In this document: positions 1-64,000 of the stretch, one piece after another | Position numbering within the stretch: the stretch's first letter is position 1 | Layout of the letters: every line of letters starts with the position of its first letter | IMG/VR virus record: IMGVR_UViG_3300032053_000045 | Location: 1 to 64,000 of that record | Source: a virus | Length of the DNA stretch: 64,000 nt | Direction: 5' to 3' (one strand) | The notes under the pieces: model-generated | Seen by the model: the letters and a program-made list of their open reading frames with translations, nothing else | Database searches by the model: none | What the model was told of the DNA's origin: nothing | Position numbers and translations under genes: made by a program

Positions 1-131
1 GGGGCTTCGGGTTTGTGGACATTGATTCAGAAGATGCGAGTAAGGCAATTACAGCATTAAATGAGTCCGATTTCGGTGGACGAAAATTAACGGTTAATGA
101 GGCCCGTCCCCGTGCTGAAATGGTTAGATAA
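1..131 (+). CDS. RRM (RNP-1) RNA-binding protein, 3' part only
   Basis: Frame starting at nt 3 reads GFGFVDIDSEDASKAITALNESDFGGRKLTVNEARPRAEMVR*. This has the RNP-1 motif and the typical C-terminus of bacterial single-RRM proteins. Not in the ORF track. Confidence 0.85.
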   Translation, partial: GFGFVDIDSEDASKAITALNESDFGGRKLTVNEARPRAEMVR

Positions 132-196
132 ACTATCAGATCTCAACAGCATTAATCCGCTGTTGATTTAAGATATTTTTTAAAGGAGTAAAGTAT

Positions 197-439
197 ATGT
201 GCAAAGAAGAAGTGATCATCATCACCAAGAAAAATTGCGAGAAATGCATCATCGCCAAAGAGCTTGGCGAGAAGCTCAAAGACAAATATAAAGTCAAATA
301 TCTCGACATCGAGTCCATCGACGGATTAACAGAATTTTCGTTTTACAATGGAAAATATCCACCAATGATTATTTATAACGGCAAGGCGTATAATAGTGTT
401 TTACTCGCGGAGAAAATTTTGTTAAATGAATCAGCATGA
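197..439 (+). CDS. glutaredoxin/NrdH-like redoxin
   Basis: 80 aa, N-terminal CEKC, later PP-hydrophobic-NGK motif, AAGGAG RBS. Confidence 0.65.
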   Translation: MCKEEVIIITKKNCEKCIIAKELGEKLKDKYKVKYLDIESIDGLTEFSFYNGKYPPMIIYNGKAYNSVLLAEKILLNESA

Positions 440-623
440 TCTCGTCTGGAATAATAACACCAAACTTTTTGATATAATATTTTTCTCTGCGAAATTTCCC
501 AAAGGAAAAATAATCAAGTCTATTTCAAAATCACTTATTGCTGAATTAGCTTTATCATCTAATGAAATAATTATAGAGGAAAAAATAAATAATGGTACTG
601 AGAACAAATCAATTGATAAATGA
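426..623 (+). CDS. hypothetical protein
   Basis: ORF packed between neighbours. Confidence 0.4.
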   Translation: MNQHDLVWNNNTKLFDIIFFSAKFPKGKIIKSISKSLIAELALSSNEIIIEEKINNGTENKSIDK

Positions 624-635
624 GAGGAATTTATA

Positions 636-1694
636 ATGCCGAGTGGTATTTATATTAGAACAAAACAACATAATGAAAATTTAAGTAAAGCAAAAAAAGG
701 TAAACCTACTTGGAATAAAGGTTTAACCAAAGAGATTGATGAGCGAGTAAAGAAGTTAAGCATTAATAGAAAAGGAATAAAGTTTACTGAAGAACATAAA
801 AAAAATATAAGTTTAGGTCATAAAGATAAATCCTGGGAACAAATAATGAATTCTAAAGAAAAAGCGGAAGAACGTAAAAAGAGGCAAAGTAAAATAACTA
901 AAGGTGAAAATAATCCCTTTTATAATAAGAAACATACAGAAAAATCTAGAAAACAAATGAGTGAAGCTAGTAAGGGCAAAAAGAAAAAACCTTTTACAGA
1001 AGAACACTGTAAAAATATAGGTAAAGCTCAAAAAGGTAAAAAGAAAAAACCTTTTACAAAAGAAGCTAAAAAAAATATGAGAGAAGCTGCTAATCGACCA
1101 GAGGTCAAAAGAAAACAAATTGAATTTAGAAAAGACAAATCTTATGAAGAAATTTTTGGGAGTGAAGAAAAAGCTCAAAAAGTTAAAGAAAAACAGAGTA
1201 AATCACATAAAGGTAAACATTCCGGAACACATATAGAAAGATATGGTGAAGAAAGAGCTAAAGAAATAAGTGAGAAAATTAGTATTATCAGAAGGGATAA
1301 AACTTGGGAAGAAATTTTAGGTTCAAAAGAAAAAGCTGATGAGCGAAAAAGAAAGCAAAGTGAAAGACAAATGGGAGAAAAAAATTGGAATTGGCGAGGC
1401 GGAATTGGATTAGAGCCTTATGGTCCAGAATTTAACAACACTTTAAAACAGGAAATCTTCGAAAGAGATCATGGTATCTGTCGGGTCTGTAAACTAAATA
1501 AAGAACAACTTCAGTTTCTTTTCAAAAGAGATAAATGGATTTTTCATGTTCATCATATTGATTATAACAAGAAAAATAACAAAGAAGAAAATTTAATTAA
1601 TCTTTGTATTAAATGTCATTTAGTAACTAATGGTAATAGAGATTATTGGGAAAATTATTTTAGTATCAGACAAATTGGAGCGTTAGCGTGTTAA
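636..1694 (+). CDS. free-standing HNH homing endonuclease with NUMOD3-like repeats
   Basis: Basic repeats (HTEKSRKQMS, FTEEHCKNIG) and C-terminal RD..CRVC..HVHHID..N..NLINLCIKCH. Confidence 0.85.
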   Translation: MPSGIYIRTKQHNENLSKAKKGKPTWNKGLTKEIDERVKKLSINRKGIKFTEEHKKNISLGHKDKSWEQIMNSKEKAEERKKRQSKITKGENNPFYNKKHTEKSRKQMSEASKGKKKKPFTEEHCKNIGKAQKGKKKKPFTKEAKKNMREAANRPEVKRKQIEFRKDKSYEEIFGSEEKAQKVKEKQSKSHKGKHSGTHIERYGEERAKEISEKISIIRRDKTWEEILGSKEKADERKRKQSERQMGEKNWNWRGGIGLEPYGPEFNNTLKQEIFERDHGICRVCKLNKEQLQFLFKRDKWIFHVHHIDYNKKNNKEENLINLCIKCHLVTNGNRDYWENYFSIRQIGALAC

Positions 1695-4543
1695 AAACAA
1701 TCAGTCAATCGAAAAACCCAATTCAGAAAGCGATAGTAATTCGCAAGAAAATTGCTGACATTGATAATATTCGTCCAAATTTTTCTGTAAATAGAGATCT
1801 TAAAGCTTCAAAAATTGGTAACATCAAACACGACATTCAGGACAACGGCGAAATTAAACCCCTCTTTGTGGATGATAATGGTTTAATCGACGGTCATCAT
1901 CGCTATGCAGCCCTTCTTGAGCTTGGTAAAAAGAAAGTTCCTGTCTATGAATTGAAAGGAAATCTTGGGAAATTACCTAAGAGTGTTCAAGATAAAATTG
2001 CTGATAAATACAATATTAATTCAGAGTCTCTTGCGGTTGCAAATTCTCGGGACGTAAATAAATCTTTAGAAAATTTCCATCAAAAAGCAGAAATAAAACT
2101 TAGAGACGGTAATTATAGATATATAAACGGCTTTATTGAACTCGGTCAAGCTCAAGAAGAAGCTAAATATTTCCAGGACAAAACAGTAATTATAGAAGGA
2201 ATCGATGATGATAGCAGAGTGGTTTTTGGGCTGTATAAGAAAGATGAGCCTTTAGAGAAATCTAAGCAATCTCGTCACGATCGTATGTCTAAATTAGGAA
2301 AACCATTTCAAGCCGGTAGTGGGCTTAAAAAAGAAGGTCCTAACTATTATCAAGGAAAAGCAACAGTAGATGTTGATGGCAAAGATGAGGTGCTAAATGC
2401 TCAAGTTTCAAAGCAAAGTTTTCCTGGAAAAAGTTGGTATTTTCTTATAGATAAAGTGGCAGATAAAGCTGACGAACTTTATTCAACAAAAATAGAAGCA
2501 TTCCAAGCATTGGAGGAAGCGGTTAAATTAGGTTTTTACTATTATCCAAAATTAGGATATGTTCTCAATGATAGCAAAGGTGTCAAAAAAGAACAACCTT
2601 TGGAGAAAATATCTACTTTATTTCATGTCACTCCGCGGAAGAACTTAGAGAGAATTATGGTAAATGGTATTCAACCTCAAAAGAAATCTCTTACTCATGG
2701 GGCATTTGGTCAGGACATTCGCACCGACAAAAATAAAGTTTATTTATTTTCTTCTTTTGATGACGCAGCAAGATGGGCTCATAGAGTGGAATGGGATACA
2801 AAAGAACCCGTAGTTATTCTGAGAGTGAAAGATAATAAAAATAACTACACAGAAGACAAACATTTTGAAGCGGGAATGGGTAAAGGCAAATGGTTAATGA
2901 GTGATGCAATAGATCCCAGTAAAATAGATTTTAGAGATGTCATTCATTTTGATTCTAAAACTTTTGGTCCTTTGCTTGTTCAAACAAATGATCCAAATAA
3001 ACATCTTCTTCCTGATGGGACTATTATTGAGAAATCAAAACAGTCCAAACATATGAGAGTGAGATCAGGAAAACCGTATTTTGCCGGCGAAGGAAGTAAG
3101 AAATCAGGTAAATTTAAAGAGGGAGATTCTGTAATATACAAGTTTAGAGAGAATGAACCTGGAGAAAAAGTAATTGTTGTAGATGGACCAGAGAAAATAT
3201 CTGATATTTTTCATCAGAAAAATGCTATTGGTTATAAGATAAAATTACAGAATAAAAAATCTATATGGGTTGATGAAGATAAATTAAGTAAAGGTAAACC
3301 TTTTCAAGCTGGGAAAAGAGGTGTATTCGATGCTCCCATTTTAAGCAAAATTCCTTATAAAGACTCTACAATATATACAAAACAAACAGGGAAAGATGCT
3401 TTTTGGGTTCATGTAAGAAAGACAGCAGGAAAAGGTTATGCCAGTCTTGGTGGAGGATTCAAAACAGAAGATGCCGCTATTGAAACAGCGAAGAAGTTTA
3501 TTGATTCATTCAAAAAACTCGAAGTTAAAAATAAAAGAATTGAACTTGAAAATAAAATTATTCAAAGAGTTGGGAATATAAGTCATGAAGAATTAGAGCA
3601 ATATGATGATAAACAATTATCTAAAATAGCAGAAAATTATGAAATTGGAACAAAAATTAATTGGGATTTAAAATCTACTGGATTTGATTTTTATGATGCT
3701 TTATTAGGTGATAAGCCATATAAAGGTGGGGGAGATTATAAAAATCTTAGAGAATATTATGCGGCCCAAAAAGGTATTAAAGGCGAAATTGTTAAAATGT
3801 CTCCAGATGAATATATGCAGAGGGTTGCAGAGATTCAAAAAATTCCTTTAAAAGAAACATTAGACATGATTGAGCCTAAATTATCGGATGAGTATTTTGA
3901 TAAAATGTCTCAAGGAGCTAAGTTTAATATTCCTTTCTTGGATTATTCAACTGAAAAAGCATCTCAAGAAGGAAGACATAGAGTAATGGCGGCTAAGAAA
4001 TTAGGAGCGAAAGAAATTCCAGTGTTAATAGTTGAAAAAGTTTCACAAGAAGATTTTGAAAAATCTCTCTATGACAGACTAAAACAAGGTACCCCGACAG
4101 AAGAAGATAAAAATAAAATGTCTCAAGTCGGTCACGCAATTGATAGACAGAAAAGAGCTAAACAGAAACAGCACCAGAGAATCAGTAAATTAGGAGTTCC
4201 TTTTCGGGCCGGCGAAGGTGAAAGAGAAGTAAATTTAAAGAAACATTTGAAATTACTTCTAATTAAAAATCTACGTCGTTACCGAGATGCAAAAGAAGTA
4301 GTTGGAGAACACGTTAGCAAAATAATTAAGAAGTTAAAATCTACTAATGAAGTAAAACCCATTCTTGTAGATAAAGAAAATGGAATGGTTGATGGAAGAC
4401 ATAGATTAGCTGCATTAAAGGAATTGGGATTCAAGAAGATTCCTGCTTATTATTTTGATCAAGATCTTTATTTTGATAAAGAAAGCTATATTATTCACGC
4501 TTATAATGATTCTAAAGAAAGAATAAGTTTAGACAAATTATAG
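1688..4543 (+). CDS. large multidomain (polyvalent-type) protein: three ParB/Srx-like domains plus an ART/Tpt1-like domain
   Basis: DGHHR, EGRHR and DGRHR motifs; LFHVT..N..I..GI.P..VYLFS segment; repeated HxRxSKLGKPFQAG linkers. Confidence 0.6.
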   Translation: MLKTISQSKNPIQKAIVIRKKIADIDNIRPNFSVNRDLKASKIGNIKHDIQDNGEIKPLFVDDNGLIDGHHRYAALLELGKKKVPVYELKGNLGKLPKSVQDKIADKYNINSESLAVANSRDVNKSLENFHQKAEIKLRDGNYRYINGFIELGQAQEEAKYFQDKTVIIEGIDDDSRVVFGLYKKDEPLEKSKQSRHDRMSKLGKPFQAGSGLKKEGPNYYQGKATVDVDGKDEVLNAQVSKQSFPGKSWYFLIDKVADKADELYSTKIEAFQALEEAVKLGFYYYPKLGYVLNDSKGVKKEQPLEKISTLFHVTPRKNLERIMVNGIQPQKKSLTHGAFGQDIRTDKNKVYLFSSFDDAARWAHRVEWDTKEPVVILRVKDNKNNYTEDKHFEAGMGKGKWLMSDAIDPSKIDFRDVIHFDSKTFGPLLVQTNDPNKHLLPDGTIIEKSKQSKHMRVRSGKPYFAGEGSKKSGKFKEGDSVIYKFRENEPGEKVIVVDGPEKISDIFHQKNAIGYKIKLQNKKSIWVDEDKLSKGKPFQAGKRGVFDAPILSKIPYKDSTIYTKQTGKDAFWVHVRKTAGKGYASLGGGFKTEDAAIETAKKFIDSFKKLEVKNKRIELENKIIQRVGNISHEELEQYDDKQLSKIAENYEIGTKINWDLKSTGFDFYDALLGDKPYKGGGDYKNLREYYAAQKGIKGEIVKMSPDEYMQRVAEIQKIPLKETLDMIEPKLSDEYFDKMSQGAKFNIPFLDYSTEKASQEGRHRVMAAKKLGAKEIPVLIVEKVSQEDFEKSLYDRLKQGTPTEEDKNKMSQVGHAIDRQKRAKQKQHQRISKLGVPFRAGEGEREVNLKKHLKLLLIKNLRRYRDAKEVVGEHVSKIIKKLKSTNEVKPILVDKENGMVDGRHRLAALKELGFKKIPAYYFDQDLYFDKESYIIHAYNDSKERISLDKL

Positions 4544-4565
4544 TTATTGACATCAAAACTACCTA

Positions 4566-4594
4566 TGTACATTCACCGAGATATATGTTATAAT
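4566..4594 (+). promoter_or_regulatory. sigma70-type promoter with extended -10
   Basis: TGTACA-17nt-TATAAT with TG extension upstream of ORF 4647. Confidence 0.5.
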
Positions 4595-4646
4595 ATACAT
4601 ATAGATCAGAAGGTCGAGTTTAGAAGAACATAGGAGGTCGAGATAC

Positions 4647-6080
4647 ATGCAGGTGAAGAATTGGTTTGATGTTGACAGAGAAGGTCTCAAGTCTCTACAG
4701 GACGGAAAGCCTAAATCATGGATTGCCAGAGAATTGATCCAAAATGCTTGGGACGAGAATATTAGTTTCTGTAAGGTCGAGATTCATCAGAAAAACAGTT
4801 TCTGTTTTCTAAGTGTTGAGGATGATAATCCGGATGGCTTCAAAGACCTAACCTGCGCTTTTACTTTATTCAAAAACACAGACAAAAGGAAAAATCCTAA
4901 TCAAAGAGGCAGATTCAATCTTGGAGAGAAGCAGGCTTTTTCACGGTGCACGAGAGCAACAATCCAAACAACCAAAGGAACTATTGTTTTTGATAATATT
5001 GGTCGAAGTACAAAGAGAGCAGTAAGAGATCATGGAAGTAAAGTCGAAGCTCAGTTCAAATGTTCAAGGGAAGAATGTGACAAAATAATTGCCGAGATTA
5101 AATCTTATCTTCCTCCATCTAATTTCAAATTTCTGATCAATGACGAAAAAATTTCTTCTCAATTACCTGTTGATAAATTTAACACGGCTCTTGTAACTGA
5201 GCTTGAAGAGAATGGGATATTCAAGAGGACTCTAAGAAAGACCGATGTTTATTTGTATAAATCTACTAAACCATTTATCTATGAAATGGGAATACCGGTT
5301 CAAGAAATTCCAGAATCAAAATATTCAATCGATGTTCAGCAAAAAATTCCATTAGGAGTAGACAGAGAAACTGTTCTCCCTTCTTTCTTAAGAGACTTAT
5401 ATGCCGAAGTTTTAAATCAGACCTTCAATGAAGTTAAGGAAGAAGAAAGTTCGCAGGTGTGGATTAGACAGGCTTTTACTTCTAAGAGAATCGAAAAAGT
5501 CGCGGTAAAAGAAATTGTCGAATCAAGATATGGAGATAAAGTAGTTATTGCAAATCCACGTGACCCTATTGCTAATGATGATGCCATTGCAAACGGCTAC
5601 AGAGTAATTCGCGGAGCAGAACTTTCGAAAGAAGAATGGAATACAATTAAAGAAGTTGGAGATAATTGTATTAAATCAAGTACTAAATTATTTGGAAAAA
5701 CTCCGACTAATAATTATGATATTATTTCTGAAGATAAATTAACCGCTGGACATAAATATTTTAGGAAAATCTCCCAAAAAATTGCTAAAGAATTTCTTAA
5801 TGTTACTTTAAGTATGTCTTTCATAAAATCAAAAGAGAATCTTCCCGCAGCAAGTTATGGGAAATGGTCACAAGGTAATAGATGTATGACAGTTAATTTG
5901 TCTAAGTTGAAAAATGATTTCTTCAAAGAAAAAATTACTACTCAAATGCTTGATTTAATTATTCACGAAATCTGTCACGAAAAAGGAATGCACACAGAAG
6001 AATCATATCACAGAGCAATAACAAAACTCGGAGCTGAACTAACTCTTAGAGCAATTGAAGATTCCAAATGGTTTAATTAA
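4647..6080 (+). CDS. GHKL (HATPase_c) ATPase fused to C-terminal HExxH zincin-like domain
   Basis: RELIQNAWD, VEDDNPDGF and RGRFNLGEK GHKL boxes; HEICH near the C-terminus; GGAGG RBS. Confidence 0.7.
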   Translation: MQVKNWFDVDREGLKSLQDGKPKSWIARELIQNAWDENISFCKVEIHQKNSFCFLSVEDDNPDGFKDLTCAFTLFKNTDKRKNPNQRGRFNLGEKQAFSRCTRATIQTTKGTIVFDNIGRSTKRAVRDHGSKVEAQFKCSREECDKIIAEIKSYLPPSNFKFLINDEKISSQLPVDKFNTALVTELEENGIFKRTLRKTDVYLYKSTKPFIYEMGIPVQEIPESKYSIDVQQKIPLGVDRETVLPSFLRDLYAEVLNQTFNEVKEEESSQVWIRQAFTSKRIEKVAVKEIVESRYGDKVVIANPRDPIANDDAIANGYRVIRGAELSKEEWNTIKEVGDNCIKSSTKLFGKTPTNNYDIISEDKLTAGHKYFRKISQKIAKEFLNVTLSMSFIKSKENLPAASYGKWSQGNRCMTVNLSKLKNDFFKEKITTQMLDLIIHEICHEKGMHTEESYHRAITKLGAELTLRAIEDSKWFN

Positions 6081-6091
6081 AGGAGAATAAA

Positions 6092-6757
6092 ATGACAGTC
6101 AATTCATTTACAGTAAATGATAATGAGTTTGAGAAAGCTGAAAAAAAGAAACCTGTTCAACATCAGAGAACAAGTAAAACAGGAAAAGTTTTTCCTGCTG
6201 GAAAAGGAGCTCAAAAGGAACCCGTATTCAAACCAGTCCAATTTGAACTAGATGTCGTTGATGATCCGAAAAAATTGGCTGATAAAGTATTAAAAAAATT
6301 CGGTCCTAAATATGTTAAAATTTCAGGAATTGTTACGGGTGATAATCAAAATACTATTAAATTCAAAGCTAAAAATGAAGAAACGGCTAACAAAATAATA
6401 AATCAATTATATGGTCCTGAAGACAGTAGCAGAGAAAGCAATAAATTTTATATTTATGGAGATGAAGGAGAAGATTTTGAAGTAAGAAAGAAGCCCGCTC
6501 AACATGAACGTCATCTTTCTTCAGGCAAAATTGTTACAGCCGGACGTGGAAATAAATTAGATCTTGGAAAAGTTGGAGAGAAAACAAAAACAGAAACAAT
6601 TGATATCACTCCTACCTGGAATGGGCTATATCCAATATTTTGTGAATGGATCGATAGAGGTTCTTCCAAACAAAAACAACTACTTAAAGATGAGTTAAAA
6701 AAATTAGTTAAAATTGCTGACGAACATAATCGTATTTTTGGGAAAAAGAAGAAATAA
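6092..6757 (+). CDS. hypothetical protein with two HxR..GK..AG motifs (putative head-packaged protein)
   Basis: KKPVQHQRTSKTGKVFPAG and KKPAQHERHLSSGKIVTAG; RBS present. Confidence 0.6.
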   Translation: MTVNSFTVNDNEFEKAEKKKPVQHQRTSKTGKVFPAGKGAQKEPVFKPVQFELDVVDDPKKLADKVLKKFGPKYVKISGIVTGDNQNTIKFKAKNEETANKIINQLYGPEDSSRESNKFYIYGDEGEDFEVRKKPAQHERHLSSGKIVTAGRGNKLDLGKVGEKTKTETIDITPTWNGLYPIFCEWIDRGSSKQKQLLKDELKKLVKIADEHNRIFGKKKK

Positions 6758-7162
6758 ATGACCATTAAAATTATAGAGAAAAGTTTAATAAAATCTCGTA
6801 AGAAACCCACTGGCCATAAAGCATTCACTCGGATGACACCTACAGGGAAACTTGCTCAAATCCCGCAGAAAGGAATTGTTAATCCCAAAATAACATTTCA
6901 TAATCCTAAAGAGACTGGACATCATGATAATATTGCTATAAAAAGAATCACAGTTAACGGAAAGCCGGCTGACGTAACATATTATGAAGATCCAAAAAAT
7001 CCAGAAAATTATGGCGTTGAATTTTATATGGGTGAAAATTATATAGTTGATTCAAACGACAAATCATGGTCCAGAGTTTATAAGCAATTAAAAGGATTAC
7101 CAAAAGGATTAGAAAGTCACGTTGAAGAATTGAAAGAAGCTCATAAGAAAAAATACGGTTAA
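6758..7162 (+). CDS. hypothetical protein with GHKAFxRMTxxGK motif
   Basis: N-terminus MTIKIIEKS is shared with ORF 25525. Confidence 0.6.
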   Translation: MTIKIIEKSLIKSRKKPTGHKAFTRMTPTGKLAQIPQKGIVNPKITFHNPKETGHHDNIAIKRITVNGKPADVTYYEDPKNPENYGVEFYMGENYIVDSNDKSWSRVYKQLKGLPKGLESHVEELKEAHKKKYG

Positions 7163-7282
7163 TATCACCTAATACTAAGTAGTTAATGCGCCCCCAGTGA
7201 CCTCTCGGCCTCTCCCGGTGGTGTTCGTTTAAGAAAGATGATAGATTCTATTAGTCAACGTTAAATTCTCTCAGAGTGACAG

Positions 7283-7311
7283 TTTACTTTTCAATAAATT
7301 CATATTATAAT
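7283..7311 (+). promoter_or_regulatory. sigma70-type promoter
   Basis: TTTACT-17nt-TATAAT upstream of mini-NrdD and the tRNA. Confidence 0.55.
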
Positions 7312-7337
7312 GATCATATGATTAAAAGGAGATCATA

Positions 7338-7526
7338 ATGGAAAAAAATTCTGAGGTTGGTTGTCCACGCTGCAAAAGTAAAAATGTAAACTTTGTGAGT
7401 AGAATCACCGGATATTATTCCGTTGTGAAAAACTGGTCAAATTCTAAGGTCCAGGAATTAAAAGCGAGGGAAAACGGCGACTATTCCCTTTCTGTTAAAG
7501 ATACCTCCGAAGATTTGTCTAAGTAA
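7338..7526 (+). CDS. stand-alone NrdD C-terminal (glycyl-radical) domain protein
   Basis: CPRC..SRITGYY..W..SK..ELKAR matches the class III RNR C-terminus; 62 aa with AAGGAG RBS. Confidence 0.75.
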   Translation: MEKNSEVGCPRCKSKNVNFVSRITGYYSVVKNWSNSKVQELKARENGDYSLSVKDTSEDLSK

Positions 7527-7544
7527 TTTTTATTTCAGTTTTAT

Positions 7545-7618
7545 CGCAGGGTGGAGCAGTTTGGCAGCTCGTTGGGCTCATAACTCAAAGGTCCCTGGTT
7601 CAAATCCAGGCCCTGCTA
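7545..7618 (+). tRNA. tRNA-Met(CAT), initiator-like
   Basis: Acceptor CGCAGGG/CCCTGCT with C1:U72 mismatch, anticodon loop CT-CAT-AA, T-arm CCTGG-TTCAAAT-CCAGG; CCA not encoded. Confidence 0.93.
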
Positions 7619-7861
7619 TAAAAATATTATCTTCTTAGCTTCTTAGGGAATGTGAGAATTGAGTTACTTCAAAAAATAATGAACTTCAATTCATATCAAT
7701 TGGATAAAAATACTCAATTCATTTTTCTTCCCTTAGAAAAACTAACTTAACCACAAAGTTTGTTTCTTGAATCAATTAGCTTATTTTCTACAAAGCCCGC
7801 CGTACAAATTACCAGTTAAAAATCAACGCTCTTTGCTGGTGAGAGTAAAAGGAGAAAAATT

Positions 7862-8704
7862 ATGGTTTACAGGAGTGGGTTTTGTGCGAATATCAAGGTT
7901 GACGGGAAGATAATTGACGATGAAAATGGAACTGTGGCATTGCCTTTTGGAAAAGAATACGCTATTCGAGTCAAGAATAAAAACACGAGGGACGGGGTAG
8001 CGCAGATATATATTGATGGAAGAAATGTCACAGAAAAAGGGGATCTCATCGTGCATTCGGGGGACATAGTTGAGATAGAGAGGTATGTAGAGAATCTGAA
8101 CAATGGAAGAAAATTCAAATTTGTCAGTTTAGATGATGTTAATAGTAGTGAAAGAGATAATCCCAAAAACGGAATAATTGAAATTAGATTTCGTTTGACA
8201 AAAGAACCGGTTGAAAGGATTATTTATCATCACCCAATTGTAGAACATTACTACTATCCGAGAAAAATTATTCACTGGAATGAATATCCCTATTATGATC
8301 CTCCATGGACTCCAAATAATTGGGGAACAATTACTAAAGGGACTATAGATGGAATAACTACTACGGAAACAGGAAACATAAATGCGTTTTACTGTTCTAA
8401 TTCAAGTAGTACTACTTTGAACAATCCATCAATTTCCTGTTCCAATTCCTGTTCCAATGTATCTGATGTATTCGACGGAAAAACTGTTGAAGGATCTTAT
8501 TCAGGACAAAGGTTTAATTATTCATTTATTGGAACATTGGAGGAAAAAGAGACAATCATCCGGTTGAAGATTGTAGGATATGACGAGAAAGGATTAAATG
8601 AAATGACTCGTAAAGCTACCGGAGGAAAGTATTGTGGTCAGTGTGGTAAAATGATTGCTGGTGATTCAAAGTTTTGTGATGAATGTGGAGTTAGATTGAT
8701 TTAA
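7862..8704 (+). CDS. hypothetical protein with C-terminal zinc ribbon
   Basis: YCGQCG..FCDECG; RBS. Confidence 0.65.
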   Translation: MVYRSGFCANIKVDGKIIDDENGTVALPFGKEYAIRVKNKNTRDGVAQIYIDGRNVTEKGDLIVHSGDIVEIERYVENLNNGRKFKFVSLDDVNSSERDNPKNGIIEIRFRLTKEPVERIIYHHPIVEHYYYPRKIIHWNEYPYYDPPWTPNNWGTITKGTIDGITTTETGNINAFYCSNSSSTTLNNPSISCSNSCSNVSDVFDGKTVEGSYSGQRFNYSFIGTLEEKETIIRLKIVGYDEKGLNEMTRKATGGKYCGQCGKMIAGDSKFCDECGVRLI

Positions 8705-8769
8705 GGAATTTATAAAAGTACGGCGGGTTTTGTATAAAAAAGAGCGTGTTGAAAAAGAGGTAAAGTAAA

Positions 8770-8931
8770 ATGAAAAATGATGATGACGTTGATATTATTG
8801 ACGGACTAAAATTTGATTCAGATAAGATGCCTCTTTCCGAATGGGTTGACAAAGTCATCAAACAGATTAAAGTAGATGTCGACAGAATTTTGAAAAGTAA
8901 AAAAGACACAGAAATCAAAGAGGTGAAGTAG
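8770..8931 (+). CDS. small hypothetical protein (53 aa)
   Basis: GAGGT RBS; abuts the next ORF; below the ORF-track cutoff. Confidence 0.45.
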   Translation: MKNDDDVDIIDGLKFDSDKMPLSEWVDKVIKQIKVDVDRILKSKKDTEIKEVK

Positions 8932-9137
8932 TGAGAAACTACAAACAATATTTTCTTGAAGCAATCGAAGAATATTATGAGATAATGAAAGAGGCGAGTC
9001 CTAATTCTACTTTTGTTCAAAGCTACAGTGATAAAAACAAACTTGAAAGTGGATTGTATTGCTTAGATCGAAATAGTCTAAATATAATTGTTTTTATGAA
9101 ATTTTCTGAGGATTTTTTGAAAGAATTGAAAAAGTAA
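8931..9137 (+). CDS. hypothetical protein
   Basis: GAGGTG RBS, GTG start. Confidence 0.5.
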   Translation: MRNYKQYFLEAIEEYYEIMKEASPNSTFVQSYSDKNKLESGLYCLDRNSLNIIVFMKFSEDFLKELKK

Positions 9138-9175
9138 TCATTAAAAGTCTCTTAATTTATTAAGGAGGCTGAAAA

Positions 9176-9352
9176 ATGAAAACAGAATTGTGTAAATATT
9201 ATATTTTTCATGGAGCTGATGATGAAGGAGAATACGTTAGTTGTGTCTTAGAGGAAAATCCCGTGGCAATGTGTAATTGTAAAGGAGATCTCAATCTCTG
9301 TAGAAATCAGGCTAAGTTTGAGGAGGTAACCAGTGAACTTGGAGCTACGTAG
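9176..9352 (+). CDS. small Cys-rich hypothetical protein (58 aa)
   Basis: AAGGAGG RBS; MKTELCKY..C..CNC..C. Confidence 0.5.
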   Translation: MKTELCKYYIFHGADDEGEYVSCVLEENPVAMCNCKGDLNLCRNQAKFEEVTSELGAT

Positions 9353-9656
9353 TACAGACGAAATAGACACTACTCTATTTTCTGACTTAATTAAAAAATG
9401 CAAGGAAAAGTATATAAATGAATTTTTCTTTTTTGTAGTAAGCAAGGAAGTCACCAAGAAATTAATTGATATTGGAAGTTATGGTGATGAAGAAATCGAT
9501 TATGAGTCATCTATGAAATATGATTATCTTAGTTCACAGATGCTAAAAACAGATTTGTATTATTGTATAAAATTTCTTGGTATAAATGTTTTGGTTGACA
9601 AAAAATTAGAAGGTTTAACAATTAAAACATATACTACTATTCTCAAAGAGGTTTAG
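9333..9656 (+). CDS. hypothetical protein
   Basis: GGAGGT RBS. Confidence 0.5.
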   Translation: MNLELRSTDEIDTTLFSDLIKKCKEKYINEFFFFVVSKEVTKKLIDIGSYGDEEIDYESSMKYDYLSSQMLKTDLYYCIKFLGINVLVDKKLEGLTIKTYTTILKEV

Positions 9657-9658
9657 AA

Positions 9659-10279
9659 ATGAAAAAATTATTTTTGATTTTGCTCATACTACTATTTTCT
9701 TTTAATGTTTGTCAGGCTCTTTTAATTGATGATTTTGAAGACGGATCAATCAAATTAAATCCTGAATGGTGGACATTTGATATTCAAAAGTGTCAGGTTG
9801 CTTCAAATGAAAGTAATAAGACATTATTATTGCAGGGAAAAGCAAAGAATTGGTATGCTGGCGGGATCGGAACATATTTAGCTAAAGAGAAAACAGACCT
9901 TTCAAAATATCAAGACGTTCAATTGGATGTTTATGGTCACGGAGCCGGGACATTAAAAATTGAATTAGCAGATGATGATAATGGAAATTGGGATTATGAA
10001 CAAGATCCTAATAATAATTGGAATCCAATTTATGATGATCGATGGATTTATGAACAGAGGATTGATTGGCGAGGATGGAAAACAGTTAAAATAAACTTTA
10101 ATGACTTTGTAGACGATAATCCTTTAGTGGGAGACGATATTTTCAACATTGAACAAGCAAATGGCTCAGGCGGTTTGTTACAAATGCAATTTATTTGCAT
10201 TGGAAATAAAGCAGATTCTAATTTCACATGTAATATTGACAATATAAATTTAGTTGAGGAAACAAAAGAAGTAAGATAA
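9659..10279 (+). CDS. secreted carbohydrate-binding (CBM11/CIA30-like) domain protein
   Basis: Signal peptide MKKLFLILL..CQA, LIDDFEDG start, W.GWKTVKI.F.DF, IDNI.L end. Confidence 0.6.
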   Translation: MKKLFLILLILLFSFNVCQALLIDDFEDGSIKLNPEWWTFDIQKCQVASNESNKTLLLQGKAKNWYAGGIGTYLAKEKTDLSKYQDVQLDVYGHGAGTLKIELADDDNGNWDYEQDPNNNWNPIYDDRWIYEQRIDWRGWKTVKINFNDFVDDNPLVGDDIFNIEQANGSGGLLQMQFICIGNKADSNFTCNIDNINLVEETKEVR

Positions 10280-10293
10280 AGGAGTGAAGTGAA

Positions 10294-10680
10294 ATGAGTT
10301 TATTAGAACACGCAGAAAGAGAAATGAAATTAGTCGGTCTTGATAAAGAAGACAGCGAATATAATGGAATGATTTATGATGCAGTTATGAAAATGATGAA
10401 AGTTTTTGCCGACGAAGGTCACAGTGGATTTTCTGCAATGAAGGTTTTAGTAATATTTGATCGGTTGGCAAAATTTAAACCATTATCTCCTTTAACAAAT
10501 GACCCAAAAGAATGGAATGATGTTTCAGAAATAAGTGGAGGAAATCCGATGTGGCAGAATAATAGAGATAGTGAATGTTTTTCAAAAGACGGTGGAAAAA
10601 CTTATTATTGTTTAAGTGACAGGGAAAAAATTATTACGGCAAAGAATAAGGAGGAGAAAAATGGTTGCGAAGAAAACTGA
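10294..10680 (+). CDS. phage hypothetical protein
   Basis: FADEGHSGFSA..PLSPLT..EW motifs; RBS. Confidence 0.6.
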   Translation: MSLLEHAEREMKLVGLDKEDSEYNGMIYDAVMKMMKVFADEGHSGFSAMKVLVIFDRLAKFKPLSPLTNDPKEWNDVSEISGGNPMWQNNRDSECFSKDGGKTYYCLSDREKIITAKNKEEKNGCEEN

Positions 10681-10924
10681 AAGTAAAGATTTAAAAGAAT
10701 TACAAGTAGAGGTTCAGGATTTGGAAGTTCAGAAATCTCGGCTCACGGAAGAAATCGGAGCGGCGGAAATAAAAATAAAAGAGCTTTCCTTAAAACAACA
10801 GCAAATTGTTACAATAATTAATCAAGCTGTTTTAGACGCTTATAAGGCCCAAGCTTTTCCTGGGAATATTGTTGTTCCTTCGGGAGGTAACGCTCAGTTT
10901 GGGGACAAACAAATAAAATTTTAA
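10661..10924 (+). CDS. coiled-coil hypothetical protein
   Basis: GGAGGAG RBS before ATG 10661; heptad pattern. Confidence 0.5.
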   Translation: MVAKKTESKDLKELQVEVQDLEVQKSRLTEEIGAAEIKIKELSLKQQQIVTIINQAVLDAYKAQAFPGNIVVPSGGNAQFGDKQIKF

Positions 10925-10931
10925 GCCTCTT

Positions 10932-11285
10932 ATGAAGAAAAACATCAAAATACGCTGTATTAAAGGAATTCCTTGTAATACAGAAGTAAAAATCAACAAT
11001 AAAATCCTTACCAATTATGCGATTCTTCGCTACAAAGAAACTTCAAAAGAAAAAAAGTTAATTATTGTTACATTTGACGCTAATGGAAAAGAACATCAAG
11101 AAATATTTGAAGAAAATTTTGATTTTGTATTATACAGTCCCAAGAAAATAATTAAAATTGTGGTGAAGAATAATAAAACCACAGTTTATTACAAAAGCAA
11201 AAAACTTTCAAATATAACTAGTATTCTTTGGGAAGTTGAAGTACCAGATATCTCCTCAATAGAATTACAATGGGGACAAGATTAA
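10932..11285 (+). CDS. hypothetical protein
   Basis: ORF in the gene run. Confidence 0.45.
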   Translation: MKKNIKIRCIKGIPCNTEVKINNKILTNYAILRYKETSKEKKLIIVTFDANGKEHQEIFEENFDFVLYSPKKIIKIVVKNNKTTVYYKSKKLSNITSILWEVEVPDISSIELQWGQD

Positions 11286-11300
11286 ATTTTTAATTCGGAG

Positions 11301-11489
11301 GTGAATATGAATATTCTAAAAGCAATTTGGCAGTTTTTGGATGGTAAAAAAGTTTATATTGGTACGGTTGCATTATTTTGTGTTGGTGGATTACTCTATT
11401 TAGGATTGATTGATGCTAAAACAGCGGCAGCATGGGCTTTAATTATTGGGTCTTTGACTGGAGCCGCAATGAGATTAGCGATTTCGTAG
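11301..11489 (+). CDS. small two-TM membrane protein (holin-like)
   Basis: LDGKKVYIG followed by two hydrophobic helices. Confidence 0.5.
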   Translation: MNMNILKAIWQFLDGKKVYIGTVALFCVGGLLYLGLIDAKTAAAWALIIGSLTGAAMRLAIS

Positions 11490-11512
11490 TTTATTAAAAG
11501 TGAGGTGAAAAA

Positions 11513-11692
11513 ATGAATTCAGAAGAAAAAACAGTTAAGGTTACGGAAACAGATGCTGAACAGTCCCAGTCTCAACAGCCTTTAACAAAAGATCAGCAAA
11601 TTGCTAATGTTTTCAATCAAATGCTCCAACTTGTCGTGAGAGAAATAAACATTGGGTATTCAAATATTAATGCTATTTTGTCGGGAAAATAA
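11513..11692 (+). CDS. small hypothetical protein (59 aa)
   Basis: GAGGTG RBS; below the ORF-track cutoff. Confidence 0.5.
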   Translation: MNSEEKTVKVTETDAEQSQSQQPLTKDQQIANVFNQMLQLVVREINIGYSNINAILSGK

Positions 11693-11721
11693 TTGTACTT
11701 GAAAAGTAAAGGAGGTTAAAA

Positions 11722-12099
11722 ATGTCAAGAAGCATCTACCACTCCGGATATTGTTTTATTATTCCCGGTGAAGAAGAAAGAATTCTCATCAAAGACTATA
11801 ATGATGAAGAATTTCTTAAAATGGGAGTTGACAGAATTCCTGCTAAAAATGATATTCGTTATTATGATAAGTTTGATCGCTGTGGAAATATCATAGAGAA
11901 AAATCATTTTATTGTTGAGGAGATAATTAGTATAGATGTTATAGATATTAAGAAGCATTCCGGATATGACGAGAAAAATGAGTGGCAAGAAGATATTGAC
12001 GCGACGGTAAAAGTCAAGTATAACAATAAGCTTTTCAAAAATCGTTCGGAGATTATTTGGGAACCGGCTTCAACAGTTTTAGACACAAACGCAAAGTAG
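11722..12099 (+). CDS. hypothetical protein
   Basis: AAGGAGG RBS. Confidence 0.55.
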   Translation: MSRSIYHSGYCFIIPGEEERILIKDYNDEEFLKMGVDRIPAKNDIRYYDKFDRCGNIIEKNHFIVEEIISIDVIDIKKHSGYDEKNEWQEDIDATVKVKYNNKLFKNRSEIIWEPASTVLDTNAK

Positions 12100-12138
12100 A
12101 AACGGGGCTGGGGTGCAGAAAAAGGAGAGGAAATAAAA

Positions 12139-12600
12139 ATGAATGATTTAGTACCATTTTTTGACGTTAATCGTAAATTTGATACTATTATGCAGGAAAT
12201 GTTGTCGTTCCAAAACGATATGTTTTCCGACCAGTTTTTCGCAACCCCAAAAAAATTATGGAAAAGTAGTTCATTGCCAAAAATAAACGTGAAAGAGACA
12301 AAGACCGAATATATTGTAGAGGCTAACGTTGCGGGTTTCCGTAAAGAAGATATAGCCATATTTGTTGAAGATAAGCATTTATGTATTGCCAGTAAACAAA
12401 GTGATGAAAAAGTTGTTGAGAATGAAAATGAAGGCTATGTCTTTAAAGAGTTATCAAGTAAAGCATTTCGACGTGTCATCCCATTTCCCAAGAACATTGA
12501 TGAAGAAAAAATTATTGCAACTCTTGAGAATGGGTTTTTGACAGTCAAAATACCAAAAGCTTCTACAAAAGATAAGTCAAGAGAGATAAAAATTATTTAA
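12139..12600 (+). CDS. small heat shock protein (Hsp20/alpha-crystallin)
   Basis: PKINVKET..Y..ANVAGF.KEDI.. F.R.I.FP..ID..I.A.LENGFLTVKIPK. Confidence 0.92.
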   Translation: MNDLVPFFDVNRKFDTIMQEMLSFQNDMFSDQFFATPKKLWKSSSLPKINVKETKTEYIVEANVAGFRKEDIAIFVEDKHLCIASKQSDEKVVENENEGYVFKELSSKAFRRVIPFPKNIDEEKIIATLENGFLTVKIPKASTKDKSREIKII

Positions 12601-12645
12601 ACGTCAAGCTCCCAGCCCCATAAAATTTTTCAAGGAGAAGAAAAC

Positions 12646-12915
12646 ATGAAATTTGATTTAAGTCAAGAGGAGAAAGTAAATACGTCTAATATGTTTTATT
12701 ATTTAAAAGTATTTTTTGAATCAGAAGAAGGTAAAGGAATTAAAAGTATAGATCAGGTATTAATAAAGATTGGATCTGAAAATTATTTCAAAATATTACC
12801 AGAATTAACAGACGATGTTATTCATGAAAGCAAATTTAGGGGGTTCAGATTTACCATTGATACCGATTTAGAAAAACATGAAATAGAAATATTAAAGGAA
12901 AAAGTAATTTGTTAG
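12646..12915 (+). CDS. hypothetical protein
   Basis: RBS; overlaps the next gene. Confidence 0.5.
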   Translation: MKFDLSQEEKVNTSNMFYYLKVFFESEEGKGIKSIDQVLIKIGSENYFKILPELTDDVIHESKFRGFRFTIDTDLEKHEIEILKEKVIC

Positions 12916-13940
12916 ACGAGAAGAAATATACTTTTTGCTACCCCCCAACTCTTGACTGGAACGTCATGACACAGCGACCCCAGGGACTAATGACGGCTTT
13001 TGCAGAATTAGGTCATAAAGTTTATTATTGCCAGAATTTTCAACAAAGAAAAGGAATCAAGCCATATGAGATTAAAAAAAATCTTTTCATTTGTCCAGAT
13101 CCAAATTTAATTGAAGACAATATAGATATTCTTTGGATTGGTAATCCTGGAATACAAAACGAATGGATAGGAAAATATAAAGAGAAATTAGTAGTTTATG
13201 ATTGTGTAGATGATTTTTACAAGTTTTGGGGAAGCAATGAGGACATGTTGACTCGAAAAGCTGATATTATAATCACTACTAGTAAAATACTTTATGACAG
13301 AAAGATAAAACAAAAGGGTGAAGACGTTTATTTGATTTCTAACGGATTTAATGAAGACTTTCTAAATGTTGATAATAAACCTTTTCTTGAAGACTTATCA
13401 AAATATGAAGGTAAAATTAAAATTGGTTATATCGGGGCATTAGCAAATTGGTTCGATTATGAGTTATTATTTAATCTAGCTTTTCTGTTTAACAAATATG
13501 AATTCATTTTGATTGGTCAAGAATTTCATACAATGCCAGAAGGCATCAAACAAGAGGGATATAAAAACATTCATTGGCTTGGGTTGAAACCCCACTCCCA
13601 ATTAAAGTATTATATAAATGCTATGGATGTATGTATAATACCTTTCAAAAAAAATGAGATAACAGAAGCTACTGATCCAGTTAAATTGTATGAATATTTG
13701 GCCGTTGGCAAACCAGTTGTAGCAACAAGACTAACAACAATAAAGAATTTTGAGTCTCACGTTTATCTTGCAGAAGGATTTAAAGAGTTCACGGAAAAAA
13801 TTAATATCGCTATGTCCGAAAGAAAAGAAGTAGACGTTAATTTAAGAAAAAATTATATTAAACAATTTACGTGGAAGTACAGAGCACAAGAAGCTATTAA
13901 AATATTGAATGAATTAAATAGGTTCACAATAGAGATTTGA
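12909..13940 (+). CDS. GT-B glycosyltransferase (GT4-like)
   Basis: QRPQ, VVYDCVDD, GYIGALA.WFD, DVCIIPF..DPVKLYEYLAVGKPVV. Confidence 0.88.
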   Translation: MLDEKKYTFCYPPTLDWNVMTQRPQGLMTAFAELGHKVYYCQNFQQRKGIKPYEIKKNLFICPDPNLIEDNIDILWIGNPGIQNEWIGKYKEKLVVYDCVDDFYKFWGSNEDMLTRKADIIITTSKILYDRKIKQKGEDVYLISNGFNEDFLNVDNKPFLEDLSKYEGKIKIGYIGALANWFDYELLFNLAFLFNKYEFILIGQEFHTMPEGIKQEGYKNIHWLGLKPHSQLKYYINAMDVCIIPFKKNEITEATDPVKLYEYLAVGKPVVATRLTTIKNFESHVYLAEGFKEFTEKINIAMSERKEVDVNLRKNYIKQFTWKYRAQEAIKILNELNRFTIEI

Positions 13941-13941
13941 C

Positions 13942-14583
13942 ATGATAGATCATTACAAATGGAGACAGAGATTTCCTAGTGATAATGTGGTTTCAAAAGA
14001 ACTCGTCGAGAATTTAAACACCACATATCAAAGTAAAGCTAAAGTATCTGTTGAAATCCATCGGAACGGAATAGAATCAGCAAGAATAAATTGGTTTTTA
14101 GCTAACATAAATGGTAGAATACTTGATATTGGATGTGCTGATGGAGTCATATTATTTGAAGCCGCCAGAAGAGGATTTGAAATTGTAGGGGTTGATATTG
14201 TTGATGCTTGTTTGGAAAGAGCTAAAGAATTTCTTTCAAAAGAATCTGAAGAAGTTAGAAATAAAATTTCAATACAGAAAGCTTGGTCTGAAGAATTGCC
14301 ATTTTTTGATATGAGTTTTAATACAGTTGTTTTGGCAGAAACATTAGAGCATGTAAGTGACCCTATAAAAACTTTGCAAGAAGCTCATAGAGTTTTGATT
14401 AATGGTGGCAAAATTCTGATATCAGTTCCTAATGGAGATAGCTTCTTTCCCAGCCATTTTAGACATTATAATAGAGAAGAAATATTAAAACAAGTAGGGA
14501 AATATTTTAATTGCTCTGTTGACGATAATGTTATTACGAAAAGATGGCAATTCATTAAGGGAAAAAAGGAGAGTAAAGAGTGA
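13942..14583 (+). CDS. class I SAM-dependent methyltransferase
   Basis: ILDIGCADG, GVDI, ETLEHV.DP, ISVPN. Confidence 0.88.
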   Translation: MIDHYKWRQRFPSDNVVSKELVENLNTTYQSKAKVSVEIHRNGIESARINWFLANINGRILDIGCADGVILFEAARRGFEIVGVDIVDACLERAKEFLSKESEEVRNKISIQKAWSEELPFFDMSFNTVVLAETLEHVSDPIKTLQEAHRVLINGGKILISVPNGDSFFPSHFRHYNREEILKQVGKYFNCSVDDNVITKRWQFIKGKKESKE

Positions 14584-15563
14584 TTGGACTTGTGGGATAT
14601 TACGGCTGGAGTAATTATGGGGACGATATTTTTCTTGAGACGTGGAGAGAAAAATTAGGATTTCATAGAGCAGTTTCTATCACTCCATATGATAATTTAG
14701 ATGGCTTTGATAAAATTATTATTGGGGGCGGAGATTTAATATGGGATGTTGTTTTTAATAATAATTATTTTAATGAGAAATGGTATGAAAATGGAAAGAA
14801 AGTTTATATTTATGGAATAGGAGTAGCAGATCCGTCAATAAAGAAATTTAAAAATGAGAACACTTTTAAGCTATATAAAAATTTCTTTTCAAAAGCCTCA
14901 TATGTTTCGGCAAGGGATATTTTAAGTTGTAATTGGATTAGAGATGTTTTGGATATTAAAAATGTTGAATTAGTTGAAGACATAGCGTGGAATTATGAGA
15001 GTAAAATTAGTGAGCCAAAAGAAAAAGGTAGTGTTGGCATAACTTATAGACGTAATGAATTGTATTCTTTTAGAGAGATGTCTTCTTTGATTATTAATTT
15101 GATTGATAGAAGTAAAGATAGCGACAAGAGTAAAAACATTAAATTTATACCTTTACAAACTGGTTTTTATAATACTATTTCTTTACACAATTCTTTAAAG
15201 GAAGAAATTGTTAGAAGTGTTAGTTATGCTAATATAAATAGCATGCCCATTCAATATGACACCCAGCATAAATATTCGTATATTAGATCATGTGATTATT
15301 ATATTACTTGTGCTTTTCACGGTTTAGTTACTGCATTAAAAGAAAGAGTGCCTGTTTTATGTTTGTTACATTCTAATAAGGCAAAGCAATTAGCTGCAAA
15401 AATTAAAATGCCAGAAATTATCGTTAATAAAAATAATTTATATAATATGGTGACTCATTTATTTTCTCCAGATTATACCTATAATAATGATATATTAAAT
15501 AAATTAGAAAATGATGCCAAGGTTCAAATGAACAGTTTTATTCAGAAATACATTAATAATTAA
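14580..15563 (+). CDS. polysaccharide pyruvyl transferase family protein
   Basis: GYYGWSNYGDD, IIIGGGDL, GIGV, SARD..S, FHG. Confidence 0.85.
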   Translation: MIGLVGYYGWSNYGDDIFLETWREKLGFHRAVSITPYDNLDGFDKIIIGGGDLIWDVVFNNNYFNEKWYENGKKVYIYGIGVADPSIKKFKNENTFKLYKNFFSKASYVSARDILSCNWIRDVLDIKNVELVEDIAWNYESKISEPKEKGSVGITYRRNELYSFREMSSLIINLIDRSKDSDKSKNIKFIPLQTGFYNTISLHNSLKEEIVRSVSYANINSMPIQYDTQHKYSYIRSCDYYITCAFHGLVTALKERVPVLCLLHSNKAKQLAAKIKMPEIIVNKNNLYNMVTHLFSPDYTYNNDILNKLENDAKVQMNSFIQKYINN

Positions 15564-15566
15564 GGA

Positions 15567-16568
15567 GTGCACAAAGTGAAGATTGTATTTTTTGATTCTA
15601 CAGTAATGCATAAATATTGGACCGCATCTTTGAATGAGCTAGAAATAAATCACATTTCATTACTCAAGGATAATGAAGATTTTGAAAAAGTTAGAGATAC
15701 TTTAGAAAAGTTTAATCCTGATATTCTTATAGGCTCTGTATTAATAAATCCTAAGAAACTTTCTTATTACGAAAAAATTAAGCAATGGGGAAAACAAAAT
15801 AACAAATGTCTTGCTTGGATTACAACACAAGATCCTAATTTTAACTTTGCCACTTGTAAACAAGCATTAGGCTATGACTATGTATTTACTTGTGCTAGTG
15901 AATGTGTTGAAGATTATAAAAAAATAGGATGTGAAAAAGTCGGGATAGTTCCTTTGGGTTATAATCCTCTATGGAGTAAATATTCTAAAGAAGAAAAAAT
16001 ATATGACGTGGTTTTGTTAGGCAATTATTATCTACCATCTATTGAAAGAGAATGTTATGAAAAGAAAGTAGATAGACATCAGATAAAGCCTGGATACAAA
16101 AACATAATTAGGCCACTCATCAAAAATGGGTATAATGTTAAAATTTGGGGCCACAAAGATAATTGGTTAAAGTCTGGTTTTGTCTCTGAGAATAACTTAA
16201 TGGATTACATTTTGTATACACGTCATGCAGAAATTTATAACAAGGCCAAGATTTGTATTTCAATAAATTCTAACCAATATAGTCCGACTATGATGAGTTG
16301 GAGAGCTTACGAAATACCCGCTTGTAAAGCTTTTTGCTTAAGTGCCTGGAGCAAGGCTACAGAAAATGTATTTACCGACGGAAAAGATTTAGTTATTTCA
16401 AATTCCCCAGAAGATACTTTAAGATTAGTAGATAAATATTTAAATAATGACACTGAAAGAGATAGAATTGCTAATAATGGATATGAAGCTGTCAAAGATA
16501 AGCATTCGGTAAAACAAAGAATCATCGACATGCTGAAATTCATAGACGAAAACGGAGGAAAGCTGTAG
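15567..16568 (+). CDS. CgeB-family glycosyltransferase
   Basis: W.TQDP, YDYVFT, Y..AKICI.IN, RAYEIPAC.AF, R.RIA.NGY. Confidence 0.8.
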   Translation: MHKVKIVFFDSTVMHKYWTASLNELEINHISLLKDNEDFEKVRDTLEKFNPDILIGSVLINPKKLSYYEKIKQWGKQNNKCLAWITTQDPNFNFATCKQALGYDYVFTCASECVEDYKKIGCEKVGIVPLGYNPLWSKYSKEEKIYDVVLLGNYYLPSIERECYEKKVDRHQIKPGYKNIIRPLIKNGYNVKIWGHKDNWLKSGFVSENNLMDYILYTRHAEIYNKAKICISINSNQYSPTMMSWRAYEIPACKAFCLSAWSKATENVFTDGKDLVISNSPEDTLRLVDKYLNNDTERDRIANNGYEAVKDKHSVKQRIIDMLKFIDENGGKL

Positions 16569-17743
16569 TGAAAGTTTGTGTTATTGGTCTCGGGTATGTT
16601 GGTCTTCCTCTATCAGTTTTATTAGCGGAAATTGGGTGTGAAATTATCGGAGTAGACACCAATAAAGAATTAATTGCTAAAATAAATTCCGGTGTTTGTA
16701 TGATTCATGAAACTGAATTAGAGGAAAGATTAAAAATGGTTATTGCTTTGAATAAACTAAAAGTTCAGGAGTCTCCAGAAAATGCTGACATTTTTGTTTT
16801 CTCGGTTCAAACACCTCTATTAAATGGGAAACCAAATTTAGATTATCTAAACAAAGCATTTAATTCGGTGAAACCTTTCATCAAAAAAGATAACTTACTT
16901 ATTATCGAATCCACTTGTCCTGTTGGTACAAGCAGATTTTTATACGATAAATATCTTGATAATAACTCAGATTATCAATTAGCATATTGTCCAGAGAGAA
17001 TACTTCCGGGGGATATAATGAATGAGCTTGTTATCAATGACAGAGTGATTGGAGGTATAGATGAAGTTTCAACAAATAAAGCTATAGATTTTTATAAATT
17101 ATTTTGCAAAGGGATGTTATTAGAAACAACAGCTGAAACTGCTGAATTTGTGAAGCTAATTGAAAATACCTATCGTGATGTTAATATTGCTTTCGCCAAT
17201 GAATTAGAGAAAATAGCGAAAGAAAAAAATATTAATTGCTTTGAGGCTATAAGTCTAGCTAATAAACATCCACGGGTCAATATCCATTATCCTGGAATTG
17301 GAGTCGGCGGACATTGCATCCCTAAAGATCCTGTTTTATTAACATATGATTCTGATAGTGCTAAACTTATAAAAACTGCAAGAAAAATAAATAAAAATAA
17401 ACCTAAAGAAATTGTTTCGCGAATAAATGAATTTTATAAAATGAATATAGGTTCATTTGAAAAATCAAGAATTGATATAGGTATTCTTGGACTTGCATAT
17501 AAGCCAAACACAAATGATTTTAGAGAATCACCTGCGATAGAGATAATGAATCAGCTTCAAAATATGCAGTGTTTCAATATCAAATTTCATGATCCTTTTA
17601 TAACAGATTGTAATTCAATTGAAGAGATAAAAAAATGTGATATTGTTGTTTTATTAGTTGGTCACAAAGATTATCTTTCTATAAATAAAGAACTGAAAGA
17701 CACAAAGGGCGTTAATTTTATAAATTTTGCAGGGGACAAGTAA
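16568..17743 (+). CDS. wecC: UDP-N-acetyl-D-mannosamine dehydrogenase-like nucleotide-sugar dehydrogenase
   Basis: GLGYVGLP, ESTCPVG, CPERILPG, KLIENTYRDVNIAFANE, PGIGVGGHCI, GLAYKPN..D.RESP. Confidence 0.88.
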   Translation: MKVCVIGLGYVGLPLSVLLAEIGCEIIGVDTNKELIAKINSGVCMIHETELEERLKMVIALNKLKVQESPENADIFVFSVQTPLLNGKPNLDYLNKAFNSVKPFIKKDNLLIIESTCPVGTSRFLYDKYLDNNSDYQLAYCPERILPGDIMNELVINDRVIGGIDEVSTNKAIDFYKLFCKGMLLETTAETAEFVKLIENTYRDVNIAFANELEKIAKEKNINCFEAISLANKHPRVNIHYPGIGVGGHCIPKDPVLLTYDSDSAKLIKTARKINKNKPKEIVSRINEFYKMNIGSFEKSRIDIGILGLAYKPNTNDFRESPAIEIMNQLQNMQCFNIKFHDPFITDCNSIEEIKKCDIVVLLVGHKDYLSINKELKDTKGVNFINFAGDK

Positions 17744-18420
17744 TGACAATCAATAGATATATTAAATTATCCGATCCAAAAGTTTTAGAATTGAAAGGAC
17801 TACTGTTAACAGATTGGTCAAGACCATACGAATATCTTTATATGGAGAGTTTAATAAAAGATCCTAAAGGCATTGCAGTAGATGTAGGAAGTGGGGAACC
17901 AGAAAAATATCCCTTTCCTTTTGTTTTAACAGAAAAATATGAAAGAGTTTATGGAGTGGATGTAAGAAGAATTATTAATCATAAAGTAGTAAAGAAAGTT
18001 ACTTATAAAATAGCTGAAGCATGGAAAATGCCATTTGAATCAGGAAAGATAAATGCCGTGTTTTGTATTTCTGTTCTAGAACATTTTAAAGAAAAAGATA
18101 TTATAGCCAGCGCAGAAGAATTTGCTAGAGTATCTGCTCCAGGAAGTTATCTTTATTTGTCTTTTATGATTTCTAATGATATTAATAAACCATCTCCTTC
18201 TTGTAATTTTTTTGAACATCAAATAAACGGTAAAGGCATATTTTGTGGAGAAAAATATGGTGTTTCACCTCAGTGTAAGATTCAAGTTACTCCTCAAAAA
18301 ATGCTATCTTATTTTGAACCTTATTTTGTTTTAGACGGAGAAACAAATTATGATAAACCAAACGATATTTTAACAAGTGCAAATCGATTGACATTTTGCT
18401 GCAGATTAAAAAAGATATAA
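17743..18420 (+). CDS. SAM-dependent methyltransferase-like protein
   Basis: WSRPYEY, VDVGSG, CISVLEH. Confidence 0.7.
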   Translation: MTINRYIKLSDPKVLELKGLLLTDWSRPYEYLYMESLIKDPKGIAVDVGSGEPEKYPFPFVLTEKYERVYGVDVRRIINHKVVKKVTYKIAEAWKMPFESGKINAVFCISVLEHFKEKDIIASAEEFARVSAPGSYLYLSFMISNDINKPSPSCNFFEHQINGKGIFCGEKYGVSPQCKIQVTPQKMLSYFEPYFVLDGETNYDKPNDILTSANRLTFCCRLKKI

Positions 18421-19136
18421 TGAGTATAATCGTCGGTTGTCCCATTAGAAATCGTAAATGGACTTTGCTTAAGTATTTGGAAGCTATCTATAATATTGAT
18501 TATCCCAAAAAAGATCTGCTAATCTGTTTTCTCGTGAACGATTCCACAGACGGAACTTTAAAATATTTGAATTCATTAGATTTCAGGCAATATAATTTAG
18601 CTATAGTAAAAGAAAAAAATTATAATTTCGAGTCTTGTGAAAGAGAATTAGGAAGAAATACTGATAAATTTTTGCATTTTGCTCAAGTTAGAAATGATTG
18701 GATTAGTTTGTTCAAGGATATACCAAATGTTACTCATGTATTTTCTATAGATAGTGACGTGTTGGTCCCTAAAAATTCATTGAGAAAGCTACTGAAGAAT
18801 AATGTTGATATTTGTTCCGCTTTAGTAATTAACTCAGATAAAAAAAATGGCTACGGAAAAGACATAACAAATATTTTTAATTTCAGTAAAGAAAGAGAAT
18901 GTTATGAGAATCTAATGGAATATCCCAAAAAGAGTTTATTTGAGTGTGATGTGACGGGTTCTTGTATTTTATACACAAAAAAGGTAATTGATAGTATTCA
19001 ATATCAAGCACATCCTTTGGGCGAGGACTTCGGTTTTTGTTGTGCATCTCATCAGAGAGGATTTAAAGTTTGGGTAGATACAACAATCGAGACGAAACAT
19101 GTAATGAAAAAAGAAGATTTGGGAAGAATTTTTTAG
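18420..19136 (+). CDS. GT-A (family 2-like) glycosyltransferase
   Basis: PIRNR, NDSTDGT, DSDV, GEDFGFC; start at the TAATG overlap. Confidence 0.8.
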   Translation: MSIIVGCPIRNRKWTLLKYLEAIYNIDYPKKDLLICFLVNDSTDGTLKYLNSLDFRQYNLAIVKEKNYNFESCERELGRNTDKFLHFAQVRNDWISLFKDIPNVTHVFSIDSDVLVPKNSLRKLLKNNVDICSALVINSDKKNGYGKDITNIFNFSKERECYENLMEYPKKSLFECDVTGSCILYTKKVIDSIQYQAHPLGEDFGFCCASHQRGFKVWVDTTIETKHVMKKEDLGRIF

Positions 19137-19162
19137 AAAAATAAATTAGAGGAGGAATAAAA

Positions 19163-19846
19163 ATGGCACGAACTGGGGCTGGAACAACTACTGGAGGAAG
19201 TATTACACAAGCTGTATCATCTGCCGGAGTAGCAGCAAATTCTATGGTTACGGTTATTAATACAAGTGATCCTGGTGAAATTGCAGGAGGAGCGGTCGTC
19301 GAGTATATTACAAAATCAGCAGGGGTCGGTTTCCAATTGAATTATAGTTCACCGGTAGAAAATACATGTGGATTTGATTTTTTAAATGCAGGCGTAAGAA
19401 CAGGAACAGGAACAATTCCTGCAGGATCTGATTCTGTTGTTGTAGCGAGTGCAGGAGTTGGGGCTGGTACTATAGTGAAAGTAATGTTGACAAGTAATGC
19501 AGCGGAGGAAGCAGGTGGAGCTGTTGTTGAGCATATAATCAAGGATAATGGAGTAGGATTTACGCTTAATATGACAAATGCCGTTCAAAACGCAACGACG
19601 TTTGATTATTTGGTAGTCGCAAGAACTGGGTCAGGAACAATTCCGGCGGGAATGGAAGATTATTATGTTGCTGCTCCAACTGTGGCATCTGATTCAATGA
19701 TTGACGTTATGCTTACAAGTAATCCTGGTGATAATGTTGGGGGTGGCGCGGTTGAAGTTGTATATAAAGTACCAGGGTATGGGTTTACTATAGAATTACT
19801 CGCAGCTGTACAAAATGCTACGGGATTTGATTACAAAATTGGATAA
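19163..19846 (+). CDS. Gly/Ala/Thr/Val-rich protein of three ~75-aa repeats, probable virion structural/decoration protein
   Basis: Three copies of RTGxGT..S..V..TS..GE.xGG..VE...K..GxGF....xV(E/Q)NxxxFD(F/Y); strong GGAGG RBS. Confidence 0.6.
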   Translation: MARTGAGTTTGGSITQAVSSAGVAANSMVTVINTSDPGEIAGGAVVEYITKSAGVGFQLNYSSPVENTCGFDFLNAGVRTGTGTIPAGSDSVVVASAGVGAGTIVKVMLTSNAAEEAGGAVVEHIIKDNGVGFTLNMTNAVQNATTFDYLVVARTGSGTIPAGMEDYYVAAPTVASDSMIDVMLTSNPGDNVGGGAVEVVYKVPGYGFTIELLAAVQNATGFDYKIG

Positions 19847-19848
19847 TT

Positions 19849-19889
19849 GGCTGGGTGCCTTGAACACCCGGCCTTAATACCTTTCAAGG
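19849..19889 (+). promoter_or_regulatory. RBS-sequestering hairpin/pseudoknot leader (simple form)
   Basis: Stem GGCTGGGTG/CACCCGGCC; loop CCTTGAA is complementary to TTCAAGG, which overlaps the SD. Confidence 0.6.
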
Positions 19890-19901
19890 AGGTAAATAAA
19901 A

Positions 19902-21278
19902 ATGAAAGAAAAGTTAGAATCATTACCTTGTGAATGCGGATGCGGTAGTTTGGCTAAACCTGGAAATAGATTCATTTTGGGACATAGTGGAGGAAGAATA
20001 AAAGTAAAGAAAGAATTGGAAATAAGAATTTGTATTTGTGGATGTAATCAGGCTTTTGAATGTAAAATAGATAGTGAACAAGAATATATTACAGGACATA
20101 ATCGTAAAGGAGAAAAGTTATCAGAAGAACAGAAAGAAAAACGTAAAGAGAAAATGAAAGAAAAGAGAGAGAAATATCCTAATGGTATTCCTATTATAAC
20201 TCGAATTTGTGAGTGTGGATGTGCCGGAACTTTTCAATGTGAAGAAACAAGTGATCAAAGATTTATCGGTAAACATGCACAGAAAAAAGCTAACACCGGA
20301 AGAAAACATATAAAAGAAATTAGAAAGAAAACAAATAAATGTAAATTTTGCGGAGAAGATTGTAAAAATATTTATTGTAGTAAAAGTTGTTATTTTAGTT
20401 TCGTAAGACAGAATGGGAGTTTTAACAAATTACCAAGAAAAATAATTCATTGTCTAAATTGTGGTAAAGAAAAAGAAGTTAGTATAAATGATAAAATAAA
20501 ATTTTGTAGTACAAAATGTATGCATGCCGGAAGGATAATTCCAGTTGAAACCAGAATCTGTGCTTGTGGATGTGGAGAAACTTTTGTTTGTAAAGTAATA
20601 AGTGATCAAAGATATATTAATCATCACGCAAGTAGAGCGAAAGAAATCAAAGAAAAAATAGGTTCAAAAATTAAAGGAAGACCTTCCCCGCTTAAAGGAA
20701 GAAAACAAACTTTAGAACACAGAATAAACAGCGGTCTACCGAAAAGAGGCAGAAAGTATAGTTTGGAACATTGTGAAAATATTGGTAAAGCTCTTACAGG
20801 ACTTAAACGAACAAAAGAACAATGTGAAAACATTAGTTTGAGTAAAATGGGGAAGAGCCAAACGGAAGAGTCTAATAGAAAAAGAAGATTAGCAATACTC
20901 AAAAGAATTAAAGAAAATCATGGCAAAGTTTTTCCTGCTTATAACAAACAAGCTTGTGATATTTTGAAACTTTTCGATGAAAAAAATCACACCCACGGTC
21001 AATATGCAGTTTACGGTGGGGGAGAATATGAAGTTCCGGAACTTGGTTATTTTCTTGATTATATAGAACATGAATATAAAATTATTATGGAAATTTATGA
21101 AAAACACCATTTCAATAAAGATGGATCGTTAAGACAAAAAGATGTGATCCGAGAAAGAGAAATTAAAACATTATATCCAGATCATAAATTCCATACTTTC
21201 AAAGAAGAAGAAATGAATAAGATATTAGAAATCAGTTTAAGAAAATTAAATTATGTAAAGCGTAAAGCTTTGCAGTAA
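19902..21278 (+). CDS. free-standing homing endonuclease-like protein (CxCGC repeats, NUMOD3-like repeats, C-terminal PD-(D/E)xK-like nuclease)
   Basis: Four CxCGC modules; C-terminus GQYAVYGGGEY..LDY..EIYEKHH..KD..RE shared with ORF 28148. Confidence 0.7.
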   Translation: MKEKLESLPCECGCGSLAKPGNRFILGHSGGRIKVKKELEIRICICGCNQAFECKIDSEQEYITGHNRKGEKLSEEQKEKRKEKMKEKREKYPNGIPIITRICECGCAGTFQCEETSDQRFIGKHAQKKANTGRKHIKEIRKKTNKCKFCGEDCKNIYCSKSCYFSFVRQNGSFNKLPRKIIHCLNCGKEKEVSINDKIKFCSTKCMHAGRIIPVETRICACGCGETFVCKVISDQRYINHHASRAKEIKEKIGSKIKGRPSPLKGRKQTLEHRINSGLPKRGRKYSLEHCENIGKALTGLKRTKEQCENISLSKMGKSQTEESNRKRRLAILKRIKENHGKVFPAYNKQACDILKLFDEKNHTHGQYAVYGGGEYEVPELGYFLDYIEHEYKIIMEIYEKHHFNKDGSLRQKDVIREREIKTLYPDHKFHTFKEEEMNKILEISLRKLNYVKRKALQ

Positions 21279-21301
21279 AAATAAGAAAAGGAGCAAGTAA
21301 A

Positions 21302-21562
21302 ATGGAAGAAGAAGTTAGAAAGGCAAAAATCGGATATGTTGCCCCTCAAAATAGTGAAGAGGCAATTCAGTCTTTGAAATCTATTTCGGCGAGAGTGTTT
21401 TCTGCTTTGAAAGGGAAAGGCCTCACTCTTGTGGAATCTGTTTTTGAAAAAAGTGATAGTAGACTTTCTCCAACAAAAAGTCTATATTCAGGAATGATTG
21501 CGGACGTAATAAACAAAATGTCAAGAGAGATTGACGACGCAATAATTGCGTTGGAAAAATAA
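21302..21562 (+). CDS. hypothetical protein
   Basis: RBS, gene run. Confidence 0.55.
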   Translation: MEEEVRKAKIGYVAPQNSEEAIQSLKSISARVFSALKGKGLTLVESVFEKSDSRLSPTKSLYSGMIADVINKMSREIDDAIIALEK

Positions 21563-21624
21563 ATCAGATTATTTAATCTGTTGCGAGAGCAACGTTAGTT
21601 TCATTTAAAATAGGAGAAATTAAA

Positions 21625-21849
21625 ATGAGTTTAAACGAATACGTCAATAAAAACAATAAAATATACAAGGTAGAACTTCCTGATAATAAAATCCTAAAAA
21701 GTGAAGATGATTTTATTGAGCTCGATGATGAATATCAAGTGATTGAAAAATCATTTAGAGTAAGTAAATTTCCCAGGAGTTTTAATAAAGCCCGAGACAA
21801 AAAATTTCCTATCGAGAAAATTGTCAGAGAAGAAGAAAAAAGGAAGTAA
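21625..21849 (+). CDS. hypothetical protein
   Basis: RBS, gene run. Confidence 0.55.
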   Translation: MSLNEYVNKNNKIYKVELPDNKILKSEDDFIELDDEYQVIEKSFRVSKFPRSFNKARDKKFPIEKIVREEEKRK

Positions 21850-21851
21850 TT

Positions 21852-23288
21852 ATGACGTCAAAATACTTTATAACTGATGGCGATCAGGTTTATAAACTTG
21901 AGAAGTCAAAAAAAGAAGATGTCAAAAAATTACCCAAACTACAAAAGGCTGAACATAAAAAACCAGTTCGTCATCAAAGACATTTGGCATCAGGAAAAAT
22001 AGTTACGGCTGGTCATGGAATAACTAAGCCAATTGTTAATCTTAATAAACCTGATAAAATAGTTTCAATCAGAGAATACGAAACAGATAAGCCAAAAGAA
22101 AATATTAAAGAAAATGAAGAATTTAAATTAGGTGATAAGGTCGAGAACCAATATGGAGAAGAAGGGGTTATTGTAAATGGAGAAACTGGTGTTTTTTCTG
22201 TTAAATATAAAGACGGAAGAGTTGAAGATGTTGACGAAGATGAGGTAGGAGATTTTAAGAAAGTGACACCAAAAAAGGAAGTTTTTGAAGAAAAGCATTC
22301 TGATACTTCTGAAGAAGCAAAAAAAGAGGGAGTATCTTTTGAAGTTGGAGGTTATTTAGAATCACGGAGATATAATAAAAATGCTTTGAAACTATTACAA
22401 AAAGAAATTAAGAAAAATTTAGGAAACGAAACGGGTAATATTGAATTTAGTATGAGTGCTAAATATCAAACTCCTACGATAATTTTTGATAAAAAAGAAT
22501 TAGAAATACCAATTCAAAACGCTTTAGATGCCTTAGATATTTCTTATGATGAAACTGAAGAACATTCATATGGATTCAGAATTCCTATGTCAGAGCAAGC
22601 ATATGATGAAGAAATGGAAAAATCAAAAGGAACTCACAAAGAATATCGTCCGTATAAAAGAGACGGAAATGTATTTCAACGACTTACCGGTGTAGGAAAA
22701 AAATTAAAAGAGTCATATGAAGAAAGAAAGTTATCTCATCCTGAAATAAAAGAGAAAATTAAAGATGCTATAGAAGATAAGGTAAACGATATTTATGATA
22801 ATTTACAACCTGAACTAAATATTGACAAGATCCTTGAATATGTGGATATAGACCCGGAACAGGCATTTACAGATTATGTTGATAGACCCGACTATAGTTT
22901 AGAAAGCATTAAAGAAGCTTATGATGTTGACATGAACAGTTGGGCAAATGATAAAATATCGGAAGACAGATCCGGTACTGATGAAGAAGATAAAGAGATA
23001 AGCGAAGAAGATATCCAAAATGCTATTGAACAAGCAGATGAAGATGATGTAGTTTTTGCGATTTATGAAGGTAATTATAGAAATGCTTTAGATGATCAAC
23101 CGTATATTATGAGTGCATTATTAGAAGATAAAGAAGATGAGATAAAAAATAATATTAAAGAGCAAGATATTGATGAGGACGAAATAACAGATGAAGTTCT
23201 AACTAAATGGAAAGAAGAAAATCCTAATATAATAAAAAGAGTAGTTAGAGAACTTTTGCATAAATCATTAGAAGAAAGTCGAGAATAA
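21852..23288 (+). CDS. acidic putative head-packaged protein
   Basis: N-terminus MTSKYFITDGDQVYKLEKS is shared with ORF 23753; HQRHLASGKIVTAG motif. Confidence 0.6.
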   Translation: MTSKYFITDGDQVYKLEKSKKEDVKKLPKLQKAEHKKPVRHQRHLASGKIVTAGHGITKPIVNLNKPDKIVSIREYETDKPKENIKENEEFKLGDKVENQYGEEGVIVNGETGVFSVKYKDGRVEDVDEDEVGDFKKVTPKKEVFEEKHSDTSEEAKKEGVSFEVGGYLESRRYNKNALKLLQKEIKKNLGNETGNIEFSMSAKYQTPTIIFDKKELEIPIQNALDALDISYDETEEHSYGFRIPMSEQAYDEEMEKSKGTHKEYRPYKRDGNVFQRLTGVGKKLKESYEERKLSHPEIKEKIKDAIEDKVNDIYDNLQPELNIDKILEYVDIDPEQAFTDYVDRPDYSLESIKEAYDVDMNSWANDKISEDRSGTDEEDKEISEEDIQNAIEQADEDDVVFAIYEGNYRNALDDQPYIMSALLEDKEDEIKNNIKEQDIDEDEITDEVLTKWKEENPNIIKRVVRELLHKSLEESRE

Positions 23289-23743
23289 TGATATTTAATC
23301 CAAATTTATTCAATCAAGCGACGAGAGAAGATCGGGTAAGTCGGATAGCTCAGGATTTAGGATATGATATTGACGATCTAATGGCAGAAACGGCTGCCGA
23401 CATGACCCAAAAAATAATCAGCACTAAGGAGTATTTTAGAATGAGCCAGCAAGTCGCGAGCGAAGAAAAAACAAAAGAGAAAATAAATAATAATTTTGCT
23501 ACTGAGAATAATATAGCGTCTAACAGCGGAGAGGTTCAATATAGATTGGTTGGTCGTGATGAGTACCGACTTGAATTTAGAGATAGAAAAGGAATAAATA
23601 TAAAGCCAGAAATTGAGTACGAATTAAATTCGGTTATCTCACCTGAGCAACTTTTCAAAGGTAATGATTTTGCCCTAAAACAAATGCCAAAAATTTATGA
23701 ATCCGAAACTGGCGATATTTGGTGCTTAGATATTAAACAATAG
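23288..23743 (+). CDS. hypothetical protein
   Basis: Translationally coupled ORF. Confidence 0.55.
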   Translation: MIFNPNLFNQATREDRVSRIAQDLGYDIDDLMAETAADMTQKIISTKEYFRMSQQVASEEKTKEKINNNFATENNIASNSGEVQYRLVGRDEYRLEFRDRKGINIKPEIEYELNSVISPEQLFKGNDFALKQMPKIYESETGDIWCLDIKQ

Positions 23744-23752
23744 GAGCCTATA

Positions 23753-25111
23753 ATGACATCTAAATTTTTCATTACCGATGGAAATCAAGTTCTCAAATTA
23801 GAAAAATCTTTCTTCACTAAGGAAGAGCTTAGAGATGAAGATTTTGCTGCAAGAAAAAAACCAGTTCGTCACGAGAGACATCTTAAAACTGGTAAAATCG
23901 TTGAAGCAGGACATGGAGAAAAAGTTTTTAAAGAATTAACTCCTGAAGTTAAAAAAGTAATACATAAACTTCGTTTAGCACAGAATGTAGATAAAAGAAT
24001 GTCCAAATTACAAAAAGAAATTGAAAGACTTGACGAAACGAAGAAATCACATTTTAGAAGCGTTCTCCCTATTTTTAACAAATATAAAACTGAGAAGATC
24101 AAGTTTAAAAAGTTTCTAATGTCAGTTCAGGAAAAAGAATATAAACTACCTCAGTATAAACCTCTTTTTACAGAATCTTATAAGCGTTTAACAAAAGACA
24201 TGAAAAAAGAAGTTGATAAACTTTGTAATAAATATCAAACTGACGTTAAGAAACTACTTGGTTATATTAAGATCCAAAAATCTATAGACAGTGATCTTGA
24301 CTACGAAATTAATCAAATGCAAATTATCTTGGAAAATATCGTCGATCTTAGAAGACAAATCAATGACGTGATTATTCCAAATGAAATGAATAAGACGTAT
24401 GCTCAAATAAAAAAATGGAATCAGTCCCGTCAAACATACCCCTATATAGATGAGAATGTTACTTCATATCCTGACATGGAAAAAGCTCGTAAGAAACCTG
24501 TCCACCACGTCCGTCATCTTCCGTCTGGTAAAATCGTCGAAGCTGGTCATGGAGCGCCCAAAGAATATTATCATATTCCTTCTTTCGATGAATTGAAAAT
24601 CGGGGATACATTTCCAAATGCTGTTAATCAAAAGGTTAAAGTAACCCAAAAGAATGACAAATTTGTTAAATTGAATTATTTTGATCAATATGGTGATCTT
24701 ACTCCAGAATATGAATTTGTTTATCGTTCTGAATTTAATCCAATAAAGCTTCCTAAGAAAATAATGGAACCTATTAGAGCTCACGGACCAGAAGATGCAA
24801 GAAAACAAATGAAAGAGAAATTAAATGATGAAATAATAGAAAAATTTGGAAGTTATGTAAAACAAGGAATGAGCTCAAGTGATGCTTTAGCCCAAACATC
24901 AAAAGATTTAAAAATTAGTTGGGATGTGATCAGCGGAGTAATTGGTCTCTCGGAAAATAAAAATGAAATTGGTTTAGGCAATACTATTAAAAGTAAAAAA
25001 ACTGGAAAAGAATATAGAGTCATAGAAAAAGTAGGAGAGGATATATTGGCTAAAGAAGGTCACACAGGAAAAACATTTAAATTCAAAGAATCCGACGTAG
25101 AAAAGATATAA
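23753..25111 (+). CDS. putative head-packaged protein with two HxRHLxxGKIVEAG motifs
   Basis: Shared N-terminal leader and repeat motif. Confidence 0.6.
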   Translation: MTSKFFITDGNQVLKLEKSFFTKEELRDEDFAARKKPVRHERHLKTGKIVEAGHGEKVFKELTPEVKKVIHKLRLAQNVDKRMSKLQKEIERLDETKKSHFRSVLPIFNKYKTEKIKFKKFLMSVQEKEYKLPQYKPLFTESYKRLTKDMKKEVDKLCNKYQTDVKKLLGYIKIQKSIDSDLDYEINQMQIILENIVDLRRQINDVIIPNEMNKTYAQIKKWNQSRQTYPYIDENVTSYPDMEKARKKPVHHVRHLPSGKIVEAGHGAPKEYYHIPSFDELKIGDTFPNAVNQKVKVTQKNDKFVKLNYFDQYGDLTPEYEFVYRSEFNPIKLPKKIMEPIRAHGPEDARKQMKEKLNDEIIEKFGSYVKQGMSSSDALAQTSKDLKISWDVISGVIGLSENKNEIGLGNTIKSKKTGKEYRVIEKVGEDILAKEGHTGKTFKFKESDVEKI

Positions 25112-25120
25112 GGATATATC

Positions 25121-25528
25121 ATGTGGATTTTCGAATGCATGGGGATTGACGAATATAAAATGAATCCTATTCCTGGGGATATATATAAGCGTGGAGATTA
25201 CTACAACAAAGGAAAAGTGTTCAGAGATATCTGGACATGGAATCATGGTTATCAATATACTCCAGAACAACTTGGGATTACAGGGATATTGCCAGACACA
25301 TTTGTAGACACAAATGGAATAACATATCGAAAGAAAGAAGTAAAGGAAATAAATAATTTCGCATTTTCACAGCAGGGCCGGCAGGGCGTTCGCTTGCATA
25401 CTCCAAATGAAACAGGAGAAACATTCATTCCATTTGTAACAGAAAAATCTCATGTACCTGATTCTGGCGGTTGGGAAATGTCCTCCACCTGGTATTCATT
25501 AAAACAAAGAGGTCTATTAAAATCATGA
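25121..25528 (+). CDS. hypothetical protein
   Basis: ORF in the gene run. Confidence 0.55.
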   Translation: MWIFECMGIDEYKMNPIPGDIYKRGDYYNKGKVFRDIWTWNHGYQYTPEQLGITGILPDTFVDTNGITYRKKEVKEINNFAFSQQGRQGVRLHTPNETGETFIPFVTEKSHVPDSGGWEMSSTWYSLKQRGLLKS

Positions 25529-26031
25529 CAATTAAAATATTAGAGAAATCAATTTTTAGTTTTGAAAAACGTCAAAAACCAAGAGGTCACAAGGCTTATT
25601 CACGGATGACCAGAGCTGGCAAAGTAGCCCAAGTCAAAGAAAAACCGTATGCCAAAAAACAGAAAATAAACATATCAAAGAGTCATTATAATAAAATCAT
25701 AAAAGCTGCAGAAGATTTATTCGAAAAAGCTACAGGTAGAGAGCCAAAATCTTCAGAATTAGAACAGTTTTTTATAAGCTATGAAAAAGCTATTAAAGAT
25801 CTTGGAGATTTTTATGAGAAAAAACCTTCAGATAATGATTTAAACTATCCTATAATTTTTGCGTCAAATAAAAAAGATTGGGAAGGATTAAGAAATGCAG
25901 GAATGATGAACAAGTTTGAAAGAACTCACATCCATAAAAATGTTAATGGGATTAGACTTTCTGCAGGTTATATGGGATGGGGTGGAACCGGGGTTAGTTT
26001 TAGACTACCTCCTAAATTTTGGAGAGGATAG
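25525..26031 (+). CDS. hypothetical protein with GHKAYxRMTxxGK motif
   Basis: ATGA-coupled start MTIKILEKS, paralogous N-terminus to ORF 6758. Confidence 0.6.
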   Translation: MTIKILEKSIFSFEKRQKPRGHKAYSRMTRAGKVAQVKEKPYAKKQKINISKSHYNKIIKAAEDLFEKATGREPKSSELEQFFISYEKAIKDLGDFYEKKPSDNDLNYPIIFASNKKDWEGLRNAGMMNKFERTHIHKNVNGIRLSAGYMGWGGTGVSFRLPPKFWRG

Positions 26032-26034
26032 AAT

Positions 26035-26328
26035 ATGCTTAATCATTATGTTATTTCTGGGGAAAATAAAATTGTAAAAGTTTTGAAGGATAAAGAAGGT
26101 AAAAATAAAAAAGGAAACCCTTATAGAATGGATAACGGAAAATTCGCCAGAAATAAAAAAATAGATGGGGCAATAGATAAATCAATTAATATATATCTAT
26201 GTAACGGCGAGACCGGGGAGTCAATATCAAAAGAAGCATACGATGAGAGACTTGGCTGGCTACTATTATGTGGCGATAAAAACAAAGAAAACGAGGAGGA
26301 TAATAAATGGTCACCTTCAGATTTGTGA
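26035..26328 (+). CDS. hypothetical protein
   Basis: NPYR..NGKFA motif. Confidence 0.5.
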   Translation: MLNHYVISGENKIVKVLKDKEGKNKKGNPYRMDNGKFARNKKIDGAIDKSINIYLCNGETGESISKEAYDERLGWLLLCGDKNKENEEDNKWSPSDL

Positions 26329-27446
26329 AAAAAGAAAATGAAATTCCTGTAAAAGGAACTTGGAATGATGTTACTCCAAAAGGAGAAAAAATTCAAGACA
26401 TTGACAAAGAAAACTTTGAGAAATCATTTCAAGATATACAAACAATAGAAAAAAGTTCTAAAGATGAAGATTTCGAGAAATCAAGGACATTAGGTGCTAA
26501 AGATAAACAGAAAAGAAAGAAAAAAGAACTGGATGAACAATATAAAAAATATGATCAGGGAAAATTAACCGGAAAAGAATCTTACAATCTTGCTCAAAAA
26601 TTAATAAGACACGAGGACGACAGAGGTTATGATATTTTAGGGGATAAACAAAGAGGGGAATCATCGGGCCGGGGGATAAAGAAATCATCTGATGAAGATT
26701 TCGACGCAGTTAAAAATAACAAAGGTACAGGTATTGTTTATGATTCTGAAATGAACTCAAATGAGAGCGCTTATATTAAAGAAGAAGAAAATACAAATTT
26801 TCCTACGGGAAAAATCAGAAAAGAGAATAAAGTTTCAGTTGCCGATGATGATATGGAGAAATCAAGAATTTTAGGGGCTAAAGATAAGCAAAAAAGAAAA
26901 AGAAAAATTGGTGATATTCTTAATATATTAAAAAGAAAATTCGGAACAAAGGTTAGTAAAATGGATCCAGCTTCAATTGATGAGTATTTAGTTACGAGAG
27001 GTGTAAGTCGATCTATAGCAGAAAAAATTACTCATAAATTTATTGAAACAATGGAAGATATTTCTAGTTTAAAAGATGAAGATTTTGCTGTCCGCAGAAA
27101 ACATACTCCCATTGTTTCTGAAGCTCAAAGAAGATTATTTGGGGCTGTTGCAGGTGGAGCTAAAACTGCCGCAGAAGGTTTATCTCCGGTTGAAGCTAAA
27201 AAACATTTAAAAGAAGTAAAAGGAAAAAAACTTCCTGAAAAAGTTAAAAAATCAATAGGGGATGGTGACAAAAAGAAAGTGAAAACATATGGGATTGTTC
27301 TCAGATCCAAAGATAAAGATCTCATGAATAAAATTGTTAAAGCTGTAAAGAAAAATCTATTTAATAAAGAAGGAGACATTGAGAAGGCTAAGAGCAAGGG
27401 AAAAACTGGAATGTACCAAGGATTCAAAAAATTGGTTCAAGAGTAA
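26307..27446 (+). CDS. hypothetical protein with repeated EKSRxLGAKDKQKRK segments
   Basis: Two internal repeats; GAGGA RBS. Confidence 0.6.
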   Translation: MVTFRFVKKENEIPVKGTWNDVTPKGEKIQDIDKENFEKSFQDIQTIEKSSKDEDFEKSRTLGAKDKQKRKKKELDEQYKKYDQGKLTGKESYNLAQKLIRHEDDRGYDILGDKQRGESSGRGIKKSSDEDFDAVKNNKGTGIVYDSEMNSNESAYIKEEENTNFPTGKIRKENKVSVADDDMEKSRILGAKDKQKRKRKIGDILNILKRKFGTKVSKMDPASIDEYLVTRGVSRSIAEKITHKFIETMEDISSLKDEDFAVRRKHTPIVSEAQRRLFGAVAGGAKTAAEGLSPVEAKKHLKEVKGKKLPEKVKKSIGDGDKKKVKTYGIVLRSKDKDLMNKIVKAVKKNLFNKEGDIEKAKSKGKTGMYQGFKKLVQE

Positions 27447-27480
27447 ATAATTCTACAAAATTAATTATAAGGAGAGAAAA

Positions 27481-28053
27481 ATGAAAACATATGGTGTAAT
27501 TCTTAAGTCAACCAACAAAGCGACCATGAATCGTGTGGTAAAGATGGTAAAAAGTATTCTTAAAGCAAAAGAACCACAGAATGACAGCAAGGTTTTATCC
27601 ATGATCAAAGCCACACGAAATAAAGCTATGGGTACTGGCGGATCAGGGGCCGGAGTTGTAGGAGCAGGTATGGGGACAGCTAATCAGAGTTGGTCATACA
27701 AAAATCGCAACAAGAAAAAGAATATTAAAAAAGGTGTTAAGATAGAAACGGGGAAAGAGTACAACGAAAGACAAACTGCTCCAAGCGAAGCTACAGTTAC
27801 TGCCGGATATCCAAAGGGAACCGCAAAAATTCAAACAGTTGGCAAAAAGGGCTCTAATGCAGAACGGGGAAGTAATGCTACGACAAAACAAAAGGTTGAA
27901 GCCGGGTATCCTCAGGGAGTTGCCAAGATAAATAAGAATGTGAAAATTCTTGATGGGAAAGAATATATTTCTGGTCAGTCTGCTCCGTCGGAAGCAACTT
28001 TAACTGCCGGATATCCAAAGAATGCAACTAATGGAATTCCTGTAAAACGTTAA
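27481..28053 (+). CDS. basic hypothetical protein with three AGYP repeats
   Basis: APSEAT.TAGYPK twice and EAGYPQG once. Confidence 0.6.
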   Translation: MKTYGVILKSTNKATMNRVVKMVKSILKAKEPQNDSKVLSMIKATRNKAMGTGGSGAGVVGAGMGTANQSWSYKNRNKKKNIKKGVKIETGKEYNERQTAPSEATVTAGYPKGTAKIQTVGKKGSNAERGSNATTKQKVEAGYPQGVAKINKNVKILDGKEYISGQSAPSEATLTAGYPKNATNGIPVKR

Positions 28054-28068
28054 ATATTAAACAATCAA

Positions 28069-28137
28069 GGGGCTAAGTTTAATTTAGCTAATTAAACGAG
28101 GTAGCTTATTCCTACCAAGCCCTTAAACTCGAATAAG
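28069..28137 (+). promoter_or_regulatory. endonuclease-leader RNA motif (three-way junction plus RBS pseudoknot)
   Basis: GGGGCT-AA-hairpin-GA-GGTAG[CTTATTC]CTACC-AAGCCC; loop pairs with GAATAAG at the SD. Confidence 0.7.
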
Positions 28138-28147
28138 GAGATAAAAT

Positions 28148-29026
28148 ATGGAAGAAAAAATAGTAACTTGTCAATTGTGTGGTTTTCAAAGCACTCAGTT
28201 ACAATTTCATGTTAAAAAATATCATAATCTTACAGGAAAAGAATATAAAGAAAAATTTCCAAATAGTCAATTAGTTTGTAAAAAAGTTAGAATTTTGACG
28301 AGTGAATCAAAAAAAGGTGATAAAAATCCTCATTACGGTAAACATACTTGGAAATATGGTTTAACTAAAGAGACCGATGAGAGAATAAGAATTGCTGGAG
28401 AAAAAACCGGTAAAGCATTAAAAGGTAAACCTAATCTTGCTTGGAAAGACAAAAAATTAGAAGACATAGTTGGATCTTTTGAAAAAGCTCAAGAAATTAA
28501 AAAAGAACAAAGTAGATCAAGAAAAGGAAGATATGCCGGAGATAAAAATCCTGCAAAGAAACCTGGAGTTGGAGCAAAAATTAGTAAAGCGAAAATGGGA
28601 CATGAGGTTACAAAAGAAACGAGAATAAAATTAAGATTGAGAAGAATCGAACAGCTTACAGTTAACGGGAAAAAATGGGCTTCTTATAATATAAAAGGTT
28701 GTGAATATTTTAAATCCTGGGATGAACAAAATAATACCAAGGGTCAGTATGCAGTATATGGCGGGGGTGAATATTTGATTCCTGGATTATGGTTTTCTCC
28801 CGATTATACAAATCACGATATAAAAAAATTCAAAGAATGGGACGAACCTCGTCACTATGATAAATTTGGTAATCTTAAACCAAAAGATGTTCAAAGACAG
28901 AAAGAAATCCAAGAAGCCTATCCGGATCATGAATTTGAAAGAATTAAAGTAGATAGGAATGATAACATTCTTGAGATAAAACTATATCCTGCTTTAAATA
29001 CTTTATTAAAAGGAGACAAGGGATAA
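28148..29026 (+). CDS. free-standing homing endonuclease-like protein (C2H2-like finger plus PD-(D/E)xK-like nuclease)
   Basis: CQLCG..H..YH, WKYGLTKETDER; C-terminus paralogous to ORF 19902. Confidence 0.7.
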   Translation: MEEKIVTCQLCGFQSTQLQFHVKKYHNLTGKEYKEKFPNSQLVCKKVRILTSESKKGDKNPHYGKHTWKYGLTKETDERIRIAGEKTGKALKGKPNLAWKDKKLEDIVGSFEKAQEIKKEQSRSRKGRYAGDKNPAKKPGVGAKISKAKMGHEVTKETRIKLRLRRIEQLTVNGKKWASYNIKGCEYFKSWDEQNNTKGQYAVYGGGEYLIPGLWFSPDYTNHDIKKFKEWDEPRHYDKFGNLKPKDVQRQKEIQEAYPDHEFERIKVDRNDNILEIKLYPALNTLLKGDKG

Positions 29027-29029
29027 TTC

Positions 29030-29560
29030 ATGCCTCTTTTAGGGAAGGAACCAATCCCCCCCCAGGGAATTAACAATTCGCAGGTAGATACTATCGCCCC
29101 AAATAGTGATTATTTATTTAAGAACTATTGGGTTGGTAAAGAGTTTATAGCTCCTGGAAATGGACTGTCAAATGTCGGAGGATCCGGATGGGTTGGGGGT
29201 GTGTCACAGGTTTCTGAAGTCGGAAATTATCCACTTCCCCAACCATGGGAACAGACAAGTTTACTTGAGAGTTTGCTTAGGAATAAATTAATCAAAGAAA
29301 AAACTCCTCTCCCTCCTATTATATCAAGGTCAGGTAAAGTTCCTGGAACAGAAGCAATTTTCTATCCAAAAGAATTACCAGATGATTATGGAGCTTGGAT
29401 GACTCAGATATATGTAAAAGGAAAAGGAATTGCGGCTTTTACAGCATTGGGGAATTATAATTATGAGGCACAACATTCATACCCTCCCACAAATTTGTCG
29501 GATGAAAAGATGGGAAGCACTTTACAAGGACTCAAAGCTAGCAAATTAATCAGGAGTTAA
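29030..29560 (+). CDS. hypothetical protein
   Basis: ORF in the gene run. Confidence 0.55.
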   Translation: MPLLGKEPIPPQGINNSQVDTIAPNSDYLFKNYWVGKEFIAPGNGLSNVGGSGWVGGVSQVSEVGNYPLPQPWEQTSLLESLLRNKLIKEKTPLPPIISRSGKVPGTEAIFYPKELPDDYGAWMTQIYVKGKGIAAFTALGNYNYEAQHSYPPTNLSDEKMGSTLQGLKASKLIRS

Positions 29561-29572
29561 AAAGGAAAAATT

Positions 29573-29857
29573 ATGGTAGACTTAGCCTACGAGGATTATC
29601 AATACCAATATTACATAAACCGGGCTATTGCTCCGGGTATAATTTCTGATATGGAAAGGAATTGGTACATTCAAGATTTAGGTGCCGGACCTTCGTTATA
29701 TTATTTAACAATAAATGACTTGGAATTATTGTGGTTGAAATCTAAAACGGCAGATCCTTCAAATGATATAGATGATCAATGGTATATTTATCTTTCACCT
29801 CTATACGGAAATCTTTCTGTAACAGATTTAAAATATGCTTTATATAAGGCTGGATAA
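29573..29857 (+). CDS. hypothetical protein
   Basis: ORF in the gene run. Confidence 0.55.
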   Translation: MVDLAYEDYQYQYYINRAIAPGIISDMERNWYIQDLGAGPSLYYLTINDLELLWLKSKTADPSNDIDDQWYIYLSPLYGNLSVTDLKYALYKAG

Positions 29858-30268
29858 ATGTTAAAAAATCTAGAAAAAACACTATTCAATAATTTAGCTG
29901 ATGACGCTTATTTATCTGCTGATTGGGAATCGCGTGAGAAAGTAATTAAAATTCTTCGTGAAACCTCCAAGCAGATAAAAAGATTGATCGAGCTCAGTGA
30001 TTTAGTGCAGAGAATTGGTCCTGATAACATGAAAAGTTTACAGGGAGCAAACGCTGCAGTTGAATTTTCATGTGAAACATTAGATAATCTCGATAAACCT
30101 ATTGAGGTTGTTAAGCAGATTCTCCAGGACAAAAGTGATGAGATTGAGAATATCATTCTTGATAATGATAAAGTCCCTAAAAGATTTAATCTCTATGTTT
30201 CTTATCTTAATTCTTTTCTGCGGACTTTGAAGAGAATCATAATAATCACTGAAGGACTGGGTGAATAA
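29858..30268 (+). CDS. hypothetical protein
   Basis: Coupled ORF. Confidence 0.55.
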   Translation: MLKNLEKTLFNNLADDAYLSADWESREKVIKILRETSKQIKRLIELSDLVQRIGPDNMKSLQGANAAVEFSCETLDNLDKPIEVVKQILQDKSDEIENIILDNDKVPKRFNLYVSYLNSFLRTLKRIIIITEGLGE

Positions 30269-30406
30269 ATGCTAAAAAACTGCGAGATAGAAATTGAAGA
30301 GATAACTGATCAGCCTCAAGTTAAAGATTCAATTTTAGCTAATGGAAAAATATTGGCTGATGAGATAATTAGAGATGTATTAGAAAACAATCAGGAGACA
30401 AAATGA
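30269..30406 (+). CDS. small hypothetical protein (45 aa)
   Basis: Fills the gap exactly and overlaps the next start (ATGA). Confidence 0.4.
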   Translation: MLKNCEIEIEEITDQPQVKDSILANGKILADEIIRDVLENNQETK

Positions 30407-32151
30407 ATAAAAATCACATAATGTCTATTATAAAAGCTACCCGCAGTAAACCCAAAGGGCATAAAGCCTATCAGCGAATGACTCCTACAGGAAAAGTTGT
30501 TCAGGTTAAAGAGAAGCCTTACGCTAAAGAAAACAATGTTAAAACTTTGCGGAATGAAATTCGACAATTGACCAAAGAGCATGATTATCTAGGAGCACAA
30601 TCAGAAAAACTTGATAAAATACTTGACAAATATACAAAATATTTGGGTTCAAGTAATAAGACTGGCCGTAAAAAATTCTATCATTATAGAAATATTATGG
30701 GTAAAATTGATAACAAATATTATAATATAGAAGAAAAGCTTAATCAATTAAAAGAACAGTATAGAGTAGCAACTGATCCTGCTGCTAGGTTTGAAGGATC
30801 TGATTCTGATTCTCTTGAGATCTTAAGGCAGAAAAAAGACACAGCTGAGCAAGAAAGAGACGTTATTCGGTTGAGTCCTATGTTTCAAGAATTAGAAAGG
30901 CTGAGTAGCAAACGGAATAATCTAAGAGAAAAAGCTGATATAGCTTCTTGGAAAAATCGTGATAAATGGCTGGCTTTGGCAGATAAAGCTGATGAAGAAT
31001 ATTATGCATACGAAAAAAAGTTTGATATGACCAGTACTGGCAAATTGTATAAAAAGCTGTATTGGAACATTGATCAAAGAAAAGGTATTTTGAATCAACT
31101 AAATTATTTAATAGAAAGTAAAGAGAAAACAATTAAAAATAAAAAATGGTTAAAAAGAACATTGCAAAGATCACCATTTACTATTGACGAATGGAAAAAA
31201 ATAGGTGATGCAGCTTCTAGAACTTGGCATCATGGCGGAGATCAATTCGCTTCTGACGCCATCGCTTTAGTTAGAGAAGGAGAATATAGAGGAGACGATA
31301 CAGATGTTTATACTGAGCTTATTTTAGATGGCGACGCAATATACACTTTAGGTAAGCTAGATCCTAAAATATACAAAAAGATTACTCCAAAAACATATAA
31401 TAAAGCGAGAGAAATCGTAGCTACTCTTCTTTTTAGTAAAGGACGATATCGAACTGCTCTTGAAGAATTAAAAAATGAAATGTCAGACAATCAATATGAA
31501 AAATCAGATGAGAGAATTTTGAATCTCATCAAATCAACAAGAACAATGGGAAGACATATGAGAATTAGATCAGGAAAACCATATTCTGCTGGTCAAGGAA
31601 TTACTAAACAACCAAGAGGAAGCAAAGAGGCTCCAACAATGACGGAGCAAGATCCATTTGAAGATCTTCGGCCAACAGAGAAAGAGGTAGGAGAACATTA
31701 TCGCCAATATGGAGATATACCTCTCAATGAATTTGAAAAAGCCAAAAATGAACCTACTTTAAAAGAATTAAAAAAACAATATGAAGATTTATTAGAACAA
31801 GCTAAAAGACAAACTACTCAAGATAATGTTCCTTATTTTGATAAAGAATTAAGTAGATTATCAAAACAAATTAAAGAAAAAGAAAGTTCTGGATTTCGCA
31901 AGAAACCAGTTCGTCATGAAAGACATTTGAAAACAGGAAAAATTATAGAAGCAGGATCAGGAGAAAAGAGAAAATCTAAAATTAAACAGCTATATAAAAT
32001 TGTTCTTAATCGATTTGGGGCTATGTGTGATGAGCAAGGAACTGGAGATCAAGTAGAGAATTTCTTAGTCAAAAGAGGAATTAATCCTTATAAGGCAAAT
32101 GATTTAGCAGCAAAATTTATGGATAAAATGCTGGAAGGAAAAACAAGGTAG
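30403..32151 (+). CDS. coiled-coil putative head-packaged protein with three basic repeat motifs
   Basis: GHKAYQRMTPTGK, RHMRIRSGKPYSAG, RHERHLKTGKIIEAG. Confidence 0.6.
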   Translation: MNKNHIMSIIKATRSKPKGHKAYQRMTPTGKVVQVKEKPYAKENNVKTLRNEIRQLTKEHDYLGAQSEKLDKILDKYTKYLGSSNKTGRKKFYHYRNIMGKIDNKYYNIEEKLNQLKEQYRVATDPAARFEGSDSDSLEILRQKKDTAEQERDVIRLSPMFQELERLSSKRNNLREKADIASWKNRDKWLALADKADEEYYAYEKKFDMTSTGKLYKKLYWNIDQRKGILNQLNYLIESKEKTIKNKKWLKRTLQRSPFTIDEWKKIGDAASRTWHHGGDQFASDAIALVREGEYRGDDTDVYTELILDGDAIYTLGKLDPKIYKKITPKTYNKAREIVATLLFSKGRYRTALEELKNEMSDNQYEKSDERILNLIKSTRTMGRHMRIRSGKPYSAGQGITKQPRGSKEAPTMTEQDPFEDLRPTEKEVGEHYRQYGDIPLNEFEKAKNEPTLKELKKQYEDLLEQAKRQTTQDNVPYFDKELSRLSKQIKEKESSGFRKKPVRHERHLKTGKIIEAGSGEKRKSKIKQLYKIVLNRFGAMCDEQGTGDQVENFLVKRGINPYKANDLAAKFMDKMLEGKTR

Positions 32152-32162
32152 GTGAAAAAATA

Positions 32163-32600
32163 ATGCAAATACATACATTCGACGAGGGGGGTTACTGCAA
32201 ACAAGAAGGTATTTTCGAGAAATCTCAGGAAATTAATAAAACTATGAATACTCTTGGTGGTGATGGAGAGTGGCAAAGTGTTTATGGGGTTAAGCTTTTC
32301 GTTGGTCCTGATGGAGTTATACTAAGGGGACCAGATCAGTTTATTGGAAGAAAATTCGATGATGTTAAAAATTTAAACTATAATGATATTTTTACAGTTG
32401 AAAGAAGCGTTGCTCGGGCTATGATGACGACAAACAAATCGCTGAACCCAGACGACCCTGAAAATAAAGAAGAAAATAAAAAAATTATGGAAGAAACGAA
32501 AGATTTTATCGACAAAACAATTGCAATTAGAAAAGCAGAAAAGTCCAACGCTCTCGTGGGACACGATCCCTTGTACACAGTTGACAGGTCCAAGATTTAA
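32163..32600 (+). CDS. hypothetical protein
   Basis: WQSVYGVKLFVGPDGVILRGP motif; several KS/KA linkers. Confidence 0.55.
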   Translation: MQIHTFDEGGYCKQEGIFEKSQEINKTMNTLGGDGEWQSVYGVKLFVGPDGVILRGPDQFIGRKFDDVKNLNYNDIFTVERSVARAMMTTNKSLNPDDPENKEENKKIMEETKDFIDKTIAIRKAEKSNALVGHDPLYTVDRSKI

Positions 32601-32615
32601 AAAGAGGTGAAGTAA

Positions 32616-33125
32616 ATGGGAAGATATCAATGCTTCATGTGCGGGACGATAGAGGAGAGGAATGATGATGAAACAGAAAAGATTGACGATAGACCAAATG
32701 ATGTATCTGGTGAAGTGGATGATGGACAAACAGAAGAAGTTAGAGAAATTAAATGTAAGCAGTGTGGAGAATCAAAGTGGATTAGACTCGGAGAAGAGAA
32801 AAAACCAATAGAAGTAGATGACAATATTCTGACTAAAATATCCTTTTTTCTGTCTGATATTTTTAGTCATGTAAATAATTTTCTTGAAGTAATATGGAAT
32901 AAAATAACTGATATTGTTAGTCTTATAGTTATTTATTTTATTGTTTTATGGCGGTCGACAACATCTCAAAGACAGAAAATCATCAACAAGATAACCGCTT
33001 TCACAGGTTGTGTTTTAGGGGTATATTTGATTGATTATTTTTTTAAATGTGGTTTTGACAAAGCGGCCATTTTAATCGTTCTGTTATACATTATTTTCAA
33101 AATTAATAAATTCGGGGAGCAATAA
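32616..33125 (+). CDS. zinc-ribbon membrane protein
   Basis: CFMCG..CKQCG followed by hydrophobic helices. Confidence 0.55.
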   Translation: MGRYQCFMCGTIEERNDDETEKIDDRPNDVSGEVDDGQTEEVREIKCKQCGESKWIRLGEEKKPIEVDDNILTKISFFLSDIFSHVNNFLEVIWNKITDIVSLIVIYFIVLWRSTTSQRQKIINKITAFTGCVLGVYLIDYFFKCGFDKAAILIVLLYIIFKINKFGEQ

Positions 33126-33128
33126 AAC

Positions 33129-34646
33129 ATGGTTCTTAATTCTTTTACTAGCAAGGTGTCACAAGGGCTTGAAAAGGCATTTAAAAATCAATATGGCATG
33201 AGAGACGTTTCTGACGGCAATGGAATGATTTTAGAAAAATCAATGAAAGCCTGGGTGCCTGGTTATCGATCTTATGATAAATACGGTCAAGAGAAAACTG
33301 GTACTGATTTTCATCTTACTCCAGAGACATTGCGAAGAATGTATCAATATAATTGTGTTGTTAGAATGGCGGTTGACGCAATTATTAACGAGGTCACATC
33401 AGCAAAATGGGATATCATGCCTAAAGAGAAAGATGACAATATTGAAAAGGATAAGGTTAAGCAAGAAGATCAGAAAAAAAGGATCAAAGAAGTAAAAGGT
33501 TTCTTTGAGAAGCCTAATAAAAATAAAGAAAATTTCAGAACAATTTTAGAAAAAATGATGAGGGATTTATTATTATTGGATGCTGGAGTAATAGTTAAAT
33601 CTCATACTCCACAAGGAAGAATAGCAGAAATATATGCAGCAGATGGTGGGACTATAAAAATAGATGCTGACAGACATGGAATGATAAATTGCTTTTGGCA
33701 GGTTATTCAACAAGAAGGACTGAAACCATTAAAATTAGAGTCTAATGAAGTAATTTATCTGATGATGAATCCAAGCACAAATAGTTTATATGGATTATCT
33801 CCATTGGAAACTCTACATAACATTGTTACAGCTTTTCTTTACGGGGAAACATATAACCTGAAGTATTTCGAGAATAGTTCTACTCCAAGAGGAATTCTTG
33901 ATCTCGGTCCTGCAATTACTGAGGATCAGTTAGACAGATTTAGAACTTACTGGCAGTCGGAAACTATTCAACAACCTCATCGAACATTTGTTGTAGGTGG
34001 AGCGTCTGCAGGCTCAAAGTGGACCGCAATTGCAATGACCCCCAAAGATATGGAGTTTAACAACTATATGAATTGGTTATTGAAAGTTATTCTTGCAGTT
34101 TTTGGAGTTAGCCCTTCAGAAGCAGGATGGACAGAAGATTTGAGAGGGGCTCCCGCAACAGGACAATTACTTCAATCTCAGGCTTTTAAGAATAAATCTA
34201 TTTATCCTATGATGGACAAAATTTCATATTATTTAACAAGAGATATTATTTGGGATGAATTTGGTTATGACGATTTAAAATTCGAATTCATCGAGGAAAT
34301 CAGTCTCCAAGAAAAAATGTTAAAAGGACAATACGACAACATGAGAGTAATGTCAGGGATTATGTCAGTTGACGAAATTAGAAAGGAATCAGGTCTTAGT
34401 CCAAAGCCAAAGGAAGAAGAAGGAATGGGAGGTATGTTTGGTGGAGGAGAAGAAGAGGAAGAGGACTTTGAAGCTTCACCAGAGAAACCAAATGATCCAA
34501 ATCAAACACTTGATTTAGTTAAAAAAGAATTAAATAAAAATTCAACAAACACTCAAAAAATGATTGCGAAAGCTTTTAATAAACTTCGTTTTGAGGTACT
34601 ACGAGGTCTGGTGCATAGCCAGTTTTTGAATGAGAACAAACAGTAG
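33129..34646 (+). CDS. portal protein (HK97-like)
   Basis: YGLSPLE, YFEN.STPRGIL, KDMEF, AVFGVSP.E.G, SVDEIRKESGLSP; upstream of the protease. Confidence 0.92.
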   Translation: MVLNSFTSKVSQGLEKAFKNQYGMRDVSDGNGMILEKSMKAWVPGYRSYDKYGQEKTGTDFHLTPETLRRMYQYNCVVRMAVDAIINEVTSAKWDIMPKEKDDNIEKDKVKQEDQKKRIKEVKGFFEKPNKNKENFRTILEKMMRDLLLLDAGVIVKSHTPQGRIAEIYAADGGTIKIDADRHGMINCFWQVIQQEGLKPLKLESNEVIYLMMNPSTNSLYGLSPLETLHNIVTAFLYGETYNLKYFENSSTPRGILDLGPAITEDQLDRFRTYWQSETIQQPHRTFVVGGASAGSKWTAIAMTPKDMEFNNYMNWLLKVILAVFGVSPSEAGWTEDLRGAPATGQLLQSQAFKNKSIYPMMDKISYYLTRDIIWDEFGYDDLKFEFIEEISLQEKMLKGQYDNMRVMSGIMSVDEIRKESGLSPKPKEEEGMGGMFGGGEEEEEDFEASPEKPNDPNQTLDLVKKELNKNSTNTQKMIAKAFNKLRFEVLRGLVHSQFLNENKQ

Positions 34647-34989
34647 ATACCTGAAACCCGATTTCGGATATGGTGATAGTGTTTTCTTTAAAACATCAGA
34701 AAATGTAGCTATTGGTCTTGGGGAATTTGAGGGAGTTGTTACAACCCCGGAAGAAATAGAGGCATGGATTTTTAATGAGTTTACCAAAGAGGCTTCACAA
34801 TTAGGAACCAAAGCTATTAATTTTAGAGTAAAATCAAGATTAAAACTTCTTAATCGGCTGAAGAGAAATGTTTCTACTCAAATTGATATTTTGGAATCAG
34901 AAAATTTTATTATCGACAAAAACTATGACAAAAAACATGACAAATTTAAAACAACAAATTATTCGCATAAAAAAAGCTCTAAACACTGA
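34630..34989 (+). CDS. hypothetical protein
   Basis: Overlaps the portal end. Confidence 0.45.
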   Translation: MRTNSRYLKPDFGYGDSVFFKTSENVAIGLGEFEGVVTTPEEIEAWIFNEFTKEASQLGTKAINFRVKSRLKLLNRLKRNVSTQIDILESENFIIDKNYDKKHDKFKTTNYSHKKSSKH

Positions 34990-35860
34990 CGTTATTGATA
35001 TCCGGAATGATATCAGAAATAAATACAATATTTTTATTGATATTGATAACGCCGAGTGGTTGAAAGAAACTGCAGATATTCTTACAAATTCAGATATACC
35101 CGATAGTCATATAAAAAACAATCCATCATTAAAAGTAATTAATACGGATCCCGCAAAAGACTTTTACAGTAAGTGTAACCGAGAAACTGGTGTAATAACT
35201 TTGAGCACCCAATTGTTCGATCCAGAATTCAGAAAAAAACAACCATTCCACAGAATTAAAGGAGTCCCCACCTTAAAAGAATTACTTATCCATGAAATTG
35301 GTCATGCAGTTGGTAATGCTCATAATGAGAAACTAAATAAAGATTTTGAAAAAACATTCGGCTGGGCAGTAGCAAATGGAAATAAAAACATTATCGATGA
35401 ATGTAAAAAAAATGGTTATGTCAGTTCATTAGATTCATTTCTTAATGTTCCAATCGAACAATTAACAACTATAGACGATAAGGAAAGAAAAAGAATCGCC
35501 GATAAAATTAAATTAGACGGTATTTATCAAAAACCAGATAAGCAGATTAAGATGTCCTGGTATGGGATTACCGGACCTAAAGAAGACATGGCCGAAAGCT
35601 ACGCAAATTATATCTTGGCTTCAGATAATTTAAAAAGAGTAGAGCCAGAAAGATATCAGTATATGAAAAAAAATGTCTTTGATAATAAAGAATACAGCGC
35701 ACTACAAAAATCTATTCAGAATATGAAAAAAATATTGGCTCCATATTCTAATTTAGAAAGTCCATATGGAGATATTCCGGGATCAAAACAAGAACTGGCT
35801 ACTAAAAAAGTAATCGCTAATAAAATAAACAGAGTCAAGAAAAAACTAAGGGGGAAGTGA
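34868..35860 (+). CDS. zincin-like metallopeptidase (lethal-factor/MPTase-like); true start probably 34925/34937
   Basis: LIHEIGHAV, S.YG.T.PKEDMAES, L.RVEPERYQYMK. Confidence 0.7.
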   Translation: MFLLKLIFWNQKILLSTKTMTKNMTNLKQQIIRIKKALNTDVIDIRNDIRNKYNIFIDIDNAEWLKETADILTNSDIPDSHIKNNPSLKVINTDPAKDFYSKCNRETGVITLSTQLFDPEFRKKQPFHRIKGVPTLKELLIHEIGHAVGNAHNEKLNKDFEKTFGWAVANGNKNIIDECKKNGYVSSLDSFLNVPIEQLTTIDDKERKRIADKIKLDGIYQKPDKQIKMSWYGITGPKEDMAESYANYILASDNLKRVEPERYQYMKKNVFDNKEYSALQKSIQNMKKILAPYSNLESPYGDIPGSKQELATKKVIANKINRVKKKLRGK

Positions 35861-36270
35861 TGCAAAGAACTGAAGAGTTAAATTTATTTTTAAGATCGAT
35901 TTCAAAATCAGATGTTAGGACGAGACAAAGAAGAGTTAATCGATTTGAAAAAGGGACATTAAAAATGATTGTATTAAGCATTGATGGCGGAATCTTGGCC
36001 GTGACTGGCAGACTAAGGAATGAGCCGGATAGAAAAATTCAAACATTGATATTTAATAAATCGATTAATCCTTATGGAATAAAATCTTGGTCTTTAAGAA
36101 AAGCAAAAGATTGGGTGCATTTGTACAAAAAATCCATAATAAAATCTATTAACCCAGAAAAAATTTCAAATAGAATAATTATTATGAAAGCAATTAAGGC
36201 AGCTGAACATCAAATGATAAACAAATTACCGAAAATTATAAATAAGGTATTACAAGGAGATGAGCAATGA
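35857..36270 (+). CDS. hypothetical head-region protein
   Basis: IQTLIFNK..WS..KAKDWV..H motif; lies between portal and protease. Confidence 0.55.
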   Translation: MMQRTEELNLFLRSISKSDVRTRQRRVNRFEKGTLKMIVLSIDGGILAVTGRLRNEPDRKIQTLIFNKSINPYGIKSWSLRKAKDWVHLYKKSIIKSINPEKISNRIIIMKAIKAAEHQMINKLPKIINKVLQGDEQ

Positions 36271-38039
36271 GTAAATTATTGGGAGGGAATTTTTCTCTTG
36301 ATATTTCCAAGGCCGTGGAAGGTAAAATCAATCCGGCAAAGAAAAAACGGATAATCGAGGGATACATGACAACTCCCGCTCTCGATCTAGAAAATGAAGT
36401 AACAGACAGCAAGGCGTATCCTGAAGCTGCCGAAGAATTGAACCAACATGTTCATGATGGATCTCCAATTCCTATTTTTATTGAGCATCGTAGGAAAGAA
36501 ATTTCTTTACCTGTTGGGAGAATTATTTCTGCTGAAGCAAAGCCTAATGGGATATGGTTTAAGGGAGAGATCGCAGAAGGTAAAATAGCAGATCCTGTTT
36601 GGGAGCTGATTGAGCAAGGGATGTTAAACGGATGCTCAATGGGTGGAGATGCCTTAGAAACAGTTCCTGATTTTGATCCTGAGAAAAACAAAGAATTCAA
36701 AAGAATAAAAAAGATGACTATTAGAGAATTATCATTGACAGGGCTACCTGTTAATCCTCAAGCAGTTTTCTCTATGGCAAAATCTTTAAATATCGAAGAA
36801 AGGAAGGTGAGATCAAAATTGGAAAAATTAGAAAAAGCAATAGAAACAGAATATGATATTAGTACTATAGAGAAAGCTGTTAATGATGGAAAAATTGATG
36901 AAGAGAGTATGAAGAGAATAAAATCAGCTCTCGATGGATTAGAACAACTTATTGGAATAAAAACTGATGAAACTCCAACGAAAGAAGAGGCTCCCAAAGA
37001 AACAGAAGTAGCAGAAAAACCCACTGAAGATAAAGGTAAGTTAGATCAAATTTTAGAGAAAATAAATATGCTTGTTGAAAATAAGGAAAAACCTGCAGAA
37101 AAACCCGAAGAAACTATAGAAGAACCAAAAACTACAGAAGCCCCCAAAGAAGAAAAAGAAGAAGGAGGTGAAATGAATATGGCAAAAATGAAAGATATTG
37201 ATGAAAAAGAAGAAGATAAAAAAGAAGCAGAAACACTGAAATGTAAATCTTGTTCGATGGTCTTCGAAAAAAGTGAAGATGAAGATTACGAGGTTAAATT
37301 CTGTCCTAAATGTGGTAAACCATTCGGCGACGAAGAAGTTGAAGGCGAAGTTGATGCTGAAGATAGTGAAGATGGAGAGGAAATCGTTGACGAGGAATCA
37401 GTTGACGAAGAGCCGATGGATGAAGAGGAAGACATTGACGATGAAGAATTAGATCTCGATGAAGAAGGCGAAGATGACGAGGATGAATTCGAAGATGACG
37501 AGGAAGATGATGTTGAAATGGTAAAGTTTGTTGATGATGAGGATGAAGATGACGAGTTTGAGGAAGATGAGGAAGATGAGGATGATGAGTCCTTTGAAAA
37601 GAATTTAGAAATTCTTCAGTCAAAACCGTCAAAAGATTCCGGTCAGTCAATTTCAACATTCAAGGGAGATTATATCAAGCCATCAACTGGTAAACGGACT
37701 AATCCTGCTGACACCACAGAGCACGAACATCCGAAGCCATTCAAGCCGTTAGAGACTGGAGTTTCAGGTGAACAGTTTGCTAACTATGGTAAGGATCGTA
37801 CAGAGAAATCTATGAGTTCGTCCAGAATTAAGAGGATGGTTGAGAAAGCTGTTAAGGATTCCGTAGAAGAGACAATTAAATCTTCTATTGAAAAAGCAAT
37901 TGACGCTTCTAATGTTGAAAGAAAAGTTCTTGGTCCGATTGAGAAATCTCAAAATGCGACTCCTGATACTATCAGTGATGACAGAGTTTTCGCTCGTGCC
38001 CTTTCCCAAGGTCTGTCTGATCCGATCCCGATGGAGTAG
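36267..38039 (+). CDS. prohead protease (HK97-type) fused to acidic scaffold-like domain
   Basis: IEGYMT..DLENE, IFIEH..PVG, GCSMGG, ELSLTGLPVNP; C-terminal zinc ribbon and D/E tract. Confidence 0.88.
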   Translation: MSKLLGGNFSLDISKAVEGKINPAKKKRIIEGYMTTPALDLENEVTDSKAYPEAAEELNQHVHDGSPIPIFIEHRRKEISLPVGRIISAEAKPNGIWFKGEIAEGKIADPVWELIEQGMLNGCSMGGDALETVPDFDPEKNKEFKRIKKMTIRELSLTGLPVNPQAVFSMAKSLNIEERKVRSKLEKLEKAIETEYDISTIEKAVNDGKIDEESMKRIKSALDGLEQLIGIKTDETPTKEEAPKETEVAEKPTEDKGKLDQILEKINMLVENKEKPAEKPEETIEEPKTTEAPKEEKEEGGEMNMAKMKDIDEKEEDKKEAETLKCKSCSMVFEKSEDEDYEVKFCPKCGKPFGDEEVEGEVDAEDSEDGEEIVDEESVDEEPMDEEEDIDDEELDLDEEGEDDEDEFEDDEEDDVEMVKFVDDEDEDDEFEEDEEDEDDESFEKNLEILQSKPSKDSGQSISTFKGDYIKPSTGKRTNPADTTEHEHPKPFKPLETGVSGEQFANYGKDRTEKSMSSSRIKRMVEKAVKDSVEETIKSSIEKAIDASNVERKVLGPIEKSQNATPDTISDDRVFARALSQGLSDPIPME

Positions 38040-38351
38040 AGAACCTGTTAGACTAAACATAAAATGTTTGTCGTTAACGCGACGCTTTTCTTAATTTAAA
38101 TCAACGTTGATTCATTTGATTCAAAAATGCGGCTTTTGTCGCGCGGTTGAAAAAGTCCTGAATGTTTGTGATGGTGATCGAAAGAAAACTATCATAAGTG
38201 TGTTATAGACACATCAACTTCAGGCAGAAAAAAGAATTTTATTGTGGTTAAAAAACCACGGCTTGAAGGGGGTGACTTCCTGTGCTGACCCCCGAAGATG
38301 TTAACAACATCAGCGATAATATCCTCAGGAAAAAAGGAGGATAGAAATAAA

Positions 38352-41300
38352 ATGCGTACATCATTCAATTTTGGGTGATGTTAAACTCTACTATATCGGA
38401 GGAAGGTTTAAAAGAAACTAATAAATCAATTCCGAGGAAAGACTGGAATACTCCAGAATCCGTAGAGACTATACGTAGAGCTTCCTGAAAAAGGAAGAAG
38501 ATATAGTCCAAACTGAAGATATAAATAAAACTTCAGAGGAATTCAGAAATGAAATTCCCGCCTTGAAAAAAGGTTAATAAGTAATAGAATGTGAAAAAGC
38601 TTAAATCTGTGTTTTGGAGCTTTTAAAATTTGGCTATATGCTGGGACCTCCAATACTGGACAATCAGCAGGAAAGACTCTTAAAAAAGAGAATCCTCAGA
38701 GACTATACGCCAAACATCTCGTACGCATTCCAGGAAAAAGATGATGATATAGTCCGTTCTATATGGTGACATATAGAGGCAAGTAGAAATATTTGCCCGC
38801 CTTGTAAAAGGTAATAAAAGTAACACGAAGTGAATACAGTTGCCGGAACGGGTGGAGATACCTTGATCCCGCGTTTGGCGGATTTTTAATTTGGTCCGCT
38901 TTAAATTGAGCTAAATCGGTGAACATCTTTTTCTAAAGACAATACCGAGGAAAGACTGGAATACTCCAGAATCCGTAACGACTATACGCTCAACATTGGA
39001 ATAAAATCCATAAAGATATAGTCTAAACTCCAACTATAGATAAAATTGGAGAGGAATTCAGAAATGAAATTCCCGCCTAAAAAACTTTAGGTTATTAAAG
39101 TAATAGAATGCAAATCATTCCGTTTTTAAAATAAGCGGAATTCAAATTGGGCTAATTCGGTAAAAACCTGAAAGAGAAAATTTTTCAGGCAATACCGAGC
39201 TAAATTCAAGAACAATCTTGATAAAAGTGTAGAGACTATAAACCCGATGCTAATTCCTTTAATTAGTAATGATATAGTCCAAACTGCAAATATAAAAATT
39301 AAATTGCAGAGATAAGAAGAAATTCTTATCCGCCTCTTAAACAAGAGGTTATAAAAGTAATAAAATGTTATCCGGCAGAAATCGTGTTTAAATATGCGAC
39401 TTTGAGTAGAGATGCTCATCGAAAATCTCGTAAATTGCTGGAAAATCTTAACAGTCTACTAAACTACAAAGTAATTTCTTTAAAATGAAATAAACTTGAA
39501 TGTTTAAAAATTAGTAGAATTAGACAATCAGCAGGGAAGCTCGAAAGAGAACCTTCAGAGACTAGAGACGAGACATCTGAAAAGATGATGATATAGTCCG
39601 AACTTCAAAGAGATTTGAAGAGTTCTGTTTTAAAAAAACAGAGAGTAACACAATTGATATGCGCCAATTCCTCCCAACATTCGTATTAACTTGCGACTTT
39701 GAGTAGAAATACTCATTGAAAAATTCCGTAAATTGCTGGAAACCCCGAGTATATTTTGGTACAGAAAAATTAAATATTCTGTAAAAATCCAAAATTGCGG
39801 ACAATCAGCAGCCAAGCTTCCTCTAAGGAAGAAGGTTCAGAGACTAAAGACGGAACTTCTGAAAAGAAGATGATATAGTCCGATCTTTATAGCGATATAA
39901 AGAGTTGATAGAGAGAAAATATTTTTCTATCAGAATAACAGAAATGAATGCCGACCCAAGTTTATAGATTTCCTAAGTTAAGTGCTGGTTGATTTTATTG
40001 CAGCCACTTCAAGAAGAAATTCTTGTCGAATAAGCAACTATATCGGGGGAACTCTTCAAGAGAATAAATCTGAAGACAATCCCGACGGAAGAGAATACCA
40101 GAAATGGTGGAAAAAACTCCCGCTAGAGACTACACGTTGCAACCTTGAATAAAGGTTATGATATAGTCCAAACTGCATAGTGATATGCAGAGGAATTCAG
40201 AAATGAAATTCCCGCCTAAAAAACTTTAGGTTATTAAGTAATAGATTGAGCAATGTTTATTATGTTGGTGAGGCGATTGCGGCTCCAGAATCGGCAATGA
40301 GTACCGGAACCGTGGAATTGACTGCGAAGAAATTAATGGTTGATTTTAATGCAGCCACTTTTGAGAGAAATCTCAATTGAAAAATCTTACTATATCGGTG
40401 AAACTCTCGAAAACTATGATATAATATAACTATGGGGCTAAGAAGAGCTTTATAACCTCTTCGAAGGTGCCTAAATCACCAAGCCCCTTCTTTACCTATT
40501 TAGGAGGTAATAAATGAATAAATTTAGAAAATGTTTGTATTGTGATAATTTAGTTAAAGTAAATAAACCTCATATTGCCAGAATTCTTTGTCAAGAATGT
40601 AAAGATAAGAAAAACATTCCTATTTTTAAAGATATTCAGGGGATAGAAAATGTTAATTATGTGATTTGCAAAATTTGCGGATATAAAAGTACGCAATTAT
40701 TTTGGCATATTAAAAAACATCACAAATTAACAGGTAAACAATATAGATCTTTATTCCCTGGAGAAAAATTAATGATTTCTTGGAATTTAGGATTAACATC
40801 TGAAACAGACATTAGAGTTAAGAAAAATGCTGAAAATTCTGGTAAGGTTAGAAAAGGAAAGAAAAATCAAAAATCCAGTGAAACTAAGAAGAAAAAATTT
40901 AAATTGGGTTTATTAAAAATTTGGAATAAAGGCTTAACAATAGAAGATCAAAGAGTTAAAAATTATACAAAAAATCGTGAAAAGACAATAAAAGAAAAAT
41001 TTGCTTCTGGTGAATTAGTTGTTTGGAATAAAGGACAGACAAAATATTCACACCCAAGTATAGCTAAGTCAATAATAACAAGACGAGAAACGATGGCAAA
41101 AATTTAGCTTTAGATCCTCATTATTATGATCTTGACTTTGGTGAACCAAGTAATTTAGATTTAGCTCTATATGCCGAGTTAGAAAAACATAACATAAAAT
41201 ATATTCCACAATATTATTTCGTTTGTTCTGAATTAGAAACAATAATAGATGCGTTTATAGAACCAAATATTTGTGTTTATGTAGATGGTACATATTGGCA

Positions 41301-44300
41301 TAGTCCTGGTCATATGAGAAGTAAAGATAGTTATCAAAAACTTATTCTAAGAAATAAAGGATTCATTCCTTTAAGATTTTCTGAAGAATATTTTTATTCA
41401 AACAAACATTTAGTTATAGAAGAAATTAAAAAAGTTATTCGAGACAATACCGAGGCAACCTGAGAAATCAGAGAGTCCGTAGAGACTACACGTAAGAATC
41501 CTATCTAATCACATAGGAAAAAGATATAGTCCGAACTCTATAGTGATATAGAGAGATAAATAGAAATATTTACCCGCCTCGAAAGAGGTTATAAAGTAAC
41601 AAATTTGTGCCCTCGCCATCAGTGCCGAGTTACAAGAGGATAAATTGTTGTCCTCTAAAAATTGTATTAAAACGGTGAAACGCTTCGAGAATATATGTTA
41701 TAATTAATAGGGGCTAAGATTGACCTCATGAATCAATCGACGGTTGCCCTAACAACCAAGCCCTTCTTTACCTTAGGGGGTATGAAATGAAGAATGATAA
41801 GATTCAATGTCCAATTTGTAAAAATTGGTATCATAATTTGACAGGAAAACATTTGCAAAAACATGGTTATAATTCAGTAAAACAGTTTTTATTAGATTAT
41901 CCTAATTCTAAAACAATATCTAATAGAGTATCAAAAATTCTTTCAAAACATTGGCATAAGAAATTAAAACCAATGCGTAAAGAAATAGGTAGAAAATCTA
42001 GTGAGACTAAAAAAGAAAGATTTAAACTAGGTTTATTGGAACCTTGGAATAAAGGATTAACTAAAGAGACTGATAAAAGAATTAAGAAAAATGGTGAAAG
42101 TGTTTCTAATACATGGAAAAGAAAATCAAAAAGGGAAAAGAAAAAATATGGAAAAGTCGTCAGCAAAAGATTAAAAGGTAGAAGTTGGAAAGATCTTTGG
42201 GGTGAAGAACAAGCAGAAATAAGAAGTGAAAAACAAAGTAAGAGGTTGAAAGGAAAAGGTAGTCCTTTTTATAAAGATGGAAGATGTTCAGATAAATTAA
42301 ATTATATTAATGATTACGGACCAAATTGGCCAAAGATAAGAAAGGCTATTTATAAAAGAGATAATTGGACTTGTCAAGAATGTTTGGCAAAAGATAGAAA
42401 AGTACTTTGTCATCACATAATAGATTATTTTGATTTTCCGGTAGAAAAAAGAAAAGAATTTGCTCACCATGGATTGAATTTAATTACATTATGTTTTTCT
42501 TGTCATTCAAAATTAATTAACAAAAAGATTCTTAAAGTCAATACCGTGAGGTATTTAGAGATTACAAAATCTAAGTATCTTGTAACGACTACGTATTCAA
42601 AGGCAACTTTGAGTGCTACGTACAACATGCTAAAAAGCATGATGATATAGTCTAAACTGTAGACATAATTCATAAACTGCAGAGATAAGAAGAAATTCTT
42701 ATTCGCTTATTTCAGAATTAGGTTTTCTAAATAAGTTATTAAAGTAATAAATTGGCAATTTTGCCGATTGTGCCAGTTGTCAGAGATGACATGGCCAAAG
42801 CGTTCGCGCTGGCAGAAGAAGATGTGTTCGAATTGATGAGCACCTTTTGAGAGAAATCTCAATCGAAAATTCTACTATATCGGTGGAACTCTTTGTAATC
42901 TATTTGAAATCTATGATATAATATAACTATGGGGCTAAGTTTGAATTAATTACTCAAACGAGGTTGCCTGAACAACCAAGCCCCGTTACTTTTCAGGAGG
43001 TAAATATATGGTTTTTCCAAAAGGAAAAAAGTTTCCAAAATCTGGTATTGAAAAATTAAAAAAGACTTTCAAAAAACGTAAAGAATTAAAATTACACATA
43101 GGAACGAAGAAGATCAATGAAAAAAAGATTAATTATTGTTTAAATTGTGACAAAGAAATAATCGTTTCTGTAAATGGGTGTAATAAGGATAAGAAATTTT
43201 GTTCTTCAAGCTGCGCTTCTTCTTACAATAATAAAATTAGATGGAGCGATAATGAAAAGAAACAAAATTGGATAAGAAAAATCAATGAGACAAGAAAAAA
43301 TAATAATAGTTATCATACTGGAAGTTTAAAAGCAATTCAAACCAGAAGACAAAATAATAATTTATATAGTTGGAACACAGGTTTAACAAAAGAAACTGAT
43401 GAACGTTTGAAAAAAGCTAGTGAAAAACAAAGTAAAGATAGGAAAGGAGTTTCTTGGGTAGATCGCTTTGGAGATGAAACAGCAAAAGATATGAAAAGAC
43501 AAGCTAGACAGAGATTGACAGGTATGATTATCGACGGAAAATTAGAATTAAATTATGGTTTAGAATGGATAAAAATCCGAAAAGAAATTTTAATTAGAGA
43601 TAATTACACTTGTTGTGTTTGTAATGTTGAAAAAGCTGAAAAAGTTCATCACATTGTTCCATATAGAATTATTAAAAAACATGAGAAATTTTTATTAGTA
43701 TCAGTTTGTAAAAAATGTCATTTAAAAATAGAACCAAAGAATATACCGACGGAAGAGATTACCTTTGAATCGTATATAAATTATTATATAAATAAAGGTG
43801 GAAAACTCCCGCTAGAGACTACACGTAGAACCCCTATAACGGGTGATGATATAGTCCGAACCTCAGATATAAAATAAAACTGAGGAGTTATCTAGAAATA
43901 AGATAACCTCTTAAGAAATTAAGAAGTAACAAAATTGTTATCAATGGTAACACGGCTGGTGCTTTTGCGGCTAACGACCCTAAGTTTGCATGGATATGAA
44001 AAATATTTAGTGCCTTACAAGAGAAATCTTGTATAGAAAATTCAGAGAATTGCTGGAAGATCCTAAGAGCTTGTTTAACTACAAAGTAGATTCTGTAAAA
44101 TGAATCAAGCTTGATAGTTTGAAAATAAACAAGATTGGATAATCAGCAGGGGAGCCCGAAAGGGAACCTTCAGAGACTATGTACTGAACTTCCTGAAAAA
44201 GGAAGATGATATAGTCCGTACTTTAGGGAAACTTAAAGAGTTCTGTTTAATAAAACAGAGAATAACACAATAGTCAATGGTATTCGGATTTCAGGAACTG

Positions 44301-46131
44301 GTACAGATGTCAATGCTAGCTCGGCTGCACTTACGCTCGCGAACATCTCGACTTCAATTCAAAATTTGGGCGTCTACGGACGCGACAAATCAGAATTGCT
44401 GCTCGTCGTTTCGTTGAGAGAAGAAAGCAGACTGCGTCAGCTACTTGGTATCAATCTGGCGGTCAACGCACTTGGCCTTACCGGTACGGCACTTCCGGGA
44501 GAGATCGGTAAAGTCTGGGGGGTTCCTGTAGTTGCTACAAACCTCTTACCTACGACTCTTGCCCCGGGAACCTTGTCTGTGGCCCTGATGATCAACAGAA
44601 ATTGTGCAGTTATTGGTGGAAAAATTCGCCAATGTAAAAACTCGTAAATTCGGTGGAACTCCTGCAAAGGACAATACCGAGCCAAGCTTAATAGAGAAAC
44701 TCTCGAAATAGAATTTTTTTATTATGAAGGTGTAACGACTATACACGAGTCTTCTTTAGAAAAAAGAATGAAGATATAGTCTGAGCTGAATAGTAATATT
44801 CAGATGTAGACAGAAATGATCTACATTTGGAAGATAAATTCTTCCAAGATAACAGTCTGGATAGAAGGATCTTCACAATCAAGTCCTCAAATACATCTGG
44901 GGTCTTATAAAAAACTTCGAGAATTGCTGGAAGCCTTTAGAGCTTGTTTAACTACAAAGTAACTTCTCAAATGAAGTAAACTTGAATGTTCTAAAAATAA
45001 ACAAGATTAGGTAATCAGCAGCCGAGCCCGTGAGGGAAGGTTCAGAGACTATGCACGAAGCATTTGTTAAAAATAGATGATGATATAGTCCGATCCTTGT
45101 TGAAAAACAAGCAAATTTTATTATGGGTCTAAGTTGAGAATAATTAACTCCATGTATAAAATTTTGGAATTAAAAATATGCAGATGAGATTTTGATTAGG
45201 TCCGATCAGTTAAAACATAATAGCTGCTTCATAAAGAAATTTATGAATGGGACTTGGCTAATTCGGTGAAACTCCAGAAGTGGAAAACACCGAGCTAAAT
45301 TGAGAAGAGAGTTTCTCTCTCATAAATGTGTAACGACTATATACCAGGCATCCTAAAAGGATGAAGAGATAGTCTGATCTACAAATATAACCAAATGAAA
45401 TTGTAGAGTTGGTAATTCTTATACTTCGTCAATATAAGACAATCCAACACTCAGAAATGAGTTAACAAAATGTACTTGTCGTCGCGTCCGAAAGGATTAT
45501 GAAAAATTAGTCCGTTTAGATAGAAATATCTAAATAAAATAATCTCGAAAATTGCTGGAAGGTCATGAGAGTCAAACAAGCTACAAAATGAATCCTTAAA
45601 TGGATTGAGTTCGAATGCTTTAAAAATTGTTTGAATTTGATAATCAGCAGCCGAGCCCGAAAGGGAAGGTTCAACGACTACGCCCGAGACATCTCTAAAT
45701 GAGATGATGATATAGTCTGATCTTATGGGAAACCTTAAGAGTTGACAGGAAATGTTTCTTGTCAGAATAACACAAATGTGGTTTCGCTATGCAATACGCC
45801 GACGCCTCGGTTCGGATTATTAATATAAATAGTTCCATTTAAGAGTAATCTTAAATTGCAAACTCAGAGAATTGCTGGAAGGTCCTTAGAGCTTGTTTAA
45901 CTACAACATAATCTATGTTATAATAGATAAGTGTGAATGTTTGAAAATAAACAAGATTGGATAATCAGCAGCCGAGCCCGAAAGGGAAGGTTCAGAGACT
46001 ATGTACTGAGTTTCCTCGAGAGAGGAAAATGATATAGTCCGATCTCATAGGAAACTATGAGAGTTGTAGAGAGAATATTTAAAAATATTTCATCTGCAGA
46101 ATAACACAAATGTATTAATATCGCACCTTAG
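38352..46131 (+). CDS. major capsid protein (HK97 fold), 305 aa, split into 17 exons by 16 group I introns
   Basis: AAGGAGG RBS. Exons: 38352-38365, 38592-38602, 38831-38883, 39111-39123, 39368-39385, 39657-39684, 39947-39989, 40249-40340, 41608-41641, 42755-42827, 43938-43991, 44274-44617, 44860-44887, 45181-45210, 45473-45497, 45779-45817, 46113-46131. They join to 918 nt with no internal stop. Motifs: KAL.T..GTGG.TLIP, YVGE...PES, VELTAKKL, IS.EL.ED, EED.FING, G.VWGVPVV, IGDRR, SERIGF. Confidence 0.93.
38366..38591 (+). ncRNA. group I intron 1 of capsid gene (226 nt)
   Basis: P1 ACATCATT/GGTGATGT, P3 CTCTAC/GTAGAG, P7 GACTA/TAGTC, terminal G. Confidence 0.88.
38603..38830 (+). ncRNA. group I intron 2 (228 nt)
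   Basis: P1 AAAAGCTT/GAGCTTTT, P4 TGCTG/CAGCA, P7 GACTA/TAGTC, terminal G. Confidence 0.88.
38884..39110 (+). ncRNA. group I intron 3 (227 nt)
   Basis: P1 GCGGAT/GTCCGC, P4 TCGG/CCGA, P7, terminal G. Confidence 0.9.
39124..39367 (+). ncRNA. group I intron 4 (244 nt)
   Basis: P1 ATTCCGT/GCGGAAT, P4, P7, terminal G. Confidence 0.9.
39386..39656 (+). ncRNA. group I intron 5 (271 nt)
   Basis: P1 TCGT/GCGA, AATTGCTGGAA..AATCAGCAGG, P7, terminal G. Confidence 0.9.
39685..39946 (+). ncRNA. group I intron 6 (262 nt)
   Basis: P1 TCGT/GCGA, AATTGCTGGAA..AATCAGCAG, P7, terminal G. Confidence 0.9.
39990..40248 (+). ncRNA. group I intron 7 (259 nt)
   Basis: P1 TGGT/GCCA, P3 GCAAC/GTTGC, P7, terminal G. 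Confidence 0.9.
40417..40504 (+). promoter_or_regulatory. extended -10 promoter plus endonuclease-leader RNA motif
   Basis: TGaTATAAT then GGGGCT-AA-GAAGAG/CTCTTC-GAA-GGTG[CCTAAAT]CACC-AAGCCCC; loop pairs with ATTTAGG at the SD. Confidence 0.72.
40514..41463 (+). pseudogene. intron-encoded Vsr/DUF559-like homing endonuclease, interrupted by a -1 frameshift near 41098-41102
   Basis: Frame 0 (zinc finger, WNKGLT repeats) stops at 41107. The -1 frame continues ..IPQYYF..IDAFIEPNICVYVDGTYWH..KD..GFIPLRFSE to TGA at 41463. Confidence 0.75.
41696..41778 (+). promoter_or_regulatory. extended -10 promoter plus endonuclease-leader RNA motif
   Basis: TGtTATAAT then GGGGCT-AA-GATTGA/TCAATC-GAC-GGTTG[CCCTAA]CAACC-AAGCCC; loop pairs with TTAGGG at the SD. 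Confidence 0.72.
41787..42650 (+). CDS. intron-encoded HNH homing endonuclease
   Basis: N-terminal CPIC..H..KH finger; RDNWTCQEC..HHI..NLITLCFSCH; ORF reads into the intron core. Confidence 0.88.
   Translation: MKNDKIQCPICKNWYHNLTGKHLQKHGYNSVKQFLLDYPNSKTISNRVSKILSKHWHKKLKPMRKEIGRKSSETKKERFKLGLLEPWNKGLTKETDKRIKKNGESVSNTWKRKSKREKKKYGKVVSKRLKGRSWKDLWGEEQAEIRSEKQSKRLKGKGSPFYKDGRCSDKLNYINDYGPNWPKIRKAIYKRDNWTCQECLAKDRKVLCHHIIDYFDFPVEKRKEFAHHGLNLITLCFSCHSKLINKKILKVNTVRYLEITKSKYLVTTTYSKATLSATYNMLKSMMI
42914..42997 (+). promoter_or_regulatory. extended -10 promoter plus endonuclease-leader RNA motif
   Basis: TGaTATAAT then GGGGCT-AA-GTTTGA/TCAAAC-GA-GGTTG[CCTGAA]CAACC-AAGCCCC; loop pairs with TTCAGG at the SD. 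Confidence 0.72.
43008..43877 (+). CDS. intron-encoded HNH homing endonuclease
   Basis: RDNYTCCVC..VHHIVP..LVSVCKKCH; C-terminal residues are encoded by the intron core. Confidence 0.88.
   Translation: MVFPKGKKFPKSGIEKLKKTFKKRKELKLHIGTKKINEKKINYCLNCDKEIIVSVNGCNKDKKFCSSSCASSYNNKIRWSDNEKKQNWIRKINETRKNNNSYHTGSLKAIQTRRQNNNLYSWNTGLTKETDERLKKASEKQSKDRKGVSWVDRFGDETAKDMKRQARQRLTGMIIDGKLELNYGLEWIKIRKEILIRDNYTCCVCNVEKAEKVHHIVPYRIIKKHEKFLLVSVCKKCHLKIEPKNIPTEEITFESYINYYINKGGKLPLETTRRTPITGDDIVRTSDIK
43992..44273 (+). ncRNA. group I intron 11 (282 nt)
   Basis: P1 GCAT/GTGC, AATTGCTGGAA..AATCAGCAGG, P7, terminal G. Confidence 0.9.
44618..44859 (+). ncRNA. group I intron 12 (242 nt)
   Basis: P1 ATTGGT/GCCAAT, P3 ACTCGT/ACGAGT, P7, terminal G. 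Confidence 0.9.
44888..45180 (+). ncRNA. group I intron 13 (293 nt)
   Basis: P1 CCT/GGG, AATTGCTGGAA..AATCAGCAG, P7, terminal G. Confidence 0.87.
45211..45472 (+). ncRNA. group I intron 14 (262 nt)
   Basis: P1 CAGT/GCTG, P4 TCGG/CCGA, P7 GACTA/GAGATAGTC, terminal G. Confidence 0.88.
45498..45778 (+). ncRNA. group I intron 15 (281 nt)
   Basis: P1 GGAT/GTCC, AATTGCTGGAA..AATCAGCAG, P7, terminal G. Confidence 0.9.
45818..46112 (+). ncRNA. group I intron 16 (295 nt)
   Basis: P1 GGAT/GTTCC, P3 AACTCAG/CTGAGTT, P7, terminal G. Confidence 0.88.
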
Positions 46132-46291
46132 TTGTAAGACGATATTTCAGTTGAATATATCAACGGCAATGATGGAGGGGGTGCTTCAGACTAACCTCTA
46201 AAGTCCCCTCCTCTTGCAAAAGAAAATGATTTCAAAAAATAAATTTTAATTTAAAAGCTTCAGTGAAGCTGAAGTATAAGGAGGAAAAGAA

Positions 46292-46624
46292 ATGAAGTTT
46301 AAATTGTCAGAATCCGTTTCCCTGAATTGGAACCGGAGAGATGGAAAAGATACTGTTGATGCATACGAAATTAGGGCTGGTGTTTTTTCAGTCGATCTTC
46401 CTAAAGATGTTTCTGAGTATATGTTAGATTATTATAAAGATAAAATTCTGGACATCGACGATAAAAAAGAGGAAGTAAAACCGGTTGAAGAAGTAATTAA
46501 AGAAGTCAAAGCTCAAAGTGCAGAAAAAACAAAGAAATTTGAAGAGGAAAAAGCCGAGGAAGAGAAGCAGAAATCTAAACCTACACCCGGGTTATCTTTG
46601 GCTGACCTCGCTAAAAACGCTTGA
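46292..46624 (+). CDS. hypothetical head-region protein
   Basis: AAGGAGG RBS; follows the capsid gene. Confidence 0.6.
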   Translation: MKFKLSESVSLNWNRRDGKDTVDAYEIRAGVFSVDLPKDVSEYMLDYYKDKILDIDDKKEEVKPVEEVIKEVKAQSAEKTKKFEEEKAEEEKQKSKPTPGLSLADLAKNA

Positions 46625-46843
46625 TAATATAGGTTAGATATGCCCTCCGAAGCCTTAGATTAAAATTTGTTTATCTTATAGCTAAAACATCACTTTCGCG
46701 TGTAGTCTGGTCACCTCAGAGGTGTGTTAATCCCAAAGACATAGAGATATATGTATTTCTTGTGAAAACATCTCTGGGGTCATCAGAGGTGTCGACTGTA
46801 GTGCTTGGTACTTCATCATTAAAAATTATTAATCAATTCAAAA

Positions 46844-47599
46844 ATGAATTATAAACTACCTAAAAGAATACCTCGAATTTATAAGTTTCCCAAGTCTCTT
46901 GGGTATGTAGCTCCTCCGTATTCATATCAACAATCTGAGCCTTTATATGTCCCGTTTTACAATAGGCTCAGTAGATTATTTGATCGACAGAGAATCGACT
47001 TAGAGAATAGTGGGACTGTAAATAAACTTCTTAACAAGAAAATAATAGAGGCTGATTATATAAAGAATTACCTAGATAATAACTCGAACATTTTCCTAAA
47101 AGACACTTATAAAGCTCTTAAGAACTACTACTTGAAACAATATAATTTAACTCGGGAAATTCTTCAAGAAGAAATTGTTCCTGATTTGAATAGAAAACAA
47201 AAACTATATATTAAGAAAATATCTCAGGGAATAAATGATCACACAAAAGATAGAGTGACGAGTTTAATCCAGAGATTGATTAGAGAGCAGACTCCCTCTA
47301 ATAAAGCAAAAATTGAAATCGAATCTCTTTTTAACGATATGGGGCAATATAGATCAGAAAGAATAAGCCGAACAGAATTAACTAAAGCAGACAATGAAAG
47401 CAAATTCGATATTGCGAAAGAGAACAATAACACAAAGAAAAAATGGATTTTAAGTGAGATATGTAAAACAAAACATTGTAGAGTTTGCAGAGAGAATAGT
47501 AATATTGGTTGGATAAAAATTAATGAGAGATTTTCGTCTGGCAATCTATATCCACCACCGCATCCTAATTGCTCATGCGGAATAATTTTTAAAGGATGA
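46844..47599 (+). CDS. MuF/SPP1 gp7-like minor head protein
   Basis: RSERISRTE, KKW....CRVC..N..GWI....FSSG..PPPHPNCSC. Confidence 0.85.
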   Translation: MNYKLPKRIPRIYKFPKSLGYVAPPYSYQQSEPLYVPFYNRLSRLFDRQRIDLENSGTVNKLLNKKIIEADYIKNYLDNNSNIFLKDTYKALKNYYLKQYNLTREILQEEIVPDLNRKQKLYIKKISQGINDHTKDRVTSLIQRLIREQTPSNKAKIEIESLFNDMGQYRSERISRTELTKADNESKFDIAKENNNTKKKWILSEICKTKHCRVCRENSNIGWIKINERFSSGNLYPPPHPNCSCGIIFKG

Positions 47600-47612
47600 A
47601 ATAGGAAAAAAT

Positions 47613-48287
47613 ATGGCAGAAAATATAAATTCAACACATTATACATCATATTCTCTTGTAGCCGATTTTTTAAAAGGATTTAATCTGGGTAACATTGTCT
47701 CTCAAGATAATGTTAATGATACTCTATTGTCTTTTTGCGACTCCTATTTTGATTCCAATTGTTTTCGAGATTTTAAACTTCACAGTGGAGTTGTTGAATT
47801 TCATCATGGGTCAGGAAAAGATAATATTAATACTTATTTCTTTCCCATCGTAAGAATTAGTCGTATGGTTATGTATAATCAACTTTTACAAGCAATGAGA
47901 GTATTTTTAGACTCTGAATTAATTGTACATCCCCAGAGAGGAGAAATATTTCTTCCTCCAATTTATCCAGCATTTTTGGCGGATAAACCATTCGCGGCAA
48001 TTTTGGGAAATATTTTTATTCCGGGTAGATATAATATTGAGGTCGATTATGATTATGGTTATGATCCTACTCCTCCTGATATTCAAATGGCAGCAACCAA
48101 ATGGGTGTCAATACAATTACTACAGAAACATGGGGCATTTATGACAGGCGGCACTTCTAGCAGAAGCATTGATGGATATTCTGAAAGCTATGGGAAAATA
48201 CCATATGATGGACTTATTTCGATGTGGATGAAAGAAATAGATGGAGTTGTGGCCAGGAACGCCAAAGTTTACGGACGAGCAATTTAG
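47613..48287 (+). CDS. head-tail adaptor/connector protein
   Basis: NIEVDYDYGYDPTPPDIQMA, SRSIDGYSESY; position in the head-tail region. Confidence 0.7.
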   Translation: MAENINSTHYTSYSLVADFLKGFNLGNIVSQDNVNDTLLSFCDSYFDSNCFRDFKLHSGVVEFHHGSGKDNINTYFFPIVRISRMVMYNQLLQAMRVFLDSELIVHPQRGEIFLPPIYPAFLADKPFAAILGNIFIPGRYNIEVDYDYGYDPTPPDIQMAATKWVSIQLLQKHGAFMTGGTSSRSIDGYSESYGKIPYDGLISMWMKEIDGVVARNAKVYGRAI

Positions 48288-51200
48288 ATGACTAAATTGC
48301 CAAAACAATCTCGTCATCAAAGAATCTCTAAATTAGGAAAACCATTCCAAGCAGGAAGTGGAGAAAAGCTTTTAAAAGAGAATGATTATCTATATCATGC
48401 AACTTATAGACCACTTTTAAACAAAATTAAAAAAGAAGGATTACAAGGTGGAAAAAGAAAAAATTATGAAGATTCCGCGACAAATAAAGTGTATTTAGAT
48501 AAAACTCCGGAGGGAGCAGAGTCGTATGCAGAAACTTCCGACACCATTCCTGAAGAATGGCTTGATCAAATAGTAATTTTGAAGATACCTAAAAATAAGT
48601 TAAATAAAAAATTACTTAATGTAGATAAAAATGTATTGCAAACTGATGACGAAGAGGCACAAACATTTGAATATAGTGATACAATTTCTCCTCAATTATT
48701 AAGTGAGTACAAAAAAGATAGTGAAAAAATGAATTTAAATAAATCATATAAAATACCTTCTTCAATTGAAAAAAGTAGTAAACTAAGTAATACCATACTT
48801 CCATTTCCCCGGATGATTATGCAACCTCCAAAAGAGGGGGCCGTCGATCCTATAATGAAATTACCTAATGGGAGACAGATTACAATTAAACTACCTAAAG
48901 AAAAAAGACAAAATTTATCTTCTGAGAAATCTCTACCTAAAGCTCTGAGCTCGAAACCTGTGAAAGTTAATAAACTTCCTTTGCAGGGAGAGATTATTTC
49001 TAAATCATTGCTTCCGAAAATTATTAAACCTTCAACCACGAAAGCGTGGACTGGTAAAAAATCTCCTACAGGAGCAAAAAAAATGCCAGGAATATCTCGT
49101 TCTGGGAAAGTTTCTGGAGCCACAGGAACGGGAATTCCTAAAGGTACAAGTGCCCCATCTAAAACTGGTCAAACAGGTAGTGGAGAAAGAGCGGGACACA
49201 AATATGTTAAACGTGAAGGCACTCCTGGAGCTTATAAATATTGGTATAGGCTACCTAATGGAAAACTTGGAACTAAAAAACAATTAAATGAAGCGGTCAA
49301 ACAAAAAGAATCAGCTGGGGTAAAAGGTGTAAAGCCAGTTGAAACAGTAAAGAAAAAACCAATCGAGAAGCCTTCTAAACTTCCCAGTGGTAAAAAAGAA
49401 GTTTCTAAATTACCTAAGGCTAAAGAAGTAACTCCTAAAATTGAAACTAAAGAAGTTGTTCCAGAAGCATATAATAAAATTTTTCCAACTGTCCCAAAAG
49501 AACAAAAAGCCGGGATGTTTTCCAAGGTCAAAGACGTTTTAGGTAACATCGCCGGAAAAATTAAAGATTTTGTTAATTCGACAGCTGGTAAAAGAAGTGA
49601 AGAACAAGAAGACGCACTTACAAAAGAAGTTCAAAGACTTTATGACATGTTATATATGATGTCTACTCTTGATAAATTTATGGTCGAAACAAAAGCTGGT
49701 AAAAAAATCGCTAAAGAATTCAAATTTAGTAAAGAGAAAATTGATTCGATGAATTCTATTACTGATTTAGACAATTTAATGAATGAGGCAAAAGATCCTG
49801 AAAAACCTCAGGCGGAACAAGTGGTTCATAAAATTCAAAAAAGAATTAATTTCCTATCGAAATTAGAGGCTGATCAACAGGATGAAGAAAGCAAGAAGAA
49901 GTTCCAAAAAGATGTAGAAATTGTTTCTGATCCTAAAAATAGAGTTTCTGCCTCTACGATAAAGAAAGTTCAAATAAGCCCTTCTGCGAAAATTAAATCA
50001 GAGGTTAATAAGGCATCTAGTGATTATTTATTAAAATTAGTAAATAAAAAAAGAACTGTTCCGTTTAAAACAGCTGATGATTATTTTAATCATAATAAAA
50101 AATTAATTGAGTCTACTTTAAAGAAAACCTCAGATATTTCAAAAGGTTATGTAATCGATCCGAAAACTGGAATCGTTACTTTCTCTGATAATAAAAAAGC
50201 TGAAGAAGCAGCAAAGCAGTTAAGGAAATATAAAACTGTTATTTTTAGAGATTCAGAAGATCCCAAAACACTCAAAAAACAAATAGTATTTTCTAAAGTT
50301 GGGGATGAGAGTATATTATCCCCCATGAATTCTTCTTATTTGGATGCAGCTCAAGCGATAGCAAATAAGTCAAAAAATGGGTCATCGACAGCGTGGGTTC
50401 CGTTAGGATTTGATGGTAAAACTTTTACACTCAAACCATCTGACGGAAGTGAAGACGCGGAAACTTCTTCATTGACATTTGCTATGCCGGGTGTTGGAAA
50501 ATCTGTAAATATTAGAGGAACTACATTAGCTTCATTGATGGGCAATCCGGAAGGCACATACAAAGCTGTAATAGTTGATCCGTCAAGCAGTATATTTACA
50601 GAATTGGATAAAAATGATAGTGAATTAACTCCAGAAGAACGGACAACAAAAGCTACATTACAACATTATACTGACAAAGGTCTTCTAACTATTATAACGC
50701 CAAAAAGTGTAACTGGTAAAGATGAATTAGGTGATGATAATTCACGACAATTTATGGAAGCGGTGTTAGATAAAATAAACAAGGATAGGACACTACAAAC
50801 TGCAAGAAGAACATCTCAAAATTTGGATAATCTTGCATCCAGTTCTAATGTTGAACCTACTGTACATTATCAAATAGATGAGTTAAATAAAATGGCTCTG
50901 TTGAATATTCCTAAGGATTTAAAAGAAAAATTTGGGGCGTCATTATCTGCTGGTATTAACGACACAGCAAGAAAAGGAAAAATGATTTTTCATGGCTATG
51001 GCCAATCACCAGAAGGATTATCGGATTCAATAAAAGGCGCTAATTGGAAACGAATTGAAAGTATGGGGAGGGCGAATGACAGAGTAATAGCATCAACTTT
51101 TAAAATAAAAGGCGGTCCGGAAATGATTCGTAGAACCCCTGAGAATGGAATTATTAGTATTGACAGAGGAACTGGCGGCACCGAATATTTTCAAAAACCA

Positions 51201-51308
51201 GTTGGTGGATCCGCTGTAGAGGGGGCAATGGCTCAAACTCCTGTGAGTACCAAGTCATCTCTGCCTAAAGCAAAAATCAACAAGGTTCCTAAACAGGCGA
51301 AAACTTAA
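48288..51308 (+). CDS. large multidomain protein: ART/Tpt1-like N-terminal domain, K/P-rich linker, degenerate P-loop (FtsK/HerA-like) C-terminus
   Basis: LYHAT..I.KEGL..VYL..A..YA; AMPGVGKS..IVDP..YQIDE..ARK; N-terminal HQRISKLGKPFQAG motif. Confidence 0.5.
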   Translation: MTKLPKQSRHQRISKLGKPFQAGSGEKLLKENDYLYHATYRPLLNKIKKEGLQGGKRKNYEDSATNKVYLDKTPEGAESYAETSDTIPEEWLDQIVILKIPKNKLNKKLLNVDKNVLQTDDEEAQTFEYSDTISPQLLSEYKKDSEKMNLNKSYKIPSSIEKSSKLSNTILPFPRMIMQPPKEGAVDPIMKLPNGRQITIKLPKEKRQNLSSEKSLPKALSSKPVKVNKLPLQGEIISKSLLPKIIKPSTTKAWTGKKSPTGAKKMPGISRSGKVSGATGTGIPKGTSAPSKTGQTGSGERAGHKYVKREGTPGAYKYWYRLPNGKLGTKKQLNEAVKQKESAGVKGVKPVETVKKKPIEKPSKLPSGKKEVSKLPKAKEVTPKIETKEVVPEAYNKIFPTVPKEQKAGMFSKVKDVLGNIAGKIKDFVNSTAGKRSEEQEDALTKEVQRLYDMLYMMSTLDKFMVETKAGKKIAKEFKFSKEKIDSMNSITDLDNLMNEAKDPEKPQAEQVVHKIQKRINFLSKLEADQQDEESKKKFQKDVEIVSDPKNRVSASTIKKVQISPSAKIKSEVNKASSDYLLKLVNKKRTVPFKTADDYFNHNKKLIESTLKKTSDISKGYVIDPKTGIVTFSDNKKAEEAAKQLRKYKTVIFRDSEDPKTLKKQIVFSKVGDESILSPMNSSYLDAAQAIANKSKNGSSTAWVPLGFDGKTFTLKPSDGSEDAETSSLTFAMPGVGKSVNIRGTTLASLMGNPEGTYKAVIVDPSSSIFTELDKNDSELTPEERTTKATLQHYTDKGLLTIITPKSVTGKDELGDDNSRQFMEAVLDKINKDRTLQTARRTSQNLDNLASSSNVEPTVHYQIDELNKMALLNIPKDLKEKFGASLSAGINDTARKGKMIFHGYGQSPEGLSDSIKGANWKRIESMGRANDRVIASTFKIKGGPEMIRRTPENGIISIDRGTGGTEYFQKPVGGSAVEGAMAQTPVSTKSSLPKAKINKVPKQAKT

Positions 51309-51311
51309 AAC

Positions 51312-52115
51312 ATGACAACGCCAGGACAACAAGCTTTTGGTGGAAGAATTAATGTCGTTGCTAATCAGCTCGAACGAGGCGGGATGCCGGCCGTTGTTTA
51401 TGCTCCGACAAAATGTGAACTTGCTATTTATCCGGTTGTCGACGAAGTTCATCAGTTAATTCCTCGAACTTATAGCACTGATGATTACTGTACTTTGACT
51501 GGTGAAGAATCAATAATTGGTGCAACAACGGATTGGACAGCCCCTGACACAAAAATAAAATTAAGAAGTGTGACAGTGAAAAATGTTGATAAAACAATAA
51601 CATATATTGAGAGCTCAACCGGTGATTATACAGTTGATTATGAGGCTGGAGAGATTATTAGAAATGATGTAAGTAGAATTCCCGTAGGAAGTAGTATTAG
51701 TGTATCATATAGATGGCAAGAACCTTGTTTAAATCCCGAAACTGGAGCTCCAAGACCGGATTGTCCAATTTGTGGAGGGAATGGAGTTATATATACTTTG
51801 GCCGCTAACATTATAGGGTTGTTTCATATACCAAATTATGACAGTCAATTAGCTAAAGTTGGTTATTTTGAAATAGGAGATGCCTTTTTCACGACATCAT
51901 CTACTTATAATTTTGGGGCCGGTGGAGATGGAACTGGAAATTTATATACAAGAGATATTTTGGTCATCAATGATGGAACAATTGACCAAGTATGGAGAGT
52001 TTTAGCAAAGCCCAACACAATACAATTGGCCGGAGAATATCTTGCTAAAAAACTTCATATAAGAAAAATCAAAGAGGGTGAAACTATTACTGATTTGATT
52101 CAAGGTTCTACATAA
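51312..52115 (+). CDS. neck/head-closure protein
   Basis: PRPDCPICGGNG; position. Confidence 0.55.
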   Translation: MTTPGQQAFGGRINVVANQLERGGMPAVVYAPTKCELAIYPVVDEVHQLIPRTYSTDDYCTLTGEESIIGATTDWTAPDTKIKLRSVTVKNVDKTITYIESSTGDYTVDYEAGEIIRNDVSRIPVGSSISVSYRWQEPCLNPETGAPRPDCPICGGNGVIYTLAANIIGLFHIPNYDSQLAKVGYFEIGDAFFTTSSTYNFGAGGDGTGNLYTRDILVINDGTIDQVWRVLAKPNTIQLAGEYLAKKLHIRKIKEGETITDLIQGST

Positions 52116-52651
52116 TGCCAATTTTAAAAAAAGACGCTTTGTGGTTTAGATTTAACAAATTAACTCATGAAGAAAGAAGAAAGTTAAGTAGAGTTGTTGA
52201 GGATGGAGCAAAAGATATGGTAAAATCAGTTCAAAACATGATAACTGATGTTGGAATTAAAACCAGGACTGGTAATTTAAAAAAAGCCGTTAAATATCAA
52301 ATGACAAGCATGCTTCATGCAAAAATATATGTTGACGCCAAAGAGGCTCCTTATGCAGAATATTTAGAAGAGGGATATTCTCCATTTGATCTCAAAAGTG
52401 GACTTTTCAATAGTCCTAAGGCAAAAACTTCTAAAAAAGGAAATAGATATATTCGTGTTCCAATTGGCGGAAAAATTGTTACACTTTCAGAAAGTAAACA
52501 ATATACAAAAGCTGGAAAAATAAGTAAAAGATTCCCAAGCTCATGGAGACATCCAGGATATACAGGAAAATTATTTTTTAAACAGGGTATCGAAGAAATA
52601 GAACCACACATCGTTTCGAGAATAGAAGATTTCATGAAGGAGAAAACTTAA
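52115..52651 (+). CDS. HK97 gp10-like neck/tail protein
   Basis: RTGNLKK, APYAEYLEEG..PFDLK, W.HPG. Confidence 0.65.
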   Translation: MPILKKDALWFRFNKLTHEERRKLSRVVEDGAKDMVKSVQNMITDVGIKTRTGNLKKAVKYQMTSMLHAKIYVDAKEAPYAEYLEEGYSPFDLKSGLFNSPKAKTSKKGNRYIRVPIGGKIVTLSESKQYTKAGKISKRFPSSWRHPGYTGKLFFKQGIEEIEPHIVSRIEDFMKEKT

Positions 52652-53190
52652 TGGCACTGACAGACGTTAAAGCAATTTTATATAAAGTAATGAATGATGA
52701 ATTTGCAAAGAGAAATTTGGACATTAAAGTAACCAGAGCTTATCCAAAAGTCGTTGAACAGGTCCAGCAAAAACCAGTTATTTCAATTGCGAGGGTTAGT
52801 GGAGCAGAAGAAATAATGATGGTCGCAGATTTGATTTCAAATGCTGTTCTTAATGATTCTTATTCAGAGACTCTTGGGTATCTTAATCAAGAAATTTATG
52901 AATTAAGCATCTGGACAACAATATCAGAAATGCGTGATGACTTGATGATCCTTTTAAGACAAATTTTATTTGAAAATAGACTGTTATTTAATTCTTATGG
53001 TTTTCAAAAAATGGTATTAGTTGGATGTACCGATGAAGAACTTGATGTATCAAAAATTCCATTAACAATTTATCGAGGAGTTTTGAGATTTTTGATCATG
53101 AGTAAAGTTAGAGTTGTAAACTTAGATCAGTTAGTAGAGCAGATATTGCCAAATCTTTTGCTATACAGTCAGACGACAGAGCCAGAATAG
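52651..53190 (+). CDS. tail completion/terminator protein (putative)
   Basis: Size and position upstream of the sheath. Confidence 0.5.
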   Translation: MALTDVKAILYKVMNDEFAKRNLDIKVTRAYPKVVEQVQQKPVISIARVSGAEEIMMVADLISNAVLNDSYSETLGYLNQEIYELSIWTTISEMRDDLMILLRQILFENRLLFNSYGFQKMVLVGCTDEELDVSKIPLTIYRGVLRFLIMSKVRVVNLDQLVEQILPNLLLYSQTTEPE

Positions 53191-53210
53191 ATTTGTAAGG
53201 AGGTTAAATA

Positions 53211-53468
53211 ATGAGCGAGAACACACAAGAAAAGAAAATAGTTGATAAAGATATGCCCAATGAAGAAATAAAAATTAAAGATAAGAAGCATGAAGAGGTA
53301 AAACAACCTGTATCAAAAATGAATTTTGCTGAATATAAACTTAATTTAAAGCCAGAATTATCGGCAGCACTAAAAGTATACGCCGATGTTAAGCATGATA
53401 TGGAAGAAAAAACAAAAGAAGAATGGGATAGTTTATTTGACAAAATGCAAAATAGAAAAATTGGATAA
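53211..53468 (+). CDS. hypothetical protein
   Basis: RBS; precedes the sheath. Confidence 0.55.
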   Translation: MSENTQEKKIVDKDMPNEEIKIKDKKHEEVKQPVSKMNFAEYKLNLKPELSAALKVYADVKHDMEEKTKEEWDSLFDKMQNRKIG

Positions 53469-53490
53469 ATAAAAATTAAGGAGGAACAAA

Positions 53491-54888
53491 ATGGTTACTT
53501 TTCAAGGACGCAGTTATAAGCAACCAGGGTCGTACTCATACACCGACCCCACAGCATTGGTCGGAGTTGGTTTAGGAACAGGTGGAGTAGTTGCTATCAT
53601 AGGTACTGCAACTGGTGGACGGCCAGGTCAAGTTACTTTATTTTCGGATCCAGTTTCTGCAAAAAATGCATATAGGGGTGGAAATTTAATAAACGCCGCA
53701 AATTATGCTTGGGCAGCTGGAGCAAATTTAATTTATTTAACACGCCCAGGAAATCCTCTTCAAGCATCATTGTTACTTAATGCTACCGGCCCTGCAGCTT
53801 GTATCACTGCCACTTCAATTGATTATGGTTCTTGGTGTAATAGTATTCAAACAAAAGTAGAAAATGCTACATCTGGTCCAACGAATTGCAAAATTACGGT
53901 TCAATATTATAATACATCAACTGGACAAACAACGACTGAAGTTGCTGATGAAATGGCTACTGGCACTGCTATTATAGCGTATTGGGCGGCTAATTATCCT
54001 CAAGGATTAGTTGCATTTACAGGAGGAGTAGCTGTTGCGAATCGTCCATTGAATATTGTATTTACTCCATTAGCGAGTGGAACCGATGATTTAACCCCGT
54101 TAGCGGCAGCATGGCAAACGGCAATTGATTTTTATAATAAATATGAAGTTAATCTTATGCATCCTGCCGGTTGTGAGGACGCTGTGACTCAAGCCTATTT
54201 GTTAGCACATTGTATTACAAATTCAAATAATAGAAAAGAAAGAATTTGTATTGTCGGAGGTCCGGCTTCTGAAACAGCAACTCAATCAACGACAAGAGCC
54301 GTTAATCTTAATAGTAGCAGAGCCGTATTTGTTGCCCCGGGAACTGACAGCGAATCCGGAACAATGACAGCAGCCAGAATTACTGGTATGCTTGCTGGAG
54401 TTGATGTTGCTACAGCGTTAACACATCAAACAATTCAAGCGTCTACTGTTGCTGTAAAATATACAGACACGGAAAAAGATAGTTTAATAACACTTGGTGT
54501 TTGTGCAATTGAAGAAGTTCCACAGGGAAAAAGAGTTTTAAGATCAATTACTACAGCCCAAGATTTATCTACGACTCAAGAAAATCCGTTCAAAGAAATT
54601 TCAATTCAAAGAATTGCCGATTATGTTAATTACAATATGAGAACCAATTTAGAAACTGCATTTGTCGGGAAAAAGGGAGTCACGGGAATTGAGGCCTCAA
54701 TAAATGCTTCAACGACTTCTATTTTGGTAAGACTAAGAGAAGCAGAAATTATTCAAGGATTTAGAAATGTTAATGTTAAAAGAGATACAAGTAATCCACA
54801 AATAGTTTATGTGAGTTATGAAGTTGCCCCTATCAGCCCGATCAATTTCATTCTAATTACTACCCGGCTAGTTCCCATAATTGCATAA
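53491..54888 (+). CDS. tail sheath protein
   Basis: PGSYS, VAIIGTATGG.P, R.ITT, EISIQRIADY, FVGK, PISPINFI. Confidence 0.9.
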   Translation: MVTFQGRSYKQPGSYSYTDPTALVGVGLGTGGVVAIIGTATGGRPGQVTLFSDPVSAKNAYRGGNLINAANYAWAAGANLIYLTRPGNPLQASLLLNATGPAACITATSIDYGSWCNSIQTKVENATSGPTNCKITVQYYNTSTGQTTTEVADEMATGTAIIAYWAANYPQGLVAFTGGVAVANRPLNIVFTPLASGTDDLTPLAAAWQTAIDFYNKYEVNLMHPAGCEDAVTQAYLLAHCITNSNNRKERICIVGGPASETATQSTTRAVNLNSSRAVFVAPGTDSESGTMTAARITGMLAGVDVATALTHQTIQASTVAVKYTDTEKDSLITLGVCAIEEVPQGKRVLRSITTAQDLSTTQENPFKEISIQRIADYVNYNMRTNLETAFVGKKGVTGIEASINASTTSILVRLREAEIIQGFRNVNVKRDTSNPQIVYVSYEVAPISPINFILITTRLVPIIA

Positions 54889-54916
54889 AAAATATTAATA
54901 AAGGGAGGGGAAATTA

Positions 54917-55489
54917 ATGGTTGTTTCATTTGACCCAACTTGGACTTCAGTAACAGCAGAAATAGACTTTTTAGGTCAATCAGTTGGCGAACTGCAAGAT
55001 TTTACGGTCGATGAACAGTTCAATGTTCAAAGAATGATTGCAATTGGATCGCCAGTTGATATAAAACATGTTCCTGGAATCTATCAAGCAAACATCACAT
55101 CTCGAAGAGCATTTCTTGACATGAATATTTTATTCTCCGCAATGACAACTCTTGATGCGTCACAGATTCCTGCATCAGGGTTAGTTACTTCAACAGGGAC
55201 CAGTTCTACTGTTGATATCGATGCTTTAAAAGCTGCAATACAAAATACAACTCTTGCCACCGGAATGGTTATAGCTTCATTAGATTTTGACATTGTATTA
55301 TATGAAAAATTGCTGGATCCTACAACGAAAGTCGCCACAAAATCTCATAAATATACATTCAATAGTTGTACCGTTGGAAGCAGAAATATGACAATGTCTT
55401 CTGGCAATATAATCTTAATGGAAAATGTCACAATACTCGCAAGGTCAAGAAGTATGGGTTCTGGAATATCCGGTGAAGGAGTTTTATAG
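54917..55489 (+). CDS. tail tube protein
   Basis: Follows the sheath; VGELQ..E.F.V....IGS....VPG. Confidence 0.75.
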   Translation: MVVSFDPTWTSVTAEIDFLGQSVGELQDFTVDEQFNVQRMIAIGSPVDIKHVPGIYQANITSRRAFLDMNILFSAMTTLDASQIPASGLVTSTGTSSTVDIDALKAAIQNTTLATGMVIASLDFDIVLYEKLLDPTTKVATKSHKYTFNSCTVGSRNMTMSSGNIILMENVTILARSRSMGSGISGEGVL

Positions 55490-55495
55490 TAACAA

Positions 55496-56086
55496 ATGGT
55501 CAATGAAGTTTCACAATTTATAACGTCAACAACAGTAAACATACTGTTTGATGATTATATAATAGGGGAGCTACAAAACTTTTCAGCATCAGAAGACTTT
55601 GGTGTTGCAGAGGTTTACGGTGTGGGCTCCCCTATTCCAAACTTCATGCCAGGAAATTATTCGGGAAATATAACGGCTCGAAAAGGGTTTATTGATCCAA
55701 ATGCTTTTTTTACAAAATTTCATCCATTTGGAAACAAAATAGAGACGAATAACATTCCAAGTATTAATTCTTTAGTCAATGGGTTTGCTAACTTCCTTAG
55801 AAGTCCAAACACGATTGGGACCATCAATGATGCGATAGTAAATTATGCCATAAGGAATCCAATATCTTCTTCACTTGTTTTTCCTGCAGATAATGAGAGA
55901 AAAACATCAATGATATTCTTTGATATCAAGCTTGCTTATAACGGAATGTCTCCCTCTGGTGGAGTCGAACAAAAAATTATCAATATATACAAAGATTGCA
56001 TAATTACCAGCAGGAAAATAATAGTTGACACCACCAATATAATTATAATGGAAGATATTACTATTAAATTTAGGCAGAGGATATAG
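55496..56086 (+). CDS. tail tube-like paralogue 2
   Basis: IGELQ...EDFGV..V.GVGSP..MPG..C.I.SR..IIMEDITI. Confidence 0.65.
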   Translation: MVNEVSQFITSTTVNILFDDYIIGELQNFSASEDFGVAEVYGVGSPIPNFMPGNYSGNITARKGFIDPNAFFTKFHPFGNKIETNNIPSINSLVNGFANFLRSPNTIGTINDAIVNYAIRNPISSSLVFPADNERKTSMIFFDIKLAYNGMSPSGGVEQKIINIYKDCIITSRKIIVDTTNIIIMEDITIKFRQRI

Positions 56087-56785
56087 ATGAGGGAACAAAT
56101 TTTTGTTAGTCCTAAAAACGTAGTTATTACTTTTGCAGAAGCAGAGGTAGGACATCTGCAGTCTTTGACTATCTCTGAAAGATATAATCTTCAGCCGATA
56201 AAGCATCTTTGGCAATCTACGGTTGTTGGATTTGTTCCAGGTATATCTGAATTTAGCGCAACAGCATCGAAGGCTTACATTGAATATAGTAGCTTTCTTG
56301 GTACAGTTCAAGATATTGTTAACACGATCAACACAATGAAGAATGCAAATACTACATGGGAGAGTGTAACAGGAGTTAATATTGCAGACAAGATCTACTC
56401 TTCAATATCAAGTGGTATATCATCAAGTGTCGATTGGTTGGCCCAAGGAAAATTAAAAATAAATTCTCCTATTCAGATTCCCTCAAGTGTGCTGACTTTG
56501 TTTGATAACATTTTAAATGGAGTTGCGTCATTAGGCGAAATATTTTCTTCAGTTGCTTTTGATATTAAAGTCAAAAATCCCGCTATTCAAAGCAATTTAT
56601 TTGCTTCAGGTTCTACTTTAGGAATGCCTGATTTGTGGGTATTGAGAGGTTGTCAAATTGATTCAAGAAATATAAATATTTCGGCCGGTAATGTTGTGAT
56701 TTTAGAAGATATAACTATTAAAGCCAAAAATAATTATGACAGCGGTATTTCGACAGCAGTTAATGGGTATGTTCCGTTAATATAA
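56087..56785 (+). CDS. tail tube-like paralogue 3
   Basis: VGHLQ...E.Y...VPG..C.I.SR..GNVVILEDITI. Confidence 0.65.
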   Translation: MREQIFVSPKNVVITFAEAEVGHLQSLTISERYNLQPIKHLWQSTVVGFVPGISEFSATASKAYIEYSSFLGTVQDIVNTINTMKNANTTWESVTGVNIADKIYSSISSGISSSVDWLAQGKLKINSPIQIPSSVLTLFDNILNGVASLGEIFSSVAFDIKVKNPAIQSNLFASGSTLGMPDLWVLRGCQIDSRNINISAGNVVILEDITIKAKNNYDSGISTAVNGYVPLI

Positions 56786-56802
56786 AGTAAGGAGGTATTG
56801 TT

Positions 56803-57234
56803 ATGGCAGAGGAACAAAAAGTATTAGATAAAAAAAATGATGAAAAGATAGCGAAGATAATTATGGGTAAAGATTATACAGGTGTTATAAAGCTTAGAGA
56901 ATATGAATTTGAAATACACGGGCTGAGCATTGAGGATCAGATTAAAAGTATTGTGAAGTCAAAAAATCTAAGAAAAGATCTTGAACAGGAAGATGATAAT
57001 ATTTCGTCATTAACAGATATGTTAGCAACATTGGAATGTGCAGTTGGGAATATATACAAGGTAAATTCAACCGGTGAAAAAACAAAATTACAAGGAAGTT
57101 TTTTGGATAATTTTAAAAGCAACAGAAATCCAAGATTATTTAATGATATTGTTATTCCTTTATTTCAGAAATACGTTGAATTTGTTTCAGAATTAAGTAT
57201 TTCCTTGGAGGACAGAGAAATAAAAAACGGATAG
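56803..57234 (+). CDS. tail assembly chaperone (G-like)
   Basis: Lies between tube and tape measure; ends in slippery A AAA AAC. Confidence 0.7.
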   Translation: MAEEQKVLDKKNDEKIAKIIMGKDYTGVIKLREYEFEIHGLSIEDQIKSIVKSKNLRKDLEQEDDNISSLTDMLATLECAVGNIYKVNSTGEKTKLQGSFLDNFKSNRNPRLFNDIVIPLFQKYVEFVSELSISLEDREIKNG

Positions 57235-57479
57235 CGGCAGGTTTAGGGTATATGTATTATATTGCGATGAAAACGATTAATTCATATCCATGGCCTGCCG
57301 GAGAAATAACTCTTTCACAATTACAATATTTGATAATATGTCAAGGAATAGAAAAAGAAATTTTAGAAGGAAAACAACCACAATTTGCCAATAGTGAATT
57401 TGATCAACGATTAAAAGAAGCACAAATACGCGGAGAAGAACTTAGAAAATCTGGAAAAAACATAAACATAAACTTATAA
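57228..57479 (+). CDS. tail assembly chaperone extension (T-like), reached by -1 frameshift
   Basis: The -1 frame is open from the slip site (RIAAGLGY-MYYIA..). Confidence 0.65.
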   Translation, partial: RIAAGLGYMYYIAMKTINSYPWPAGEITLSQLQYLIICQGIEKEILEGKQPQFANSEFDQRLKEAQIRGEELRKSGKNININL

Positions 57480-57480
57480 A

Positions 57481-59523
57481 ATGTTGGAATACAATTTAAA
57501 CTTTGAAAATATGTTCGGCTCTGCTGATATAAATCAGGGCAGCGTTAATGCTATCAAAATGCAAATGGATCATTTGCGGACAATGATAGGCAGTAACCAA
57601 CCAAGACAAGTTCCCGCAGGTGTTTATGGAAGAAGTTTTATGAGAAGTGCAGGAGTTGATGGTTATACTCCTCAAGAAGCAACCTATGTTGGAACTCAAA
57701 TGCGCCCTCAGTTTGAAAGACTTTTACCAAAATTTTCGACAGCGATGGCCGGAGTTACCGGAGCACAGGGTGAAGATGAAATAAAAAAATCATATTCTGA
57801 GTTGACCAAGGTTACTAAAGATTACATGAATATCTTAAGAGATACAGTAAAGACAAGTAAAGAGTATCGTGGAGCTCAAGAAGACGCTACTAAAGCTATT
57901 ACTGGATTCGGTGGTTCGATTGTAAGTTTAGTTTCTAATCTTGGAAGGATGAATTTAGCTGGTGCGGCCGGAGATATTCAAGGTATGGGTGGGGGGATGG
58001 GAGGTTTAGCTGGTTTAGCAGGTAAAGGGATGCTAAGCGGCGGAGCGATTGCTGCGGGAGTTGGCGGTGGATTATTGATGGCTGTAGCAGCAGCCGCGAC
58101 TATGGGTATTAGTACTTTAGCGGGAAGATTTGAAAGTCAAGCCGGATCCACACTTGACTATATGCGGACTTTGAATCAAATGGGGATACTTCCTTCTCGA
58201 AATTTATTAGGAGTGGGAGCAAAGCCAGGAATGTATGAGACTCCTGTAACTGTTGGATATGATAAACTTAGTCTTCAAGCGTATGGTGTATCCGAGATAG
58301 TAGGTAATACAATTGGGGGGATGGCTGGTACTTATACAGGCCCTATTGGAGCAGCTCTTATTGGCAGAAAGATAAATACGGGAATAGGTATTGGTGGTAC
58401 AGTAGAAAGACAAGAAATTGAAACAAGATCAGTAATGAAAGAATTTGCAAAATCGTCGGCTGATTTCGGCAGACAAGTTGGAATAATTGCACAAGGAGTT
58501 GTTAGACCAACAGAAGGACTGGATAACAAAAATATTACTGAATTGGTCAAAACTTTAAATCGTTTAGAAGTGACAACAGGAACTGCAGCAGAACAATGGG
58601 CACAAACAACAGCAAAAATGATTGAGCAGAGAGGAATTTCTACTCAGCAAGCTACAGACGAGTTGACACAAATGTATGGTATAGGAAAAACAATGGGCAT
58701 GAGAGGAAAAGAATTCAAATCATGGCAGGATGTTTCGACAGATTTAGCAAGAAGAGCATTTTTGGGAGGTCCAGGAGCTCAAGAGCCTATTGAGGCGATG
58801 AAAGCCGCAGTCGCCAATATGAGAAATAATTATAGACCAGAAGAGGCAGCGAATATTTTACAAACAATGACCGGATTTACTGCGGCTGGGTTAACTAATC
58901 AAAAAGCATTTATGACATATTCAACAATTGGCGGACTTTCTATGCAAGAAATGCTTCATCCTTGGAATCCTGCTGTACAAAGAAAACTTGCGGCTAATAT
59001 GGGTCGTGGGGCAAGAGAAATGGCGGGAGGATCTGTTATTCCTTCCGAATTTATGCTAATGTCATTGACCGGTGCTACTCCAGGAACTGATTTATATGGG
59101 TATTTTGCTAAAACAGCTTTTGGCGGGGCAGCATTTACAGGACCAACATATGATGAAGCAAAAAAGATAGAGATAAATAGAAAAAAGATAGTGGATGGTG
59201 TCAAAAGTATAATGGGTCCAAGTGCTACTATTAACGCAGAAGGATCACTCGTAGTTGATTCGTCAAAGTGGACAAACCAAGAAATTGTAAAAAAATCCGG
59301 TGAGTTGAAAGAAGATAAAGATCGTAGGGATCTTATTGATAAAGGAGCTTTAGATGCCGCATCAGCTAAAGAATGGGGAACAAATTTGGCAGAAGGATTT
59401 ACAACATTTTTAGCAAAAGGAGCACTAACAATTGGTAAAATGACGGTTATGAATATGGAACCAATTAAATATACTCGTGGTTCTGAAAATAGAGGAGCTT
59501 CTATAGCCCCGGCTAATAGATAA
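57481..59523 (+). CDS. tape measure protein
   Basis: 680 aa, G/A/M-rich helical sequence; position after the chaperones. Confidence 0.75.
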   Translation: MLEYNLNFENMFGSADINQGSVNAIKMQMDHLRTMIGSNQPRQVPAGVYGRSFMRSAGVDGYTPQEATYVGTQMRPQFERLLPKFSTAMAGVTGAQGEDEIKKSYSELTKVTKDYMNILRDTVKTSKEYRGAQEDATKAITGFGGSIVSLVSNLGRMNLAGAAGDIQGMGGGMGGLAGLAGKGMLSGGAIAAGVGGGLLMAVAAAATMGISTLAGRFESQAGSTLDYMRTLNQMGILPSRNLLGVGAKPGMYETPVTVGYDKLSLQAYGVSEIVGNTIGGMAGTYTGPIGAALIGRKINTGIGIGGTVERQEIETRSVMKEFAKSSADFGRQVGIIAQGVVRPTEGLDNKNITELVKTLNRLEVTTGTAAEQWAQTTAKMIEQRGISTQQATDELTQMYGIGKTMGMRGKEFKSWQDVSTDLARRAFLGGPGAQEPIEAMKAAVANMRNNYRPEEAANILQTMTGFTAAGLTNQKAFMTYSTIGGLSMQEMLHPWNPAVQRKLAANMGRGAREMAGGSVIPSEFMLMSLTGATPGTDLYGYFAKTAFGGAAFTGPTYDEAKKIEINRKKIVDGVKSIMGPSATINAEGSLVVDSSKWTNQEIVKKSGELKEDKDRRDLIDKGALDAASAKEWGTNLAEGFTTFLAKGALTIGKMTVMNMEPIKYTRGSENRGASIAPANR

Positions 59524-59525
59524 TA

Positions 59526-61466
59526 ATGACAAAAATATATTCTCCCGAATATTATATTAGAATATTTAACAGAGTAGACATTAAAAAAACGGTTAACGTT
59601 ATAAATCCAACAAATGTTTTGTCAATTGAAGTAAACAAAGATCTTTATCAAGCGGCTGGAACATGGGCCATAACTTTTGATTATAGAGATGGAACAATAG
59701 ATGATAACGGTTGGTTTCTGCAAGTTGAACCAATGGATTATGTTGAAATATATATACGAAGAGAACCGGTAATATCTAAAAACTCTGATGGAGTTGACGG
59801 TGATTGGGGATTCGGTGTCTATAAAAAATCAGATGAGGGATCGTATACATTTGTTGATGATTTCAGTATAGCAGCAGTAGAACTTGTTGAAAATGCTTCT
59901 CCCTCTACAGCAAATTTATCAGTTATCCCCTCATCAACTTTTAACAGTGTTTCTACGGTTCCTACGGCTGGACTATCTTCAACTTCATTGTTAAATGGAA
60001 CAAGTTTAAAATATAACAGTAATCAGCGCCCGTTAAATGTGGACGAAAAAGTACAAAATCCATATTTTGTATATTCAGGATATGTCGATAAAGTAATTAA
60101 TAATTTTAATATTACAAATGGAACTCCTAATAATTCATTAGTTATAACAGGTCGTGGTGTTGAGAAAATTTTACAAGAGCATAGTATATTTTTTAATATT
60201 CAGGAAAGCAAAACATATCTCGCCAAACAAGCCGAGGCATTTTTTGCTTTACCTAACCTGAAGCCAGCCGAAGCAATCGGTTATGTTTTATTAAGATTTT
60301 TTTTAGATTATTTTGATCCGGAACAAGCTCCTCTTAAAACTAATACTTCCTCAGGGCTAAATACTTTAGTAGGGGATAAGTTTACTTTAGAATTACACAC
60401 TGATTTATCAACACTGCAGGAAGATGATGTCCAAAATAGAATCAGATATTTGCAAAATGAAATAAAAAATGATCCCAACAATACAACTGCCAAAAATGAG
60501 CTTCAAAACATTAAAGACGAAAAAGTATTAAGAATTATTTATAATCAAATGCCAGCGATGAGAAATATTTATTGGGCATTGGACAACGATCCCAAATATA
60601 ATAGTTGGGGAAGACTTATATCGAAATCAACTGGTAGAGCGAGGACAATAGCTAATGTTGTTGACGGCCCTCTTTGGGCAACATTACAAAGAATATCAGA
60701 TTCTTTCTTAAATGAATTTTTTGTTGATGAAACAGGAAATATTGTTCTTAGATTAGCAGAAGATGCTTGGAGTCAAACTAAAGATAAACCATTAGATGCA
60801 ACAGCAAATTGGGGAAGCTGGTATGAAATAAAAAATTCTGAAATTCATTCTTGGTCTTTTACTCGAAGTGACGATCAATTAAAAACATTAGTTCAAGTTA
60901 TTCCTGTTGCCTTTATTGCCGGAACAGAATCAGTTATTTCTGGCTATTATGGACAATCTCCGTTAACAAATAGAGCTAAGGATTTTTTGTTTCAACAATT
61001 TAAAAGTGGACAAGTTAGTTCAGGAGAGACTCAGGTCCAAATAGATTTTGCTCTCAATGATAAAAGAAATCAGTTAAAAAATAAAGTAAGCTCTTATAGT
61101 TTAGATACTGACATAAAAATTCAACAATTTTTTCAAAGATTCGGAGTAAGGCCATTACAAATTCATGATATTTATCATTTCAATCTTAATGAAATTCTCG
61201 ATGTTGCGAGAACAGCGTTTACCAGAATGGCTAATAATTTCTGGACTGGTGTCATAACAGTTAAGGGAGATCAGAAATATAAAATTGGAAGAATTGTGTT
61301 TTTATCGGATATCAATGCTAAATTCTATTGTCACGGAGTTCAACATAGTTTTAAATGGGGGGCTGGGTGGACAACAACACTTCAATTAACAAGAGGAGAA
61401 GTAATAAATTCGTATACGAATAATAATGCATTTCCCATTGCTACTACGGATACTACAACATTATGA
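59526..61466 (+). CDS. baseplate hub-like tail protein
   Basis: PMDYVEIY, GY.DKV, ITGRG..K, NEFFVDE, G.ITV.GD...KIG, GWTTTLQLTRG. Confidence 0.65.
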   Translation: MTKIYSPEYYIRIFNRVDIKKTVNVINPTNVLSIEVNKDLYQAAGTWAITFDYRDGTIDDNGWFLQVEPMDYVEIYIRREPVISKNSDGVDGDWGFGVYKKSDEGSYTFVDDFSIAAVELVENASPSTANLSVIPSSTFNSVSTVPTAGLSSTSLLNGTSLKYNSNQRPLNVDEKVQNPYFVYSGYVDKVINNFNITNGTPNNSLVITGRGVEKILQEHSIFFNIQESKTYLAKQAEAFFALPNLKPAEAIGYVLLRFFLDYFDPEQAPLKTNTSSGLNTLVGDKFTLELHTDLSTLQEDDVQNRIRYLQNEIKNDPNNTTAKNELQNIKDEKVLRIIYNQMPAMRNIYWALDNDPKYNSWGRLISKSTGRARTIANVVDGPLWATLQRISDSFLNEFFVDETGNIVLRLAEDAWSQTKDKPLDATANWGSWYEIKNSEIHSWSFTRSDDQLKTLVQVIPVAFIAGTESVISGYYGQSPLTNRAKDFLFQQFKSGQVSSGETQVQIDFALNDKRNQLKNKVSSYSLDTDIKIQQFFQRFGVRPLQIHDIYHFNLNEILDVARTAFTRMANNFWTGVITVKGDQKYKIGRIVFLSDINAKFYCHGVQHSFKWGAGWTTTLQLTRGEVINSYTNNNAFPIATTDTTTL

Positions 61467-62284
61467 TGGGAGATTCATTACATCAAACTGAATTATTTGT
61501 TGGGAGAGTAACATCTGTATATCCTGAAACATATACTCTTTCTGTAATGCCGTTGGCAGGAAGAATGGGTATGAAATATGTTAGAGTGACAACTCAAAAT
61601 GCCTGTGCATTAAGAAATAATCAAACTCAGGGTTATTTTTGGATGCCACATGTTAATGATACTGTTGTTTGTGCTTTTGTTGAAGGAATGCCAGATTATC
61701 CAATTTGTTTGGGTGTATTATTCACTGATACTTTTACAAAACCGCCACAGGCAGCAACAAAAAGTGTTGGAGGAATAGATGTTTATCAACATTATGATTA
61801 CGTTGTTCAACATCAAACTGGTTCATTTATAAGAATAAGAAATTTAAATCAACCAACACAGTCCAGTAGCGGATCGACAACCGGGGAATGGCAACTTCCA
61901 ACAACAGATTTACCAGAAATTGTTATTCAGCAGCAATTAGCTAACAAAACTGATTATAATGAAATCAAATTAACAGAGACTGTAGCAGGAACTTCTACAG
62001 TGAATATAACACATCACTCCGGGGCAACAATTCAAATAGACAAAGATGGAAATGTTATCATAACTCCGGCATCTGGTAAAAAAATAGAATTAGGTAGTAG
62101 TTCTTCAAGTGAAAGTTTAGTTTTGGGAAATTCATTTAAAACGTTATTTAATACTCATATTCATGCAACAGGTATGGGACCAAGTGGACCAGCTTTAGAT
62201 TCTACTCTTGCTGCAAATCCAATGGATAATCCAGCAGTTCCAAGTTATCCGCATTTGAGTGTTAAAGCAAAAACGGAAGTATGA
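61463..62284 (+). CDS. baseplate spike (gpV/gp5-like)
   Basis: GRVTSV, MPHVND.VVCAF.EG...PI.LG, HHSGATIQID, FNTHIH. Confidence 0.75.
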   Translation: MMGDSLHQTELFVGRVTSVYPETYTLSVMPLAGRMGMKYVRVTTQNACALRNNQTQGYFWMPHVNDTVVCAFVEGMPDYPICLGVLFTDTFTKPPQAATKSVGGIDVYQHYDYVVQHQTGSFIRIRNLNQPTQSSSGSTTGEWQLPTTDLPEIVIQQQLANKTDYNEIKLTETVAGTSTVNITHHSGATIQIDKDGNVIITPASGKKIELGSSSSSESLVLGNSFKTLFNTHIHATGMGPSGPALDSTLAANPMDNPAVPSYPHLSVKAKTEV

Positions 62285-62829
62285 GTTTAAATAAAACAAT
62301 ATTAAAAACAGCAATCAAAAATATAACACTTACTGGGTATACAACTATTTCTTCCGCCGCGACCGCGTGGTCCAATTCCTACGATGATTATACAAACGGA
62401 GTTACGTCTTATGCTCAAGATCAGTCTACAGATAGGGTTGTAACCGTGAATAAATCTGCACTACAAGCTGGATTAGTAACTGCTTTTTCTTCAGGAACAG
62501 CAATTGGAGCTGCCAATGGAATAGAAACTGCCTGTATTTCTTATTGGGCTGGAGCTATTTTTGGAATATCATTTCCTCCAACTTTATTGGATCCATTAGC
62601 CATAAGCGATGTCTCTGCTGTAGTTAGTTTTCCAGGAAGTGGATTGTCAGCTTCTCTTCAAGCTATTTTTTCTGTATTAAGTTCGGATGCTGATAGTAAA
62701 GCAAATGATATTGCAACTGCATTTGATAATTATACAAAAACAGTTCGAGTGTTATGTAATTATTTAAAAACAAATCCGGCTCCACCCCCTCCAATTATAC
62801 CAGGTGTAATAACGTTATCAATAAATTAA
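62281..62829 (+). CDS. hypothetical baseplate-region protein
   Basis: Coupled ORF after the spike. Confidence 0.5.
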   Translation: MSLNKTILKTAIKNITLTGYTTISSAATAWSNSYDDYTNGVTSYAQDQSTDRVVTVNKSALQAGLVTAFSSGTAIGAANGIETACISYWAGAIFGISFPPTLLDPLAISDVSAVVSFPGSGLSASLQAIFSVLSSDADSKANDIATAFDNYTKTVRVLCNYLKTNPAPPPPIIPGVITLSIN

Positions 62830-62839
62830 AGGAGAAACA

Positions 62840-63472
62840 ATGACTGATTTAGGGCTAAGACTATATTATATTTATAATCAGCAAGAGACTCCAACACAAC
62901 CTGGTTTAAAAGTAGTTTATTTAATTGATTTTAATTATATCTCTCAATTAATTCCTATTGGAGTAGAAAGATTCGATGTTGCTGGGGACTCGAGAAAAAC
63001 AATTCAACAAACTATTGGTATTTATGACCAAAATAAAGAATCTTATTCAGATAATTTTTACGTAGATACATGGGCTAATTCTCCCGATAAAATTGTTTTA
63101 TCTGGAACTGTTAAAATGCCTGAAGCAGTAGAACAACCAATAATTTCAGCCAGAACAACAAATACTTTAGGTTCAAATAAAACTGGAATATTTGGAACTC
63201 TTCTTAATGTATTAACACTTAATACTAATTCTAAAGCTCCTCAATCAATGTCTTTTATTGGAGCATTGGAGCAATTTTATAAATGGAATTCTTTAGCGAG
63301 TAGGGTCCACGGAGGAGATAGTTTGATATTATTCGATTTTTTAAAACAACAAATGTTTACAGTAACAATTGCAAGTAAAAGATATTCAATGACTGTAGAT
63401 AAGCCAATGCTAATTCCATGGGAAATTAGTTTGACAGTTATAGATCAAACCGATATGAGCACAATTAAATGA
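62840..63472 (+). CDS. putative baseplate/tube-initiator protein
   Basis: QQTIG..YVDTW...I.LSG; position. Confidence 0.5.
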   Translation: MTDLGLRLYYIYNQQETPTQPGLKVVYLIDFNYISQLIPIGVERFDVAGDSRKTIQQTIGIYDQNKESYSDNFYVDTWANSPDKIVLSGTVKMPEAVEQPIISARTTNTLGSNKTGIFGTLLNVLTLNTNSKAPQSMSFIGALEQFYKWNSLASRVHGGDSLILFDFLKQQMFTVTIASKRYSMTVDKPMLIPWEISLTVIDQTDMSTIK

Positions 63473-64000
63473 TGGCAACAACTACAGATTTATATGGAGT
63501 AGATTTTAAACTGGAAGAAAAAGACTTAACTCTAAGTTCTTCTGGGGGGTATGACATATATAGTAGTGAAGATAATTTACTGCAGTCCATAAATAATAGA
63601 TTATCAACTGAATTAGGAAGTTTGGTATATGATCCGGCATATGGAGTTGATCTTAGTTTGGTTATTGGAGAGAAAAATATCCCAATAAAAACTCAAATTT
63701 TAAGATCTTCTATTGCAACAGCATTAAAGGCGGAGCCGAGAATTGCCACGATAACAAGATTAGAAGTTATAAATAATCCAACTAATCCGCAGATTATTTA
63801 TGTTTCAATAGAAGTTTTACCTATAAATTCTATGACAACAATAACGACCAATTTAATTTATCCAACATATCTTAATCAGACAAACTTAAGAGTATCGGAC
63901 GAGACTACCACATCTGTTAGTAAATTTGTTGTCGATACTCAATATGATATTTATTCAGTCGCTGGAATATATTTATATACTGACACAAATAAAGCTGGTA
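63472..64000 (+). CDS. gp25/gpW-like baseplate wedge protein (runs off the window end)
   Basis: Translation DNLLQSINNRLSTELGSL.YDPAYG..ALKAEPRI; not in the ORF track. Confidence 0.75.
   Translation, partial: MATTTDLYGVDFKLEEKDLTLSSSGGYDIYSSEDNLLQSINNRLSTELGSLVYDPAYGVDLSLVIGEKNIPIKTQILRSSIATALKAEPRIATITRLEVINNPTNPQIIYVSIEVLPINSMTTITTNLIYPTYLNQTNLRVSDETTTSVSKFVVDTQYDIYSVAGIYLYTDTNKAG

What the first reader, a model, noticed from the sequence alone, without database searches (positions are those of the whole stretch)
38352..46131. Major capsid gene fragmented by 16 group I introns (88% intron)
Seen: 16 tandem group I cores, each with a P1 helix ending in a U.G pair, P3/P4, a GACTA/TAGTC P7 and a terminal G. 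Removing them at these structurally defined sites joins 17 exons (918 of 7780 nt) into one ORF: MRTSFEKALNTVAGTGGDTLIPRLADQIIPFIRQKSYMRQFLPTFVMPTQVYRFPKLSAGSNVYYVGEAIAAPESAMSTGTVELTAKKLMVALAISAELQEDAILPIVPVVRDDMAKAFALAEEDVFINGNTAGAFAANDPKFAFNGIRISGTGTDVNASSAALTLANISTSIQNLGVYGRDKSELLLVVSLREESRLRQLLGINLAVNALGLTGTALPGEIGKVWGVPVVATNLLPTTLAPGTLSVALMINRNCAVIGDRRIFTIKSSDEILIRSDQLLVVASERIGFAMQYADASVRIINIAP*. Frame is kept across all 16 junctions, and the gene sits in the capsid slot right after the protease. Established: classic phage group I introns occur one to about three per gene (T4 td/nrdB/nrdD; Twort nrdE and orf142). Inference: the most abundant virion protein needs 16 splicing events, and ordinary gene callers would miss this gene.
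Basis: partly seen in the sequence, partly recalled or inferred. Interest (0 to 1): 0.98.

Follow-up and report, generated by a model that had tools for sequence, protein, structure and literature searches.

The report
Phage capsid gene with 16 introns
The only capsid gene of this uncultured tailed phage is cut into 17 pieces, some just 11-14 bases long, by 16 self-splicing group I introns; that is about four times the densest phage case I found in print, and splicing itself could not be tested here.

Summary

- **Gene structure:** The product is 87% identical to contiguous 306-aa PF05065 (HK97-type) capsid proteins of related phages. It sits in their exact slot after the protease-scaffold gene.
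- **Introns:** Rfam RF00028 hits 14 of 16 introns, 10 above the gathering score. The other two have cores split by an HNH-endonuclease ORF and align end to end with ORF-less siblings.
- **Splice-site and core features:** All 16 have a P1 helix with a U.G pair, a terminal G, and one GACTA...TAGTC P7 pair. Eleven have P10. P8 and P9 vary by compensatory changes.
- **Elsewhere:** There are no introns and no second capsid gene on the 73.8-kb contig.
- **Relatives:** They carry 0 to at least 4 introns in the same gene, several at identical sites with orthologous introns. The gene is a clade-wide intron hotspot and this genome is its extreme.
- **Earlier scan notes:** Capsid genes with 2-6 introns were noted on other DNA.
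- **Literature:** The densest phage case I found is 4 introns in one gene. The nearest parallel is fungal mitochondrial cox1.

The parts
38337..38342 (+). Shine-Dalgarno AGGAGG 9 nt upstream of the capsid start codon
   Evidence: Read directly from the sequence.
38352..38365 (+). Exon 1 (14 nt; MRTS + 2 nt)
   Evidence: Spliced alignment.
38366..38591 (+). Intron 1 (226 nt, no ORF)
   Evidence: RF00028 45.1 bits, E 4e-9. P1 8 bp, P10 5 bp, P7 pair.
38592..38602 (+). Exon 2 (11 nt)
   Evidence: Eight of its 11 nt form the P1 of intron 2.
38603..38830 (+). Intron 2 (228 nt)
   Evidence: RF00028 81.6 bits. P1 8 bp, P10 4 bp, P7 pair.
38831..38883 (+). Exon 3 (53 nt)
   Evidence: tblastn HSP.
38884..39110 (+). 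Intron 3 (227 nt)
   Evidence: RF00028 39-41.5 bits. P1 7 bp, P10 5 bp, P7 pair. Relatives L018/L005 have an intron at the same site, D26|Q27.
39111..39123 (+). Exon 4 (13 nt)
39124..39367 (+). Intron 4 (244 nt)
   Evidence: RF00028 49.1 bits. P1 7 bp, P10 4 bp, P7 pair.
39368..39385 (+). Exon 5 (18 nt)
39386..39656 (+). Intron 5 (271 nt)
   Evidence: RF00028 82.6 bits. P1 4 bp (TCGT/GCGA), P10 4 bp, P7 pair.
39657..39684 (+). Exon 6 (28 nt)
39685..39946 (+). Intron 6 (262 nt), sibling of intron 5 with the same guide and target
   Evidence: RF00028 83.3 bits, full-length alignment. P1 4 bp, P7 pair.
39947..39989 (+). Exon 7 (43 nt)
39990..40248 (+). Intron 7 (259 nt)
   Evidence: RF00028 58.1 bits. 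P1 4 bp (TGGT/GCCA), P7 pair. No P10 found.
40249..40340 (+). Exon 8 (92 nt)
40341..41607 (+). Intron 8 (1267 nt), sibling of intron 7, carrying an ORF cassette
   Evidence: RF00028 35 bits on the 3' part. Collinear with I7 at positions 1-67 and 1102-1265. P1 4 bp, P10 3 bp, P7 pair.
40514..41107 (+). ORF in intron 8 (197 aa): ROS/MucR-type zinc-finger protein, no nuclease domain recognised
   Evidence: Pfam PF05443 E 4e-4, below the curated cut-off. Atlas neighbours are phage ROS_MUCR clusters, score 0.93.
41608..41641 (+). Exon 9 (34 nt)
41642..42754 (+). Intron 9 (1113 nt) with an HNH ORF
   Evidence: No Rfam hit. Collinear with I3, I1 and I4 across the core. P1 7 bp, P10 6 bp, P7 pair. Orthologue at the same site in L014 (400 bits).
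41787..42650 (+). ORF in intron 9 (287 aa): HNH homing endonuclease
   Evidence: PF01844 E 2e-5, above the cut-off. PHROG HNH families to 5e-13.
42755..42827 (+). Exon 10 (73 nt)
   Evidence: 100% identical HSP.
42828..43937 (+). Intron 10 (1110 nt) with an HNH ORF
   Evidence: No Rfam hit. Collinear with I7 at 25-66, 900-936 and 967-1091. P1 4 bp, P10 8 bp, P7 pair. Orthologue at the same site in L014 and L034 (414 and 282 bits).
43008..43877 (+). ORF in intron 10 (289 aa): HNH-type homing endonuclease
   Evidence: PHROG HNH families to 5e-12. No Pfam hit.
43938..43991 (+). Exon 11 (54 nt)
43992..44273 (+). Intron 11 (282 nt)
   Evidence: RF00028 68.6 bits. P1 4 bp, P7 pair.
44274..44617 (+). 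Exon 12 (344 nt, the only long exon)
   Evidence: It retrieves PF05065 capsid relatives at 85% identity.
44618..44859 (+). Intron 12 (242 nt)
   Evidence: RF00028 73.1 bits. P1 7 bp, P10 3 bp, P7 pair.
44860..44887 (+). Exon 13 (28 nt)
44888..45180 (+). Intron 13 (293 nt)
   Evidence: RF00028 74.0 bits. P1 5 bp, P7 pair. No P10 found.
45181..45210 (+). Exon 14 (30 nt)
45211..45472 (+). Intron 14 (262 nt)
   Evidence: RF00028 62.5 bits. P1 4 bp, P7 pair.
45473..45497 (+). Exon 15 (25 nt)
45498..45778 (+). Intron 15 (281 nt)
   Evidence: RF00028 82.1 bits. P1 4 bp (GGAT/GTCC), P10 6 bp, P7 pair. L015 has an intron at the same site (codon 286, phase 2).
45779..45817 (+). Exon 16 (39 nt)
45818..46112 (+). 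Intron 16 (295 nt), sibling of intron 15 with the same GGAT target
   Evidence: RF00028 76.8 bits. P1 4 bp, P10 4 bp, P7 pair.
46113..46131 (+). Exon 17 (19 nt including the TAG stop)
   Evidence: Supported by P0003, whose C-terminus is also ...NIAP.
36267..38039 (+). Upstream partner gene: prohead protease (S78) fused to an acidic scaffold-like C-terminal half. It is not a capsid protein.
   Evidence: PF04586. Sequence and composition, and conserved synteny with L001.

Best explanation
This is the phage's single, functional HK97-type major capsid gene, invaded by 16 group I introns. Thirteen are ORF-less mini-ribozymes of 226-295 nt. Three carry an ORF cassette in a 5' peripheral loop: two HNH endonucleases and one ROS/MucR zinc-finger protein.

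The gene is transcribed as one pre-mRNA of about 7.8 kb from the start codon to the stop. Each intron folds on its own. It uses a 4-8-nt guide sequence to pair with the end of the upstream exon (P1, with a U.G pair at the cut) and usually with the start of the downstream exon (P10). It then excises itself by the standard two-step guanosine-initiated reaction. Only a transcript that has completed all 16 splicings encodes the 305-aa capsid protein.

The array was built in two ways. One was homing into intronless alleles, because introns at the same site in related phages are orthologous. The other was spread of sibling introns to new sites in the same gene whose 4-6 nt match their guide sequence. 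The ORF-less introns most likely travel with the three ORF-bearing ones by co-conversion during recombination between co-infecting relatives.

Shown here: the anatomy, the homology, the structural conservation and the clade distribution. Inferred: actual splicing, its efficiency, and the mobility pathway.
For: - It is 266/305 identical to intronless P0003. P0003 and P0002 hit PF05065 at E 7.5e-30 and 7.5e-31. The family profile hits solved major capsid proteins 8ho3, 5tjt and 6tba.
- Synteny: the order portal / two genes / protease-scaffold / MCP / four downstream genes is identical in the intronless relative L001. The slot is 1.16 kb there and 8.25 kb here.
- Ribozymes: 14 RF00028 hits. I8, I9 and I10 are collinear with ORF-less siblings.
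- P1 is present at 16 of 16 sites, P10 at 11 of 16, and one P7 pair per intron.
- RNAalifold on 13 introns finds P7 invariant, and 12 of 17 predicted pairs in P8 and P9 are kept by changes on both sides. So the paralogues diverged under structural constraint.
- Selection on exons: dN is 0.138 against L001 with synonymous sites saturated, and there is no stop or frameshift across the 17 exons.
- Homing: W_I9 matches L014_i1 at 400 bits and W_I10 matches L014_i2 at 414 bits, at identical codon sites. Sites after codons 26 and 286, and approximately 144, are also shared with relatives.
- Guide-directed spread: 5'-exon 4-mers are shared (GGAT x4, TGGT x3, TCGT x2), giving 10 pairs against 2.1 expected, P=0.0013. 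The sharing is mostly between sibling introns.
- No other capsid gene or intron exists on the record.
- The intron cores are 71-80% identical to introns of Twort-like, Bacillus and Flavobacterium phages.
Against: - There is no RNA evidence.
- The record is a single metagenome assembly, linear, with a CheckV completeness estimate of 59%. I found no second assembly of the same junctions, though the window's own record is excluded from those searches.
- Seven P1 helices are only 4 bp, a length that 32% of random U positions also reach. Two introns (I7, I13) show no P10.
- Sixteen serial splicings multiply losses: 90% efficiency per intron would leave only about 19% correct mRNA.
- Three adjacent sibling pairs share guide and target sequences (I5/I6, I7/I8, I15/I16). 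That is the arrangement in which exon skipping has been reported (PMC10136302).
- The initiating ribosome's footprint would cover the P1 of intron 1, which lies 7-14 nt after the ATG.
Confidence: 0.85

Rival explanations
1. Assembly chimera. The phage population was polymorphic for the presence or absence of introns, and the assembler threaded the intron-containing branch at every site. In that case no real genome carries all 16; true genomes carry fewer, like the relatives.
For: The record is a single metagenomic contig. Relatives carry only 0 to at least 4 introns per gene, and introns are clearly polymorphic in the clade. No independent contig with the same junctions was found.
Against: Fourteen of the 15 internal exons are 11-92 nt long, shorter than a typical 150-nt read, so a single read links each such exon to both neighbouring introns. 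Only exon 12 (344 nt) needs read pairs. An assembler normally breaks a contig at an unresolved bubble, yet this contig runs 73.8 kb through 16 of them. Exon divergence from relatives is even along the gene rather than mosaic. Related arrangements were reproduced in two separate assemblies (L030 and L031).
Confidence: 0.06
2. Decaying gene in a defective phage. The introns accumulated because the capsid gene is no longer needed or no longer works (a dead-end genome, or a satellite that borrows a helper's capsid). At least some introns no longer splice.
For: The intron load is extreme. Four introns score below Rfam's gathering threshold and two score nothing. The intron-8 ORF has no recognisable nuclease domain. 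The genome is incomplete.
Against: The reading frame is intact across 17 exons, with no stop or frameshift. dN is 0.138 while synonymous sites are saturated. P1 is kept at all 16 sites and P10 at 11. Stems carry compensatory changes while the catalytic core is invariant. The low or absent Rfam scores are explained by ORF insertions and short peripheral regions, not by core damage. The rest of the head and tail module is intact.
Confidence: 0.06
3. Real and expressed, but not autonomous. Many of the mini-introns depend on a protein helper (the intron-encoded proteins acting as maturases, or a host or phage RNA chaperone) or on a neighbouring ribozyme, rather than self-splicing.
For: The 226-295-nt introns have reduced peripheral domains. 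Seven have 4-bp P1 helices. Host chaperones (StpA, S12, IF1) are known to aid T4 intron splicing (PMC3984707). The intron-8 ORF is a nucleic-acid-binding zinc-finger protein without a nuclease domain.
Against: Each intron has its own complete core (P3-P9 by the Rfam alignment, a P7 pair, and its own guide sequence), so none needs to borrow a ribozyme. Phage introns of similar size, such as those of Twort, self-splice in vitro (cited in PMC10136302 and PMC3984707).
Confidence: 0.25

Closest known systems
Staphylococcus phage Twort orf142 (Landthaler & Shub 1999, as described in PMC10136302)
   Same: A phage protein-coding gene with several tandem group I introns separated by a very short exon (23 nt), with similar sibling introns side by side. 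The window's intron cores share 71-80% identity with those of Twort-like and Bacillus phages.
   Different: Three introns against 16. Exon skipping was shown experimentally there, and nothing was tested here. The exons here go down to 11 nt, and 88% of the locus is intron.
crAss-like phages of the Zeta and Delta groups (Yutin et al. 2021, PMC7886860)
   Same: Uncultured phages whose core genes, including the major capsid gene, are split by group I introns. Annotation is defeated by the fragmentation.
   Different: [quoted passage not shown] Here 16 introns sit in one 918-nt gene and none elsewhere on the contig. The capsid family is also different (PF05065, myovirus-like with a tail sheath).
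Jug jumbo gut phages (PMC12880540)
   Same: Many short ORF-less group I introns (mean about 206 nt) alongside free or intronic HNH endonucleases. Splicing there was confirmed by metatranscriptome reads for about half of the predictions.
   Different: About 18.5 introns are spread over a 360-400-kb genome, with genes split into 2-3 fragments. Here a similar number is packed into one gene.
Agaricus bisporus mitochondrial cox1 (Ferandon et al. 2010, PMC2987802)
   Same: One conserved gene acting as a 'reservoir' of group I introns (18 group I plus 1 group II). The patchy distribution of same-site introns among relatives is explained there by gain through homing and by loss.
   Different: That is an organellar gene of 29.9 kb whose introns are mostly large and carry endonuclease genes. 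Here the host is a virus of prokaryotes, 13 of 16 introns are ORF-less minis, the whole locus is 7.8 kb, and transcription is potentially coupled to translation.
Mycobacteriophage LittleE capsid intron (Cluster J; PMC3706429)
   Same: A group I-type intron in a phage major capsid gene, with U at the exon end and G at the intron end. Splicing was verified there by RT-PCR and N-terminal sequencing, which shows that a highly expressed capsid gene can tolerate an intron.
   Different: A single intron.

Membership tests
Group I catalytic intron (Rfam RF00028) | Covariance-model match to the conserved core (P3-P9) | tested here: met
   Ten introns are at or above the 50-bit gathering score and four more score 35-49 bits with E<=4.5e-6. 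I9 and I10 have no hit, but they align collinearly with Rfam-positive siblings across the whole core once the ORF cassette is set aside.
Group I catalytic intron (Rfam RF00028) | P1 helix between the 5' exon end and an internal guide sequence, with a U.G pair at the 5' splice site | tested here: met
   Present at 16 of 16 sites, 4-8 bp, with the guide G 9-19 nt into the intron. In the random-U control 32% reach 4 bp, and 0 of 20000 resamples reach the observed mean.
Group I catalytic intron (Rfam RF00028) | [quoted passage not shown] | tested here: met
   All 16 end in G. My aligner required this, but a frame-preserving solution that matches the relative exists at every one of 16 junctions under the T/G rule.
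Group I catalytic intron (Rfam RF00028) | P7 helix (guanosine-binding site) and flanking P8/P9 maintained | tested here: met
   There is one GACTA...TAGTC pair per intron, 61-106 nt from the 3' end. P7 is invariant, and 12 of 17 pairs in P8 and P9 show compensatory changes.
Group I catalytic intron (Rfam RF00028) | P10 pairing of the guide sequence with the 3' exon (common, not universal) | tested here: met
   >=3 bp at 11 of 16 sites, against 22% in mismatched intron/exon controls. Absent at I7 and I13.
Group I catalytic intron (Rfam RF00028) | Guanosine-dependent self-splicing activity | not testable with these tools
Group I subgroup IA2 (typical of phage introns) | Subgroup-specific peripheral elements (P7.1/P7.2 and others) | not tested
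   No subgroup models were available. The only evidence is core similarity to introns of Twort-like phages.
HK97-type major capsid protein (Pfam PF05065 Phage_capsid) | Profile match over the full domain | tested here: met
   The spliced protein could not be submitted because joined sequences are not accepted. Its 87%- and 83%-identical full-length relatives P0003 and P0002 match profile positions 1-279 of 280 at E 7.5e-30 and 7.5e-31. The family profile hits solved capsid proteins. An AlphaFold model of P0003 was too poor to use (pLDDT 52.5).
HK97-type major capsid protein (Pfam PF05065 Phage_capsid) | Position in the head-assembly module after portal and prohead protease/scaffold, and the only such gene | tested here: met
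HNH homing endonuclease (intron-encoded) | HNH catalytic domain in an ORF inside the intron | tested here: met
   I9 ORF: PF01844 at E 2e-5, 25 bits against a 21.4-bit cut-off. I9 and I10 ORFs: PHROG HNH families to 5e-13. Not met for the I8 ORF, which has only a ROS/MucR zinc finger. Cleavage activity was not testable.

The most novel reading that the evidence does not exclude
The array may be more than tolerated junk. It may be a self-propagating block built largely by RNA-level transposition: reverse splicing of sibling introns into guide-matching 4-6-nt sites of the same highly expressed transcript. In that reading it is kept together because the three ORF-bearing introns in the middle of the gene cut the intronless capsid genes of co-infecting relatives, and repair then drags the 13 ORF-less introns in by co-conversion. 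That would make the capsid gene a weapon in phage-phage competition. It would also make this the first natural protein-coding system in which proliferation of group I introns driven by reverse splicing can be tested.
Probability: 0.2. Interest if true: 0.92.

Novelty: new variant of a known kind. Interest (0 to 1): 0.8.

Why it matters
Group I introns in phage genes, capsid genes included, are well known. What is new here is the degree.
- There is one intron per 57 coding nucleotides, exons are as short as 11 nt, and 88% of the locus is intron, all in the gene whose product the virus needs in the largest amount.
- The densest phage case I found in print has 4 introns in one gene, and the paper reporting it called 14 introns per genome unprecedented (PMC7886860).

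The case bears on several questions.
- **Limits of self-splicing:** How do 16 tandem ribozymes fold without mispairing? How is exon skipping between sibling introns avoided? How is splicing reconciled with coupled translation when the first intron begins 14 nt after the start codon?
- **Reverse splicing:** Direct evidence for reverse splicing as a route of group I intron spread is lacking (PMC3984707). Sibling introns here sit at guide-matching sites within one gene, so the question can be approached experimentally.
- **Annotation:** A six-frame Pfam search finds no capsid gene on this contig. Intron-dense core genes are therefore invisible to standard pipelines and will distort gene-content and completeness estimates for uncultured phages.
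- **A natural series:** Relatives carry 0, 1, 2, 3, at least 4 and 16 introns in the same gene, which is useful for studying intron gain and loss.

Tried and rejected
- Exon 12 alone gave no hit against Pfam or PHROGs. The family was reached only through full-length relatives.
- GenBank phages hold no DNA relative of the head module and no protein relative of exon 12. This is an uncultured clade.
- The AlphaFold2 model of the closest intronless relative, built from a 21-sequence alignment, had pLDDT 52.5 and pTM 0.43. It is too poor for a fold search, so I did not use it. I used a profile search against PDB sequences instead.
- A lax Rfam scan restricted to I9-I10 gave no group I hit. Sibling alignment resolved these two introns.
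- I tested the idea that introns sit at the most conserved nucleotides of the gene. Mean conservation within +/-8 nt is 0.766 at the 16 sites against 0.753 at random sites, P=0.26. I dropped the idea.
- In-frame stops lie 2-66 nt into every intron. In 33% GC sequence this is close to expectation, so I do not count it as evidence.
- Promoter-like and terminator-like counts in the locus do not exceed shuffled controls.
- Exact junction-spanning patterns (I1-E2-I2 and I3-E4-I4) match no other viral contig. The window's own record is excluded from those searches, so this neither supports nor refutes the assembly.
- When my aligner was run with the window protein as reference, it over-split relatives around their ~12-aa insertion and at contig ends. 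Only sites with long introns, a P7 pair and strong flanking HSPs were counted.
Full report
**What is there**

The window is the first 64 kb of a 73,817-bp linear IMG/VR viral record with a CheckV completeness estimate of 59%. GC content is about 33% and essentially all genes lie on the + strand. The head module has a portal gene (33129-34646, PF04860) and a 590-aa prohead protease (36267-38039, PF04586), and a tail sheath gene lies downstream. Between the protease gene and the next conserved gene (46292) lies an 8.25-kb stretch with no long ORF except three internal ones.

**Checking the observation**

Rfam's group I intron model (RF00028) gives 10 hits above the gathering score in the window, all on the + strand between 38593 and 46061. 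A more permissive scan raises this to 14 hits with E<=4.5e-6. There is no hit elsewhere in the window or in the rest of the record.

To define the exons independently, I used the one long exon (44276-44590) to retrieve relatives from the 5.8-billion-protein collection. This returned 36 proteins, all carrying PF05065 (Phage_capsid). They include contiguous 306-aa proteins that are 84-85% identical over the exon.

I then wrote a protein-to-genome aligner with one splice rule: the exon ends in T and the intron ends in G. With the intronless relative P0003 as reference it returns 17 exons:
- 38352-38365, 38592-38602, 38831-38883, 39111-39123, 39368-39385, 39657-39684
- 39947-39989, 40249-40340, 41608-41641, 42755-42827, 43938-43991, 44274-44617
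- 44860-44887, 45181-45210, 45473-45497, 45779-45817, 46113-46131

These total 918 nt including the stop codon. Introns account for 6862 of 7780 nt (88%).

**The gene is the capsid gene, and the only one**

- The spliced product is 266/305 (87%) identical to P0003 and 253/305 (83%) to P0002.
- Those two proteins match PF05065 over its whole length at E 7.5e-30 and 7.5e-31.
- A profile of 21 family members hits solved major capsid proteins 8ho3, 5tjt and the HK97-family 6tba.
- In the intronless relative L001 (a 113-kb contig) the gene order is the same, gene for gene: portal, two small genes, protease-scaffold, MCP, four downstream genes. The capsid slot is 1.16 kb there.
- The C-terminal half of the 590-aa protease protein is an extremely acidic low-complexity region (83 Glu and 49 Asp in 390 residues). 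That fits a scaffold and not a capsid fold. It also fits the 305-aa capsid protein having no delta domain; this last link is my inference.
- A six-frame PF05065 search of the entire record finds nothing. So there is no second capsid gene of this family, and profile-based annotation cannot see the fragmented one.

**The introns are complete group I ribozymes**

- **I8, I9 and I10 (1.1-1.3 kb).** I8 has only a weak Rfam hit on its 3' part, and I9 and I10 have none. Pairwise alignment explains this. I10 is collinear with the ORF-less I7 (I7 26-67, 74-110 and 114-234 against I10 25-66, 900-936 and 967-1091). I8 is collinear with I7, and I9 with I3 and I1. In each, an ORF cassette of 830-1030 nt is inserted after about nt 40-67.
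- **P7.** Each of the 16 introns has exactly one GACTA...(15-90 nt)...TAGTC pair, 61-106 nt from its 3' end. There are 16 such pairs in the locus and one in the remaining ~56 kb.
- **P1.** All 16 5' exons end in a U that can pair with a G 9-19 nt into the intron, at the end of a 4-8-bp helix. Only 32% of random U positions reach 4 bp, and no resample of 16 controls reached the observed mean.
- **P10.** The nucleotides just 5' of that guide strand pair with the first bases of the downstream exon at 11 of 16 introns (>=3 bp). Only 22% of deliberately mismatched intron/exon pairs do so.
- **Covariation.** On a plain MAFFT alignment of the 13 ORF-less introns, RNAalifold finds P7 (invariant) and the P8 and P9 hairpins on its own. 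Twelve of the 17 predicted pairs are kept by changes on both strands.
- **Full-length match.** The Rfam alignment of I6 covers model positions 1-253.
- **Known relatives.** The cores are 71-80% identical to intron regions of Twort-like Staphylococcus, Bacillus and Flavobacterium phages.

**Selection**

Against L001, dN is 0.138 while synonymous sites are saturated. No stop or frameshift occurs in any exon. Together with the conserved guide sequences and the compensatory stem changes, this argues that both the gene and its introns are under purifying selection.

**Intron-encoded proteins**

- The I9 ORF (287 aa) and the I10 ORF (289 aa) are HNH endonucleases (PF01844, and PHROG HNH families to 5e-13).
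- The I8 ORF (197 aa) has only a ROS/MucR-type zinc finger. Its nearest atlas clusters are phage ROS_MUCR proteins, some of which are fused to NUMOD3, HNH-repeat or DUF559 modules. No nuclease domain is recognisable.

**The clade**

Scans of viral and metagenome contigs gave 35 related loci.
- L001-L004, L006, L016 and L023 have contiguous capsid genes and no Rfam intron.
- L010 and L011 have one insertion, L012 (a complete 178-kb genome with terminal repeats) has two, L013 has two, L009 and L014 have three each, and L015/L034 (one phage) has at least four.
- Same-site introns are orthologous. W_I9 and L014_i1 lie after codon 102 (400 bits). W_I10, L014_i2 and L034 lie in codon 127 (414 and 282 bits). 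L013_i2 and L015_i2 lie after codon 223 (499 bits).
- L018 and L005 carry an intron at the window's I3 site, and L015 carries one at the I15 site.
- Relatives also use about ten sites that the window lacks (around codons 17, 23, 33, 48, 56, 81, 109, 212, 223 and 290). The gene therefore offers at least about 25 insertion sites across the clade. These extra sites are approximate.
- In the whole records of five relatives, Rfam-detectable introns occur only in the capsid gene.

**How the array may have formed**

The window's 16 introns are distant paralogues of one another (about 50-210 bits). They fall into four families: I1/I3/I4/I7; I5/I6/I11/I13/I15/I16; I8/I9/I10 (with I2); and I12/I14. Sibling introns share guide sequences and sit behind the same exon 4-mers (GGAT x4, TGGT x3, TCGT x2). 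That gives 10 sharing pairs against 2.1 expected, P=0.0013.

This is the signature expected for spread to new sites chosen by guide pairing, that is, reverse splicing. PMC3984707 notes that direct evidence for that pathway is still lacking. The signature would also arise if only guide-compatible insertions survive.

The three ORF-bearing introns lie in the middle of the gene (CDS nt 272, 306 and 379). The ORF-less ones lie within about 2 kb on either side. Co-conversion during endonuclease-initiated repair could therefore move them as a block; this is my inference.

**Costs and open problems**

- Correct mRNA yield falls as the 16th power of the per-intron efficiency: 0.9 gives 19% and 0.99 gives 85% (arithmetic).
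- The P1 of intron 1 lies 7-14 nt after the start codon, inside the footprint of an initiating ribosome. Unspliced RNA would encode only MRTSFNFG.
- Tandem group I introns around short exons can skip the exon, as in Twort orf142 (23-nt exon) and Coxiella 23S (34-nt exon), and more so when the neighbours are similar (PMC10136302). The adjacent sibling pairs I5/I6, I7/I8 and I15/I16 are candidates.

**What could not be done**

No RNA or raw-read evidence was obtainable, and no second assembly of the same junctions was found. The chimeric-assembly rival therefore cannot be excluded. It is unlikely, however, because 14 of the 15 internal exons are shorter than a sequencing read.

**Comparison with the literature**

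- Single capsid-gene introns have been verified experimentally (LittleE, PMC3706429).
- Three introns in one gene are known in Twort.
- Four introns in a crAss Zeta capsid gene, and 'up to 14 introns ... per genome', were called unprecedented (PMC7886860).
- Jug phages average 18.5 introns over 360-400 kb, with genes in 2-3 pieces (PMC12880540).
- The only comparable single-gene load I found is fungal mitochondrial cox1, with 18 group I and 1 group II intron in 29.9 kb (PMC2987802).
- Earlier notes of this scan list capsid genes with 2, 3, 5 and 6 group I introns in other genomes. I did not check them.

**Verdict**

The case is a quantitative extreme of a known phenomenon, not a new kind of element.

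Noticed in passing
window 40398-40425, 41675-41704, 42893-42922: Each of the three intron ORFs has a sigma-70-like site with an extended -10 (TG + TATAAT, 10/12 matches) about 90 nt upstream of its start. This may mean the endonuclease genes have their own promoters, as in T4 introns. These are consensus matches only, and the total count in the region does not exceed shuffled controls.
   Followed up: no
window 36267-38039 (protein residues ~200-590): The prohead protease is fused to a long, extremely acidic low-complexity region (runs of E and D). The region contains a CxxC...CxxC zinc-ribbon-like motif (CKSC...CPKC, around residue 330) that is conserved in relatives (66% identity over residues 324-353 in L001). 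It is probably a protease-scaffold fusion.
   Followed up: partly
window 39386-39946, 39990-41607, 45498-46112: Three adjacent intron pairs (I5/I6, I7/I8, I15/I16) are siblings with the same guide/target 4-mers (TCGT, TGGT, GGAT), around exons of 28, 92 and 39 nt. This is the arrangement in which exon skipping by group I introns has been reported. Skipping E16 would be an in-frame 13-aa deletion.
   Followed up: partly
L015 1-4100 and L034 (same phage); L014 1500-5500; L009 5800-9530; L012 7900-10620: Related phages carry 2 to at least 4 introns of about 850-1200 nt in the same capsid gene, most with room for an endonuclease ORF. Most of these introns are invisible to Rfam. In five whole relative records, Rfam-detectable group I introns occur only in the capsid gene.
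   Followed up: partly
window 40514-41107: The intron-8 ORF is a ROS/MucR zinc-finger protein with no recognisable nuclease domain. It may be a degenerate or novel homing-endonuclease module, or a maturase-like RNA/DNA binder.
   Followed up: partly
window 1688-4543: A 951-aa protein has ParB-like nuclease/partition domains at both ends (residues ~20-90 and ~860-925).
   Followed up: no
window 7545-7618: A tRNA gene (Rfam RF00005, 56.6 bits). The related loci L010 and L011 carry two tRNAs.
   Followed up: no
window 38040-38351: A 312-nt intergenic leader lies between the protease-scaffold gene and the capsid start codon. It has a terminator-like hairpin at 38069-38084 and a GC-rich hairpin (GGGGGT...ACCCCC) about 70 nt before the RBS. 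The capsid pre-mRNA may therefore start from its own promoter in this leader.
   Followed up: no

Follow-up and report, generated by a model that had tools for sequence, protein, structure and literature searches.

The major capsid protein gene of this phage is interrupted by 16 group I introns. We consider it likely (probability about 0.6) that the capsid gene of the whole phage clade acts as a sink for introns of mixed origins, that the ORF-less introns would travel as one block with linked endonuclease genes and that the introns would recombine with each other inside the gene. The analyzed stretch of DNA (hereafter, the window) comprises the first 64,000 nt of IMG/VR record IMGVR_UViG_3300032053_000045, whose total length is 73,817 nt (estimated ~59% complete). 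The capsid gene and a gene upstream of it lie at:

36267-38039: prohead protease gene, upstream of the capsid gene
38352..46131, + strand: major capsid protein gene, HK97 fold family (PF05065 in homologues), 17 exons and 16 group I introns

The exon/intron map was drawn using the intron-free homologues P0002/P0003 as guides. Of the 7780 nt of the capsid gene, 918 are coding and 88% is intron, a proportion that defeats gene callers; the database entry for the phage's own capsid protein is just a 77-aa fragment. Starting with the ATG at 38352, the spliced reading frame of 918 nt encodes 305 aa followed by a stop codon, and over residues 1-303 the product shares 83% identity with the capsid proteins of L001 and L002, whose genes are uninterrupted. 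None of the 32 splice boundaries is out of register, and the spliced capsid aligns with its intron-free homologues without any indel. Exons between introns are short (11-345 nt). The last base before the intron is T in every exon, and all 16 introns end in G. A search of INPHARED (phage GenBank records) returned nothing similar at either the DNA or the protein level.

By their sequences, the 16 introns belong to group I and are predicted to be self-splicing. The Rfam covariance model RF00028, which represents the catalytic core (P3-P9), detects ten of them above the gathering threshold and 13 at E<1e-6. The 3' half of the eighth intron (I8) matches the same model at 35 bits, while I9 and I10, although interrupted by ORFs, can be aligned to the other introns and to relatives at the same sites. 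P1 is present in every case: it forms 4-8 bp with the exon, and the splice-site pair is U.G. The P4-P7 core presumably resembles that of small IC3-type introns such as Azoarcus. All group I matches in the 73,817-nt record fall inside the capsid gene.

A previous interpretation made from the DNA letters only (the sequence-only reading) had placed the array between 38366 and 46112, and these limits hold. It had also split the introns in two by their P4; this is correct, and the Rfam alignment places the difference in the P4 helix, which reads UCGGUG/UACCGA in type A and UGCUGG/UCAGCA in type B. The introns, all on the + strand, are as follows (sites are given in CDS coordinates):

38366..38591, +: I1, 226 nt, type A, no ORF, site nt 14; P1 pairs with 8 exon nt; nearest relative I3
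38603..38830, +: I2, 228 nt, type B core with a type A-like 3' tail, no ORF, site nt 25
38884..39110, +: I3, 227 nt, type A, no ORF, site nt 78; nearest relative I1
39124..39367, +: I4, 244 nt, type A, no ORF, site nt 91; close relative not found
39386..39656, +: I5, 271 nt, type B, no ORF, site nt 109; exon TCGT, guide GCGA
39685..39946, +: I6, 262 nt, type B, no ORF, site nt 137; guide and exon 4-mer as in I5
39990..40248, +: I7, 259 nt, type A, no ORF, site nt 180; mosaic
40341..41607, +: I8, 1267 nt, type A, site nt 272; P1 identical to that of I7 except for 1 nt
41642..42754, +: I9, 1113 nt, type A, site nt 306; same-site relatives L015a and L284d
42828..43937, +: I10, 1110 nt, type A, site nt 379; same-site relative L015b
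43992..44273, +: I11, 282 nt, type B, no ORF, site nt 433; nearest relatives I16 and I5
44618..44859, +: I12, 242 nt, type A, no ORF, site nt 777
44888..45180, +: I13, 293 nt, type B, no ORF, site nt 805; P5 extension in common with I11 and I16
45211..45472, +: I14, 262 nt, type A, no ORF, site nt 835; close relative not found
45498..45778, +: I15, 281 nt, type B, no ORF, site nt 860; same-site relative L016c
45818..46112, +: I16, 295 nt, type B, no ORF, site nt 899; follows exon GGAT, as does I15

Kinship and mosaic structure of the introns

The sequence-only reading had taken the introns for paralogous families. As far as the two core types are concerned, this does not hold. Each P4 variant occurs in more than 114 stretches in IMG/VR, and the core types are widespread subtypes of viral contigs rather than two in-gene families. 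Type A introns resemble each other within the gene exactly as much as they resemble unrelated introns (45% in both comparisons), the pair I1-I3 being the sole outlier. For type B, the median similarity within the gene is 66% compared with 65% to the capsid introns of related phages.

The idea of families finds support in two smaller sets, I1-I3 and I5/I11/I13/I16. Six introns (I1, I3, I5, I11, I13 and I16) are closer to another member of the gene than to any intron elsewhere. I8, I9, I10 and I12 are not, I15 shows a tie, and the others have only weak matches. Kinship within the gene embraces about half of the introns: I1-I3, to which the tail of I7 may be added, and I5/I11/I13/I16. I1 and I3 are 78-80% identical overall and 97% identical in the P4'-P6 block; I11 and I16 are 80% identical over 245 nt, and I5 and I11 reach 80% identity in their 3' tails. 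The trees, built on 130-195 columns, have little resolution, and we used only their well-supported nodes, which join I9 to its same-site relatives and I7 to the lineage of I10; otherwise, kinship rests on pairwise identities. Since even the closest pairs in the gene are only ~80% identical, any copying must be old. The likeness may alternatively stem from shared ancestry elsewhere followed by import, few relatives having been sampled.

Every motif listed in the sequence-only reading is exact and occurs exclusively in the introns named there. I5 and I6 have TGCGACTTTGAGTAGA in common, and TGATTTTA.TGCAGCCACTT begins at the first base of both I7 and I8. A 29-mer is common to I1 and I3, a 28-mer to I1, I3 and I7, whereas AGAGCTTGTTTAACTACA and AAAATAAACAAGATT are common to I11, I13 and I16. 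In exact searches of IMG/VR, the 21-mer of the P9 hairpin of I1/I3/I7 had no locus, and hence no related intron, elsewhere; the 17-mer of the P5 extension of I11/I13/I16 was found at seven loci, none with a related intron. The 5' block of I5/I6 had been a candidate for a further private block. We rejected it, as L016c has the same P2 hairpin with another guide and at another site.

Several introns are patchworks. I7 combines an I8-like P1, an I10-like core and an I1/I3-like 3' tail. I5 is like I6 in P1-P2 and like I11 in the remainder, including the 3' tail, while I16 is I11-like up to approximately position 224 and continues with an I15/I6-like 3' tail. The triplet max-chi-square test gave P<=0.0002 for I7, P=0.004 for I16, P=0.006 for I5 and P=0.035 for I11, values that domain-specific constraint can inflate and of which, after correction for 13 tests, only that of I7 is clearly significant. 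In addition, the farther apart two introns lie in the gene, the less similar they are (Mantel rho -0.36 to -0.38, P=0.004 and 0.002). The patchwork together with this decay favors DNA recombination between neighboring introns. Recombination between introns is well supported; the mechanism itself, like the first arrival of a copy at a new site, is something that we infer from these patterns. The sequence-only reading had proposed local spread by guide-directed reverse splicing and/or recombination. The recombination half is supported by the mosaics, the distance decay and the private blocks, and we judge the reverse-splicing half unlikely.

Guides, endonuclease genes and the route to new sites

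The guides match the insertion sites in 16 of 16 introns, just as the sequence-only reading had claimed. However, the match says little about mobility, because any group I intron needs it for splicing, and the closest relatives within the gene have different guides. More informative is the sharing of guides. The exon ends are as previously described (TCGT before I5 and I6, TGGT before I7 and I8), and altogether three adjacent pairs share both guide and exon 4-mer: I5/I6 (GCGA with TCGT), I7/I8 (CAGCCA with TGGT|TG) and I15/I16 (GGAT|TA). At random sites 0.28-0.57 such pairs would be expected (P 0.003-0.016), yet once the observed 4-mers are taken as given, adjacency loses its significance (P=0.10). 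Exon 4-mers are also reused overall: 10 pairs coincide where 2.1-4.0 would be expected (P 0.001-0.016), and of the six GGAT sites in the CDS four contain an intron. Copies of the shared 4-mers that are free of introns lie at CDS positions 566, 569, 574 and 845 (TCGT), 201, 390, 402, 441, 462, 609 and 864 (TGGT) and 449 and 788 (GGAT). The guide-sharing pairs are related mainly in the P1-P2 domain. Within I1/I3/I7 and within I5/I11/I13/I16, both guides and exon 4-mers differ.

It might be argued that this reuse of targets reflects guide-directed reverse splicing, in which excised intron RNA would enter the abundant capsid mRNA at guide matches of 4-6 nt, to be followed by reverse transcription and genomic recombination; later recombination would merely blur the copies. 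Besides the shared targets, this explanation would account for the many introns without an endonuclease and for the location of all introns in a single highly expressed late gene, and for rDNA introns it has been accepted as a hypothesis (PMC3984707, PMC1299323). We nevertheless regard it as unlikely. The introns that are closest to each other differ in guide and exon 4-mer, sharing of 4-mers is not associated with core type (P=0.24) and the P2 hairpin of I5/I6 recurs in L016c next to a different guide. Selection on conversion tracts would yield the same pattern, and the full pathway has never been demonstrated by experiment (review PMC3984707). The reverse transcriptase model PF00078 has no match anywhere in the 73,817-nt record, ~59% complete as it is; for the window, this agrees with the sequence-only reading. 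It is equally doubtful that the small group I introns of this clade transpose via RNA to new sites of the capsid gene, with the excised ribozyme reverse-splicing wherever the abundant late capsid mRNA offers a 4-nt match to the guide, preferentially nearby, and the product then returning to DNA.

Under the preferred reading, in which introns collect in the capsid gene and recombine there, neighboring copies would trade sequence at the DNA level, through recombination or gene conversion. P1 must pair with its own exon, so that a tract carrying the guide along would survive conversion only between introns whose exons share the terminal 4-mer. Such a constraint would explain why I5/I6, I7/I8 and I15/I16 share guides and the closest overall relatives do not. 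A few introns, namely I1/I3 and I5/I11/I13/I16, would be true copies.

As previously noted, 13 of the 16 introns lack an endonuclease; I8, I9 and I10 carry ORFs:

40514..41460, + strand: I8 endonuclease gene in two frames, with the N-terminal part at 40514-41107 and the Vsr/DUF559-like nuclease part at 41068-41460
41787..42650, + strand: I9 HNH homing endonuclease ORF, 287 aa
43008..43877, + strand: I10 HNH-type endonuclease ORF, 289 aa

The I9 ORF matches PF01844 at 25 bits (cut-off 21.4), and several HNH families of PHROG are hit by the ORFs of both I9 and I10 (E 1e-9 to 1e-13). The I8 gene, probably frameshifted, encodes a nuclease of a different class (Vsr/DUF559-like) from the HNH of I9 and I10. 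Two intact HNH genes and one probably frameshifted endonuclease gene lie in the middle of the array. The 13 ORF-less introns, lying within ~2 kb of the endonuclease genes, would most plausibly travel with the array as a block by co-conversion. We infer this hitch-hiking with the endonucleases from the arrangement of the array.

Site use in related phages

Four introns (I3, I9, I10 and I15) have same-site counterparts in related phages, and the other 12 of the 16 sites have so far been seen in this phage alone. The site of I3 is occupied in L005/L019 by an ORF-bearing intron. I9 forms a single clade (support 100) with L015a, which has an ORF, and L284d, which does not. I10 is 82% identical to L015b over 206 nt, with a compensating change in exon and guide. 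I15 and L016c both reside at nt 860, and L016c has an ORF in the P1 loop. The same-site relatives of I9, I10 and I15 in other phages form a pattern that the sequence-only reading had itself set against local spread. Two further introns have their nearest relatives outside the window, although at other sites: the nearest core to I8 is that of L009, and the nearest BLAST match of I12 is an L016 intron at site 669 (the core of I12 is at most 60% identical to that of any relative).

The relatives use at least 13 further sites (in CDS coordinates of the window, 51, ~63, 71, 99, 144, 170, 190, 245, 329, ~409, 426, 636 and 669), which brings the number used by the clade in the capsid gene to ~29. Some of these are offset by 7 nt from sites occupied here (78/71, 137/144, 433/426); the excess of such offsets is too weak to interpret. 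Introns are wholly absent from the closest relatives sampled, at 83-85% protein identity, and in G002, a 152-kb relative, the only two group I matches are both in its capsid gene.

These data can also be viewed as evidence that there was no exchange inside the gene at all. The 16 introns would then have been imported singly, each at its own site, from the pool of the clade, either by homing or by exon recombination during co-infection, and their likeness would represent family-level conservation. The same-site counterparts, the outside relatives of I8 and I12 and the lack of any excess similarity within type A (and next to none within type B) all fit this explanation. It does not fit the significant mosaic break points, the decay of similarity along the gene, the nearly identical P4'-P6 block of I1-I3 or the number of sites unique to this phage. 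Blocks of 28 nt and 17 nt, each shared by three introns and absent from other related introns in IMG/VR, are also contrary to it. Overall, we find import one by one improbable, slightly more so than reverse splicing.

Contigs of related phages end inside the capsid gene (L005/L019, L016 and L284) and the L033 contig looks like a jump between two introns, so that the intron-rich capsid gene appears to break metagenome assemblies; yet a contig that joins intron-bearing population variants, with no single genome having all 16 introns, is highly improbable, since the boundaries stay in register through a complete capsid protein, every guide fits its own exon and the introns, at most ~80% alike, are too different for an assembler to collapse.

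In the preferred reading of the capsid gene as a sink, the gene would draw, throughout the clade, on one pool of small group I introns, with 16 of the ~29 sites occupied in this phage. Ordinary homing at the DNA level would have brought I3, I9, I10 and I15 to their sites, or vertical inheritance would have kept them there.

Comparison with known systems

The nearest parallel is orf142 of Staphylococcus phage Twort, a late structural gene in which Landthaler and Shub (1999) reportedly found three group I introns, all of them ORF-less. It is the tail tube gene and shows exon skipping (PMC11878797). Both cases feature clustered small endonuclease-free group I introns, some of them interrelated, in a late structural phage gene. 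However, the capsid gene has 16 introns instead of three, is composed mostly of intron with exons down to 11 nt and includes three introns with endonuclease genes; unlike in Twort, relatives of the phage use many further sites in the same gene.

In fungal mitochondria, cox1 may contain up to ~18 group I introns per gene. It is likewise a single protein-coding gene with very many group I introns and a mosaic of presence and absence among relatives. The difference is that cox1 is organellar and its introns are large and mostly ORF-bearing, whereas here a phage gene is split by minimal ribozymes into micro-exons.

Jug phages (PMC12880540) and crAss-like phages (PMC7886860) have many small (~200 nt), mostly ORF-less group I introns along with HNH and other homing endonucleases, a combination that is also seen in the capsid array. 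Their introns (mean 18.5 per genome) are spread over terL, nrdD, the DNA polymerase gene and others; here all 16 are in one 918-nt CDS, with none elsewhere in the record. This confinement also goes against published surveys, in which phage introns are found mainly in DNA-metabolism genes (PMC11878797).

The td, nrdB and nrdD introns of T4 represent classical endonuclease homing with co-conversion of flanking markers (PMC2988022, PMC3984707). As homing predicts, I9 and I10, both with an HNH endonuclease gene, have relatives at the same sites in other phages. Most introns of the array, however, are endonuclease-free and lie at sites not seen elsewhere, so that their drive would be indirect.

Finally, for group I introns of nuclear rDNA, spread by reverse splicing has been proposed (Bhattacharya et al. 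2005, PMC1299323; review PMC3984707). There, too, related introns occupy different sites of one gene and short matches between guide and target argue for transposition at the RNA level. The target in that case is eukaryotic rRNA and not a phage protein-coding mRNA. Moreover, in the capsid gene the closest relatives have no guides in common, and DNA-level conversion explains the pattern at least equally well. If the RNA route were nonetheless true, this clade would be the first tractable bacterial or phage system for direct tests of group I mobility by reverse splicing, long hypothesized. How group I introns arrive at new sites is an old open question, for which the capsid gene and its relatives make up a compact natural data set: ~29 sites in one 918-nt CDS, copies of graded relatedness, three guide-sharing neighbor pairs, patchwork between neighbors and relatives ranging from intron-free to intron-rich. 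Rather than of how the introns moved, the array is a rare natural record of introns moving and recombining in one gene.

Capsid gene model and its introns

The source record spans 73,817 nt (estimated completeness 59%), and the window covers its first 64 kb. The capsid gene opens with the ATG at 38352; a prohead protease gene (36267-38039, PF04586) lies upstream of it. If left unspliced, the capsid frame reaches a stop after eight codons. The longest open stretch of the gene, used as a query, retrieved uninterrupted capsid proteins of the HK97 type (PF05065), about 306-316 aa long. We aligned two uninterrupted homologues onto the DNA and applied group I rules (exon end U, intron end G), which resulted in a model of 17 exons and 16 introns (I1-I16).

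Exons of the capsid gene (+ strand; homologue alignment and group I rules), each with the intron that follows, its site (nt of the spliced CDS) and its P4 type (A, UCGGUG/UACCGA; B, UGCUGG/UCAGCA)
38352-38365, +, exon 1; I1, site 14, A
38592-38602, +, exon 2; I2, site 25, B
38831-38883, +, exon 3; I3, site 78, A
39111-39123, +, exon 4; I4, site 91, A
39368-39385, +, exon 5; I5, site 109, B
39657-39684, +, exon 6; I6, site 137, B
39947-39989, +, exon 7; I7, site 180, A
40249-40340, +, exon 8; I8, site 272, A
41608-41641, +, exon 9; I9, site 306, A
42755-42827, +, exon 10; I10, site 379, A
43938-43991, +, exon 11; I11, site 433, B
44274-44617, +, exon 12; I12, site 777, A
44860-44887, +, exon 13; I13, site 805, B
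45181-45210, +, exon 14; I14, site 835, A
45473-45497, +, exon 15; I15, site 860, B
45779-45817, +, exon 16; I16, site 899, B
46113-46131, +, exon 17

The joined exons form a 918-nt frame (305 aa and a stop), whose product is 83% identical over residues 1-303 to the proteins of two intron-free relatives (L001 and L002), without gaps at the junctions. Intron sequence accounts for 6862 of the 7780 nt (88%). Ten introns score above the gathering threshold of the Rfam group I model and 13 at E<1e-6; the 3' half of I8 reaches 35 bits, and I9 and I10 are interrupted by ORFs, yet can be aligned with the other introns. All 16 are predicted to pair with the exon over 4-8 bp in a P1 helix whose U.G pair falls at the splice site. 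Every group I match in the whole record lies inside the capsid gene. The first two exons are micro-exons of 14 and 11 nt (38352-38602); since the P1 of I2 pairs with 8 nt of the 11-nt exon 2, this exon must be common to neighbouring ribozymes. A tRNA gene is present in the early part of the window (7545-7618; RF00005, 56.6 bits).

Core types and introns of related phages

A sequence-only reading of this DNA had divided the introns into two core types with shared motifs and proposed their spread by reverse splicing and/or recombination. Its observations are accurate: the quoted motifs are exact and confined to the introns named, TCGT precedes I5 and I6, TGGT precedes I7 and I8, and 13 of the 16 introns lack an ORF. 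The two types are real, and the Rfam alignment places their difference in helix P4. They are not in-gene families, both core patterns being widespread in IMG/VR (at least 114 and at least 119 stretches). In the 3' half of the ribozyme, type A introns show the same 45% identity within the gene, to introns of related phages and to unrelated introns; similarity within the gene thus does not exceed general subgroup conservation for type A as a whole, with the sole exception of I1-I3 (78%). For type B it does so narrowly and in few pairs: the median identity is 66% in the gene, 65% to introns of related phages and 38% to other IMG/VR introns of the same core pattern, and only I11-I16 (80%) exceeds the between-phage level. 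The type B introns of the window and of related capsid genes constitute a clade-specific family.

Scans of viral and metagenome contigs yielded about 20 distinct related capsid genes, often truncated within the gene. The closest (L001, L002 and L006; 83-85% protein identity) are intron-free, and more distant ones (55-75%) contain from zero to five or more introns; L284 has five in its first 120 codons, where the contig ends. Across the window and the sampled relatives about 29 sites are used in this one gene. In one relative (G002, 152 kb) the Rfam group I matches are only two, both in the capsid gene; in another (G001, complete, 178 kb) the model found no match, though the capsid gene has two ORF-bearing introns.

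Intron sites in related capsid genes (nt of the window's spliced CDS)
L009: 51, 144, 170
L010, L033: 245
L012, L284: 71, 329
L013, L033: about 409
L013, L016: 669
L015: 306, 379, 636
L016: 426, 860
L023: about 63
L027, L284: 99
L284: 190

Four of the window's sites (those of I3, I9, I10 and I15) are also occupied in other phages. The tree places I9 in one clade, with full support, together with introns of L015 (L015a, HNH ORF) and L284 (L284d, no ORF). I10 and L015b share 82% identity over 206 nt, the exon change from GTGT to GCGT being matched by a guide change from GAGCAC to GAGCGC. I15 and L016c, both at nt 860, are paired in the tree, and in L005/L019 an intron with an ORF sits at the site of I3. 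The trees were built from 130-195 columns. I8 and I12 find their best matches outside the window and at other sites: I8 in an L009 intron (site 51), and I12, by BLAST, in the site-669 intron of L016, although no relative exceeds 60% identity to the I12 core. By the sequence-only reading's own standard, I3, I9, I10, I15, I8 and I12 thus count, fully or in part, against local spread.

Sites 78, 137 and 433 of the window are exactly 7 nt from the relatives' 71, 144 and 426; roughly one such coincidence is expected, and the offsets may be due to chance. In L005/L019, L016 and L284 the contig begins or ends inside the capsid gene, in or beside an intron. The pattern points to metagenome assemblies breaking at repeated intron cores, which would leave intron-rich capsid genes under-sampled. 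In L033:1258-1760 (Ga0208904_1018081), a single intron separates an exon ending in SADWY from the final 11 or so codons (AVVKITNISS and stop), and about 480 nt of capsid coding sequence are absent; the join resembles a crossover between two similar introns at about 409 and about 888, or a jump of the assembler from one to the other.

Kinship, guides and endonuclease ORFs

The best match lies inside the gene for I1, I3, I5, I11, I13 and I16 (bit scores of 141 for I1-I3, 211 for I11-I16, 180 for I5-I11 and 150 for I13-I11; best outside matches 72-140). Identities compared domain by domain are mutually incongruent. I1 and I3 are 97% identical in P4'-P6 and 65% in P7-P8. I11 resembles I16 from P1 to P8 (68-87%) and I5 in its 3' tail (80% versus 44%). 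In I7 the P1 is that of I8 (differing at one of 20 nt), the core belongs to the I10 lineage (98% support) and the 3' tail is shared with I1/I3. I8 combines the P1 of I7 with the P2 of I10, and in I2 a type B core is followed by a tail resembling type A. Maximum chi-square tests on intron triplets, assessed by permutation, gave P<=0.0002 for I7, 0.004 for I16, 0.006 for I5 and 0.035 for I11; given 13 tests, the mosaic signal is beyond dispute only for I7. Introns that lie farther apart in the gene are also less alike (Spearman -0.36 to -0.38; Mantel P 0.004 and 0.002). Searches of IMG/VR detected neither the P5-extension block of I11/I13/I16 nor the P9 hairpin of I1/I3/I7 in related introns beyond this gene. 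Overall identity is only about 80% even in the most similar pairs of the gene, and the exchange events would therefore be old.

Insertion sites do match the guides, as the sequence-only reading had emphasized; by itself this is uninformative, because splicing requires such a match. The reuse of exon 4-mers (GGAT four times, TGGT three, TCGT twice) says more: 10 coincident pairs are observed, where random U sites would give 2.1 (P about 0.001) and G+C-rich sites 4.0 (P=0.016). Three of these are immediate neighbours (I5/I6, I7/I8 and I15/I16; 0.28-0.57 expected, P 0.003-0.016, or 0.10 conditional on the observed 4-mers), each with the guide and nearby intron bases in common. Sharing of 4-mers showed no association with core type (P=0.24). 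Guides differ among the closest overall relatives, both in I1 (GGTGATGT), I3 (GTCCGCT) and I7 (GCCA) and in I5 (GCGA), I11 (GTGC), I13 (GGGGT) and I16 (GTTC). The P2 hairpin common to I5 and I6 recurs in L016c after another guide (GACC) and at another site; guides therefore vary within one intron lineage. Neither the I5 nor the I6 site has TCGT in intron-free relatives; the window's own states at these sites are synonymous or near-synonymous, and co-adaptation of exon and guide fits as well as site choice.

The ORFs of I9 and I10 encode HNH endonucleases. The endonuclease gene of I8 (40514-41460) is in two frames overlapping at 41068-41107; it is probably frameshifted, since a single uninterrupted 341-aa intron ORF of L016 matches both parts, and is either decayed or dependent on a frameshift for expression. 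A conserved leader (containing TATGATATAATATAACTATGGGGCTAAG) lies 5' of the I8 and I10 ORFs, and also ahead of the L016c ORF in a different phage.

Leader copies
40410-40513, before the I8 ORF
41690-41786, variant before the I9 ORF
42900-43007, before the I10 ORF
L016:2731-2800, before the L016c ORF

In L016c (L016:2731-3790), the same-site relative of I15, the endonuclease ORF occupies the P1 loop, with the 5' splice site on one side and the guide on the other, unlike in I8-I10, where it is in the P5 region. These ribozymes have therefore taken up ORF cassettes at different positions.

Mechanism and known systems

The most likely mechanism is DNA recombination or gene conversion between close, partly similar repeats, because kinship of intron bodies is uncoupled from that of guides, neighbours are alike and the mosaic break points are significant. 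Such closely spaced repeats would recombine or convert, while selection would keep each P1 matched to its own exon. A conversion tract that includes the guide would be tolerated only where both exons end alike, which would reproduce the sibling pairs of the sequence-only reading without an RNA-level step. Two intact HNH genes and one presumably decayed endonuclease gene in mid-array could provide breaks or nicks that stimulate repair. During co-infection, endonucleases could carry the whole array, ORF-less introns included, into intron-free genomes, since the exons between introns may be too short for frequent resolution.

Reverse splicing, as the route by which a copy reaches a new site, would fit the three neighbour pairs; however, no reverse transcriptase is at hand in the sequenced part of the genome, its domain being absent from the window, as already noted from sequence, and from the whole 73,817-nt record (59% complete), and no experiment has demonstrated the complete pathway (PMC3984707). 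Illegitimate DNA events could equally be the route.

Among known systems, Twort orf142 has multiple related ORF-less group I introns (three) in one late phage gene. Jug and crAss-like phages also have many small introns per genome, but over many genes (PMC12880540, PMC7886860), whereas those of the window are confined to the capsid gene. In a recent survey phage introns occur mainly in nucleotide- and DNA-metabolism genes (PMC11878797), and in nuclear rDNA related introns at different sites of one gene have been read as reverse splicing (PMC1299323). The present case differs from the known ones in four respects: number and density of introns (16 in 918 coding nt), confinement to the capsid gene, about 29 sites clade-wide and measurable patchwork.

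Follow-up and report, generated by a model that had tools for sequence, protein, structure and literature searches.

The window analysed here is a 64,000-nucleotide stretch (positions 1 to 64,000) of the virus record IMGVR_UViG_3300032053_000045, which belongs to an uncultured sediment phage. Three successive introns within it, the first a group I intron of the capsid gene, carry in their L5 loops a cassette made up of a structured leader and an endonuclease-like ORF. The record as a whole holds four full and two minimal copies of this leader, the second minimal copy lying beyond the 64-kb window at 73360. The copies in the window are listed below with the ORFs behind them and the promoter-like sites ahead of the intron-borne copies; P1 to P4 denote helices, and the partner is the segment complementary to the P3 loop.

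19849..19901, + strand: minimal leader, a single 9-bp hairpin (loop 19858-64) without P2 or junction; the loop complement, 19883-89, lies within a 5-bp SD hairpin
19902..21278, + strand: endonuclease-like ORF behind the minimal leader, with repeated Cys-rich modules
28069..28147, + strand: fourth full leader copy, outside any intron and 16 nt past the stop of ORF 27481-28053; P3 loop 28105-11, partner 28131-37, P2 hexamer TAGCTA
28148..29026, + strand: free-standing endonuclease-like ORF behind leader 28069, with an N-terminal Ros/MucR-type zinc finger
40398..40425, + strand: promoter-like site (GTGAAA, 16 nt, TG-n-TATAAT) ending 8 nt before leader 40434
40434..40513, + strand: full leader copy in the L5 loop of the capsid-gene group I intron; P1 40434-39/40482-87, P2 40442-47/40457-62, P3 40466-69/40477-80, P4 40492-97/40505-10; P2 hexamer TTATAA, P3 loop 40470-76, partner 40498-40504, which is the P4 loop and overlaps the SD
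40514..41107, + strand: endonuclease-like ORF behind leader 40434, with a zinc finger and NUMOD-like repeats
41675..41704, + strand: promoter-like site with an extended -10, ending 5 nt before leader 41710
41710..41786, + strand: full leader copy in the next intron; P1 41710-15/41759-64 (G-U closing pair), P2 41718-23/41733-38, P3 41742-46/41753-57, P4 41769-72/41779-82; P2 hexamer TCATGA, P3 loop 41747-52, partner 41773-78
41787..42650, + strand: HNH endonuclease ORF behind leader 41710, its stop codon within the intron's conserved GATATAGTC element
42893..42922, + strand: promoter-like site with an extended -10, ending 8 nt before leader 42931
42931..43007, + strand: full leader copy in the intron after that; P1 42931-36/42979-84, P2 42939-44/42954-59, P3 42962-66/42973-77, P4 42986-91/42998-43003; P2 hexamer TAATTA, P3 loop 42967-72, partner 42992-97
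43008..43877, + strand: HNH endonuclease ORF behind leader 42931, reading through the ribozyme's GATATAGTC element (43848)

The intron-borne ORFs extend into the ribozyme core and overlap its 3′ half. The gene of ORF 40514 is split or frameshifted, since the DUF559/Vsr-like nuclease domain that belongs to it is encoded in a different frame, at about 41113-41464. Outside the introns, the C-terminal domains of ORFs 19902 and 28148 are 45% identical over 136 aa; searches of PDB and NCBIfam gave no name for this domain, and the homologue of ORF 28148 in the related phage G001 scores as DUF559.

A preliminary description of this DNA had reported the motif at 40434, 41710 and 42931 with the consensus GGGGCT-AA-[hairpin]-GA(N)-GGT(T)G-[loop]-CA(A)CC-A-AGCCC(C), and all of its statements about the sequence hold. 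RNAfold predicts one common three-way junction for all of these copies. The inner hairpins change sequence and keep their pairing (GAAGAG/CTCTTC, GATTGA/TCAATC, GTTTGA/TCAAAC), and the P3 loop complements a segment overlapping the SD, as had been described (CCTAAAT/ATTTAGG, CCCTAA/TTAGGG, CCTGAA/TTCAGG). That first reading passed over two copies, at 28069 and 19849, as well as the hairpin P4 around the SD and the self-complementarity of the P2 loop.

With a covariance model, 19 distinct full copies were recovered from seven contigs: this phage, four further contigs of viral origin and two from metagenomes. As the preliminary description had anticipated for such a search, every full copy lies directly 5′ of a homing-endonuclease-like ORF, whether HNH, Vsr/DUF559-like or resolvase-like. 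The leader is common to intron-borne and free-standing nuclease genes of several distantly related uncultured phages, which agrees with the earlier proposal that it moves together with such genes. The whole 73.8-kb record (G000) was also scanned without bias for hairpin loops able to pair with a segment that overlaps an SD ahead of a start codon. This recovered exactly six + strand sites, each preceding an endonuclease-like ORF; the - strand gave one site, which is spurious. The model rejected chance pattern matches at L007 (coding sequence), L016, L017, L034 (Planctomycetota MAG, 13 bits), L035, L039, L045 and L046. A 20-bit match, L044:11650, was left out of the family; it has a 7-bp P3 and a loop-tail match of just 5 bp including one G-U. 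A strict sequence pattern run against 185,579 species genomes turned up no true copy, although this was one pattern and the fold itself may still occur there. Megablast of 38000-46400 against phage GenBank returned zero matches, and a related-locus search with a 292-aa nuclease returned zero relatives. The phage, or parts of it, also occurs in DNA contigs from four sediment or freshwater runs, for which no variant of the leaders was listed. Among public runs, none of RNA is listed as containing the sequence.

Across the 19 distinct copies, 99.7% of the P1-P3 cells are paired, compared to 84% in shuffles, and none of 500 shuffles reached as high a value. Double changes occur in 12 of the 20 pairs, P1 alone has five compensatory variants, and controls slid out of register pair at 25-52%. 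Since G-U pairs occur on the + strand, the leader is an RNA of + polarity; a DNA-level hairpin was rejected because the G-U pairs are confined to that strand. The only conserved unpaired bases, four or five in number, are A7, A8, R30 and A31, while each of the four bases occurs at J3/1. Sequence conservation is far higher in P1 and the junction bases (CU-AA-G...C-GA...AG) than in P2, the P3 loop or P4.

A further constraint links the leader to the ribosome-binding site. The whole 6-7 nt P3 loop has an exact complement in its own tail in all 19 full copies and in 3/3 minimal copies, and this segment overlaps the SD, 7-11 nt before the ATG. There are 16 different P3 loop sequences, each with its exact partner. 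Among 16 copies, a loop matches its own tail over 6-7 nt (mean 6.44), whereas its match to the tails of other copies averages 3.65 nt. P4, which RNAfold predicts unaided, comprises 3-7 bp in all copies; its arms include the 3′ half of the SD and change together (ATCT/AGAT, ACCT/AGGT, ATAC/GTAT, ATTC/GAAT). The P3 loop covaries with a downstream single strand or loop, the pattern sought for a pseudoknot or kissing-loop mask, and because the partner segment is itself the P4 loop, the contact may be a kissing-loop. On the evidence of this covariation, the helices and the loop-SD pairing are real. The three minimal copies dispense with P2 and the junction and retain the hairpin, the loop-SD pairing and P4. 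As these forms keep only those elements, they probably constitute the functional core.

We therefore favor, with a probability of about 0.65, a model in which the leader acts in cis to mask the ribosome-binding site of homing-endonuclease mRNAs, serving as a constitutive attenuator that keeps nuclease translation low. The GC-rich P1 would close a three-way junction with the variable hairpin P2 and the short hairpin P3, whose 6-7 nt loop would pair with a segment starting 6-11 nt after P1 and covering the 5′ half of the SD. The 3′ half would pair with bases just upstream of the partner segment to form P4, leaving the SD held in a P3-loop/P4-loop kissing complex or an H-type pseudoknot. Binding of the 30S subunit would be reduced and the nuclease made at a low level. 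In the intron copies, ribosomes would be kept off an ORF that overlaps the ribozyme core, allowing the capsid pre-mRNA to fold and splice; attenuation has a rationale here because the intron-borne ORFs run into that core. We infer from the sequences that the loop pairs with the SD in vivo, that translation is lowered as a result and that the leader is a constitutive attenuator rather than a switch.

Several observations sit less comfortably with the masking model. Computed mean energies are −5.8 kcal/mol for the loop:partner duplex and −3.6 kcal/mol for P4, against −9.3 kcal/mol for SD:anti-SD pairing. The masking energies are thus modest, and repression may be weak or need a cofactor. A fully paired P3 loop is sterically tight for a classical H-type pseudoknot, and the coaxial geometry of a kissing complex is not obviously satisfiable with 0-4 nt between P1 and P4. 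In addition, about 10 endonuclease-like ORFs of G001 have no leader, which counts against the model.

Masking of nuclease genes has precedent in T-even and related phages. Structures that sequester the ribosome-binding site lower translation of I-TevI, I-TevII, I-TevIII, Aeh1 mobE and T4 segB, and translation of I-TevI, if unmasked, impairs splicing (PMC3014915). The leaders described here resemble those hairpins in placing a cis RNA structure over the SD of an intron-borne or free-standing nuclease gene, in having a promoter just upstream in some copies, and in their likely rationale of limiting the nuclease and stopping ribosomes from unfolding the host intron. Covariation likewise places the SD in a helix of the gene's own leader. 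However, the T-even hairpins are simple, local and gene-specific stems, whereas here one conserved multi-helix fold (the P1-P2-P3 junction plus P4) recurs across nuclease classes and phages, and a distant hairpin loop catches the SD through a pseudoknot or kissing loop. A conserved, covarying leader more elaborate than T4-type RBS hairpins, as first proposed, is thus what we find, and our best reading is that its architecture differs from that of the T4 I-TevI/mobE hairpins while it would do the same job.

Other known RNAs share single features with the leader. The SD is occluded by a pseudoknot in E. coli rpsO/S15, SAM-II and preQ1, where, as here, a loop pairs with a downstream SD stretch and closure is tertiary in type rather than a plain stem. 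Unlike those systems, the partner varies freely between copies, and none of their Rfam models matches. ColE1 RNA I/RNA II and TAR-TAR* likewise pair two 6-7 nt loops over their full length, as the P3 and P4 loops would here, but these RNAs and the HIV-1 DIS act in trans between two RNAs, while the P3-P4 contact lies within one leader. The int-alpA motif (RF02996) is also a small phage-associated 5′ leader motif of putative function; it gave zero matches at E<=10 in the record and four related contigs (G000-G004). At the gathering threshold, Rfam 15 identified only Intron_gpI and tRNA in the window and no leader family. At E<=10, a 6 kb segment and two 91-nt leaders returned just noise, at 10-20 bits compared to gathering scores of 35-75. 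The suggestion that the element may be undescribed therefore stands, since no Rfam family matches at either setting.

The leader could instead be a regulated switch, in which a protein or small ligand at the conserved junction stabilises or opens the loop-SD contact and so times nuclease synthesis, in the manner of a riboswitch, S15 or gp32. The far better conservation of P1 and the junction than of P2, the P3 loop and P4 is consistent with this, as is the presence of one leader on several nuclease classes, which a common regulator would predict. A stabilising factor would also make sense because the computed mask is weaker than SD:anti-SD pairing. Nevertheless, we consider a switch rather unlikely. 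The few conserved unpaired bases and the free variation of J3/1 do not amount to a ligand pocket of many invariant unpaired nucleotides in all members, the junction is missing from three minimal copies, Rfam contains no riboswitch or protein-binding leader that fits the 91-nt queries at E<=10, and no candidate binding partner was identified. The earlier label 'riboswitch-like' is therefore one we would not keep. Because the minimal copies retain the loop-SD pairing without P2 or the junction, a plain SD mask is the more natural reading than a ligand pocket.

The P2 loop raises a different question. Its 9 nt carry a hexamer, U-N-N-N-N-A, equal to its own reverse complement in 19/19 copies, in six variants. 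Hexamer positions are 'paired' in 100% of cases compared to 79% in shuffles, and their covariation is 0.593 compared to 0.165, with 0 of 500 shuffles as high; this self-complementarity was absent from the model used for alignment. It is not a simple extension of the stem, because its register is off by one from that of P2, and a search for a second cis copy of the hexamer nearby found none. The HIV-1 DIS loop has 2 nt, a self-complementary hexamer and 1 nt, and P2 has the same layout, with a covarying central hexamer flanked 2+1 within its 9-nt loop. The hexamer might therefore let two leader RNAs kiss, in which case masking would depend on RNA concentration, or the dimer would be the active form. 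Homodimerisation of this kind is a possibility here, and an improbable one: ten of the 19 hexamers read TAATTA and, with A-U pairs alone, would make a weak kissing helix, the central-pair covariation may stem from a single event, and P2 is dispensable, being absent from the minimal forms. The hexamer may alternatively be an intramolecular cap in which two extra pairs close a two-base loop, as extra pairs do in the CUUG tetraloop.

The promoter-like sites bear on a further possibility. The preliminary description placed each copy a few nucleotides after TGnTATAAT, which is correct for the three intron copies (5-8 nt) but not for the family, where such a site with a -35-like hexamer precedes only about 6 of the 19 members. 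The -35-like hexamer of the site at 40398 is the intron's own J4/5-P5 segment. Following the logic documented for I-TevI (PMC3014915), read-through transcripts carrying the whole structure could be silent while promoter-proximal transcripts, starting inside P1, misfold and are translated. TG-n-TATAAT-like sites do stand immediately ahead of the three intron copies, of L022:1501 and of the two L043 copies. In w41710, L021 and L020:1501 just 1-5 nt separate the -10-like hexamer from P1, and transcription beginning about 7 nt past that hexamer would start within P1. We nonetheless judge such differential masking very improbable. For the copies whose promoters look best, the -10 stops 6-9 nt short of P1, so that transcription would start at or before the first G and include the full structure; canonical sites end 5-9 nt upstream of P1 rather than within the 5′ arm. 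P3, its loop and P4 lie far downstream of the start in all cases, with the masking loop about 36 nt further downstream, and many copies have no recognisable promoter. Because the promoter is not inside the masking arm, the T4 route to unmasking late transcripts is not obviously applicable.

A 5′ stabiliser or folding insulator with no translational role, protecting the AU-rich nuclease mRNA from 5′-end-dependent decay or the ribozyme from ORF-induced misfolding, would suit a stable core (mean −18.5 kcal/mol, computed), a P1 that would sit at the 5′ end, or close to it, in transcripts from the promoters, and a cassette inside L5, but it accounts neither for 16 loop sequences each with an exact partner over the SD nor for leaders on free-standing genes, and we give it very little credence. 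Readings of P3 as tRNA-like or a T-arm, and of the junction as a hammerhead or other ribozyme, were dropped because the loops have no conserved sequence and Rfam returned no match.

Homing endonucleases need enough expression to spread, and not so much that they harm the phage or the carrier intron, a balance so far explained in T4-like phages by gene-specific hairpins. Here a single portable, conserved fold would serve nucleases that differ in catalytic class, whether or not they lie in an intron, and its natural covariation is the equivalent of many compensatory-mutant experiments. The leader is well suited to become a new Rfam family and would be a marker for annotating mobile nuclease cassettes in metagenomes, and as a small, natural and programmable loop-to-SD lock it could find a second use in synthetic biology. 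A plain mask would have no need of the near-invariant junction or of the covarying, self-complementary loop of P2; the masking model leaves both unexplained, and they leave room for a regulatory mechanism. Speculatively, the leader could be a modular device with the junction as a platform, an address loop that locks the SD-hairpin loop, and a self-complementary loop that pairs leaders or recruits a factor, so that translation switches with RNA concentration or infection stage. We think this arrangement doubtful; if true, it would add a new class to the known regulatory RNAs, one devoted to selfish nuclease genes.

Every statement that the preliminary description made about the sequence of the three intron-borne leaders agreed with the window when we checked it. 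For each copy, unaided RNAfold returned the same three-way junction, closed by P1 (GGGGCU/AGCCCC) and holding a variable P2 and a P3 of 4-5 bp. A covariance model of the leader built from four copies (R1) matched two more sites weakly. These are stripped-down forms in which one hairpin of 9-10 bp carries a 7-nt loop exactly complementary to the segment overlapping the SD. We also scanned the full record without a model, for a GC-containing hairpin with a 6-8 nt loop, a complement to 6 nt or more of that loop downstream, SD-like bases and a start codon; this recovered the same six leader sites on the + strand, together with one spurious site on the - strand.

Leader copies in the record
40434, 41710 and 42931, + strand: full leaders, intron-borne
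28069, + strand: fourth full leader, heading a free-standing ORF; the stop of the previous gene lies 16 nt upstream
19849-19901, + strand: minimal leader
73360-73410, + strand: minimal leader, outside the window

Exact-pattern scans of IMG/VR and the JGI metagenomes, filtered with R1, revealed more copies in six further contigs, four of them viral (G001-G004) and two from metagenomes, for a total of 19 distinct full copies (alignment A5). One of these contigs, G001, represents a complete phage of 178 kb that has terminal repeats; it is syntenic with this phage but distant from it (25-55% amino-acid identity across the structural module), and it carries six full leaders and one minimal leader. 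The same strict sequence pattern found no true leader copy among 185,579 species genomes.

Several leader-like or tRNA-like elements were also seen. At L044:11650-11727 (= L015:2414-2491), a divergent leader-like element scoring 20 bits occupies the L5 loop of another intron; its P3 is 7 bp long, its 5-nt loop matches the SD hairpin loop only weakly, and it is possibly a degenerate copy or a different subtype. In L021 (G002 36146-36223, - strand) a tRNA D-arm-like sequence, GCTCAGTTGGT, lies upstream of the leader, where ARAGORN calls no tRNA. G001 27150-27260 (L048) has a tRNA-like T-arm and a 7-nt loop, CTCCAAA, with its exact complement shortly downstream, ahead of an SD-like site. This is perhaps an anticodon loop, and the match may be chance.

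In A5, standard pairs fill 99.7% of the cells of P1, P2, P3 and the P2-loop hexamer, and in 12 of the 20 pairs both sides change. None of 500 shuffles reached the observed values, and slid controls dropped to 25-52%. P1 occurs as GGGGCU/AGCCCC, GGGCCU/AGGCCC, GGGUCU/AGACCC, GGCCCU/AGGGCC and GGCUCU/AGAGCC, while the 5' strand of P3 reads GGUUG, GGUG, GGUAG, GACUG or GGAG, each with its own complement. Because G-U pairs fall on the + strand, the element is an RNA of + polarity. The P3 loop takes 16 different sequences among the full copies, and in all 19 the loop finds its full-length reverse complement 6-11 nt after P1, ending 7-11 nt before the ATG. Loops match their own tails over a mean of 6.44 nt, against 3.65 nt for the tails of other copies (16 copies). 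Covariation in these sequences thus shows the pairing of the P3 loop with the segment over the SD.

The partner segment is itself flanked by complementary arms of 3-7 bp (UAAUCU/AGAUUA, UUACCU/AGGUAA, UAAUAC/GUAUUA, AAUUC/GAAUU), which turns it into the loop of a small hairpin at the SD, P4; the 3' half of the SD forms the 3' arm of this hairpin. RNAfold predicts P4 unaided. Our confidence in this hairpin is moderate, since its arms are AU-rich and alike between copies. The contact between P3 and its partner may thus be modeled as a loop-loop kissing complex, instead of or alternating with an H-type pseudoknot. P4 goes beyond the preliminary description, as does the self-complementary P2 loop considered below.

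The most probable role of the leader, to which we give about two chances in three, is that of a cis-acting mask of the SD that attenuates nuclease translation. Here the SD would be held in the pairing of the P3 loop with its partner, and translation of the nuclease would be damped as a result. We infer this effect on ribosomes from where the pairing lies and from the precedents of T4, Aeh1 mobE and segB. The computed energies average -18.5 kcal/mol in the core, -5.8 in the loop:partner duplex and -3.6 in P4, set against -9.3 for SD:anti-SD. This comparison suggests that the mask damps translation more than it locks it, or else that a stabilising factor is missing.

The mask does not explain why the sequences of P1 and the junction are conserved, nor does it account for the P2 hexamer, so a trans factor or dimerisation acting on the leader is conceivable. 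All 19 copies have a 9-nt P2 loop with a self-complementary hexamer (TAATTA, TCATGA, TTATAA, TAGCTA, TGATCA or, with a wobble, TGGCTA). The hexamer is not part of the alignment model and is out of register with the P2 stem; its "paired" score is 100%, compared with 79% in shuffles, none of 500 scoring as high. A search near the leaders found no second copy of the hexamer. Two extra pairs within the hexamer may cap P2, or the hexamer may permit leader-leader kissing. SD unmasking of the T4 type is a poor fit, as promoter placement here differs: in copies with a good extended -10, transcription is predicted to begin at the first G of P1 or upstream of it, and the whole of P1 would be transcribed. 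The suggestion that the element is riboswitch-like is unsupported, given few conserved unpaired bases, a variable J3/1 and minimal forms lacking the junction.

The 73.8-kb IMG/VR virus record, whose first 64 kb form the window, is an estimated ~59% complete. Among metagenome runs, the strongest DNA match to the stretch comes from a sediment metagenome that is probably the very sample it was assembled from; two other sediment runs contain roughly a quarter of the words sampled from the stretch, and one freshwater run contains a small share. An Rfam search of the window identified 10 ORF-less group I introns at 38.6-46.1 kb. The array directly follows the prohead protease gene, and the interrupted gene is therefore most likely the major capsid gene. 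Three more introns, the "introns 8-10" of the preliminary description, each contain an ORF and were for that reason missed by the Rfam model; the presumed capsid gene (window 38352-46131) thus holds at least 13 group I introns.

When an ORF-less sibling intron is aligned to the Rfam model, the conserved CUAUAUCGG-GAA segment falls at P4-J4/5-P5 of the ribozyme, which puts the leader and ORF cassette in the P5 loop. The -35-like GTGAAA of the promoter-like sites (window 40398-40403 and 41675-41680) is the intron's own J4/5-P5 segment, so that one sequence would serve both ribozyme and promoter. The intron-borne HNH ORFs also extend over the 3' half of the core of the ribozyme:

42644-42652: stop of ORF 41787, inside the conserved GATATAGTC element
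43848-43877: 3' end of ORF 43008, reading through GATATAGTC into P9

A translating ribosome and a folded ribozyme would therefore be mutually exclusive on one RNA molecule, the same conflict documented for I-TevI (PMC3014915).

An ORF lies directly 3' of every leader copy. As the preliminary description had proposed, the leader travels with endonuclease genes; these genes include free-standing as well as intron-borne ones. The ORFs share Ros/MucR-type zinc fingers, NUMOD3-like repeats and Cys-rich repeats, and differ in their C-terminal nuclease domains:

HNH: 41787, 43008, L038, L019:253
DUF559/Vsr-like: L018, L022:609, L020:1579, L027:402, L032 and the broken 40514 gene
Endonuclease or resolvase-like: L043:482

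About 10 DUF559 or HNH endonuclease-like ORFs of G001 (e.g. 14491, 43398, 55584, 74192, 88576, 146585 and 147719) have no leader, and the leader thus marks only a subset of that phage's mobile nucleases.

Behind two of the leaders the nuclease is not encoded by one intact ORF. The gene behind leader 40434 is split (window 40514-41464): a 197-aa ORF stops at 41105-41107, a second in-frame stop follows, and the DUF559/Vsr-like nuclease domain goes on in another frame at ~41113-41464. Its homologue L027:402-1061 is a single intact ORF of 220 aa, and the split gene reads as either a frameshifted pseudogene or a case of recoding. At L029:1501-1639 (G001 78694-78835) an intact leader precedes a 21-aa ORF with the usual nuclease N-terminus, a decayed nuclease whose leader was kept.

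Covariance-model searches found the leader fold absent from Rfam 15, as the preliminary description had thought possible, and a keyword search of the literature, a weak negative, found no published description. The Rfam model for int-alpA (RF02996) likewise gave no match in this record or in G001-G004, even with a cutoff of E<=10. By its probable function the leader belongs among the RBS-sequestering structures already described for homing-endonuclease genes of phages; structurally it is a distinct, conserved and portable fold.
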